From Octopus bimaculoides (lineage: Eukaryota): a DNA stretch of 53,956 nucleotides. The translations under genes were made by a program, and so were the position numbers. Below the pieces are notes generated by a model. That model had not been told where the DNA came from and did no database searches. It saw only the letters and a list, made by a program, of their open reading frames with translations. Position 1 is the stretch's first letter. Each line of letters begins with the position of its first letter. The DNA lies in contig NC_068982.1 of assembly GCF_001194135.2 (NCBI RefSeq), positions 15,016,338-15,070,293 of the forward strand, given 5' to 3'. Below are positions 1 to 53,956 of this stretch, one piece after another.

Positions 1-118
1 AGTACATATCTTATATTGTTTTATATATTTTATCAATTTACCTGTTGTATGGCTGGTATCCGCTTACTACTGGTGATGGTATTTTAATAGTACCATTGCT
101 CTTATATTTACTTTTATA

Positions 119-203
<85 letters not shown>

Positions 204-1251
204 TTTCCAACATGTTTGTCATTGTTTTATATAAAATGTTTTCTATGTACGTGTAAGGTCTATGTGACCGATAAAGAAAGGATTGTTTAAAGCAAAATAT
301 AATTCTGTGATTAAGCTTCCAAACCAACAACACATGCGCTATTCATGCATTATTTATGATGGAAGAATTATGAGATTATTTATTCAGATTTTTCTTTGCC
401 TCGTGTCTTGCTTGAGTTATTGAGAGAATGAATACTTCACGTATTGAATATTTGAAAATTCAGTCTTCTGCTGTCCAGAGTTTTGAAAAGAATTGTTTTT
501 ATTTATTTCTTTTTCTTTTTCTATTTTTTTCAATCTAGTAAAAACATAAACAAAAAACGAAAAATAATGAAGTGTTTTCTTTTTTATTTGTTGTCATCGT
601 TACTTCCATTATCGCTATCACTATTGTCATTTTAATATCTGTTCTTTGAAGCCTGCAAATCAGTTTTTCACTATGCATCTCCATACTGTACCATCTTGTG
701 ATCAACATCACAACAGACTTCCAAATATGTTTCATGGCTGATAATTAATATTGCATGAGGTTTTTTTAATTTTTTGTATTTAAATTTACATGTATTTCAT
801 ATGCGACTGCTGTCCAGCATGGGTGAGCTCCCATGATGTAGGGTCCTCCACAGTGTTTTTATTCTCCCTTGAAGAATTTCATTTCACCTTCTCTTACCTG
901 TGGCTGGCTTTTTCTCCCCTCAACACATACACACACACACACCTTCTGATTTGGTCTGAAGGAATGGAATGAGGTGATAGCATCGGCAGACTGTCACAGA
1001 CTGATGAAATCAATGCAGATGATGTTCTCTTGGAACAATTTGCAAGTTGACAGTTGCAAGAAGAGCCTGATCAAGTGAGAAATTCCAAAGGACTTCTGTT
1101 CTACGGAGGAAGGACCAGGAAAAATAGCTTATGTAGGACTCGGGGGGTGAACACAATTATTGGTGATGAGAGAAGAGACAAGTAAGTTAGGTGGTGATGA
1201 ATGGACATGGCATGAGATTTTGGTGATATATGTGTGTGTGTATTTTTTTTG

Positions 1252-1455
1252 TCTTTTATTGGTTTCAGTCATTTGACTGCGGCCATGCTGGAGCACCGCC
1301 TTTAATCAGGCAAATTGACCCCAGAACTTATTCTTTGTATGCCTAGTACTTATTCTATTGGTCACTTTTGCCAAACTGCTTAGTTACAGGGACATAAACA
1401 CACCAGCATCGGTTGTCAGGTGATGTTGGGGTGACAAACGCAGACACACAAATAT

Positions 1456-1506
<51 letters not shown>

Positions 1507-1661
1507 ACAGGCTTCTTTCTGTTTCCATCTACCAAATCCACTCACAAGGCTTTGGTCGGCCGGAGGCTATTGTGGAAGACACTTGCTCAGGGTGCCATGC
1601 AGTGGGACTGAACCTGGAAGCATGTGTCTGGTAGGTAAGCTACTTACCACACTCCTGCACC
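1252..1661 (-). mobile_element. tRNA-derived CORE-type SINE (family A), near full length
   Basis: Head ggttcagtcccactgcatggcaccctgagcaagtgtc (B-box/CORE-like), a central microsatellite and a tail ending gactgaaac. Many copies occur in the window. Confidence 0.8.
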
Positions 1662-1776
1662 TATATATATATATTTTATTAATATTCAGCAGAAACAACA
1701 TGGTGGTTCAAGGGTTGAGAGTTTCTTCCATTAACACTTATCAAACATAGCATCTGCCCATATATATATATATATA

Positions 1777-2118
1777 NNNNNNNNNNNNNNNNNNNNNNNN
1801 NNNNNNNNNNNNNNNNNNNNNNNNNNNNNNNNNNNNNNNNNNNNNNNNNNNNNNNNNNNNNNNNNNNNNNNNNNNNNNNNNNNNNNNNNNNNNNNNNNNN
1901 NNNNNNNNNNNNNNNNNNNNNNNNNNNNNNNNNNNNNNNNNNNNNNNNNNNNNNNNNNNNNNNNNNNNNNNNNNNNNNNNNNNNNNNNNNNNNNNNNNNN
2001 NNNNNNNNNNNNNNNNNNNNNNNNNNNNNNNNNNNNNNNNNNNNNNNNNNNNNNNNNNNNNNNNNNNNNNNNNNNNNNNNNNNNNNNNNNNNNNNNNNNN
2101 NNNNNNNNNNNNNNNNNN
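1777..2118. other. Assembly gap (N)
   Basis: N run. Confidence 1.
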
Positions 2119-2194
2119 AAACACTGAATAATAAAAGATAGTAATTTTTTCACAGAACAACTCAGATGTGCTCAATATATTGAGCAGTGATATC

Positions 2195-2590
2195 AAAATT
2201 CAAAACTGTGCTTGCAAAGACCTGTTGAGTCAAGTGAAGTCATTGTCGTGGCCGATGACAGTACTGCCTGATTGGCACCAATGCTGGTGGCACATAAAAA
2301 GCACCATTCAAGCGTGGTCATTGCCAGTGCCGCCTGATTGTCACTCGTGCCAGTGGCATGTAAAAAGCACCATTTGAGTGTGGTTGATGCCAGTGCCACT
2401 TGACTGTAAAATGCACTCACTACACTCTCGGAGTAGTTGGCGTTGGGCAGGGCATCCAGCTGTAGAAACCTTGCCAAATCAGATTGGAGCCTGGTACAGC
2501 TTCCTGGCTTGTCAGTCCTCAGTCAAACCATCCAACCCATGCCAGCATGGAAAGCAGACATTAAAAGATGATGATGATGATGATGATGAT
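2195..2590 (+). mobile_element. SINE family B (RTE-like 3' end, (GAT)n tail)
   Basis: gggcatccagctgtagaaacc...aacccatgccagcatggaaagcagacattaaa followed by (gat)n, with an internal aaaagcacca repeat. Confidence 0.75.
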
Positions 2591-2649
2591 GATGTGTGTG
2601 TGTGTGTGCATGTATATCTATATATATATGTATAGGTATGCATATATGT

Positions 2650-2708
<59 letters not shown>

Positions 2709-3126
2709 TATGTGTATATGTAGATAGATAGGTTCTTTTGACATTGAGCTATCTACCTCCCCCACCCCTACTTATATTTATCTCCTCACTATGGTAGACA
2801 GCTTCCCACTAACAAGCTTCACCTTGTCACTTCCCCTCACCTCTCATTTCCTTCACTCTTAATTACTTTTTCTCATTCTCACTATTTATACAACCTATTT
2901 ATTCAATATTAATTATGAACATTGTATTTCTCTATCTCTGTCTCTATCTCTCTCTCTCTCTCTCGTTTAATGACCACTCCTACCCTAAGCAGTAAGCTTG
3001 TCCTCTTCCTCAAAGCAAAGTAATTTATTGCACCTTGTGAAAGATTTGTACGTTATTATTATTTGCCAACACAGACCATTACTAATTTCCTCAGATTCTA
3101 GTAATTCATGTTTTTGCTTCTGTGAA

Positions 3127-3478
3127 TTTTTTTTTTTTTTTATATATACCCAGGCCTATTCCCCATATTTTAGTGGGTGGTAGCCACAACAAGACACACT
3201 CCAGGCATTCCATTCATTTCCCAGCTCAGAGAGGCAAGCCCTGTTTTATGCTCAGGTCAAGGCATAGAGCGCACTCCCCCCCTCCATATCAGCAGTGGGG
3301 CCTGACAGTGTATGCTGGTTTAACCCCGCCGCATCATGCTTGTTCCGTACCCCTTTAAGCAACATCAAATTCACTCATCTGCCATGAACACTCTCCAAGC
3401 TTTCCTATCATTTATAAATTTTTTTGCCTTTCTCACTCCGACACCTCTAACCATCAAAGCTTTTCTCACTCCATCCAA
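3127..3478 (-). mobile_element. 5'-truncated RTE-type LINE 3' end with poly(A)
   Basis: Minus frame 3478-3371 reads LDGVRKALMVRGVGVRKAKKFINDRKAWRVFMADE-stop, resembling an RTE ORF C-terminus. A 3' UTR follows and ends in an A-tail (T run 3127-3141). Confidence 0.7.
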
Positions 3479-3791
3479 GAGTGATGAAGGCAGAAGTGGT
3501 AGGCAGCAGAACTAGATGACGTACGAGTTCAGCTTTTACCAAACAACCTGCATGAATGATTTGCTTATAGTGATCAAGTGTTCATACCACACATTAACTC
3601 ACTCCCTTCATCAAATCAATGTTGCCTGAACAGGTGCACAGTGTGCCACACATCAGGTATCGAAGTGATAGCAGAACAATGTGAGATGAAATGCTTTGCT
3701 CAAGAACACAACACATCACCCGGTCTTAGAATTGAAATCGTGATCTAGTGATCGTGAGTGCGACACCCTAATAACTAAGCCATGCACCCTC

Positions 3792-3792
<1 letters not shown>

Positions 3793-3855
<63 letters not shown>

Positions 3856-3870
3856 TAATAATAATAATAA
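3793..3870. repeat. (TAA)n microsatellite
   Basis: About 25 near-perfect TAA units. Confidence 0.95.
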
Positions 3871-4394
3871 GTTATGATAATTGCTTCCTAAAGCACTAGG
3901 CCTCAAATTTGGAGGGAAACGACGGCTAATTATATCAGCCCCTGTACTTAACCGAGATTATCTCCCCTTCTCCTTCAATAAGAACTAGCAGTAACATTAA
4001 TCTTGATGGAATTTGAACTGAAAACAAGGATTAAAAGTTGATATTGGAAGGAAAACTTGACGGAAATATAGTTTAACAGTCAGTGAACACTTAGAATTCA
4101 TCATTTTAAAAGTGTACTTTAATGTAAGCCAGGAAATATTTTTGTATCAAAATATCATTCACTCATAAAAGCTATATAAATATATTATATATCTCTAAAT
4201 ACATTTTGTATTTGAAATATTTTGTTTTTGTTTTTTGTTTGTTCTCTTTTGTTTTGTTTTGTTTTTTGTTTTTTGCTAACTTTACATCTGTTTGTAAGTG
4301 ATTCTCTCTTAGACTATCAATATTTACTCTACAAACTTTTCTAAATCACTTTAGCATTGTCATCTTCACGAGTCTCCTCATTTTCACTGTTGAC

Positions 4395-4398
4395 ATCG

Positions 4399-4443
<45 letters not shown>

Positions 4444-4470
4444 CCACCACCACCATCACCGTCATCATCA
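4395..4470. repeat. (CAT)n/(CAC)n microsatellite
   Basis: Directly visible trinucleotide run. Confidence 0.95.
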
Positions 4471-5359
4471 TTTTAGCATCCATTTTCTCTTGCTGACAAT
4501 ATAAGTAGGAAAATATTAACTTGTCCTCCAGCATGGATATATTCCATCAAGCTACGAATTTCTATAATGACAAATAAGAATATGTTGAAAATATCCAACA
4601 GAGAAATCAGAAATCAGAAAAGAAACAGCATCTGAGTTAAACCCCCTCCTCACCCAACCACCACCACTTTCATACACTATGAGTGTCAAAACCAATATAA
4701 GCTACAATCTTCTGTATCTGATAACTAAGTATTTTCCTATACCATGCTTTGCAGCTACTTCAAAATATTTCATTTCAAAAGTCTAACCACAACCAAAATC
4801 ATACAAACAGAAACGCCACCACCTTAACTGAGAGAATTCAGTTGTAAGAATACTATGTCTTGTCTAGTTAATCACAAATGCCTCACCAAGGCACATGTGT
4901 ATGGAACAAAGATAATGACTGCAAATGTTACATAGAGGAACTAAACTGGTCTTATGAAAAATGCATTTGTTATAAGGTACATGGCACATACTCATTTACA
5001 GTCAGAGATAAGAGTAACTCCTCTGCTCTTCCCCAATACAGCAGGAATTTGATGAATGGCAGAATAAGATAATTAACATGCTGGTAATTTCAAACATCAT
5101 CAAAGTTACAGCCACTTATTTCAGTGATATTAAATGGTGCCTCTGCTGGTCAGAGAAGTTTTATTGTTTGACATGCAATGTTTAACAGAAAGTGTGAGAT
5201 ATTCTACAGGTGTAAGTATTATAACAAATTCCCCCTGAAAACTTTTACTGATCAAATAATCATCTTTGCCATCACCAATATAGATCATTGGCTAAAGGCA
5301 TTCAGCAACAACACACATTAGTAATTTCCCTTTATACAGCTTTGTATATGCATCAATGT

Positions 5360-5700
5360 CACATAACTGGCACCTGTGCCAGTGACATTAAAAAAGCATC
5401 CTTCAAACTTTGGGCCTCACAGAGGTAGTGATAAGTAACCAAGACTTTTGGCTATATACCGTGCTTGAGAAGACCTGTCAACCCAAGTGAGATTGTAGTC
5501 ATTGCCAATGCTGGTGTTTCTTAACTGGCACTCATGTTGGTGATTCATAAAATGCATCCACTATACTCTTTCAGTGGTTGGCATTAGGAAGGGCATCCTG
5601 CAGTAGAAACCATGCCAACTCAGACTGGAACCTAGTGCAGCTCCCCATCCAACCCATGCCAGCATGCAAAACAGACATTAAACAATGATGACGATGATGT
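5360..5700 (+). mobile_element. SINE family B copy
   Basis: Same diagnostic blocks and (gat)n tail as 2195-2590. Confidence 0.7.
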
Positions 5701-6879
5701 ATCATCATTGATTGAATGTCCACTTTACCATGCTTGCATGGGTCAGGCAGAATTCATTGAGGTAGATTTTTTTTTGGCTGAATACCCTTGCTGTTACCAA
5801 TCCTTACCTGATTCCATGTAAAGTAATATTTTCCTATGATTGGACACATTGTCGCGAAAGACTAGAAATAAGGGACACTGCTTATATGACAGTGACACTC
5901 ATTTACAACTATTACATGATGTCAAGACAAGGAGACACAAACACTCACACACACCTATAAGTATACATGTGTGTGTGTGTGTAGATAGGTAGGTAGATGT
6001 GTATATGTATATGATATGCTTCTTTCAGTCCAACTACCAAATACACTCGCAATCTTGTTTACCCGTATTTTTATCTTTTAGTTGTTTTTTTTTAAACTGA
6101 GATAGTTCTTTGCTATCTTTTTATCTAAAAATACACTTTTAAAAAATGCTTTTGGTATTGTTGAAAGACATAGAATCATAAGTTTCTATAAAAACAAATT
6201 TTACATAATATTAGTTACCAGATTGAATTTCTAGCTAACTTTTTCGAGCAAGCCAATATCAAACTAAATTCAGAGTCTACTGTTTATTGTTCATTTGAAA
6301 ACCAAAATTATATTTTAAAGATATTTCTTAGCTATAAGTTGTTTATAATGCTGCAAACATAAATAGCTGAATATTTTTAACTATTAAGTTTGAACCATTA
6401 TATGATAAGACTCAAATTTGAAAAGTCTAAAATCTATTAAAGCAGTTTATGGCATTTTATGTTTTGTTTTGGTTCTTTTTTCATAATTTTTTAACATTTC
6501 TTTTATTGATGTCTGCATTTTATAAAGACCACCTAAATTCTATTAATTGAATTGTTTATGCCTCTGTTGCCTTTGTATTTCATCACTCAGAGGTCAATAA
6601 AATAAGTAGACATTTATGTACTGGTGTCATGTGCTGAGTATGAAATATTTTAAAGCAGTAGTTTCCAAACTTTTTTAATTTTCTTCTTTTTAATGACAGC
6701 TTCAGCTTCTTAAAATTTATGTTGAGTCTTGCATTGAATTATTGAATATCATCACCATTATGAGAGACAGCATTTCAAATCATATCTGACCTGATTCACT
6801 TCTTTTACCGTTACTTTGTCATCACCAGGACATGCAATATCAATGATAAAACAGATACTTCTTTTCTTTATATATGCAT

Positions 6880-7032
6880 GTAGTTGTAAGGTGAGGAGCT
6901 TGCTTCCCAACCACATGGTCCCAGGTTCAGTCCCACTGCGTGGCACCTTGGGCAAGTGTCTTCTACTATAGCCTCGAGCTGACCAAAGCCTTGTCAGTGG
7001 ATTTGTTAGACGGAAACTGAAAGAAGCCTGTC

Positions 7033-7067
<35 letters not shown>

Positions 7068-7194
7068 TGTCTAGTTTGTCCTTCCATCACTCCTTGTCAA
7101 CCAATATTTGTGTGTTTATGTCCTCGTAACTTAGTGGTTTGGCAAAAGAGACTGATAGAATAAGTACTAGGCTTAAGAAATAAGTCCAGGGGTT
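6880..7194 (+). mobile_element. SINE family A copy
   Basis: ggttcagtcccactgcgtggcaccttgggcaagtgtc head, (GT)n linker and partial tail. Confidence 0.75.
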
Positions 7195-7409
7195 GATACA
7201 TATATATATATATATATATATATTGAAATGTCTTAGACTTACTTCTGCGCTATTTCCACCTCCATCTTTTATAAATATATATATATATATATACATACAC
7301 ACATACACGCACACACACACACACAGATACACATGTGTTATCAGTTGTATCGATCCAATGTACAGCATAATTGCCACTCCTTTTGGTGCAGTTTTTCGTT
7401 TTGTCTATA

Positions 7410-7580
7410 TATCATATTTTCTTCAGCATCAGCCTCACCGTTTCCTCCAGAATTTTCTTCTGTCATAGGAACATTTTGCTTTCAAAGCACAACATCTCAA
7501 CTCACCAAATCTCATCAACCATTCACATCACATACTTATACCAACACATTTATCTCGCTTCCATTATCTCATCTCTACAC
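7410..7580 (-). mobile_element. Highly degenerate RTE-type LINE ORF fragment
   Basis: Stop-riddled minus-strand reading EIMEAR*MCWYKYVM*MVDE resembles the RTE RLRWYGHVMRM motif. Confidence 0.45.
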
Positions 7581-8019
7581 ATCGACTGGTTCCTTTAATC
7601 CTCAGTCCCTTTTTTTTTAGCCCACACACCCTCCACCTCTCATGCTAGTTAACATTACACATCCAACAGATATATGTCTTTGTACCTTTTTAGCCTTCAC
7701 AGATTTCTCTGCTTTGTCTCTCTATCATGCAACATCTCTCCTGAACTATTCGGTAATACCTGCTTTATATATACACACACATACACACATATAGACAATC
7801 TTTGCTTATGTGTGTGTATTTACCTGTATCTATATACATTATGCACAAACTCATACACACACACACACACACATTAGGTTTTATTACTTCTATAGACCTC
7901 AGATTGGGAATCACTTTGTTGAGCCATGTGCAAAAATTCCCCTCCCCTCACTTCTTTCTGTCTGTATATATACACATACAGAGAGAGAGATGTTTATTTA
8001 CGTGGATAGGGCATACACA

Positions 8020-8067
<48 letters not shown>

Positions 8068-8417
8068 CACGCAGTTATACTTGCATACACATACAGCCAC
8101 ATATAAGTGTATACACATACATAAACACACGCTGAACGCAATAAAGCTAAACAGACATAAAAACCTTTGGAAGAAGTCATGAAATACTGAGAGATAAGGC
8201 AAGATCCTGTTCTTTACAGGTATCAGTGACTTCCAAACATCAAACTAATGTTATCATAGCAAATCAGAATGAAACAGAAGACATGTTTGCTTGATACTGT
8301 TAATGTTGATGGGTATCACATGATATTTATTTCCTGTAAATTATTTTATTATTCCCAGTTATGTTCATTTTGTATGTGGTTCGTTAATTCTGTTCCTATT
8401 TTACATTTGTTTTGCAG

Positions 8418-8576
8418 GAATTGAAAGAAGCTGAAGAAAAAAAGCATGATTGCTCAGGGAAAGAAAACAGAGCTCCATCCAAAATCAATCACAAAGAGGA
8501 GTTAAATCATAACCAAAATAAAGATGTGGCCTTAACAAAACCTTCAGAGCCTGTACAAGAATCTAGATCTATAAAG
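8418..8576 (+). CDS. SLC39A13: ZIP13 internal exon (cytoplasmic loop between TM3 and TM4), phase 0-0
   Basis: tttgcag acceptor and aag|gttggt donor. 159 nt open frame ELKEAEEKKHDC...PVQESRSIK. The terminal RSIK matches the ZIP13 exon end that precedes VSGYLNL in vertebrates. Confidence 0.8.
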
Positions 8577-8984
8577 GTTGGTGAAGAATAAACGGTTTAA
8601 TACACACTTCCTAAATGTGGTCAAAATTGGTTCCTGAGACCCATAATACCCTCTTCTCTCCAGTCAATTGTCCAGTGTGCATGTGCCTTATGATGGCACT
8701 GTAGACAATGTAAAATATATCATGCATATATATGTGTGTGTGTGATATGTAAGCATGAGTAAACAAGAGAGACAGAGACAGACAGGAACAAGGAAAATTC
8801 CCCTTGTATTTGAATACTATGCAAATATTCTTTTAAAATACTTTTCATTTAATTTTTCCAAAATTTCATTGTTTTCCATGCTTACAGTTGAAGAAGTCTC
8901 AAACATATGGTTTATATTCATTTAAAGAAGAAGAAAATGAAGATTGTGAAGTTAATAATTGTTTATTATTAACAACAAATTGAT

Positions 8985-9078
8985 CATCTTCACTTACAGC
9001 TGTTTCTATTAATACTCAATAAACATTAAATTTACGTTTATATGACATGAGCACAATATCATCAGAGGGAAAAAGATG
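8985..9078 (-). ncRNA. Type-I hammerhead ribozyme-like motif with long stem II
   Basis: Minus strand reads CUGAUGA, a 52-nt pairable stem II, GAA, palindromic stem III ACAGCUGU, then A. The cleavage triplet is GUA. Stem I pairs AG(U)GAA..GAUG with CAUC..UUC(C)CU. Confidence 0.6.
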
Positions 9079-9123
9079 TACCTTTGGATGCTATATATGT
9101 GTTTGTGAATTCATTTTAGCAGA

Positions 9124-9164
<41 letters not shown>

Positions 9165-9177
9165 CACACACATAAAC

Positions 9178-9404
9178 TCCAAATTGAGGGAGTGGAGCAG
9201 GTAAAATTCAGGCTACCTATGTTTCCTAGATAGTAGATCCTCTGATGTAATAATTACTCAACAAGGGGGTATTCAGCTAGATATTTTCGACCTAATGAGT
9301 AGCTAGTTAAATACCCCTCATTGAGTAATTATTACATCAGAGGATCTGCTATCTAGGAAACCTATGTAGCCTGATTTTTACCTACTCCACTTCCTCAATT
9401 TGGA
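9178..9404. repeat. Fold-back palindrome (about 105 bp arms) containing a degenerate hammerhead core
   Basis: 9178-~9283 is the reverse complement of ~9300-9404 at roughly 85-90% identity by eye. CUAAUGA (9292-9298) and GAAACCUAUGUA (9357-9368) lie on the + strand. Confidence 0.85.
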
Positions 9405-9679
9405 TTTTTATTTGCATTCGTAGTAACTCAAGTTGCTAAACGTAAGCTATAAAAAAAGTTTTTCACTTTATCAAAGTTCGAATTGGGAAAAGCTTACAAC
9501 CTTTGATTCTTATAAATTATTATTGTTCCTCTGCATTGTTTATTTTACCTACTTTGGACTACTTGAAGCTTACAAGCTTCCTCCATTTAGATCCTTGGAT
9601 CTTATAATTACATGTGTGTCTGTGTGTTAAATGAGACAACAAAGCCGAGGCTGTGTGGAATTTATAAAGGGAAAGGTAG

Positions 9680-9725
9680 TCTTACAGCTGTTTCTGGGAT
9701 ATTAGGGATATCCCTTCATCAGAGA
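9680..9725 (-). ncRNA. Minimal type-I hammerhead ribozyme-like motif
   Basis: Minus strand: UCU-CUGAUGA-A-GGGAUA(UCCCUAA)UAUCCC-A-GAA-ACAGCUGU-A-AGA. Confidence 0.6.
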
Positions 9726-9755
9726 TGATATGAGAGAGTTAACTAGAGGGAAATA

Positions 9756-9798
<43 letters not shown>

Positions 9799-9879
9799 AA
9801 TAAAAGGGTAAAGGAATATTAATTTATTAATAAATTAATAATTAATAATTTTTACCAAGCACTTCGGTATGTAAACACC

Positions 9880-10217
9880 NNNNNNNNNNNNNNNNNNNNN
9901 NNNNNNNNNNNNNNNNNNNNNNNNNNNNNNNNNNNNNNNNNNNNNNNNNNNNNNNNNNNNNNNNNNNNNNNNNNNNNNNNNNNNNNNNNNNNNNNNNNNN
10001 NNNNNNNNNNNNNNNNNNNNNNNNNNNNNNNNNNNNNNNNNNNNNNNNNNNNNNNNNNNNNNNNNNNNNNNNNNNNNNNNNNNNNNNNNNNNNNNNNNNN
10101 NNNNNNNNNNNNNNNNNNNNNNNNNNNNNNNNNNNNNNNNNNNNNNNNNNNNNNNNNNNNNNNNNNNNNNNNNNNNNNNNNNNNNNNNNNNNNNNNNNNN
10201 NNNNNNNNNNNNNNNNN
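9880..10217. other. Assembly gap (N), likely hides a ZIP13 exon
   Basis: N run inside the 8577-17956 interval where the TM4 exon is expected. Confidence 1.
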
Positions 10218-10672
10218 TATATATATATATATATATGAAATACTATTATTAAGTACTTACAACTCCAAGTAAATGCTTTGAGTGCTATGTACATTTATTC
10301 ACCCACCCATATTTATACGTCTACCTTTATGGTGCTTTATTTTACTGGAAAGTAATACATTTGTATTGCAATATTTTATTTTTCATTGAAAACTTTTTCA
10401 CTGTTCTCATTCTGTTACCTGACTTGGAAACAGATGAAGGTTGGCAACAGGGAGGGCATCCAGCTGTAGAAAAATCTGCCTCAATAAGCTCCACTTGATT
10501 CATGCAGTCATGGAAAAGTGGAGATTAAAACGATCATGATGATGATGATAATGATCATCATTATATAGGAATCTACCTACTGCACCAGCATCCTCATTAG
10601 ATATGCAAAAATTAGATATTTCCAATTTATTCAACAATACTTATTAGGTGTACAATGTTGGTTTATCCATTT

Positions 10673-10712
<40 letters not shown>

Positions 10713-11432
10713 ATGGTGGTATTTGAAAATATAGTTATTTCAAGTAGAGTTAATAAGATTACAAGCATCTCTTGCTGCACAGAAACATTGCATTCCTAAA
10801 AATTTTGCTGTAACTTGGAATTCTATAACACAAGAGCTACTTTACCATTTAACTTCCATTTTCTGTAACATAGAGGTCAATGGGAAAATAGATTTCTCAT
10901 TATGGAATTTCCATGCGATAGCCTGCCATTGCATAGGAGATGCATCATCATCATCATCATTTAACGTCCACTTTTTCATGCTTGCATGGGTCAGACAGAA
11001 ATTTACTGTGGTTGAATGCTCTTCCTGTCACTAACCCTCATCTGTCTCTCAGCAAGGTAATGTTTTCTCATAACCAGACAGAAATTTCTCATAACCAGAC
11101 AGGTTTTTCAGGGAAGTCTGGAAACAAACAACATCGCTATTACGATGGGGGTGCTTGTTAACAACCATCACATGATGTTTAGACAAGGGCACACACATGC
11201 ATATCAACATATATGATGGGCTTCTTCCAGTTTCTAGCTACCAAATCCACTCACAAGTCTTTGGTCAGCCAGGGACTATATTGGAACACATTTGCCCAAG
11301 GTGTTGTGCAATGGAACTGAACTCAAGACTACATGGTTGAGAAGCAAGCTTCTTATCCACACAGTTACACCTGTTGCTATGTAATTATAGCCTTTATCAT
11401 TTCATCTTTTGTTTTTAGAGACATCGTGTATT

Positions 11433-11804
11433 CGGCATTAGGAAGGGCATCCAGCTGTAAAAACCTTGCCAAAGCTAACCTCGCCTGTGCTTGTGCCACA
11501 TAAAAAGCACGAAGTCCACTTTGCTGAGTGGTTGGTGTTAGGAAGGGCATCCAGCTGTAAAAACATTGCCAAAACTGACTTCACCTCTGCTTGTGCCCCA
11601 TAAAAAGCACTACTCACCTCACCTGTGCATGAAAAGCACTAACTCCACTCTGCTGAGTGGTTGGTGTTAGGAAGGGCATCCAGCTGTAAAAATCCTGCCA
11701 AAACAGTCACAGAAGGCTGGTGCAGGCTTCTGCCTGGCTTGCTCTTGTGGTACTGTCTCACCCATGCTAGCATGGAACACAGACATTAAGTGATGATGAG
11801 GATG
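11433..11804 (+). mobile_element. SINE family B with internal triplication
   Basis: ttaggaagggcatccagctgtaaaaa recurs at about 11438, 11538 and 11668 before a single 3' end. Confidence 0.75.
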
Positions 11805-12649
11805 TGTATCTCGTACTATGATGTCCAATGTGTTATTTCTTTTCTAAGAAAGTAGGGTATGATTTTTAAGTACAATTAGCTGCTATTTCTTGCAAATTGG
11901 GCAGCCATGTAAAAGCTCCTTCCATAATTTGGCCTCAGTTGCAATAATCTATAGTGGTTACTTCTGACAAATTTTACCGTGACATGGACAATAAAGGTCA
12001 GGGAGAACAATGACCTCGTGTATATTTTTTTTAAATCAACATATTGGTTTCTTAACTTGTTATGATAGGAAACCAGATTGCTGAAAGAAACATCTTAGAA
12101 CTCCTACTGGAAATCTTAAGTAACAAAATCAGAATAACATTCTTAAGTCTCACAACATACAACATGGTTCCAAAAGTTCTCCCTCTCTCTCTCTCTCTCG
12201 TTCCCTCACTCTCTTTCCCCTTCTCTCTCTCTTCCTCCCTCTCTCTATGTCTCTCTCTCTGTTTCTCAATCTCACCTTTTTCTTTTTGATCTTGTACTAC
12301 CTGTTTCTTATGCCATTGAGAGATAAGTTTGATTCAGCCGTTGTTGTGTACATCTTATAGCAACATGCTTTTGTGAGATAAATGTCATTGAATATTATTT
12401 AGGTTTGGCTTCTAGCTTCTGCTTGATTCTTTTATGTCATTAATCTTTGATTTCTGTTTTTGTACTACAGATAATGTATTTGTGTGTGTATTAATGTATA
12501 TGCATACCTTTTATATTACCTGCTCTCTGCCCAAATGTAAAATTCTGAATTTAGAAGTTCCTTTAATTCTACATTGATAGTATATCATACTATAAATTTC
12601 CTATAATCTTTACCTGTTAACTAAAATTTAACTGTTTCTCCTCCTCCTA

Positions 12650-12690
<41 letters not shown>

Positions 12691-12850
12691 AAATGATATA
12701 TGAGCATATGCATGTATACATACATATATGTACATACCTACATCTACATGTATATATAGATGCATATCCGGGTACAGGATGGCAAAAAAGGAACAGGAGC
12801 ATAAACAAAGCACAAAAAACGGATGAACACATAGGAAAACAGACGAGCCA

Positions 12851-12917
<67 letters not shown>

Positions 12918-12962
12918 CATATAAGCTGAGAGGCTGCACTAGATTCCAATCTGATTTGGCAT

Positions 12963-13000
<38 letters not shown>

Positions 13001-13019
13001 TATATATATATATATCCTG

Positions 13020-13319
13020 GCACTCTGTTGGTTACGATGATGAGGGTCCTAGCTGATATGATCAACGGAACCGCTTGTTCATGAAATTAACATGCGAGTG
13101 GCTGAGCACTCCACAGACACTGGGGGATTCAGAGTGACACAGAGTGCAGCAACAAGGCTTGCCCTTTGAAATACTGGTACTACTCATTTTTGCCAGCTGA
13201 GTGGATTGGAACAACATGAAATGAAGTGTCTTGCTCAAGGACACAATGCATCACCGGGAATTGATCTCGTGACCTTACGATCGTGAGCCGAGTGCCCTAA
13301 TCACTAAGCCACATGACTT

Positions 13320-13322
<3 letters not shown>
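13020..13322 (-). mobile_element. tRNA-derived CORE SINE (different body; related to 36488-36755 on +)
   Basis: Minus-strand head gtggcttagtgattagggcac...tgtgtccttgagcaagacactt. The body matches 36600-36755 in opposite orientation. Confidence 0.7.
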
Positions 13323-13359
<37 letters not shown>

Positions 13360-13904
13360 GTGATAGATATCCATAGAGGAGAGAGGGAGAGAGAGGAAGA
13401 ATTTTTTTAGATGCTTGTTCATCTCTTTAACATACCGAATCTTATTTCCCATTGTTCTTTTGTTGTTTCTTAACCTCTTTAAATGACTAGCACTACAACG
13501 ATTGCATGGTTGTTAAATGCTTACACTGTAACATAAACAGATAATTGTCAACTTCCAAGTAATTCCTTAATTACCAAGACAAAAAAAAACGTTTTGAAAG
13601 ATAACAATGAGACAGAGACACAGATAAATTTGTAATGCTGCGAAATAATTTGATATTCGTTTTGTTACTGTCTTTATATATTTGTGTTCAGTTCTCCTGG
13701 ATTTTTGTGAGTGTAGTGTATGTGTGTTTTATCTTTTGTCGTTTTTCTTTCTTGTTCTATCACCTCTGTCTTCCTGATAGTTTTTAAGTCAATCGAATTA
13801 CTTTCTGTGTTTGAACCTAATGTCTGTCAAATGATGGAGTTGTCATCTTCATAACACTACTTGAATTATAGATGGCATTCATTTTTTTTTTTCTGCTTGT
13901 GTGT

Positions 13905-14560
13905 AAGAAATTTGCTTCTTAACCATGTAGTTCTGGACTCAATTCCACTGCATGGCACCTTGGGCAAGTGTCTTCTACTAAAGCCCCAGGCTGACCAAAG
14001 CCTTGTGAGTGGATTTTGTAGACGGAAACTGAAAGAAGCCCTTCACATACACATGCATATATATGTATCATCATCATCATTTAATGTCCATTTTCAATGC
14101 TGGCATGGGTTGGACAGTTTGACTGAGGTTCAGAGAGCCAGCGGCTGCACCAGGCTCCAATCTGATCTGGCAGAGTTTCTACAGCTGGATGCCCTTCCTA
14201 ACACCAACCACTCCGAGAGTGTAGTGGGTGCCTTTTATGTGCCACCGGCACAGGAGCCAGTCAGGGGTTACTGGCATTGACCATATTCGGATGATGCTTT
14301 TTACGTGCCACTGGCACACAAACCAGTCAGGCAATCCTGGCATCGACCACATATGTATATATCTGTGTGTTTATCCCCACTACTATTTGACAACCAGTAC
14401 TGGTTTGTTTATGTCCTTGTAACCTATTGGTTCAGCAAAAGAGACCAATAAAATAAGTACAGGCTTTAAAATAAATATTAAAGTTGATTTGTTCAACTAA
14501 ACCCTTCAATGTGGTGTCCCAGCATGGTCACAGTCCAGTGACTGAAGCAAGTAAAAGATA
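13905..14560 (+). mobile_element. SINE family A interrupted by a minus-strand family B SINE (about 14068-14345)
   Basis: A family A head (to ~14041) and tail (from ~14375) flank a tcatcatcattt-starting reverse family B copy. Confidence 0.7.
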
Positions 14561-14923
14561 TTTATCATAATCATTATTTTTGATAGAAAAAGTCAAAGAA
14601 TGCCTGATGAGACTACAGGAGATGTGGGTTCATGTCCCATTGGCAACCTTTGACTTTTTCCTATCCAAAAATTTTGCAACTCAGTATTTGCATGCCGTTT
14701 TCTTATAGCTGTGTGTTATGAGCTTTGAAAACCATTATTCCACAAAACAGTTATTATATCACCACCATCTGTTACATTATGGAAACCCTACACAATCAAG
14801 GAAACCCTACACAAAATCATGAATTGCTATTTCTACCAAGGACAAATGTCCACTCTAAGTTCTACCCATGACCAATAGCCACCCCTTAAGAATAAGTCTA
14901 TCCATCTATGCCATACTTACCAC

Positions 14924-15339
14924 CTGTGCTGGATAAACCATTAAGCAAAATAAGCTTGTGATCAAGACACCAAGGGAAGTGGGGGCAGCCCAGAAATGGT
15001 ACATGGTTTATGGCACAAAAGAAATCATTTAAAACTTGCTAAAATAATATTCAAAGTAGTTTATATGATTGGAAATATAATTTTGAAGTATTCATGGTGT
15101 CATAGTGAGGATCTGATCAAAGGCTTTGCAATAAAAAAAGGGTAGGAGAAGACTTTTCAAATATAAATGAAGTGGAAGTATTCAAAAATAACCTTCATTT
15201 CCCATCTTACTGTTAGTTTTGTTTCATTTCGAAAAATAATTTATTTTATGTTTTATTATTATTCATATTTTGATTTACATATGGGGGCACCAAAATCTTG
15301 TAAGTGCTTAGGGCCTCTATGGGTTTTAATCCAGCCCTG
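14924..15339. mobile_element. hAT-type MITE with 8-bp TSD
   Basis: Ends ctgtgctggataaacc and ggttttaatccagccctg (degenerate CAGGGCTGGATTAA TIR). Flanks cttaccac (14916-14923) and cttgccac (15340-15347) are 7/8 identical. Confidence 0.7.
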
Positions 15340-16124
15340 CTTGCCACTTTCACCCATCATCTGTTAACAAATACTTCTCATTTGTCCTGTTAGTTCACTT
15401 TCCAATTTGCCTCCAGTTTACAACCAAATACTCTGTACTGTAAAGTCAAGGTGGAATGATTTGTTTATTTTATTTTCAACTTCTCATGACAAGCAGGGTC
15501 TGTATTGCATTGTCCTACTTAGCAATTAACCATCGCTGCTTTTTAATTTAACTGTCTGTTCACCTTTTTTAAGCTCCTCCGTCATTGTCAGTAATGATTT
15601 CTTGCACAGAATTCATAACCCTTTGATTTATTGCACTGGTTTAAAAGTGTCATTATTGATCATACATTGAAATGTCTGTTTTTAAGCATAGCCTGTTAGT
15701 TATGTGATATATTCATGTTCTTCTTACCCTTCCTTTTCACTATCAATTTATAGTTACTTGCAAATGACGGTTTTTTGTTTCTTTTCTATCTCTGAAGGAA
15801 AAAAGTCAGTTTTTTGTGGTTTTTTTCATTTATCTTCTAAACCAAAAAAGAAAAAAATGAGAGAGAAACAAGTTACATTCACTCTGTTTATAATTTAAAT
15901 AATTATTTTGGTATATCGAGATAACGAGTAACAAGAATGAGAGCAGTCACAGCTCTGTGACTAAGAAGTTTGCCTTCTAACCCCATGGTTTGAGGTTTGA
16001 TCCCACTGTACTACACTTGCACCTACTGCACTGTACTTGCACCTTGAGCAAGTATCTTTTACTATAGTTTCAAGTTGACTAATGCCTTGTGAGTGGAATT
16101 TCGTAGATGGAAACTATGTGGAAG

Positions 16125-16345
16125 GCGGCGAGCTGGCAGAAACGTTAGCACGCTGAGCAAAATGCTTAGCAGTATTTCATCTGCTGCTACGTTCTGAGTT
16201 CAAATTCCGCCGAGGTCGACTTTGTCTTTCATCTTTTCGTGGTCGATTAAATAAGTGCACTGGGGTCGATATAATCGACTTAACCTGTTTGTCTGTCCTT
16301 GTTTGTCCCCTCTGTGTGTAGCCCCTTGTGGGCAGTAAAGAAATA
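16125..16345 (+). mobile_element. tRNA-derived SINE family C inserted in a family A SINE, with 16-bp TSD
   Basis: gcggcgagctggcagaaacgttagc...gagttcaaattccgcc head. ggaaactatgtggaag is duplicated at 16109-16124 and 16346-16361. Confidence 0.85.
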
Positions 16346-16421
16346 GGAAACTATGTGGAAGCTTGTTACACACATACATATACATGTGTGTGTATACTTG
16401 TGTGTGTCTTTCTCTGATGTA

Positions 16422-16928
16422 CAGTAATACCTCACTTTACAAGGACCCACTTTAGGAGATCCTGGGTTTACAAGTTGTATTTTTCAAGCACAAGATCCAA
16501 ATTCTGAATGAAGTGCTAAGGTTTCTACTACCATAACAAATGCTTCTGCATGTTACCAAGAAATTTATTGAGAGCGAAAAAAACGCTTCTTCTAAGCAAA
16601 CAACTCTAGACTTGTTTTTTTTTAAAAAGAAATCTACAAGACCATCTACACGTGCTTGTGAATTGGTGATCACGTCTTCAAGTGAGGGTGTGTACAAGTC
16701 TAGTCCGAGTGAAAATGATGCAGAAAATGAATGTAATAATTATTTTTTTTATTATAAATGATCTTCACATTCTTTTTACTTTAAATAAAATATTCTTTAC
16801 ATTCTACTGTTGTTATAGGTAAAATATTTTTCTGGGAATGAATTACAATTTATAACATTGCTACCATGGGAAATTATTGTTCTGCTTTATGAGCGGTCTC
16901 CAGGAACAAATTTACTCATATATTGGAG
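16422..16928 (+). mobile_element. pogo/Tigger-like non-autonomous DNA transposon relic
   Basis: TA|CAGTAATACCTCACTTTAC left end and an internal frame KQTTLDLFF (PIP box typical of pogo transposase C-termini). The right end is degenerate. Confidence 0.55.
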
Positions 16929-17585
16929 AAAGATGTAAATACTAATGAGAAAGTTAAAAAAATAAAAAAAACAATGCCATAATTTCAAATATAAATACCT
17001 TGTGTGGTGTTTGTTCCACCCAAATTGTATGTAACAATCCCTTGTTACTCTCATTATCAGAAATGCAAGAACTGATGATTGTTCCCTTTGGGAACCTCTA
17101 AACAATATGACCATTGTTCACCAAATGCAATATGAAATGAAGTAAAGACATCATAATTTCTTTGTTATTTGTAACATTACCCAAAGCCTCACAATATGCT
17201 GATGTATAATAAACTTCTTGACTTATAGTCTGCTTGTTGATAATTAAAACTGATGATAGAACATTGTAATCTTAAGAACAACAATTATTTTACACGGTTA
17301 AGAAATGTACTTGCCAATCATGTGATTCTAGCTTCAGTTCCAGTACATGGTCCTTGGGCAAGTGTCTTCTACTATTTTCCCAGACTGACCAAAGAATTGT
17401 GATTGGTTTAGTCAATGGAAACTGAAAGAAGCCCAAAGTATGTGTCTGGGCATGTGGATTTTTACATTCTGTGTCTTCATGAAACCAGTTGAGTAAAAGT
17501 AGTGGCATTATATTGACACACCCAGTAACCAAATCGTCTCATAGTTCTGTGAATTCAAAGACGTTGTAAGGTTTTGTGGCATATG

Positions 17586-17630
<45 letters not shown>

Positions 17631-17956
17631 CAGGCTTCCATTGAATAGTTTGGAGAGGTTGTAGTAGAAGTCACTTAGCCAAACTGATGCACAACTGAAA
17701 TAGAACTTGAAACTACAGGGTTACAAAAGAAACTATCTATTCACACAGCTATGCCTGCCACTATGTTTAATAATAACACTATATCTTACATTTCAAACCA
17801 TAAAAATGTCCTTTTGAAGTTGTTGCATTTTAGATTTCAGATTTTGACTCTTTCATATATATTCAACCTGTTTAATTCTTCTTTTTTTCCGATTGACATT
17901 AAAGTGATTGTCAGAAAATTTTCAACTTTAAGCACTTAACTTTCCTTTTTATTCAG

Positions 17957-18070
17957 GTTGGAATAATAACAACATTTGCAATCCTGGTACATGAAATCCC
18001 TCATGAAGTTGGGGATTTTGCCATATTACTGCGTTCTGGTTTTGACAGGTGGAAAGCTGCAAAAGCACAG
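17957..18070 (+). CDS. SLC39A13: ZIP13 exon with the LIV-1 TM5 metal motif, phase 0-0
   Basis: attcag acceptor and cag|gtgagt donor. Translates VGIITTFAILVHEIPHEVGDFAILLRSGFDRWKAAKAQ, with the HEIPHE motif and FDRW-AAK-Q typical of ZIP13. Confidence 0.96.
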
Positions 18071-18121
18071 GTGAGTACGGGAATACAATATCGTTCAAAA
18101 ATCATTTATCACCAAATACCA

Positions 18122-18450
18122 TCCTCATCATCATTTAACATCCATTTTTGATGCTGCCATGGGTTAGACAGTTTGACAGTTCAACAGGAGAGCTACACCA
18201 GACTCCATTTGTCTGTTTTAGCATGGGTTCTATAGCTGGATGCCCTTCCTAATGCCAACCACTTTACAGAGCATACTGGGTGCTTTTTATGTGGTACCAG
18301 CAGGGTCACCAAATATCCTGCAAGACAAAGACCGCTCACCTGAGAGAGGGAGTGGAACCAAGGGAAGTGGCTATGAGCCATGTGAGAGGTTAGAGTCTAA
18401 TAGAGGAACAGAGATAGAGGGAGTACTTGGCTACCCCAGGGGGACATCAA
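18122..18450 (-). mobile_element. SINE family B copy
   Basis: Begins (cat)n-ttaacatcc on + and contains gctggatgcccttcctaatgccaacc. Confidence 0.7.
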
Positions 18451-18563
18451 AAGATTGAGAGACAGAGTATATTTTCCTTTTAGATTTTTAAATAAAGGAC
18501 CTATTTAAGTAAGGGACTAATTTACCTTCTTTTCCTGTTTCAATTTAGTTCCTATGTTGTAGC

Positions 18564-19235
18564 TTTTATCTTTACTCATTTACTCGCTTCACTCATTGGA
18601 CTACAGCCATGCTGGAGCACCACCTTGGAGGGTTTAGTTGAACAAATCAGTCCCAGTATTCGTGTATAGTTTTTCAAAAGTTTGACGCTTATTCTATTGG
18701 TTTCTTTTGCTGAACCATTAAGTTATGGGGATGTAAACAAAATAACACCAGATGTCAAATGGTGAGGGGGGACAAACACATATATAACACATATGATGGG
18801 CTTCTACACAGTTTCCATCTACCAAATTCAATCACAAATCATTTGTTGGTCCAGAGCTGCAGTGGAAGACACTTGCCTAAGGTGTCATGAAGTGGAACGG
18901 AACCTGGATCCATGAATAATTCATAATTAAACATAAGAGTGACTGTGTGATAAAAAGTCTGCTTTCTAACCACATGATGCTAGGTTCAGTCTCACTGCTT
19001 GGCACCTTAGGCAATTGTTTTCTGCTTTAGCCTCAGGTTGACCAGTGTTTTATGAATGGATTTTGTAGGCAGAAACTTAAAGAAGCCCCTCATGAATATA
19101 CGTGTGTGTTTGCCCGCATCACTGCTTGATTACTGGTGTTGGTGTGTTTACGTCCCCATAAACTTAGTGGTTCAGCAAAAGAAACTGATAGAGTAAATAC
19201 CAGACTTAAAATAAAATTAAGTACTGGGGTAGGTT
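18564..19235. mobile_element. Head-to-head pair of family A SINEs (minus 18564-18914, plus 18931-19235)
   Basis: Both carry the family A head, linker and tail in opposite orientation. Confidence 0.75.
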
Positions 19236-21773
19236 TGATGGAAAGAGAAATATAATGTTTGAAGCAGTGTCCATCACCACCATCATCATCATCATGTAAC
19301 ATTCATCTTCCATGCTGGCATGGGTTGGATCCAATGGATATAATGTCAGCATCATGCTTCAATGTCTGCTTTGGCATAGTTTCTATAACTGGAGGCCCTT
19401 ATTGATGCCAACTACTTAAAAAAAATTTTACTGGAAGAATTTTTATTGTAGCACAAGCACTGGTGTAATTGCCATGCAGCCTGCAACACTGAAGCTAGGT
19501 AAAGGTAAAGTTACCTTCTCAAGTCATGCTGGCCCATAAGGGCTAATTTCCCGGTTTCCATGACATATAAATTACACACCTGAACGAGATGCCAGTCTGT
19601 CGCAGTATTACTCATTTTTGCCAGCTGAGGGGACTGGAGCAAAATGAAATGAAGTGTTGTGCTCAAGAACGCAACACATCACCCGGTTCAGGAATCGAAA
19701 CCACAATCTTATGATCATGAGTCCAACACCCTGACCACTAAGCCACAAGCCTCCACCCTGCAACACTAAGATCCCCTTCAGTTGGGAATTTCAAAATGGA
19801 GTCCTAGTGCTATTTAGCCTCATGTCAACCTTTTCTTTAAGACAGAAAGATATGATATGAGGGAAATTTGGCTATTTCTTGCAAATCAGAGGCTTTGTCA
19901 TTGGCTTGGAGATGCCTTTGTTTGTAGGCCTGCCAGATCAGAACTGACCTGTGGTTAAACAATAATCACGACAAATAGCAGTTGAATCATCTTCCAAATA
20001 GAAACAGAAAGTATTTGATATTTGCTGATGGAAAACTAAAGAAATGAGAGAAGCCTTCTTTAAAATGGTTTCATATAACAATAATTGAATAACAACAAAA
20101 ACTTCACAGACCAAGACAAAATATAAATGTTGATCATTCATGTGTATAAGTAACTTAAGAATCATGTGTTATTACAGTTTTAACTATTGTGTTATCAGAC
20201 TATGATTATGCTATATCTGAATTTGCCTTCTACTTTTCAAGGTTCATTTCTAAGGACTGAATTTTACATGGCTGTACTTTCTAAAGTAAGATAACATTGA
20301 AATAGTAAGATAACATTTCATTAATGGGGAGGAAAGATATCATTAGATCAATTTTGCATGGGTTTCAAAATTTTTACAGACCTTGCTTTATTTTTAATAC
20401 TTTTTTTTTATTTATCATATCCTTTTCATTTTATTTAATTTTACATCTTCAGAAATGTTTTTGACAAGAAAATACTTCACTTCTGATTCTTATGCATCAT
20501 TTTTACTTTGGGGATAATGTTATACGTTTCTTCATTGTTTTTCTACCTATGTCAAATTTTCTGCACTGTATATATAAATAATGCACATCTCTTGGTTTTT
20601 ATGGTGGATTTGTGCAAACTGAAATTACAATAAATCTGAGAGAATATTATCGTACTAGCACTGATTTTCTCGTTTTTGGTGGGGTGGAGGAGATGTTCTA
20701 ACAAGCTGAGCTTTTCCATTTGAAATTATTTTAATATGTTACTTTTTATTTCCAGAGAAATTGACTTTGTTGACATTTGAAACTTTATTACTTAATTTTG
20801 AAAATATTTAAGAAAATCTGAAAGAATAATTATAACTTGATCGTTAGTTTAGAGCATGGTTTGTCTCACTATCAAAGAAATGAAATAAAAGTAACGAGCA
20901 AGGAAAATGAAAAACTAAACAGAAACAACAAAATGGTGTTTCTGTATTTGTAAAGTCCATAAGAAAAGAAAATTTGACCCAAACCAATACTTGCTCATGT
21001 GAAACCATGCAAATTGAGTACCATGTAAGCCAATGGACAATATACTGTTGCTCAAATAATTGATGTCATTTGAAGTTGTCTCTCATGCTTGCTAAAATAA
21101 TTATTAGTCATTGGTCACTGATGAAAACATCCCAATAAACTTTTTATAGATATAGGTTGACAGAAATGGTAAACATCAAGCTGCATGTCTTTCCAGCAAA
21201 GGGTTCCTTCTGAAATATTAGACTTCCCTTCTTTTCCACAGCTTAAAACTAAATTTTTTATTCTCTGTTTGAACTATTTGTATTAATATTTACTGATGCA
21301 CTGCATCAATAGTTTCTTAGATTCTAATGTTTTACTATATCTTTCGATGCGTAGCCCCTCTATTTTCTGGATTTAAGTCCTGCTGTGTGTTGACTTTATC
21401 TTTCATCACTCTGAAGGATATTGAATGTGTTTTATCTCTGACCTCCTGAGTTTCCAGACAAATTGTTACAAGTTTTCTGCCTCTTTTTGTCTGAATGATT
21501 GTAGATACTGGTAACGTTGGCTTTTGAATGTATTTGTGGTTAGTCCCATCTAATTCTTCATGGCACCATAGATATATTGTGATTTTTGGAGAGGCACAAA
21601 ATTGACTGCTGGTGTGAGGGCTGGCTAAGTGCATGTTTTCAGTGTTGTTTTATTTGGGAAGCGATTATCCAGATCAATTCAGTTGATTATATCTGGTCAC
21701 TATAAATCCATAGCCAAAGGGAGAAATCATTGTTACTCGTTTCTAATAATTATTTATTTATTTTTATTTTTAG

Positions 21774-21843
21774 ATCTTAACAGCCTCAGGTGGACTTCTG
21801 GGTACTATAACAGCATTGAGTGCTGATTCCATTGAAGAAGCAG
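21774..21843 (+). CDS. SLC39A13: ZIP13 exon (TM6), phase 0-1
   Basis: tttttag acceptor and g|gtaggt donor. Translates ILTASGGLLGTITALSADSIEEA(G). Confidence 0.92.
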
Positions 21844-22330
21844 GTAGGTTTACATGAATGAATGAAATACAAATTTATGTTTTCAGTGGGAGAAACAAAA
21901 ACTTTTCAGTTTATAGTGATTTATTTTAATTCACAGGGCCGTTGTGGTTAGCCAGCATCTGAAACCGACTTAAGAGGGAACATGGTAACCACTAGGATAA
22001 TATATCCCTTTAAACTCATTTTATATATTTATATAAATGTGAATTTGGAGGGATATATTATCCGAGCGGATACCATGGTCACTCTCAGTTAAGTTCCAGT
22101 TCACATCTAGCCATAGCGATCAGAATTTAACATTTGTAACTACTATTAGTTGTCAGTCACTCTGTAAATTCCTCTGATAGGTAATTCTGTATTCGCTTCA
22201 CTGGGTGTAATATTGTCTGGAGTATATATTATTGATAATTTTATACAACATATGGTGTATAAAATTGTAAAATAAGAGAAAATATATTTTGAGGATGAAC
22301 AAGTTTCCATACTCTTTATAATTATTAAAA

Positions 22331-22554
22331 GAATAACCCCTCGTCATACTGTGATTCACCTATCGCAGTTTATTATTTAAGCTTGTGTTGATTCCTCTGT
22401 GGTGTTCCTTTGCATTTATAATAAAATAAATAAACAAATTTTTTTTTAAATAGTTTTTAAAATATACAGTACTGGACTGTTTCTACTTTGTGAATTTTCA
22501 CCTATCACGGTGGGGTTTTTTAACATTACACCCACGATAGTTGAAGGATTACTG
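22331..22554. mobile_element. Degenerate Tc1/mariner-type MITE
   Basis: Left aataacccctcg and right gaaggattactg resemble a CAGTAATCCCTCG TIR. tcacctatc(g/a)c occurs internally twice. Confidence 0.45.
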
Positions 22555-22580
22555 TGTATGTGTATGTATATATATATATT

Positions 22581-22703
22581 CAGGGTGTCCACAAGGTCTG
22601 GGTACATAGGTATATACAATCATAACATAAACAATTAAATATAAGAAATAATTTCTTAAAGTATGTGTTAATCCCCATGTACCCAGACTTTGAGGACACC
22701 CTG
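22581..22703. mobile_element. Tc1/mariner-type MITE, 123 bp
   Basis: TIRs cagggtgtccacaaggtctgggtacat and atgtacccagactttgaggacaccctg (2 mismatches in 27 bp). TA follows the right end and the left end abuts a (TA)n run. Confidence 0.85.
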
Positions 22704-23025
22704 TATATACCATTTACTAGTTATTCTTTTACTACGTTATTGATTTTTAGAATAAGGTGTTTATGATATATTTATTTTCAAGAGAGTATGAATTACATTC
22801 TTCATTATTGAATTATTTAGTAGTGGTTTTTCTCTAAATTATATACACACACACACATATATATAGCTTCTTCCAGCCAAATTACCCCCTTAAGACTTTG
22901 ATGATACTGAGGTTATAAATGAAAAAGCAAAGAATTAAAAAGATGTCACAATTTTAATGTAAATATGAGCAGTTTTCATTTCTGATTTTTTTTTGATTTT
23001 TTCTATCTTAATATATATATTTCAG

Positions 23026-23125
23026 GTATGAAAACAGCTTGGATTCTACCGTTTACCTCTGGAGGCTTTATTTATATTGCTCTTGTGTCCATTGTTCCAG
23101 AACTTGTTGAAGAAACAGAACCAAA
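23026..23125 (+). CDS. SLC39A13: ZIP13 exon (TM7), phase 1-2
   Basis: tttcag acceptor and aa|gtacgt donor. Translates (G)[32 protein letters not shown](K). Confidence 0.96.
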
Positions 23126-23184
23126 GTACGTATATACTTTTTTTATATTTTTAGTTCATTTTTTAATCTTTTATTATTTATCTT

Positions 23185-23386
23185 TTACCTGTTTCTGTCA
23201 TTAGACTGTGGTCTTGCTGGGGCACCGCTTTAAGGAATTTTAGTCAAATGAATCAACCCCAATATATATATATATATTTTTTGTTTTTAAGGCTGGTACT
23301 TTTTCTATCAGTCTCTGTTGCTGAACCGCTAGGTTATGGGGATGTAAATATACCAGTACCAATTGTCAAGTGGTGGTGGAGGGACA

Positions 23387-23440
<54 letters not shown>

Positions 23441-24640
23441 TATATACAACAGGCTTCTTTCAGTCTCCATCTACCGAATCCAGTCACATAGCTTTAGTCA
23501 ACCTGAGGCTGTAGTAGGAGACACTTGCCCAAGGTGCCATGCAGTGGGACTGAACCCAGAACCATGTGATGAGGAAGCAAATTTCTTATCAGAAAGCTAC
23601 TCCTGTACCTATTCTTTTACTTGTTTCAGTCATTTGACTGCGGCCATGCTGGAGCACTACCTCTAGTCAAACAAATCAACCCTAGGACTTATTCTTTGTA
23701 AGCCTAGTACTTATTCTATTAGTGACTTTTTCTGAACTGCTAAGTTACACAGAATGTAAACCCACTAACATCGGTTGTCAAGTGATGGTGGGGGGACAAA
23801 CAGACACACAAATATATACATACATATATATATAATGATATAAATAATATATAAATATATGCATATATCCATACATATATGTACATACCTACATCTATAT
23901 GTATACATACATGCATATATGGGTACAGGACATAAGAAAAAACGTTAAACACAATGAGAAATGGAAACATTAAAACAAAAACAGAAAACAAACTTTTTTT
24001 GAACAGCGAAAAAAACAAACAGAGAAACAAGACATGCAACATAAAGAGTATACCCCTTCGTCAGTTGTCCCTATTCCATCTACTCCGCGTTTTTGAAGGC
24101 AAGGACAATACGCGACTTCGTTGGAACAGTCCTTCCCGCAAAGCAAATTAAATAAAATTTGGAATTTTTTGCAGAGGGTGAAAGTGTTAACAAGAACAGG
24201 ACAGTGAGAACAAGACAGTAAAAACAAACGGTGAGAGCTGTTGAGCCAAGACGATAGAAAAATTATTATGAACGCAAGGTAGACTTGCATGAGAGAAGAG
24301 ACAGAAATACACACACACACAATGGGCTTCTTTCAGTTTTCATCTATTAAATCCACTCACAAGGCTTTGGTCAGCTCGAGGCTATAACAGAAGACACTTG
24401 CCCAAGGTGCCATGCAGTGGGACTGAACCCAGGACCATGTAATGAGAAAGCACTCTCCATCACCGTTTGACAACCAGTGTTGGTGTGTTTACGTCCCTGT
24501 AACTTAGCGGTTCGGCAAGGGAGACCAGTAGAATACGTACCAGGTTTAAAAAATGTACTGGGATCGTTTCATTCAACTAAGAATTCTTTAAGCCGGTGCC
24601 CAAGCATGGCCACAATCTAATGACTGAAACAAGTAAAAGG
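23185..24640. mobile_element. Cluster of family A SINEs with a nested ~500 bp dispersed repeat (about 23815-24310)
   Basis: Minus copies at 23185-23610 and 23615-24445 (the latter interrupted) plus a plus-strand tail at 24460-24640. The inserted repeat shares tatgtacatacctacatcta..gggtacagga with ~12725-12780. Confidence 0.65.
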
Positions 24641-25402
24641 TGAAAAAAAGAAGGAAAAAATGGCAAAAAACATTTGATTATATTATTTGAAATAAGTTTC
24701 AGTAATATATAAACATGATTCACAAAAATCTAGTCACTCGAGTGGCCATTAAGTGTCAATATTACATAGAAAATGTTTTTTTTTCCTCACCTTTATTCAC
24801 CTAATTTCTACAACATCCACACCTTATCAGTAATCACTGTTATGTAGAACTTCAACTTGAAAAGAAATTGATGAATCAAATTAGAATATGTGTCTTGATG
24901 AGTTGATTCATGTTCACCACTAAACTTTAGACGTGTTTATTCATAATTAGTGTGACCTTGAGAAAGAGATATTCACAATTAACAAAAATCAACAGCGTGT
25001 CTTTCAATTTACCAATTAGAGGTGTGATGATCTATAGCACATCTATAGAACTATTCTGTGTATGTAATCATTCAACTTAAATTCTACAGGCTTGCCTCCA
25101 CCACCATCATCCTCATCATTATCATTATAATCATTTATTGTCCACGCTTCATTCTGGCATGGCTTCGATGGTTTGACGGGATCCAATGGACTCGAGGACT
25201 GCATCACATTCCCAAGCCTGCTTTAGCATGGTTTCTAAAGCTGGATGCCCTTCCTAATGCCAACCACTTTTGTGGCCATTAATACATGTTATGAAAAGAT
25301 GCAATTTAATCTCTATACAGAACACATTGCAGTAACTAATGGGTAATTTATTAGCATTCAGTACTTAACTAAGCTCCTTCTCTGAATTTAATAATAATAA
25401 TA

Positions 25403-25625
25403 ATTCTTTCTACTAAAGGCACAAGGACTGGAGTTTTGGGGTAGGGGACTAATCGATTACATCAACCCCAGTGTCCAACTGGTACTTATTTTATCAACCC
25501 CAAAAGGATGAAAGGCAAAGTCAACCCCGGTAGAATTTGAACTCAGAAAATAAGGACAGACAAAATTCGGCCAAGCATTTCATCCAGTGTGCTGAGGATT
25601 CTGCCAACTTGCCACCTTAATAGTA

Positions 25626-25675
<50 letters not shown>

Positions 25676-26050
25676 CCTTTCTACAATAGGTACATGGTCT
25701 GAAATTTTGGGGTTAGGGCTAGCTGATTGGATCAGTGCCAGTATTTCATTGGTACCTTATTTTCCTGACCCCAAAAGTATAACAGGCAAAGTCTATTTCA
25801 GTGGAATTTGAACTCTAAATGGATGAAATATGTCAAAGCATTTTGTCCAACACCTTAACGATTCTGCCAGCTCACTGCCATAATAATAATAATAATGATT
25901 TCAAATTTTGGCATAAAACCAGCAATTTTGGTGGCCGGGGAGCAAGTCAATTACATTGACCCCTAAAGGATGAAAGTGGAATTTGAACGCAGAACATAAA
26001 GATGGACAAGATGCTGCCACCTAACTGCCTTGGCTAATAATAATAATAAT
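25403..26050 (-). mobile_element. Three tandem family C SINEs separated by (TAA)n
   Basis: Copies at about 25403-25619, 25674-25882 and 25895-26035, each with gaatttgaac (B-box reverse complement) and bounded by TAA repeats. Confidence 0.7.
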
Positions 26051-26219
26051 AATAATGATAAGAAGAAGATGATTGACATTCTTATGCATCCCTATGTTCT
26101 GGCCTCAAGTCTCTCCAAGAGTGACTTTTGCCTCCTCCCTCATGCTCTACCTATATACCTTGATGAAAATAAGTACCAGTTAGATACCATGTTAATTTGA
26201 TCTTCTTCCCCCTTTCCCA

Positions 26220-26570
26220 AACTTTCAGGCCATGTGTCTACCATCCTCATCATTTAATGTCTGTTTTACCATGCTGGTATGGGTTAGACAGTTTGACTGA
26301 GGACTGGCAAGCCAGGCTCCACTCTTATCTGGCAATGTTTCTACAGCTGAATGCCCTTCCTAATGCCAACCACTCCAAGAGTGTAGTGGGTGCTTTTTAC
26401 ATGCCTCCAACACAGGGGAGAGTCAGGCGGCACTGGCATCGGCCACACTTGAATGGTGCTTCTTACGTGCCGCCAGCTTGGGAGCTAGTCAAGGGACACT
26501 GACATTGACCACGCTCGAATGGTGCTTTTTATGTGTCACCGGCAAAAGGGCCAGTCAGGCAGCACTATCC
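26220..26570 (-). mobile_element. SINE family B with ~60-bp internal tandem repeats
   Basis: ggtgcttt/cttacgtg/atgcc..cc(g/a)gca..gggccagtcaggc..cactg units repeated about three times. Confidence 0.65.
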
Positions 26571-27656
26571 TGAAGAGAAATGTCACTGAGTTGTTTATCT
26601 CCTTGAAAACTAGGATAATCTTGTCTAATACATCTCCCTGCAATGAGCCAAAGAGGAACTTTTGTAGTCTGGTAATCTAACAGAAATAGATTATCAAATC
26701 TCCCAGAAACTACATTCCACCAGCTTAAAAACAGAAAAGTTCATAGGGCACATTGGATAATGTAGTCTCAGGTACACTATCAGTGAATAAACGACAAGAT
26801 GGTTATGGCTTGAATACCCTTTGATCACAGATCTCCTCAACCAGAACTAACCTGGGGTTAAACAACAATAACCTCCCAACAATCTCAATGGATAAAAATA
26901 GAAAAATAGAATAAAAGCTGAATCCTCTAATTTGTCAGCTATGTATCATCACATTTTTTTTTCCTGCCATTTTCCAAATTTCCATAATCCAATTTCTAAC
27001 CTGAAATCTGTCTTCACTTCCAATTACTACTTCTTAAATATTGCCAATGTTGTAGTAATGTGATATATTTTGGAGTGACTTAGTTTGTAATTGTAAGTCA
27101 TTCATCACACACTGAGATAACATCATGCATAGTAATAGACAAACACTGAATATTCTTCTGTCTATCCCATGGCTTCTTGACTGTTCACAGAAATCTTCAG
27201 CAGCTTAGCTAACACTGAAATTTTCAAACATTCTTTCACATATACTCACACGTATACTCATACACACAGATACACACCCTTTTAATAACAGTTTAACTTT
27301 GCTCTACACGACTTAAAACATATAAAACACATCCATCCCATCAGATATTAGGAGAAGAGTGGAAAATTTAAGACCCTTCTCCAAGTATTTGATGAGATGA
27401 ACATGTCCTCTGAACTCATGAGACTTTTAGTTACATGGAACTGAATCAAACTATTATTAAAAATATATGTACCTCCTCTACAGCAAGACACTTGTTTCTG
27501 TCTCTCTGCCTCACTCTAACCTTTCATCATCCAACACAAGATCACCTCCGCCAATATCCATTCCCCTCTCAAAAGAGGTTTTTTTTTTTGGTCTTGCAAG
27601 TATTTGGTGATCCTGTCAGTACAGGTGCCACTTGAAAAGCATCAAGCCCACACATG

Positions 27657-27800
27657 GGTGCTTTTACATCATGTCATTCTGGTGCTTTTTATGTGATGCT
27701 GCATGGGCGCTTTTTATGTGGTGTCGCACAGGCATTTTTATGTGGCACTGCACAGGTGCTTTTACATGGCACCACATGGGCACTTTTACGTAGCACAACA
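27657..27800. repeat. ~22-bp minisatellite derived from the SINE family B internal unit
   Basis: About six diverged ggtgcttttatgtggcaccaca units. The same unit occurs at ~38950-39080. Confidence 0.7.
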
Positions 27801-28002
27801 TGTAAATGTGTGTGTGCCTATATGTAATATAAATGTGTGTGCGTATTGTGTGTATCATGTAGAAATGAACTAAAGGAATATTATATTTTGTCATCTTTAA
27901 AATGCACAAAATCTAAATGAATAAATAATGTGCTTCTGTTGTTGAAATCTGCTCCTGAAATATCTTTTAACACATTTCTTTTGATTTTTATTTTTCTTAC
28001 AG

Positions 28003-28078
28003 GCAGTCAGTGAAACAAATAATTTGCATCATTGCAGGCATTGCTTGTATGCTTCTGGTAACATTAATCTTTGAATAA
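28003..28078 (+). CDS. SLC39A13: ZIP13 terminal coding exon (TM8)
   Basis: ttcttacag acceptor, phase 2 compatible with the previous exon. Translates (K)QSVKQIICIIAGIACMLLVTLIFE-stop (TAA 28076-28078). Confidence 0.92.
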
Positions 28079-28242
28079 GCACTACCATTTCAACCTACAT
28101 TGGCATCTCCTGTCTTTCAAGTTTCCATCCATTCATGTTCCAAAGATGCTTTACTATGCAGAAGACTGCATTTACTTTCGGTAATATCTATTGGAAGGCA
28201 TCTACAGAAAAACCACCATATCTATTCTTCCAAAATGAAAGA

Positions 28243-28248
28243 AATAAA
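28243..28248 (+). promoter_or_regulatory. Candidate ZIP13 polyadenylation signal
   Basis: AATAAA about 165 nt after the stop codon. The sequence is AT-rich, so a chance match is possible. Confidence 0.35.
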
Positions 28249-28586
28249 AGATTGAAGCTACATTAATATATATACATATATATATATACAAATATATATA
28301 TATATATATATATAAATCCATATATGTATATCAAAATATATATTTTCATATATATATTTATATATATAATTGCATATTTTGTTTCAAATGACAAAATATT
28401 AAGCATTACGAAAAAGAATATTATTTTTGTTGAAAAAAATACTTTTAGTCCATTGAAATTTAAAAAACCAGCAAATGAGCTGTCTTTATCTGTTTCATAT
28501 GTCACATATGAGCAACGTGAATCCTAAATATCCAAAAATATGTACATAATAATTGTATATGGTCCAAATATTTATCTATTGTTTTG

Positions 28587-29455
28587 NNNNNNNNNNNNNN
28601 NNNNNNNNNNNNNNNNNNNNNNNNNNNNNNNNNNNNNNNNNNNNNNNNNNNNNNNNNNNNNNNNNNNNNNNNNNNNNNNNNNNNNNNNNNNNNNNNNNNN
28701 NNNNNNNNNNNNNNNNNNNNNNNNNNNNNNNNNNNNNNNNNNNNNNNNNNNNNNNNNNNNNNNNNNNNNNNNNNNNNNNNNNNNNNNNNNNNNNNNNNNN
28801 NNNNNNNNNNNNNNNNNNNNNNNNNNNNNNNNNNNNNNNNNNNNNNNNNNNNNNNNNNNNNNNNNNNNNNNNNNNNNNNNNNNNNNNNNNNNNNNNNNNN
28901 NNNNNNNNNNNNNNNNNNNNNNNNNNNNNNNNNNNNNNNNNNNNNNNNNNNNNNNNNNNNNNNNNNNNNNNNNNNNNNNNNNNNNNNNNNNNNNNNNNNN
29001 NNNNNNNNNNNNNNNNNNNNNNNNNNNNNNNNNNNNNNNNNNNNNNNNNNNNNNNNNNNNNNNNNNNNNNNNNNNNNNNNNNNNNNNNNNNNNNNNNNNN
29101 NNNNNNNNNNNNNNNNNNNNNNNNNNNNNNNNNNNNNNNNNNNNNNNNNNNNNNNNNNNNNNNNNNNNNNNNNNNNNNNNNNNNNNNNNNNNNNNNNNNN
29201 NNNNNNNNNNNNNNNNNNNNNNNNNNNNNNNNNNNNNNNNNNNNNNNNNNNNNNNNNNNNNNNNNNNNNNNNNNNNNNNNNNNNNNNNNNNNNNNNNNNN
29301 NNNNNNNNNNNNNNNNNNNNNNNNNNNNNNNNNNNNNNNNNNNNNNNNNNNNNNNNNNNNNNNNNNNNNNNNNNNNNNNNNNNNNNNNNNNNNNNNNNNN
29401 NNNNNNNNNNNNNNNNNNNNNNNNNNNNNNNNNNNNNNNNNNNNNNNNNNNNNNN
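28587..29455. other. Assembly gap (N)
   Basis: N run. Confidence 1.
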
Positions 29456-29500
29456 AAGAACAATAATAAAAATACTCCTTCCGGTGAGAGTTAAATATTT

Positions 29501-29701
29501 TTCAGCATACACAATATTTAGTTGTGAGCTATTTATAGTTTCATACATTAAAGACGTTATCTCAGCGGGTTTTAAAATGTGCCTAATATCTCCAATTAAT
29601 CTTCAGGCTTAGAGACATAGGTGTGTTTTAAAAACCTGCCTAGATAACATCTTCAATGTATGAAACTATTAGTAACTCATAATCGTACTCTGTGTATGTT
29701 C

Positions 29702-29703
<2 letters not shown>
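29501..29703. repeat. Fold-back palindrome with hammerhead-like remnants
   Basis: Core arms atagtttcatacattaaagacgttatct.. (from 29535) and ..agataacatcttcaatgtatgaaactat (to 29669) are reverse complements, with weaker pairing extending to 29501/29703. Confidence 0.8.
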
Positions 29704-29735
<32 letters not shown>

Positions 29736-30494
29736 CATCTTTTTGAACAACCAAACATTTATCACCAGAATCCAGTGTCTTCATGCTGTGTAAATTAAAT
29801 TTTTTGCAGAAAAATTTTGAAAAGTAAAATGCATTTTATTTCTCTGTGCATCTTATACGGTGTGTAAGACACATACACTGTACAAGTAATCATGTGATGT
29901 AAGTTTCTTAAGTGCTAACTGCTGTGCATTTGTATGTATGACAGAAAAAGTTAAAGAAGTGAAAACAAAAATGAGATCATTTAAAATTTTATTTTATATA
30001 TAAACAATAAAATTATATACTTTGGGTGGTATAAATTTTCATAGGTCTTTTTTTTTTTTATTTAACAAATGGATTTATGTTACTTTAAAGTTATTGATGT
30101 CTAACTTGCAAAAGTAATTAGTGTTATAGTTGAAATATGTTTGTACATTTCTTTATAAATATAGATTTCTGAGGTCCAAAGGAACCCTCGAATTTTTTGT
30201 TGGGGTTAGATATCTGGAAAAAAGTTTTGTAAGGGATTAAAATATTATCTATGTATAAGAAACTCCCATACTTTTTTGACCTAATTTTTGACAAAAAAAG
30301 GGTTCTTTGTACACGTTAAAATACGGTATTTCATAATAATTTTTTCAAACTAATATTCTCTGTACTTTATGCCTTGTATAACACCTCCTTACCTCCTTTG
30401 TTAAAAATATTTTTTCTAAATTCCCATGCATCTTCCAAAACAAAAGTTTTTGCTTAATGTAAATAGTAAGGTTCTATTGAAAATCAGATATCTT

Positions 30495-30845
30495 TCATCT
30501 TTTACTTGTTTCAGTCATTGAACTATGAACATGCCGGAGCACTGCCTTAAAGAGTTTTAATCGAACCAAATTGACCCAAGAACTTATTTTTTTTAAAGTT
30601 TGGTACTTATCCTGATGCTCTCTTTTGCCAAGCCACCACATAAACAAGCAGTGGTGAGTGGCAAGCTCAAAGACACACACATAAATACATACAAATGCAT
30701 ATATACAGACATACGACAGGCTCCTTTCACTCTTCTTCTACCAAAGCCATAGTCAGACTGGGCTATAGAAGAAGCCACTTGCCCCAGGTGCCATGCAGTA
30801 GGACTGAACCCAGACACTTCATACTACACAGCCATGCCTGTACCT
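30495..30845 (-). mobile_element. SINE family A copy
   Basis: tcttttacttgtttcagtcatt tail and ggtgccatgcagtaggactgaaccc head on +. Confidence 0.7.
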
Positions 30846-31265
30846 ATATATAAAGAATGGTCTTGTTATTTTACGAGCTATAAATATTTTCAGATGTATA
30901 GAACATTAATTTAATAAATATAACAAATATACTGTTAAAACATTATGCTTCACTATTTAAAAAAACAATCCTGACTCTAGTTGCAACACATAATTCTCAA
31001 TAACATTTGTTTACTGGTTGTTCTTTCCTGACAGAACCATCTTTGATGGATTACAAGTTGCTTCCCCCACAAAAAGATCAGCCACTGTAGCTGTCTCAGA
31101 GCAGTATAACCATATTGCTGCATTTAAATCAGAAGTTGTTAGATAATGCTTTTAGAACAATGATTTCCAACCATTTCATTCCTATTTTACTTGGGTGGAT
31201 CTTCGTAGTCATTAAGTGTTTAAAAAATCCTATTTTATTTTTATCATGAGGAAAAAAATGTTTGA

Positions 31266-31487
31266 CCCTTTGGGATTCAGATTACTCTGTCAAACGTAAT
31301 GCTTATTTATTCATATTGTTTTGAATTAACCGTGAATTATCTTGTAGCTTTGAGATTTTGATGATATGGTTGTTTATTTTTTGGAAATGACATTGTAGGG
31401 TAGGTGTGAGAGGCCAGGTCTGGCTAGTTTGAACATAAAACAGGTAGAATATTTTGGCCAGATATGACCAGTCTAAATGCTAAAGGG
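31266..31487. mobile_element. piggyBac-type MITE
   Basis: Right end aatgctaaaggg|TTAA and degenerate left end TTGA|ccctttgggattc. Confidence 0.6.
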
Positions 31488-32129
31488 TTAAATGTTTTGT
31501 GTATTGTAAAAGTATAACCAGTTTATTGCACATAAATTTTAATAACAAAATATTATATGAATCCCAGCTAAGAACCACGCCAACAAACTACTAGAAAGAC
31601 ATTTTTGGTGCTGACTAGAGGATTGAAAATTATTAGCTATAAATAAAAAAAAATCTAAATTTTTCACACACACAAAAAAAGAGAAAAGACAAAATTCCAA
31701 GCCATGTACAATTGTTCAGTAAAATAATATGGTTCATTAAGCTAAAAACACTAGAATAGAGAAAATAAGAAAAATAATTTCCCTTTACAAAAAGAAGTTT
31801 ATAATTATGAATATTCACATAAATCGAAAACTGTGTACATGAGGATTTGAATGAAGAATAAGGGATTTTCATTCATTAATTGTTAGAAGTAGAATTTGTT
31901 TGAAATTAATTCAACTCAGAAATATGAAGAAAAAAAGAAATGGTATAAAATGGTAAAATATTTTACTATTAAAAACAACTAAACATATGAATACGCAATA
32001 GACTATAATTTATTCGATATCTTAATGTTTAACTTTAATCTGTAATTAGAACTGTCTTTAAAGTAGATTTCTTGCAGTGTACCATGTTTCAAGGCATAAA
32101 ATATGGTTGATATAGATATAGTTGTAGAC

Positions 32130-32335
32130 ATATGCACATATATATGTGTGTGTGTGTGTTTATAAATACATATGTTTATATACATGTTTGTATGTGTGTG
32201 TGTATGTATATATAATATATATATACATATGTGTGTGTGCATGTGTATTCATATATACATTATGTGTGTGTATGTATATATATATATATATACATACATA
32301 CACACATATGTATATATGAATACACACGCACACAC

Positions 32336-32433
<98 letters not shown>

Positions 32434-32465
32434 ACATGTATATATATATATATATGCACGCACAC
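32130..32465. repeat. Large compound (TA)n/(TG)n/(CA)n microsatellite
   Basis: Dinucleotide runs are directly visible. They explain the spurious YI/HT/CV ORFs. Many similar tracts occur, e.g. 118-200, 2560-2720, 12850-13015 and 34875-34940. Confidence 0.95.
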
Positions 32466-33229
32466 AGACACCATTTAAAAAATTCTGAGCGTCAATGTTT
32501 TTTTCTGCTGAAATTATTTTTCATGATGATTTTAAAGGTACAACTGTTGTATTAATTAAATTTCCTATTCTATATTTACATGTTATTTGGTATGTGTGTC
32601 TCATTAGTTGTTAGCAGTGACTAATCAATACACGGAACAGTCACTTGTTATGCCTTATTGTTATTTCTTAAAGACACCACAGTATATTTTTATTTCTTAG
32701 CCCAAGCCAGCAAGTGAACAAGAAACCAAGAATTTTTTTAAGTACAATACTCTTTCAAGTACAAAGTACTTCTCTATGAAATATGACCAAATATATTTAT
32801 TAATGATTTGTTACTGTATCAGTACTTTCAGAAAGGGCTTGTGCATTGGAGGTTGTTTTTTTTTTTTTTGTACCTTTTGATCTGTTAATCCATAAATCTA
32901 TTACATCTTTTTGCTCAGTCAAATAAAACTTTAAAGATATTTAGTGCTAAAAAAAATTATGTAAACGAAATGATATAATAAAAATATAACCAGAAGTGGA
33001 AGAAATGACTGTGATAAAACATGTTACATTGTATGTAGAAATTACAGAAAGTATAAAAAAATTACTTATTTAACAAAGCTAATGTGATGCTTTACCTGTG
33101 GATGAAATCCTCATGTCAATATAACATATTATATATGTTCATACATAAAAACATTTTCAGCTTTGCAAACAAATGATTTGTGCTTGTTGTTGATTGATGA
33201 ATAAGAATCTTGTTTAAAACGTGTTGTTT

Positions 33230-33404
33230 NNNNNNNNNNNNNNNNNNNNNNNNNNNNNNNNNNNNNNNNNNNNNNNNNNNNNNNNNNNNNNNNNNNNNNN
33301 NNNNNNNNNNNNNNNNNNNNNNNNNNNNNNNNNNNNNNNNNNNNNNNNNNNNNNNNNNNNNNNNNNNNNNNNNNNNNNNNNNNNNNNNNNNNNNNNNNNN
33401 NNNN
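33230..33404. other. Assembly gap (N)
   Basis: N run. Confidence 1.
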
Positions 33405-34139
33405 ATCTAACCTAACTTCCTTTAGAATTACCATGGATGTTTAGAACATGTTTTTGTTTCATTCATAAAAAAAAAAACGTTGGGTTTTTTTTCTGTAAAA
33501 GCCGTCTATTGCCAATATTAAATATAAGCATAAATTTGTTAAGATTGTAATTGTTGAAGTGGGGGGGGGGGTTAAGTCATTCATGAACAACATTTTTTTT
33601 CTGTCCAAAATGAAATTATTTGCTGATAAGATAACACAGATTACTTTTTGTTATTGTTATTATTATTCTCAACATTTATTGAGCAATATAACCCAGTGTA
33701 ATGGAGCTTTTCCAGTTTTTAAGACATTAAGCAGTTGAAAGATACTTCTCTCCCCACTTATTCCATCCTTCTCTTTACCAGATACAATGGCAGCCTGTGT
33801 CTGTTCTATCATAGCTTTTACACACAAGAGTATTTATTACTCAGTACTAAAAACTAATAATATCCACTGACCTGTTGCATACAACAGTGAATATTATCTC
33901 TTTATGATACTTATTTAGAATTACATAGATAAAATGCTTGGAAATTAAGTGGCTTTACTATGAACATGACACAATATCAGTGACAGACCATTTGGTCTTG
34001 GATTCCATTCCATAGCATGGCATTTTGGACAAGTGTCTTCTACTGTAGCCTCACCCTGACCAATGCCTTGTGAATGATATTTGATAGATGGAAATTATAT
34101 GGAAGCCCATCACACACACACACATATATATAAAGGGCA

Positions 34140-34452
34140 AAGACCCCTTTCAGTCATGAATGACCATGGGGTTGCAGCTAGGAAGTTCCCCTCCAAGGCA
34201 CAAGTCCAGGCAAGGTTGTTTGTGAAAGACCAGCATACTAGTCCCTGCTCTCCATGCCACTGATGTTGTCCAAGGGCAAGGTAAAGGCTGATACAGCTTG
34301 GCACCAGTGGTATTGCTATTCATTTTTACAAGTGAGTGGACTGGAGCAACATATAAAATAAAGGACAAAACACACAGCCCAGTCCAGAAATTGAACTCAG
34401 AACCTCACGATTAAAAGCCTGACACTCTAAACCATTGAGCCATGCAGCTTCC
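34140..34452 (-). mobile_element. tRNA-derived SINE (further family)
   Basis: ttgaactc..ctctaaccattgagccatgc (reverse B/A boxes) at its 5' end and a GC-richer body. Confidence 0.6.
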
Positions 34453-34871
34453 CTATATATGTGAGTACTTGTGTCTATGTCTTCACATTGACACCATTGA
34501 AGTATTGGTGATGTTTCTCTTTATGTTTTCTACAAAGAATACATCCCATATCTTGGTCATTTCGCCAATTTTGATATGTGAAGACCAGTGGATTAAAGAG
34601 TACTTTACTTGCTAACAATAAGGGTATCAGGCCATAGAATACTATCTCAATATGTCTTGTGCAACTCTTGCCATGGAAACTGCAAATGTATAAACAATGA
34701 TGATGATCCTTCAGTTGGTTAGGCAATACTAATCTCAACTAACCACAAATTAGTTTGCATATAAGAATTTGGATAGATGTGTAAATATTTACTGGAAGAT
34801 TTGTAACAGAAAATAATTTTTATTCATTAATTCATTAGAAGCAGAGTTTGTTTGAAATTAGTCCAACTCAG

Positions 34872-34943
<72 letters not shown>

Positions 34944-34959
34944 GACATGTAAAAGGCAC

Positions 34960-35120
34960 ACACTATACTCTAAGAGTGTTTGGTGTTAGGAAGGCCATCC
35001 AGCTGTAGAAACAAAGCCAAATCAGATTGGAACTTGGTGCAGCTCTCCGGCCTACCAGTTCCAGTCAAACTGTCTAACCCATGCCAGCATAGAAAACAGA
35101 TGCTAAATGATGATGATGAT
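34960..35120 (+). mobile_element. SINE family B 3' part
   Basis: ttaggaaggccatccagctgtagaaac...aacccatgccagcat..(gat)n. Confidence 0.7.
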
Positions 35121-35679
35121 ATATATAAATAGGAATAATGTATATATAGAAATAATTAAGATCCAATTCAATTAGGTACTTAAGTTGAGTATGGTATTAT
35201 TCGCACAGATTGAAGTAAGGTGAATAAAAAGCAAATAAGTAACAAGGATGTCCAGCTATCAGTGCATTATAGCTATAATGCGGCTTCATTTAAATTGGAG
35301 CTGCCTGAAACGGCCGTAATGTGCTAATACCTGGACATCCTTGTTACTTATCACACTGCTACCCCCACATCACGCCACCACACACCACTCCACATGCACT
35401 AGCACTAACCACTTCCCAGCGCCCATACCATACATCACCTGCACATCACAGATGCACACATTCACACATCAAAGTCACTAGCCCCTCTCCACACACATTC
35501 TCACATACACACACACACACGTGCACCTTTGTTTTGGGATCACCAATACTTTATTATCTCCCCTTCTTTCTACCTCTCCTGTCAATTTTTTTTTTTTTCC
35601 AACCAGTCGCCATGATTGACCGCTAAATCCACAAGTTTTTTTATTCTCTCTCTCTCTCTCTCTTTATTTTCTCTTATTC

Positions 35680-35715
35680 CTTTCTGTTGAAGAGCGTAGG
35701 CTCGGAACATCAAAG
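35680..35715 (+). ncRNA. Degenerate minimal hammerhead-like motif in a short dispersed repeat
   Basis: CUUU-CUGUUGA-A-GAGC(GUAG)GCUC-GGA-ACAU-C-AAAG. Stems I and II are perfect, while the core differs at positions 6 and 13. Confidence 0.45.
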
Positions 35716-35806
35716 ACTTTCTCACTTTCCCGAGTGTCAAACTAATACAGCCCATTGTTGTTCATACACCTGTCTTCATCTTTTGTTTTTCTGTAAATTT
35801 CAACTG

Positions 35807-35858
<52 letters not shown>

Positions 35859-36487
35859 TATATATATACTTATATATGGTGTAGTATGTCCAAATCTAGT
35901 ATTATTATTATTTATTAGTACAATTATTACATATGCCTTTTTTACCTCATGGATAATTACACTCATGTGAAAAATCATTTGTTTCATATTGAATTACAAT
36001 TAAAATTATTAACTAGTAACTAGACTATACTTGCCTCTGACAAATATGAAAACCCTGAGACAGTTAAAACAAGTCTGTTATGTTTCTGTCACACTTTTAT
36101 TTTGATAATCCATACACACATCATTATCATCATTATCATCTCTTTAATGTCCACTTTTCCATGTTCACATGGGTTTGATGGAATTAATCAAAGTGGATTT
36201 TTCTATGGCCAGAATTTTTTCACCAGCTTTCACCCATGTCCAAGTAAAGTCCAGTTTCCTAGGTACTATATAGACACGTGACATATTTGATTATCAATCA
36301 TCCTTTGAAAATTGTACAATATTGAACACATTGTTTATTATCCCAAAAGATAAAATTAATTAATATAGTTCCTGATAAAGCTGTTTAAACGCTATGCATA
36401 AGAGCTATGGTAATTATTTCAAAATTTAAATTAATCTAATTGATAATAGATATTTGCAGCTCAGTAGCTAAATTGTAAAAGGAAAAT

Positions 36488-36755
36488 GATTGTAGCTGTG
36501 TGGTAAGTAGCTTGCTTACCAACCACATGGTTCCGGGTTCAGTTCTCACACTCTTTCTTCCTGTTCCTGTTGTACCTGTATTTCAAAGGGCCAGCCTTGT
36601 CACACTTCGTGTCACGCTGAATCTCCCCGAGAACTACGTTAAGGGTAGACCTGTCTGTGGAGTGTTCAGCCACTTGCATGTTAATTTTATGAATAGGCTG
36701 TTCCGCTGATCGGATCAACTAGAACCCTTATCGTCGTAACTGACGGAGTGCCATG
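36488..36755 (+). mobile_element. SINE with family A head and 13020-type body
   Basis: gctgtgtggtaagtagcttgcttaccaaccacatggttccgggttcag head. The body is the reverse complement of ~13020-13160. Confidence 0.65.
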
Positions 36756-38277
36756 ATATTGTAATACAAGACTTTGAGCAGGTGTGTAACACACCAACCT
36801 GGCTCATTACCTTGCTTCTTTCTTTCTTTTTGTTTTAATACAGTGCATTTGATGGAGGTTTGAGTTGGTTCAGTTTCAGTCATGAAGAAAATCGGGGTTG
36901 AAGTCAGGCCACAGATTTAGCTTACCAAATGAATATGATATTGAACTACTACTGATAGGTCTTAAGCTAATGTCACTACTGAAGTCATTTTGTATTTGTC
37001 CTGTCCACTGCTGCTTTAATCACTGTATCATAATATCAACCAGACTATCGGATGTTGTTATACATCACTGGCCACTATGCACTTCACATTATTTTAGCTT
37101 TTGGATGATGCCACTCTGCTAGTTAGGTGATCAAGCCAGCTACTTTAATAGGTAACAAAATATTTGAAATATATTTGGTTTCCTGGTCTTTAGATTGCTG
37201 ACCTAATTCTTCATCAATTTGAACATCTTACTGTTATTCCTTTCCACAGACAAGTAATTTATCCTTCATGCACTTAATACCAAAGAGAAGTGGGGTCTCA
37301 GCACTACATGGTTGATTACCTCTCAATAAACTAGTTTCCTAATGACTGATAGAGGTGGGTTGATCCGAGTAGACATGGTGTTCAATGATTGGCTCACAGT
37401 TCATGAGTTGGATTCTATTGCTTGCATCCCACTACGTTTCTAAAGAGAATAACTTATCTTACATTTTACATTTCCAAAGTTCACCTAGCTCTAAGGATTA
37501 TCCACCAGATCGTTCTGTCCAGGGGAAGATTAATTTTTCATCTGTGTTTACGCTATAAAACTGGAATTAAACACTAGATTTTAAAAGCCTTTGAAGCTTT
37601 AGAATCTCTTTCAATTATATAATGCTTATCATCATTAATCTCCCTACAGCCCTCCAATTAGAAATTTCTTTTTTTAAAGTAGCTGAAATTATTTTTATCT
37701 ATTTTTAAAAAATCTTACCTTTATTTTTTATTATTTATTTTAATAAAATAGATTTTAAATGTTTCTTGAAATTTGTTGATGTCATAAGAATAAATAAGCT
37801 TTCAAGAGAACAAGATAATTCTGTTTTAGAACAGCGGATTTCAAAATACATAAAGTATGCAAATATTTGGTTGTAAAGACCTTTTTGGATAGAAAATGTC
37901 TTTCTCTCAAAATGGGTTTTTCAGCTCAATACTTACATTCTATCAACCCTTTCAATACCAACCCAGCCGAAACCATGTCTCAGTGTAAATGGCTTTAAAG
38001 TAATTTGGATAAATAAAATTAAAATTTCACATTGGTTTTGTGCATATAAATATATGTCATCAATTTTGGGGGTTCAAATTTTACAACTTAACAGAATTCT
38101 ACAGACTGCATTGCAGTGTAATATAAATTCTGAAGTGTTTTAAATTAAAACTAATGAATGCTCTTATTTTTTATCACAGTGCAGTGTTTTTAATTGTCAT
38201 TGTTTAGTGCATGAATAAATTATATTTCCTTAAATTGTATTATGTTCAATCAATACTGTAAGCGCCTCATAACTGTA

Positions 38278-38308
<31 letters not shown>

Positions 38309-38799
38309 AGCTAGCTATGTTTGCATGCATGTGTGCATATATTACATTTTACATACAGCTTGCAGTGCAAGATATTTCCTTCGTAGCTATCACCCAGATA
38401 CCACAACACATTCGACATATTCATACAGAATTGCTCCTTCCATTGGTGCCAACCAGCATTGCTACTATCAGGGATCATCCAGGTTCTTGCTTGATTTATC
38501 CTTCTGATGGTGTAAAGCACTCTTGGTGGTGCCATATAGAAGGGCCCATGTGACACCACATGAAACTGCCTGTGCAATGTCATGTAAAAACACCACATTT
38601 TTCTACCTATTACTTATACAACCACATCACCAAATCACATGTAGCTGCTACCATGCAGCAATTATTTTGTTTTAATACTTGCTGAAAGTTTGTTATTCAC
38701 TCCCACCTTAGGTCATTTTCTCATATCTCCCACATATCTCTGCCATTTATATGGTGTTTTCTGTCTTTCTCTGTTTCTCTCTTATGACAATGCTAGTCA

Positions 38800-39126
38800 T
38801 CATCATCATCATTTAACATCTGTTGTCCATGCTGGCATGGGTTGGATGGTGTGACCAAAGCTGGGGAGCTGCACCAAACTCCAATCTGGTTTAGCATGGT
38901 TTCTACAGCTGAATTGCCTCCTTAATGCCAACCACTTTACAGAATGTGCTGGGTGCTTTTATGTGGCCCTGCATGAATGCTTTTACATGGCATCACATGG
39001 GCACTTTTATGTGGCACCACACCGGTGCTTTTATGTGGTACCTTTACATGACATTGCACTGGCACTTTTACATGGCACCACCAAGAGTGCTTTACACCAC
39101 CAGAAGGATAAATCAAGCAAGATACC
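38800..39126 (-). mobile_element. SINE family B with 22-bp minisatellite expansion
   Basis: (cat)n-ttaacatc start and repeated ggtgcttttatgtggcaccac units. Confidence 0.65.
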
Positions 39127-41499
39127 CAAAATATTTCACCTTCACTGGAAGACGATTTACAGACATACCTCTTAAAGTCTGTCAGAACTTCCTTTCATGT
39201 GACCACTTGTTATGACCTTCCCAGTGCATCTTTAATCTCACAGCCAGTATATCTAGATCACATAGCATTAACATGTGTGTTGTAGTTGGCCTGTAGACTT
39301 CCCAAGTCACAATATTAGATTATACCAGGATGATGGATTAGCCATATTACACTATTGAAATACCCACATTCTTGATACTTCAGAAAAAAATCTCAAAACT
39401 GGTTTTAAGAACAAAGGCCTTAAAATTATAGTAACCATTTACTGAATTAAAACTGACTTTATAAATGCATCCATGGAGTGAGATTCCAATACATAAAAGC
39501 TAATGAAAAATTTAGATACATAAATAAGCATATCTACCACCTCAGCCTTTGTGTTTAAAAATCTTATATCCAGTATTAGTATGAGAATCTCTAATCTCTG
39601 CACTTCTAAGGTTAACTTCAATAAGGCAGCCCTTTGTAAAATAGAACTCTGGCAGATAGTGGCTTCAAGGAAAATATCTCATGAAAAATGCACAGCACTC
39701 AATCAGAATCCGGGAATAGACCCAGAAAGATGCAGTCCTTTTTCTCATACGGAGATACTGACACCTGTTGGATCAGGTGTGCAATATGAAGTCAGTAATC
39801 AAACCAGTCAATAATAAGAAAAGTTACGTAAGCAAGTGTGAGATGGCATTCTAGGAAAGAACTTGCCATTGGATGTCATCCTTCAAACACATTAACAAAA
39901 GGAATTCCATGTTGCTAACCAACCACATCTGGAAAATGAGAGACCAGAAATTTGACTGCTAATTGGAGGGTGCTCAAAAGATCAAAGCCATGCATAAATG
40001 TATAGAGAAAATGCTGTTTTTGTGCATTGGAGAGAACACATATCCAGACTAAATCAGAGATCTGGAAGATTTCTAAGTTTCACAAATGAGATTTTTTCAC
40101 CAAGTGTTTCCATGTGGATAAATTCATCCTTTTAAATTGGAAAAACCCACCCATGCTGGATAAGGAATACTGCATCCTACAGGTTCAGCTGAAAATATCT
40201 TTCATGTTCTACTTCCTTTTTTCACTCTTCTCGATATTTTACTCTCCCACATGCAAACCAAGCCACCACTCTACAGACATTTCGTCAATCCTAGAGCTAT
40301 GTATATCAAGATGTAACTCAACATTTAAACTTAAAACCTTTTTCCTTTGCCCCTCAAACATACGTCAACATTCCGATATAGACACACTGCTAACTTGAAC
40401 CTTTACAAGCATTCCATAAACCTATGCTTAAAAATGTTCTCCTAAAGACTAAAGCTAGTCTTCAACATATAAATCCAATATAATTTTTGACCAACGGACA
40501 TAACAGTTTCTGTAAATCTAAGTTATTACCCTACCGCATATTTATACTTCCTCACAAATACCATATTTTTTCAAAATATCCCAAAATACCGTCAGCCATG
40601 TTCTGTGGTAATCACTCTGGTAATTTCTTCTATGATTTTTCTAATATGTAAAGTCAAAGAGACAGGGCTATACTTTTTAGCATCTCTTCTAACCAATAAG
40701 CCTGTTTATCATTGGAAAAAATTACAGAGGACTCATTCAGGCTAGTTACTAAATTTAAATTTAATTTTATGTATGGCCAATTTCACATTTTCTTCCTTTA
40801 TGTACATTTAATCAATGGTTGCTGCTTCCCTGTGTAAGGCTGTTGTTTCAAACAATTCATCTGGATTACTTATTTTCATGTCCCAACCATGAGGTGAAAA
40901 CACTTTCGAAATGCTCATTAAATATTTCATTTACACAACAATAACAATGATAATTATAGCAGTAATATCAACCACAGTCCAAACAGCCACTGTCGCACGT
41001 GAGTGAATATTTTTGTTTGCAATCTGAGCTTTTTACATAAATCCATCAATCCAGTAACTTTATAGGCCTACTCAGTCTGCAAGCATAGAGGATGCATATT
41101 CTGCATAATTGTTCCAGAAATTGTACATCCTCAGAGGTCTTCCACAGTTTTTGGCTAGCAGTTCCATTCACAAAGTATTGTTATTAGAACAGGTAGACGA
41201 AAGCTACCTATACTGAAGCTTTAGTAGAAGAAACTTGACCAAGGGGACAGAAAGTGAAATAGAAACCAACAACAAATGGGTAATGAAACGAATTCCATGT
41301 CCAGTTAAGTCTGCGACTGTTGCATCAGGAAAATGGATCTTTTCTTCTTGGCTGCACCTGTGGAAATTTTAAAATTTGGTGTGTTGATGTAATTTTCAGT
41401 GCTGAACCTCAGGGGATATTTAACTTTTTCCAGAAAAATTTTTTTGAAAAGTTACAGAGGTTTAAAATTTGATAATTTTTAACCAATCAAGAAACAGGA

Positions 41500-41748
41500 T
41501 TTGTGCGTGACTACATGTGTTGTCAACTGTAAACTCCAAATGTAAACAAATGAAATACTGGTGGAATTCTACTTCACACACGCCATACAACCCCTCGTAA
41601 TTTAAAAAAATTTTTTGGAACATTTAAGAAAATTTTTGCAAATTTTTATTCTACGCACTGGAATTCATACAATTATGCAAAAACCAAAACGAAAACATTT
41701 TCAGTGCATGATTTAAGGCCTACTTAGTTGTAATTTTTAGCACATCTC
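41500..41748 (+). repeat. Dispersed repeat, copy 1 (direct copy at 43258-43505)
   Basis: Shares catgtgttgtcaactgtaaac..aaatgaaatactgg..cacgccatacaacccctcgtaattt..aaaaaccaaaacgaaaacattttcagtg..tttagcacatctca with 43258-43505. Confidence 0.8.
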
Positions 41749-43257
41749 ATGATCAACTCATGACTCATGTTTTAAGCATTTAATAAGCGAAAAGTGGCCA
41801 CGTGGCTTGACAGGACCACAACAGAGGGGTAAACAGCTTGGTAACATCTTAGCTTGTTACTATGGAAACAGGCACCTATATGTCTGTGGCTTTTGATTGG
41901 CTAAAATTACGCAAAATTTGCAAACTTTAAAAGCTATTAATTCATTATTTATTGATTTATGGCAAAAATGAAGGATCCAGTTAAACTGATTCACAAAATC
42001 AGATAATTTGACATTATTTTAAAATTCTGCATGCAAAAACATATAAGATACGGGTATTCTTCTTCTTGGGACAAATTCTTTGTTGACCAATGTTATTCTC
42101 ATCGTAGTTTACAAATCCAAGCATGAAAACGTTACTCAACTTTGGAGTTTTGGAGACAGATGTCCCATTTTCACACACACACACATACACACATGAATGC
42201 ATAAATGTACATATAAACTTATATTTGAATACATACATCCACATGCACCTATAATATATTAATGATGTACACAAATACATGACAGGTATACATAATACTG
42301 AAATATGCATAAAGTAAACACACGTAGACAAATATATTAATATAGCAAATTTTTTTTAAATAATAAAAATATACAAAACACTATAGAAATAAATGAAGCG
42401 ACAAAAGAAACAATAAGATGATACATGTTGATTTTATTAGGTATTCCTGTTTATTTAGAAACCTACAATGAACAGGTCTTTTCACAGATGTTTTACTATA
42501 AATTTCATAGGGTACAACCTTAAAGTTGAGTCTGCTAAACACAGGAAATTTCTCTCACTATTGGCTAAAAATACTTTTTTTTTTTTTTAATTTTTATTTT
42601 TATACCTCTGTAACTTTTTCCTCCAATTTTTTCTCCACAACATCATACCTTCATAGCAATAGGAGTGGAAAACTACATTAATAAAGCTGATTTTCAGATT
42701 TTTTACTTCCTTTTACAAAATGCAGATCTTGTGAATCAGTTTAACTGGATCTAAAATGAATTTTACGTCAACGATTACCATACAAAACTATACCAAAAGA
42801 CCCAATATGAAATCAACTGGAACAAAAATTAAAGAAATTGAAAAGTAGCTGCCAAACTAAAAAGATGTAATTTTTCTTTTTACAACTTCTTCCTGTGTAA
42901 TCTTAATCAATGTAATCTAAAATATATCACTGGAAAATTTCATTAAAAAATACAGATTTTAAAGAATGTTATGGATACACTTCTTTCATCATACTCATTT
43001 ATCATTCCCACCTTAATTATCAAGCAAAGGCAAATTTTAAACATTTCCCACCTGCATAAGGAGGGAGCATCTTCCTTTCTTATGCCTTTGCTGTGGATGT
43101 TATTGTCTCGTCCAATGGCATGTCTTACTTTGTGAAAAAATACCTTCTAGTGCAATCTTTGAATATTTGTAGAAGTGAGTATCGAATTCCAAATAAAATA
43201 CATAGTCAAAGAATATAAGTTAAGTTCAATTATATTTAAAAAAATAGGGGACTCATT

Positions 43258-43505
43258 TTGTTCGTGACGGCATGTGTTGTCAACTGTAAACCCTAGCCCA
43301 AACCAAATGAAATACTGGCGGAATTCTGCTTTACGCACGCCATACAACCCCTCGTAATTTTTTTTTATTTTGGAGGATTTTTAGAAAATGTTTACAAATT
43401 TGTATTCTACACACGGGAATTCATACAATTATTCAAAAACCAAAACGAAAACATTTTCAGTGCGTGATTTAAGGCCTATTTAGTTGTTATCTTTAGCACA
43501 TCTCA
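43258..43505 (+). repeat. Dispersed repeat, copy 2
   Basis: Collinear with 41500-41748, roughly 80% identical by eye. Confidence 0.8.
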
Positions 43506-43741
43506 GCTGTCGCAGGGAATAAAACATTTAAAGTCTTCAGGACCCCTGGCCTTCGTATGAAAGTGAGAAAAAAGAAAAAGTGATGGGGGGGGGGCAACTA
43601 ATTAAATGTCGTCACCAGTTCTACCAAGTAATAAATCCCTATTAAACGTTGAGTATTTTATTACATAGTTATCTAGATCAGTGGATATATGGAATGAATG
43701 GAACATCAGAGAAAACACTGCAATATTTCTTCTACTTCTAA

Positions 43742-43905
43742 GGCGGCGAGCGGGCAGAAGCGTTAGCATGCTGAGCAAAATTCGATTTAACCTTTCATCC
43801 TTTCGGGGTCGAAAAAATAAATACCTGTTGAACACTGGGGTAGATGTAATCGACTGATCTTGTCCTCGAAATTGCTGGTCGTGTACTAAAATTTGAAACC
43901 ATAAT
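43742..43905 (+). mobile_element. Internally deleted family C SINE just upstream of the CFAP46 promoter
   Basis: aggcggcgagcgggcagaagcgttagc head and ctttcatcctttcggggtcga body. Confidence 0.7.
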
Positions 43906-44149
43906 TTCTTCTGGTTCTTTACGATTTGAATTTAAAAAGAAAACTTCAAATGTATTAATATATCAGGTAATTGCCACATTTTAACCTGTTCTAATTATAT
44001 CATTATCGTTCCATTTATTTACATTCCTCGTCATCTTGTAAAGTTTCGCCAATAAGGAGATTTAGATGTTTATTTTATTCTTTTTCGCGACACCTTGAAT
44101 TCCAGATTTTATTTCATGGTTTTTATTTTAACATCGGTCTTACTCAGGG

Positions 44150-44215
44150 GACGTCACTTCAAACGCCTTCGTTACATAGCAACAAAGAGTTAGCTGCCCT
44201 TCCATGTAAACAAAA
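44150..44215 (+). promoter_or_regulatory. Ciliary-gene promoter module: CRE-like GACGTCA, RFX X-box GTTACATAGCAAC, forkhead GTAAACAAAA
   Basis: Motifs at 44150-44156, 44171-44183 and 44206-44215, 215-280 nt upstream of the CFAP46 ATG, in a locally CpG-richer patch. Confidence 0.7.
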
Positions 44216-44428
44216 GTACTCGACGCTCAACAAGTCAGATTATTGAAACTTTAAATTATTTGATTGTGTCTGAGTATGAAGTTGTTCGAAAGCTGATATT
44301 TATTTTTCATTTCATTTAAAGTTTAGCAAAAGTAGGTGATTAATTTTATTTTATTTTATTGCTGTAAAAGGATTTGTTTATATTTTTACTATTAATTCAA
44401 TGTCACATGAAATTTAGGAACGATCAAA

Positions 44429-47400
44429 ATGGATGTAGAAGTAAAATATTTGATGGATTATGTATCGAACTGTAACGATATAGAAGAATGTCAAAAATAC
44501 ATTCGGAGAGCCTTTGATATAATTTTGCAAATAGATCACTTACAGTTTACAACAGATCTTCCACATGCAACATCAACCAACATTTTAATACAATGCTCCG
44601 ATTTGGCTATTAAGAATGCTGCTTATGATATTGCAGAGGAATGTCTCAATCTCTTTTTTACGAGAGCAGTTGCAACTGATCCCAATAGATGTGTGGCATA
44701 TTTATATATGGCGCAGTTATCGGCACCTACGAATATTTTTGATACTTCACATTTAGAAAAAGCGGGACAACATATCACGAGAGCAATCAACTTAGCCGTT
44801 AAAAATCCCGCTTTGCAGAATGAAATCTATAACGCTTCATTACTTTATTGGAGGTTATGCCATCCATTTTTGCGTCCCGGTTTCTACCAATACGTCGTAA
44901 ACACTTTACATGTTATTGTCAAAGCTATTAATGATCTGATCGACATTAACTATAACTGGAAAGCGATATTGTTCATAACGCTTATTGAAATGTATTTAAA
45001 AACTGGCAGGAAATCTGAAGCTGTTGAAATTGCTAAAACAGCAATTGTTTTTGTTAAAAAATATGCTTTACCTTTCTTTAAAAGAATATTTGAACTTATT
45101 GTTCGTTATCAACTGGTTGATTCCATTATCAACCAAGCACAAATTAAAAATTCGCCTGAGCTGCTTATTTTTTACACTATAATGAAGTTGAATTACACTT
45201 CTGAAACTAAAGACATCCGCAGAGAAATAAATAAGGTAATGGTGCAGCTTAACATAGCAGCTCAAAGTAGTGATAACTTTGGATATGTTGAAGAGTCAGC
45301 TCACATTAGCACGTCTCCTCGTGAAGGCAAGAAAAGGACTCCTAGGGACCTTATCAGACATAAATCTCGATATGTTTCAGAAGACAATTTAGAGCGACAA
45401 TACTTATTACTTGAGTTGACACGTCTGTGTCTAAAGTATAATTTAGTACCATATGCACAAAAGTGTATTCAAGCAGCTAAGAAATCTTCCAATTATAAGA
45501 AAGGGTTTTACACTCAGTTTAAGTTTGCAGAAAGTGAAATAATGGTAAAATTACTTGGTGTCAACCAAGAATCCTATAGCAGAAAATCAGTTAAAATTCG
45601 ATTAAAAGCAATAAAACTTTGTGAAGAAAACATTACCATAGCTATGCAACAGCATGATGCTCATTCTGTACAGTGTGGATGTGTCACTCTGTGGAATCTT
45701 TCTCTTCCATTATTGCAGTCAAATTTACGTTGTCATTTATCTAAACCATTAACATTGGTTGCACAGGCACTTGAAGACATTCAGAGTCTATTTATTCAAC
45801 TTCGGTGCCAGGTTCATCGAGAATTAGCATTGTGTGAGGAAAAGGAACATATAAAAATTGCCATAAGCCACTTAAAAAAAGCTATTGCTCTGGATGGTTC
45901 AAAAGTGTATCACAATCAACTGAGTTTGAAATTGAACCGCTTGACATTACTATCAGAGATGTATTTCAACCCTGACAATCCAGAGGATATTGCTGGAAAG
46001 ATCATTGAACAGGCTCGAGAGGTAAAATCACTTGGAACAAAGGAAGGTATGCGGGCCCTTCTTATAAAAGCAGGAATCACATTGGCACCAGATGCATTCC
46101 AAACAGTTCTTGATAGTGAAAGTTTGCTTTATGAAAAGGTCAAGCTTTCACCAAATACGACAGATCAGCTTGCTGAACGTGTTCAAAAATATAATGCTAA
46201 TATAAAAAAAATTGATGGTCATTTACTTAGAATTGGAGACAGATGTGATTATATTCGGATGCATCTTTGGGCAGATTTATCAAAGGTTGCTCGGAAGCAT
46301 GGTGCTTGGGATGTATGCCGTACAGCAGCCATGTTTTGTCTTCTTTATGATGACAATAGATGGCTAGCAGCATACAAAGATGTTAGTGTTACTGCTACAG
46401 AATGCAGTTCAGCTGACAGTACATTGAAATCTGAAGAGAATATGGAAGAAATTTCAACTTCCAGAAAGAAAAAAAGTACGATTGATAAATTGCCCCTCAG
46501 TGAACGGGAACATGTTCGTCTTTTAGCAGAGATCAACTTTATTCAAGGAGAAGCTTGTTTAAACTTGCTTTACCAAGAAAACGTAAAACTAAATGATTTG
46601 CCAGTTTATCCTCAAGATTATAGCAAACATGGTAAAAATTATGAAGCAGCTGATCCAGCTGAAGACAAAGACTGGGAACTATACTGCCAGTGGATTCAGC
46701 AAATGAATTCCAAAATTACTTCTAGTTTTCTTCGAGGTCTTATTCTTGGATACAACCTGAATGACAGTTATATTGTTGGTAATGCTGCTACTTATCTTTG
46801 GAATTACAACCTCCATATTATTGAACAAAATCGTCAATCTGAAATTGTTGGTTGTTTTGCAACTCTTTTGGAAGGTATGCAAAAAGTTGATTATAGTGAA
46901 TTTATTATCTTACTTATAAATATCTGTATAAATTTGGCTACAGGACTTATGATGCCATGGATGCCTTCAATTCCAGATAGAAATACTGAATCACCAATTC
47001 GACTTTATGCATATCCAGAAAAATCTAATGTGCCAAAAACTCAATCAAAACTTCCACTGGTGTTAATTCCACCTCAAGCTTTACCTGATCTGAAAAGAGC
47101 CATAGAAGTTTGTGAATATGCTATTGATATTACTAATAAAAAAAAGCAAATTTTTTCCATACCTTTACCTATAAAAGCCTCATTGTTAAAAACTTGGGTC
47201 ATAGCTAAGCAAATGTCCCAACAGCAGATTAACAGGAATTCAATTAGAGATGATGATCCTGAGAAACAATTATCACAAATTATTGTTGATATAGAAATGT
47301 ATACACACACAAAAAATGGGGTTATGGAATTCAAAGACCTATTGCCATTGCCAAACTTAGTTACCACTGTACTGAAACATCACTGGAGAGATGATTTCCT

Positions 47401-50400
47401 TAAACTACAGCTGTGCACTCAATTAGCTGAAATTCTCTATAACTATAAAAATTATGAGCTTGTGATAAAAATTGCAAAAGCAGTGACAGCTTCATATTTG
47501 ACAGAAACATCTGTCGTTTGTGCAAAAGAGAGGACTGGAAGTGGCATAAATAATAACCACATAGAAGAAAAAGTTAGTTATTTGTTTCTTTTGATGGGCC
47601 AAAGTACGACTGAAAATATGGAAGGGCAAACTGATAGGTGGGAAGCTATAAATAATTTTATAAAAGCTGCAGAGTTTTCCATTCCATCACATAACTATCA
47701 CATTTTGATGAAAGCTGCCAAAAATTATTGGAATACAATTCTACCTTTGATTAATATTAGCTCTGAAAGAAAATCTCTGAAAGCATCTCTTCAAGAAATT
47801 CTTTCCTATATATCCAAAGTCACAAACAAAATCACAGAGTTAAACAGTATTGAAAAAACCAATTCCTATGTGCCTGATCCTAACCGAATCACATTTTATG
47901 GCTACATTGGGAGAAATTGGGAGAGTGACCCTGTTCTGATTAATGATAATGATGATGACCAGAAGCTCCAGGTCTCTTTATATAATGTCTTATGTGATAG
48001 CTATGAAGACAGCAATGACTGGAAAACGGTTATTAAAATCCTCAACACTGCCATAGCTGACCTGCCACACAGTTATCATAAAATTCAGTTATTCAGACGA
48101 AGAATTATGGTCAAAGCAAAATTAGGCGAAAACATGTTAATGGATCTCCAAAGATTTCGAGATGAGAAAGAAGATTTTGTTGCAGTGATGTGGCGAGACA
48201 TAGCTTTACACAGCAATAAATTATCAGAACAGTGTATTGCATATCAAAAAGCAATTGAAAGTCTGTCGAGTAAAGAATACAACTGGCAGAAAATTGATTA
48301 TCTCCTTGAATTCAGTGAGTGGCTTTATACATACCAAATGCCTGAACAAATTGTTGTGGATCAAATAGAATGGGCTATAGATATTCTTATGAGCATGACT
48401 CCTGAAATAAACAGAGAAAACCTAGGAAATAAAACACCAAGGATTAGTGCTTTTCAATTTGTAGAGGACACTACTCTTCAAGACACTGAAAATCTTCCTA
48501 ATTCCAACATTAATGAAAATGTTGAGCAGAGGGACGTTCATTTTTATGTTCCTCAGGAGAAAGAAATTATTATTGGAGCTCCACTTCAAGACTGTACTGA
48601 AGCTACAGGAAGAATGAACAATGTGAAACAACTGAATTATTTGATCAAAAGTTATGTGTTTTTATGTGCAATTTACACTCCTGCATCTCCTTTTTATCAA
48701 AAATATTCTCTCTTTGCTTACTCACTTACAATAAGGCTGTGGCAAGTGTGCATTGCTGCTGCATTAAACTTTTATTTAGAAGTCCCAAAGACCAATTCAG
48801 TTAATGTTAAAGACTCTGCAGTCTCAAACAAAATTGATGGAACATCAAAACAAAAGGTAAAAGACAAGAAAGAAAAAAACGAAAACTGTATATCTCCAAC
48901 AAAAGAAAAGAATAAAAAGAAATTCTTAAGCACTAATGTTTCTTCTCTGACTTCAGAAGAATGGGCTGTGTTTGAAGTACCATGTGATTTAGAAGAAATT
49001 TTTACCCATCAAAGTTTAGAGACTACAGGAATTAATGAAAAAACCTTCCCTGCTCCAATGATAAGCTTGTATTACTTTGATAAATTGGTAACTAATCTTC
49101 AAAATATTGGGTTTCACCATTTAACTTTACCAGTGTTAGCTTTGAACCATATCATAGCCTCATTTGTAGCACATTCTAAATCCTTTGTTCTTTATACTCA
49201 TTGTAAAAGAATGGAATTGTGTGCTGAACTCAATTTGCCACAGTGTTCTTCCTTCCATGAAAACGCCATCAATCAGGTGTCTGGTATTGCTCCTAATGAG
49301 TTGATTGAAATAAGAGAGAAATTTTATGAATACGTTCAAGAAAGGAATAACTATTGTAATAGATCAGACATTTCATCGGAAGCAGAAAACGAAAAGCTAC
49401 TTCACAAATGTCATTTAGGGCATTATTTTCAAGACACTTTTGTCTACCAAATTTGGACAAAGACTGCTGAAGCATTGATCGAGCAAACACATTACCAGCT
49501 TGCCAGGAAATACTTAAGTGAGGCCTATAAGTTTGCTGTGGGTTTCAAAGATATATTCTACCAAGGAAAATTATGCTTTTTAAAAGCCAAACTTGCTTCT
49601 GTTGAAGCTCAATACAAAGATGCATTTGATTTATGTATGAAAGCTGAAGATATCATGGTTGGTGATATGGAATATTGGTATGAAATAGCAATGTTAAAAA
49701 CTGATGCTGCTCTTCACACTTTTCCTAAAAATGGATATGAATTTGTTGAACAGTTTCTACAAAGAATCATTAAAGAATTTGAAAAGTTATCTTTGATCAG
49801 ACCAAACCAAGCTCTCGGTTATCGTTATACAATTGCTTTAATTCAAGCCAAACTTGGTGAAGTTCAAATTAAATACTATATAGGCCGATATAATGACCTT
49901 CCTTTGGCTCCTCTACAAGAAGTATTTCAGTCACCACTGAATTATTTTAATATTTCAACTGAATTTCTTCTCAAGCATAAGTATACAAAAGCTGCTGTCA
50001 AAGTCATGCATAACCATGCCAAATTACTACATCAAATTGCTCTGGCAACCACAAATGACACTAACAGTTTGCAGTTATATTATCTACATTCTGTAAAGGT
50101 CTTTACTCAAGCCATAGAACATGCTCGAGCTATATTTTATGATATAATGATGATACTTCCTAAAGATTTTAATTTAAGCTTACCTATTCATCGAGAATTG
50201 TCTAATTTGCAGAGAAGTTGTGCTGAAGTTATGGTTGAAATCCAAACAATCCAAACAAATCATGAAATTGAAAAAATACAGAAGCATCAACATGATATTG
50301 AAAGGATAAAACTAGAAGAGGAGTTTATCAACAAATCTCCTGATTGTTTGGAAACTGAGAAAGAATGGAAAAGAAGCAGGCAGTGGATTGCTAATGAAAT

Positions 50401-52660
50401 TCTGTCCCAAGCAACTTCGGCACATACTCTTGCTAGAACAATACAGTGGATTAAATCTAGAAGTTTGCTTATCATTGGCAAATGTTTGCTCAATTTGTCA
50501 TTCTTAAAACAAGCAGATCCGTCCCTATTATGGTCATTGTTTGATATAGAGCCAGATACTGAAAATGTAGAATCTGATGAAAGCAAAGAAGGAAAAAGTA
50601 CATTTTTTAATCACTTAAATCAAATTCCAAAATTATCCAGGAAAATTAAAGAAATTAAATGGAAGGAGGACATTTCCTTGTGTTATTTTACTCAAGCAGC
50701 TGAATGTTTAACTCAAGCTTTAAATACTGCTTTTCAACTTAAACGAACAAATGTAATTATGCAGGCTTCATACGAACTTATGAACTCAATTGGTCAATTT
50801 GATGTTATTACTTCATCTCATTTCCTTGCTTTGTATCAAAGTTGTCAGGCATCTTGTCATTTAAAGAAATTGCTCAGAATCAGCCAACCAAACCCTTATA
50901 GTTGTCGCTTGGCTGCACTTCTGCATCAAAGAAAACACATGTTAAATAATTATGTTGAGAAAAACCTCATCTGCACTGATACTTTTTCTTCGGTAACAAA
51001 TTCATTGGAAACAGAGTGGCAGGCTTGGAAAAGTACAATGATTTTAACAAATCATTTTGATGCAGCAAAGGAATTCCCTTTCAACTTCAACTTTATAGTT
51101 CTACAGCATTCACCTGACAAAAATTTTATATTTTATAGTCTCCTGGACAAGTACAAATCAGTCAAAAGTGCAGCAGCCCCTAAACAACCAATATTAAGTA
51201 CAACACAGAGTATATTAAAACGATCTTCTCTGGCAAAATTCAGAGTTAATCCCAATAAACTACACCAGCTTCTAAACATGTTAAAGCTTTATAAAAAAGA
51301 TGTCAGGCAAGCATTGCTCAAAAGAGAATTCCAAATAAAAAATCAGTCTGACTATAAAAACATGCTTGATACTTTAAAATTTGAACCTTGTGATTCAACT
51401 ATATCAGAAAGTCTTGTGATTGAGAATGATGATGAGTGGATGCAGGAAAAATTTGAAGAAATTGTTGCCTTAATGGAAGATTATTTTGCTGCTGTACTTC
51501 AGCCACTGCGAACAGCTTTGCAACAGACTTTTGCACCATCATGTTCGAGCACTGTTTTTAAAGAAAGTTCGGACAATGGTTGTATTATTATTTTAGCTGA
51601 TTCAGACTTGCTTGAACTTCCTCTGGAATCTTTGAGTGTATTTCGTGAATTTGAAAATATAATATCTGTGTCACGAGACATTTCTTTGCAATTATTTTAT
51701 CATAGATTCCACCAAGACGAAGTCTCTGAGGAAACTAAAGACAAAAAGAAAGATAAAAAACAACACCCACAGCCACCACCACAACCAACCCGTATACCAG
51801 TAAGTAAAGAAACTGGCAAGAAACGGAAGAGAGAGCTTGTTGATCATGTAATGCCACCATGGGGTCAATCTATTGATACAGATTCATTCAAATACATGGT
51901 AGATGTCAATTATGAATTTAATGAACCTGAAGAAAATGATCTCTGTAAGATTTTTAAATCTCTCTTAGCTGAATATGAACACTATTATACATCCCAATGG
52001 ATTGGACTTAGTGGAGATATTCGAAATGCAAGCACTGGAGAATGGGAAACATATCTAAATGAAAGTGGATCTTTCATTTTCCTTGCTCCTTACAAAATAA
52101 CATCTTATTTAAATCCAATAAAAATTCCTGCTTTTAATATTTCAAACTGTATGTTGGTATGTCAGTTTGATTTAAGTGAAAATTATTCAAGCTATAGACA
52201 CCTTTCCCTTCATGATGCTTTAAAATCAGATGAAATTTTATCTTTGGAAAATCCAGTTTCAATAGCATTACTGCTTAGTCTAGCAGGAGTACATTGCATC
52301 ATGGGTAATCAATGGTCATGCCAACTCAATCACAACATAAAGCAGTTGAGGACAGCCATGAAATGTTTGTTGTCTCATGGGTATTCTACTGGGGAAACAC
52401 TTCGACATATTCAGGTACCACTTTTGAAGATGGAGACAAAACGTAGCACAGAAGACAATCTTAACAAACAAGATAAAAAGTCTGGTAAAAAACCTTCTAA
52501 ATCTGATAAGAAAAAAGATGCGAAATTAGGTGTAACAGCTAGTTGTACATCTATCAGTCCTATAAAATCCTGTACACTAATTGATGACAAAGAAGTAAGA
52601 CCTAACTGGTTTAACATGGTGTGCTATGGACTACCAAATTTATTTGTGACACAGACTTAA
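44429..52660 (+). CDS. CFAP46: Cilia- and flagella-associated protein 46 (TTC40), single uninterrupted ORF of 2743 aa
   Basis: N-terminal motifs (YNASLLYWRLCHPFLRPG, LIEMYLKTGRKSEA, CGCVTLWNLSLPLLQ, HLWADLSKVARKH, NAATYLWNYNLH) and the C-terminal YGLPNL match CFAP46 as recalled. The length equals a full-length orthologue and there is no stop or frameshift. Confidence 0.93.
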   Translation: MDVEVKYLMDYVSNCNDIEECQKYIRRAFDIILQIDHLQFTTDLPHATSTNILIQCSDLAIKNAAYDIAEECLNLFFTRAVATDPNRCVAYLYMAQLSAPTNIFDTSHLEKAGQHITRAINLAVKNPALQNEIYNASLLYWRLCHPFLRPGFYQYVVNTLHVIVKAINDLIDINYNWKAILFITLIEMYLKTGRKSEAVEIAKTAIVFVKKYALPFFKRIFELIVRYQLVDSIINQAQIKNSPELLIFYTIMKLNYTSETKDIRREINKVMVQLNIAAQSSDNFGYVEESAHISTSPREGKKRTPRDLIRHKSRYVSEDNLERQYLLLELTRLCLKYNLVPYAQKCIQAAKKSSNYKKGFYTQFKFAESEIMVKLLGVNQESYSRKSVKIRLKAIKLCEENITIAMQQHDAHSVQCGCVTLWNLSLPLLQSNLRCHLSKPLTLVAQALEDIQSLFIQLRCQVHRELALCEEKEHIKIAISHLKKAIALDGSKVYHNQLSLKLNRLTLLSEMYFNPDNPEDIAGKIIEQAREVKSLGTKEGMRALLIKAGITLAPDAFQTVLDSESLLYEKVKLSPNTTDQLAERVQKYNANIKKIDGHLLRIGDRCDYIRMHLWADLSKVARKHGAWDVCRTAAMFCLLYDDNRWLAAYKDVSVTATECSSADSTLKSEENMEEISTSRKKKSTIDKLPLSEREHVRLLAEINFIQGEACLNLLYQENVKLNDLPVYPQDYSKHGKNYEAADPAEDKDWELYCQWIQQMNSKITSSFLRGLILGYNLNDSYIVGNAATYLWNYNLHIIEQNRQSEIVGCFATLLEGMQKVDYSEFIILLINICINLATGLMMPWMPSIPDRNTESPIRLYAYPEKSNVPKTQSKLPLVLIPPQALPDLKRAIEVCEYAIDITNKKKQIFSIPLPIKASLLKTWVIAKQMSQQQINRNSIRDDDPEKQLSQIIVDIEMYTHTKNGVMEFKDLLPLPNLVTTVLKHHWRDDFLKLQLCTQLAEILYNYKNYELVIKIAKAVTASYLTETSVVCAKERTGSGINNNHIEEKVSYLFLLMGQSTTENMEGQTDRWEAINNFIKAAEFSIPSHNYHILMKAAKNYWNTILPLINISSERKSLKASLQEILSYISKVTNKITELNSIEKTNSYVPDPNRITFYGYIGRNWESDPVLINDNDDDQKLQVSLYNVLCDSYEDSNDWKTVIKILNTAIADLPHSYHKIQLFRRRIMVKAKLGENMLMDLQRFRDEKEDFVAVMWRDIALHSNKLSEQCIAYQKAIESLSSKEYNWQKIDYLLEFSEWLYTYQMPEQIVVDQIEWAIDILMSMTPEINRENLGNKTPRISAFQFVEDTTLQDTENLPNSNINENVEQRDVHFYVPQEKEIIIGAPLQDCTEATGRMNNVKQLNYLIKSYVFLCAIYTPASPFYQKYSLFAYSLTIRLWQVCIAAALNFYLEVPKTNSVNVKDSAVSNKIDGTSKQKVKDKKEKNENCISPTKEKNKKKFLSTNVSSLTSEEWAVFEVPCDLEEIFTHQSLETTGINEKTFPAPMISLYYFDKLVTNLQNIGFHHLTLPVLALNHIIASFVAHSKSFVLYTHCKRMELCAELNLPQCSSFHENAINQVSGIAPNELIEIREKFYEYVQERNNYCNRSDISSEAENEKLLHKCHLGHYFQDTFVYQIWTKTAEALIEQTHYQLARKYLSEAYKFAVGFKDIFYQGKLCFLKAKLASVEAQYKDAFDLCMKAEDIMVGDMEYWYEIAMLKTDAALHTFPKNGYEFVEQFLQRIIKEFEKLSLIRPNQALGYRYTIALIQAKLGEVQIKYYIGRYNDLPLAPLQEVFQSPLNYFNISTEFLLKHKYTKAAVKVMHNHAKLLHQIALATTNDTNSLQLYYLHSVKVFTQAIEHARAIFYDIMMILPKDFNLSLPIHRELSNLQRSCAEVMVEIQTIQTNHEIEKIQKHQHDIERIKLEEEFINKSPDCLETEKEWKRSRQWIANEILSQATSAHTLARTIQWIKSRSLLIIGKCLLNLSFLKQADPSLLWSLFDIEPDTENVESDESKEGKSTFFNHLNQIPKLSRKIKEIKWKEDISLCYFTQAAECLTQALNTAFQLKRTNVIMQASYELMNSIGQFDVITSSHFLALYQSCQASCHLKKLLRISQPNPYSCRLAALLHQRKHMLNNYVEKNLICTDTFSSVTNSLETEWQAWKSTMILTNHFDAAKEFPFNFNFIVLQHSPDKNFIFYSLLDKYKSVKSAAAPKQPILSTTQSILKRSSLAKFRVNPNKLHQLLNMLKLYKKDVRQALLKREFQIKNQSDYKNMLDTLKFEPCDSTISESLVIENDDEWMQEKFEEIVALMEDYFAAVLQPLRTALQQTFAPSCSSTVFKESSDNGCIIILADSDLLELPLESLSVFREFENIISVSRDISLQLFYHRFHQDEVSEETKDKKKDKKQHPQPPPQPTRIPVSKETGKKRKRELVDHVMPPWGQSIDTDSFKYMVDVNYEFNEPEENDLCKIFKSLLAEYEHYYTSQWIGLSGDIRNASTGEWETYLNESGSFIFLAPYKITSYLNPIKIPAFNISNCMLVCQFDLSENYSSYRHLSLHDALKSDEILSLENPVSIALLLSLAGVHCIMGNQWSCQLNHNIKQLRTAMKCLLSHGYSTGETLRHIQVPLLKMETKRSTEDNLNKQDKKSGKKPSKSDKKKDAKLGVTASCTSISPIKSCTLIDDKEVRPNWFNMVCYGLPNLFVTQT

Positions 52661-52674
52661 AAAAGGAAAAGAAA

Positions 52675-52680
52675 AATAAA
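52675..52680 (+). promoter_or_regulatory. Candidate CFAP46 polyadenylation signal (a second AATAAA lies at 52933-52938)
   Basis: AATAAA 14 nt after the stop codon. Confidence 0.35.
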
Positions 52681-52769
52681 CATTACTATTCTATATTTCT
52701 GAAATGAGGAATTTATATTATGCATTCTGCTTTTATTAGTCAGGCTAATGTCCTGATCTGAATTGTTGC

Positions 52770-52896
52770 TTTCACTATACATTTCAGCTGCTGTATTCTC
52801 CAGCCTTCTTCAGGTATCTTCTGCTGTACAACAACTGAGTTCAACACAAGATTCTTGAAGAAGGCCGGAGCATATGATAGCTGAAATGTAGTGAAA
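52770..52896. repeat. Fold-back palindrome of two opposed hammerhead-like motifs downstream of CFAP46
   Basis: Arms 52770-52814 and 52854-52896 are near reverse complements with a 39-nt spacer. Each arm reads (C/U)UGAAGA-A-GGC...GCU-GAAAUG on its own strand. Confidence 0.8.
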
Positions 52897-53276
52897 TCAC
52901 ACCAATCTGACTCATATAAACGGTATATGTAAAATAAATGTTGATTTAAAAATTCTCAGGGAAGATGAAACACATTTTAAGTGAATTTTAATGATCACTT
53001 CTTTCTCTCATATAATTCCACTCACATCCAGAATGCATTATCGGAATCAACTCCAGAACATGACTGGTATGTAATTTTATCAATCCCTGAAGAAACAAAT
53101 TTAACCTCAGCAAGATTTGAACTCAAAACATTAGAGGCTGTAACTAACCGCAACAATTTTGTCAGTCCACCACCAAAAGCTTCAATAGATCTTCTGACTT
53201 TGATAAATATATTGTTTTCGTTTTATTGTTAATTCATCTTTAAGAGTAAAACAAAATAATAAAACAGTCTAATTTG

Positions 53277-53470
53277 TATATATAAAACTGCTTGTTTGTT
53301 TGTCTGTTTGTTATCACTCAAAAATCAGTTAACCAATCATGTTCAAATTTGGCATGAAAGGTTCTTAGACTCAGCTATACATTGTTTTCAAATTTGGACC
53401 TATATTCTCTTAAGGGACAAGAAACAGTCCTCATTCAACATAAATTTGGCAGACAAGAGTGATAGGTGGC
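53277..53470 (+). mobile_element. Possible Helitron-like non-autonomous 5' end
   Basis: tatataaaactg, a (TTTG/TCTG)n microsatellite, then aaccaatcatgttcaaatttggcat, a layout seen in Helitron-type repeats. Resemblance only. Confidence 0.35.
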
Positions 53471-53738
53471 TCACATAATTTGGAATTTCTCCGTTTTGAT
53501 GGGGATTTTTCAGATTTATTTTTCACAGTGCCCTTGGAAATAATCCGGAGCATCTTTTTAACAAAAACAAAAACTGGTTCTTTTAACCCCACCCTCCCAA
53601 TCTTCCCCTCTCCAGATCGATTTTGGTCGACTTTGTGGGCACTATGTGCGATGATTTTTTTTTTGGAGCACTACGTACTTAAAAATTATTGGAGAAGCCT
53701 TTCTGATAAAAAAAAAAAAATGCAAATATTTTCAGACA

Positions 53739-53910
53739 AAAAGGTATGGGATTAAAGGGAGATTTGGCTGTTGTTTCTATTGCATAAACTCATTTATACT
53801 ATCAAAAAAAATATTTTGGAAAATTTATAATTTTCATCAACCCTAAACCTCACCGGTCATGGGATATGCTAGAAACAACAGCCAAATTTCCCTTTAGTCA
53901 CACACCTTTT
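53739..53910. mobile_element. MITE with ~40-bp TIRs
   Basis: aaaaggtatgggattaaagggagatttggctgttgtttcta and tagaaacaacagccaaatttccctttagtcacacacctttt are near reverse complements. Confidence 0.8.
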
Positions 53911-53956
53911 CATCTGAAAATATTTCCTTTTTTTTTAACCGTAAACACTTCTATAG

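Follow-up and report, generated by a model that had tools for sequence, protein, structure and literature searches.

In Octopus bimaculoides, CFAP46 is encoded by a single coding exon of 8232 nt, a state that comparison with outgroups marks as derived, and it lies away from the PACRG-like gene that adjoins it in other molluscs and in a hemichordate. The frame is apparently the functional and sole CFAP46 gene of this species. It probably arose by retroposition of a full-length CFAP46 mRNA and subsequent loss of the parent gene, that is, by retrogene replacement, which would make it an orphan retrogene. All positions refer to the window, the whole stretch of 53,956 nt that was analysed.

A single open reading frame encodes octopus CFAP46

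44429..52660, + strand: single coding exon of CFAP46, 2743 amino acids plus stop, with an ATG start (Pfam, orthology, DNA and RNA contigs, dN/dS)

Among the open reading frames of the window longer than 152 codons, the CFAP46 frame is the sole real one; apparent frames at 28.5–29.6 kb were rejected, as they are the translated N of an assembly gap. At the ORF's own base composition, a stop-free run of 2743 codons has a chance of approximately 1e-93, and the longest such run in the shuffled ORF was 140 codons. From each of three DNA runs, which belong to three different studies, one genomic contig of 8922 nt was obtained; it extends from the upstream flank to 52717, shows 0 differences from the window, and has single-copy depth. 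The ORF contains 0 tandem repeats, against 51 TRF rows (approximately 35 distinct arrays) in the upstream 44.4 kb, and high-copy repeats begin approximately 30 nt past the stop codon. Scanning the window for Rfam families and tRNA genes gave no matches.

Based on sequence similarity, the product is the O. bimaculoides orthologue of CFAP46. The Pfam domain TPR_CFAP46_N (PF25439) was matched at residues 23–153 (E = 7.8e-13; score 48.9 bits, cut-off 27). The octopus protein aligned at 100% query coverage with mollusc, hemichordate, echinoderm, and vertebrate CFAP46 (E = 0), and at 100% coverage with cnidarian CFAP46 as well; this alignment over the entire length with the protein of other animals shows the frame to be free of introns and frameshifts. 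With a distant cephalopod protein as the query, CFAP46 was the only family returned. The preliminary description of this locus had reported an 8232-nt ORF without stop, frameshift, or intron, kept free of repeats amid repeat-rich DNA, and both points are borne out by the full-length alignment, the joint-free RNA contigs described below, the three DNA runs, and the repeat counts.

CFAP46, a large protein of motile cilia, belongs to the C1d projection of their central apparatus and is known in Chlamydomonas and human (PMC2867295, PMC11651342). The octopus protein resembles this CFAP46 (FAP46, TTC40) as a full-length orthologue with the N-terminal TPR domain of the family, and differs from it only in gene structure and locus; its location in the octopus axoneme is predicted.

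CFAP46 is transcribed without splicing

44171..44183, no strand assigned: X-box-like (RFX-type) palindrome GTTACATAGCAAC, from a pattern scan, 23 nt upstream of the mRNA 5′ end at ~44206
44206..44428, + strand: 5′ UTR, 223 nt, unspliced; transcription start at ~44206 from the X15 contig
52658..52683, + strand: A-rich tract TAAAAAAGGAAAAGAAAAATAAAC with AATAAA, beginning at the stop codon (from sequence)
52661..53287, + strand: 3′ UTR, ~627 nt, mostly repeat-derived (from RNA contig ends)
53258..53263, + strand: poly(A) signal AATAAA, 24 nt 5′ of the common RNA contig end at 53287

CFAP46 is transcribed as a single unspliced mRNA of ~9.1 kb, from ~44206 to ~53287. RNA contigs of 10122, 7536, and 6982 nt are collinear with the DNA and contain no joint inside CFAP46. 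The RNA contig X15 begins at 44206, directly after CAATGAAGTCGCAGGGTTGGG, which is the PacBio Iso-Seq NEB 5′ primer (bioRxiv 10.1101/2022.05.17.490813); because of this preceding primer, 44206 is taken as the mRNA 5′ end. At the other end, the RNA contigs X3 and X19 stop together at 53287, while a DNA contig continues beyond. The DNA word depth of the 3′ UTR is 5–14 times that of the ORF.

Several candidate introns were rejected. An 82-nt intron in the 5′ UTR (GT at 44336, AG at 44417) is not spliced, because four RNA contigs (X15, X19, X25, and X3) cross it without a joint throughout 44206–44515. Read-mapping joints across the gene (e.g. 44360>52659 and 38309>52656) were read as repeat artefacts, since their sides comprise only 18–24 nt of seemingly low-complexity sequence and none has GT..AG ends. 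The raw-read RNA runs X35–X37 had hardly any CFAP46 coverage and were uninformative on ends and splices.

At ciliary genes, RFX factors bind X-box-like motifs of this type. The motif GTTACATAGCAAC is unchanged in O. sinensis (L001, 9763) and in a third octopod (L012, 115), and a deep-branching cephalopod (L002) carries the X-box-like motif GTCACTTAGCAAC 121 nt upstream of its ATG; the background is approximately one such site per 3.9 kb. Local alignment of the octopus and L002 promoters was no better than that of shuffles, the X-box-like motif being the only shared part. RFX factors may bind and control octopus CFAP46 at this putative site. The A-rich tract at the stop codon is kept in the three octopods and missing in L002, and it could be either a proximal poly(A) signal or the relic of a retroposed tail.

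The ancestral gene is exon-rich and paired with a PACRG-like gene

To place the single exon, the gene was compared with CFAP46 of outgroup species. In Lottia, CFAP46 spans 30.2 kb with at least 49 coding exon HSPs (at least 48 introns), and in Haliotis it spans ~100 kb with at least 58 (at least 57 introns). Intron positions are common to the two snails: 26 of the 38 mapped Lottia positions match Haliotis, where 4.9 would be expected at random and the maximum in 2000 trials was 13. Moreover, an intron after residue 16 is common to Lottia, Haliotis, Mytilus, and the hemichordate Glandiceps. Inside the octopus ORF, 45 Haliotis intron positions were mapped, and octopus has 0 introns. Because CFAP46 of the snails is exon-rich with common intron positions, and its first intron is also common to the mussel and the hemichordate, outgroup comparison shows the intronless state of octopus to be derived. 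The alternative raised in the preliminary description, namely that CFAP46 is also single-exon in non-cephalopod molluscs, is contradicted by these exon counts, and the comparison of exon numbers proposed there sets multi-exon outgroup molluscs against the single octopus exon.

The genomic neighbourhood has changed as well. PACRG-like lies head-to-head with CFAP46, 485–1122 bp apart, in Lottia, Haliotis, Mytilus coruscus, and Glandiceps, and the locus tags of the two genes are adjacent in Patella. This head-to-head pair is conserved from hemichordate to molluscs and is absent at octopus CFAP46, where the PACRG-like neighbour has not been retained: PACRG-like was not found in the 44 kb upstream, in the 10 kb downstream, or in O. 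sinensis, and a search for its homologues gave no octopus protein among the 120 matches listed. Instead, octopus CFAP46 sits between a ZIP-family transporter gene and an RrnaAD-family methyltransferase gene. The ZIP-family gene lies upstream on the + strand, as identified by motif and Pfam; two of its exons (within 17903–18148 and 22986–23201) are ~4.8 kb apart, in agreement with the kb-scale introns previously attributed to this neighbour. ZIP13, the name given to it in the preliminary description, is a candidate assignment within the LIV-1-type ZIPs. No relic CFAP46 exons were found in the octopus flanks.

The intronless gene is old, constrained, and without a second database copy

O. sinensis has a single-exon CFAP46 at the same locus with the same downstream neighbour, and four cephalopod lineages have kept an intact ORF. 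The event is older than the divergence of the three octopods (O. bimaculoides, O. sinensis, and the third species). Comparison with the most distant cephalopod sequence shows saturation at synonymous sites (pS 0.757), and the event is therefore old; a much deeper split among cephalopods is probably younger than the event as well. Among the contigs of the deep-branching cephalopod (L002–L009), seven have identical ends on at least one side, like the octopus DNA contigs, whereas L007 begins 33 nt past the X-box and terminates in a run of A, which is mRNA-like. These ends are only suggestive of a DNA or RNA origin, and the SNP pattern among the contigs showed no editing signature. As the contigs may be DNA or RNA, an intronless CFAP46 in the genomic DNA of the L002 lineage is a candidate state.

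Among the three octopods, dN/dS was 0.51, 0.29, and 0.34. Selection on octopus CFAP46 is thus purifying, but only moderate; the mean Ka/Ks of human orphan retrogenes is 0.088 (PMC3548309), and the octopus values are higher. With two queries, no second octopus CFAP46 appeared among the protein database matches listed, and each octopus species gave one protein; this copy number refers to annotated proteins, including a RefSeq-type annotation of O. sinensis. It had been proposed that the copy is kept by purifying selection and possibly replaced its parent, with a silent copy at dN/dS near 1 beside an expressed multi-exon paralogue as the opposing scenario. Expression and constraint of the gene, together with the lack of another octopus CFAP46 among those matches, agree with the former and run counter to the latter.

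Retrogene replacement as the favoured explanation

The earlier suggestion of whole-mRNA retroposition or cDNA-mediated loss of all introns is supported by the derived single exon and by the departure from the PACRG-like pair. Of these two routes, we consider retroposition followed by parent loss the probable one. A fully spliced, full-length CFAP46 mRNA would have been reverse-transcribed in the germ line, and the cDNA would have been inserted between the ZIP-transporter and methyltransferase genes, away from the ancestral PACRG-like/CFAP46 locus. The copy would then have gained or evolved a ciliary promoter and taken over the function, and the intron-rich parent would have been lost.

Retrogene replacement has been documented for other genes (PMC5803294, PMC3548309). 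The retrogene SYCP1 of amphioxus likewise has a single coding exon where other animals have many, is common to related species, and is expressed in the germ line; it is also the sole genomic copy and occupies a locus unrelated to the ancestral one, both of which are probable for octopus CFAP46 (PMC5803294). However, its exon is ~3.2 kb, and SYCP1 co-opted the bidirectional promoter of a neighbour (PMC5803294), whereas the exon of octopus CFAP46 is 8.2 kb (mRNA ~9.1 kb) and the gene left a bidirectional pair instead of entering one. Human orphan retrogenes also combine a single-exon focal gene with multi-exon outgroup orthologues, more than two aligned ancestral exons, purifying selection, and no remaining parent (for octopus, among database proteins), although their constraint is very strong (PMC3548309) and that on octopus CFAP46 is weaker.

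Alternative routes to an intronless CFAP46

A less probable, though still credible, alternative is that recombination between a full-length cDNA and the multi-exon ancestral gene removed every intron in place in a single step, and that a later rearrangement cut CFAP46 and its promoter from PACRG-like. Because the mapped transcription start is downstream of the X-box-like motif, a plain mRNA copy would lack the motif; intron loss in place accounts for its presence just upstream of the start. Such a loss would also fit the transcript borders, at which we found no target-site duplication or clear poly(A) relic (flanking direct repeats >12 nt and a terminal A tract are both absent). Consequently, no direct mark of retroposition survives, but this absence does not exclude retroposition, because an event this old would be expected to have lost such traces. 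Furthermore, with a single copy, loss of a parent need not be assumed. Cephalopod genomes are heavily rearranged, and much ancient microsynteny has been lost, so the loss of the PACRG-like neighbour could be a separate rearrangement; a later rearrangement of a gene altered in place would give the same absence at the locus.

On the other hand, intron loss in place requires one conversion tract over the whole 8.2 kb cDNA that replaced a gene of 30–100 kb, and in addition a break within a bidirectional promoter region of 0.5–1.1 kb that hemichordate and molluscs alike have retained. Intron loss mediated by reverse transcription (the Fink model) resembles the octopus case in being RNA-mediated and in removing introns exactly, with the frame untouched. 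In animals, however, it is usually confined to a small number of neighbouring introns, mostly close to the 3′ end, and leaves the gene at its original locus, whereas octopus CFAP46 has lost all introns and its ancestral neighbour. The tunicate Styela clava shows both changes too, the loss of all introns and of the PACRG-like neighbour, which fits one mechanism.

It is unlikely that the ORF is a retrogene duplicate, for example a testis-specific paralogue, whose intron-rich parent still works elsewhere. Many retrogenes coexist with their parents and show testis bias (PMC5470649), the copy search covered annotated proteins, and dN/dS of 0.3–0.5 is somewhat relaxed. Nevertheless, a database that holds the RefSeq-type O. 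sinensis annotation gave only the single-exon octopus protein with either query, and this single-exon gene is, over its full length, the closest relative of all other CFAP46. Slightly less likely again is that approximately 50–60 introns disappeared stepwise over a long period, through numerous separate deletions or short cDNA conversions. The age of the event (pS 0.757) would have allowed sufficient time, but every intron is gone, UTR introns included, while the adjoining ZIP-family gene retains kb-scale introns, and no intermediate occurs in four cephalopod sequences (of which L002 is a candidate for genomic intronlessness). Finally, the view that the ORF is a processed pseudogene, or stems from contaminating cDNA or faulty assembly, for which the absence of introns is the sole support, is refuted to near certainty by the single-copy genomic contigs that tie the ORF to its flanks in three DNA runs, by a frame open in four lineages against a chance of ~1e-93, and by transcription with defined transcript ends.

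Implications and a parallel in Styela clava

The rebuilding of a gene from its own mRNA is a known kind of event, and octopus CFAP46 is a new and unusually long example. Most functional retrogenes are short, since a long mRNA is rarely reverse-transcribed to completion. If a 9 kb mRNA was indeed copied whole, long kept open, and left as the sole CFAP46, the known size range of retrogene replacement would be stretched, and germ-line reverse transcription in octopus ancestors would have been capable of full-length copies of very long messages. The PACRG-like/CFAP46 pair uncovered by the comparison offers a natural experiment on ciliary gene regulation after a gene has left a shared promoter. In practical terms, the intronless 8.2 kb ORF can be cloned straight from genomic DNA.

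The octopus case is not unique, because CFAP46 of Styela clava (P0032, locus L017) is also single-exon, with one uninterrupted ORF of 8493 nt (2830 aa). This orthologue is likewise not adjacent to PACRG-like and has an X-box-like motif, GTCACTTAGCAAA, ~209 nt upstream of its ATG. It differs in representing an independent tunicate event, and its protein is 30% identical to that of octopus. The regulatory context of CFAP46 in octopus and Styela differs from that in other animals, which matters to users of either gene. We tentatively suggest that the whole CFAP46 gene might repeatedly have been replaced through its own mRNA, in the cephalopod lineage (at least one event) and in Styela (one event), each time escaping the bidirectional PACRG-like pair of the bilaterian ancestor and regaining an X-box promoter; the cephalopod event might then date to stem coleoids or to stem cephalopods. 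If so, octopus CFAP46, with its CDS of 8.2 kb, would rank with the longest and oldest functional orphan retrogenes known from animals.

As a separate observation, the upstream neighbour of CFAP46 in Styela, a WD40/IFT-type gene, is likewise a single ORF.

CFAP46 is encoded without introns in octopus genomic DNA

The ORF listing places one ORF, with an ATG start and 2743 aa, at positions 44429–52660 (+). Its product matches chromosome record CM046602.1 of assembly GCA_001194135.2 at every residue, at about 15.06 Mb. It contains the N-terminal TPR domain of CFAP46 (Pfam) and can be aligned from end to end with the CFAP46 proteins of gastropods, bivalves, an annelid, echinoderms, a hemichordate, and vertebrates (26–35% identity); the closest named database relative is the CFAP46-like protein of Octopus sinensis (89%). 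In humans, loss of CFAP46 leads to primary ciliary dyskinesia (PMC11651342, PMC2867295). The chance of 2743 stop-free codons, given the ORF's own base composition, is approximately 1e-93; the shuffled ORF reaches at most 140 codons, and no other stop-free run within the upstream 44 kb exceeds 152 codons. As the preliminary description had stated, the ORF is free of repeats, unlike its surroundings: Tandem Repeats Finder reported 51 rows, representing roughly 35 distinct arrays, within 1–44428 and none in the ORF. Long "ORFs" at 28.5–29.6 kb were rejected as translations of an 869-N run, the largest assembly gap, which yields spurious six-frame ORFs and a 15% GC bin at 28–30 kb.

Assembly gaps (N runs; 1724 nt in total)
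1777–2118
9880–10217
28587–29455
33230–33404

Genomic DNA runs from three separate studies, one run per study, gave one 8922-nt contig apiece, extending from upstream of 43900 to 52717 with even single-copy depth and 0 differences from the window. These contigs join the ORF to its flanks; thus, the intronless form exists in genomic DNA, and cDNA contamination is ruled out. The RNA contigs likewise cross the gene unspliced, which, together with the ORF and the DNA contigs, confirms the earlier claim of one intact intronless ORF.

RNA contigs aligned to the window (coded runs X3, X15, and X19)
X3: 42604–52723, 10122 nt, no joint in the gene
X15: 44206–51741, 7536 nt, no joint in the gene
X19: 46306–53287, 6982 nt, no joint in the gene

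The X15 contig start is preceded by CAATGAAGTCGCAGGGTTGGG, the primer used at the 5′ end in PacBio Iso-Seq libraries, so this contig holds a full-length cDNA, and 44206 is a candidate capped end. In two RNA runs the contigs stop at 53287, 24 nt past the AATAAA at 53258–53263, and a DNA contig runs on through this position. A possible 5′ UTR intron (GT 44336/AG 44417) was rejected because it is unspliced in each of four RNA runs. Collectively, the mapped ends and the lack of joints indicate an mRNA of ~9.1 kb without any intron. RNA runs cover CFAP46 very unevenly: the fraction of sampled words present ranges between 1.00 and 0.00, and three deep 2026 runs contain almost none, which indicates tissue-restricted expression. 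Additionally, the X3 contig reaches 1.6 kb beyond the Iso-Seq 5′ end on the upstream side (42604–44205), as far as a poly(T) run; this extension may reflect an alternative start, read-through, or carry-over of genomic DNA.

DNA depth rises 5–14-fold from about 52.6 kb on, and 52690–53500, spanning the 3′ UTR and adjoining downstream sequence, keeps 5–14 times the depth of the ORF. The DNA contigs break at 52688–52722, about 30 nt past the stop codon. The high depth and the breaks indicate that the 3′ UTR consists largely of interspersed repeats. An antisense stretch around 53100–53135 resembles a tRNA B-box. At 52816 and 52859, both in the repeat-derived 3′ UTR, several RNA runs carry G on the sense strand versus A in the genome and three DNA runs; A-to-I editing and polymorphism are the candidates.

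The single-exon state is derived

When the proteins were mapped back to DNA, CFAP46 fell into at least 49 separate pieces over 30.2 kb in Lottia gigantea and at least 58 over about 100 kb in Haliotis cracherodii; a single exon is therefore not the general molluscan state, in line with the earlier proposal. Haliotis shares 26 of the 38 well-defined intron positions of Lottia (random expectation 4.9, maximum 13 in 2000 trials), and the first of these introns, which follows residue 16, is present in both gastropods as well as in Mytilus coruscus and the hemichordate Glandiceps talaboti. These shared positions indicate that ancestral CFAP46 was intron-rich and that the octopus lineage lost all introns. 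In Lottia, a 21–22-residue segment (aa 1349–1370; L011 23757–24118) matches three times in tandem at 100% identity, about 100 nt apart, which represents either small-scale tandem duplication at the edge of an exon or alternative exon copies.

The O. sinensis gene has the same structure as that of O. bimaculoides (8253 nt for 2750 aa), and its downstream neighbor, about 5.5 kb off, is also an RrnaAD-family gene. The two species share one 9.6 kb aligned block (93% identity) that begins roughly 430 nt before the start and ends some 20 nt beyond the poly(A) site.

Octopus CFAP46 lies apart from its ancestral neighbor

The zinc-transporter neighbor with kb-scale introns in the preliminary description is real, as an upstream LIV-1-type ZIP gene (HEIPHEVGD at about 17990; Pfam Zip, E = 2.6e-18). 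The two exons identified are about 4.8 kb apart, and some 21 kb separate the last coding exon from CFAP46, which has the same orientation.

LIV-1-type ZIP exons (motif and Pfam)
17903–18148 (+)
22986–23201 (+), C-terminal exon at about 23.0–23.2 kb

The gene immediately upstream of CFAP46 in Lottia and Haliotis is PACRG-like (Pfam ParcG), in head-to-head orientation. The same arrangement occurs in Mytilus coruscus (485 bp gap) and Glandiceps (582 bp), and in Patella the two genes have consecutive locus tags. The head-to-head pair in two gastropods, a mussel, and a hemichordate indicates an ancient bilaterian gene pair. These ciliary genes presumably share a promoter; our literature search found no paper naming both.

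PACRG-like/CFAP46 pair loci (0.5–1.1 kb apart)
L011 (Lottia): 6687–10001
L014: 2475–10001
L015: 9516–10001
L016: 9419–10001

PACRG-like was absent, by tblastx and tblastn, from the 44 kb upstream and 10 kb downstream of octopus CFAP46 and from the O. sinensis locus, and also from the 1.2 kb upstream of CFAP46 in a distant, deep-branching cephalopod; Lottia against Haliotis, the positive control, matched strongly. Concealment in assembly gaps was rejected because the four upstream gaps total 1.7 kb, too small for a seven-exon gene.

Origin of the intronless gene

The exact loss of ~50–60 introns, along with any intron in the UTRs, suggests that an mRNA served as the intermediate. The derived single-exon state and the lost PACRG-like neighbor support the RNA-mediated intron loss proposed earlier. 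We consider retroposition of CFAP46 mRNA with replacement of the parent gene somewhat the better bet: a single retroposition to a new site would account for the intron loss and the lost neighbor together, after which the copy would have gained a promoter and the parent gene would have been lost. Such replacement is established for amphioxus SYCP1 (PMC5803294), and human orphan retrogenes are established cases of parent loss (PMC3548309). Octopus CFAP46 would be an unusually long case of this known kind. As the main alternative, a full-length cDNA may have recombined with the resident gene, with a later rearrangement. Loss in place would keep the promoter for free, but it requires conversion over a very long tract and a breakpoint within a 0.5–1.1 kb region intact in other animals, and we regard it as rather unlikely. 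Neither a poly(A) tail nor a target-site duplication survives at the CFAP46 borders, so no direct evidence decides between retroposition and loss in place. No relic CFAP46 exons were found in the window flanks.

As for the suggested parent replacement, two database searches found no second octopus CFAP46, with one per octopus species among the annotated proteins. At the level of annotated proteins, this speaks against survival of the parent gene and agrees with that part of the proposal.

Selection and age

Pairwise Nei–Gojobori estimates among octopods
O. bimaculoides–O. sinensis: dN/dS 0.51, dS 0.098
O. bimaculoides–third octopod (L012, 85% aa identity): dN/dS 0.29, dS 0.247
O. sinensis–third octopod: dN/dS 0.34, dS 0.256

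Octopod CFAP46 is under purifying selection, as proposed earlier, of moderate strength (dN/dS 0.29–0.51), and the intron-loss event predates the divergence of the three octopods. In the comparison with the most distant cephalopod (protein P0004, contig L002; 42% aa identity), synonymous change has reached saturation (pS 0.757), and despite this the ORF remains open. The contigs from this animal (L002–L009) have identical ends across runs, resembling the behavior of the octopus DNA contigs; if they are genomic, the event is older than a split that saturates synonymous sites. Its one mRNA-like contig, L007, ends in A9-C-A13, 931 nt past the stop; this tract is at least partly genomic and could be a site of internal priming or a weak trace of a retroposed tail.

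Promoter motif

A 13-nt palindrome, GTTACATAGCAAC, lies at 44171–44183, 23 nt before the Iso-Seq 5′ end. It fits the X-box pattern recognized by RFX factors and is unchanged in two other octopods. In the distant cephalopod, GTCACTTAGCAAC lies 121 nt before the ATG, and L007 starts 33 nt after it. The recurrence of an X-box-like motif near CFAP46 starts across cephalopods is suggestive, against a background in the window of about one such site per 3.9 kb. A wider promoter alignment between octopus and the distant cephalopod was not significant.

A parallel in Styela clava

Styela clava CFAP46 is likewise a single stop-free ORF, exactly 8493 nt for 2830 aa (L017 10001–18493), away from PACRG-like and with an X-box-like motif, GTCACTTAGCAAA, about 209 nt before the ATG. 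Whole-gene intron loss in CFAP46 has therefore occurred at least twice, which makes the octopus case less unique. This suggests that the long CFAP46 message is prone to such loss, and its expression in the germ line would fit. The Styela upstream neighbor, a 1347-aa WD40/IFT-type (WDR19-like) protein, is also encoded by one ORF (4044 nt, L017 3364–7407), giving two adjacent intronless ciliary genes.

Repeats upstream of octopus CFAP46

Short arrays of a 24–25-nt unit (TTTTTATGTGGTGCCGCACAGGCA-like) occur at 27681–27796 and 38950–39042 and probably represent one dispersed repeat family, to which a 66-nt tandem unit at 2247–2397 may be related.
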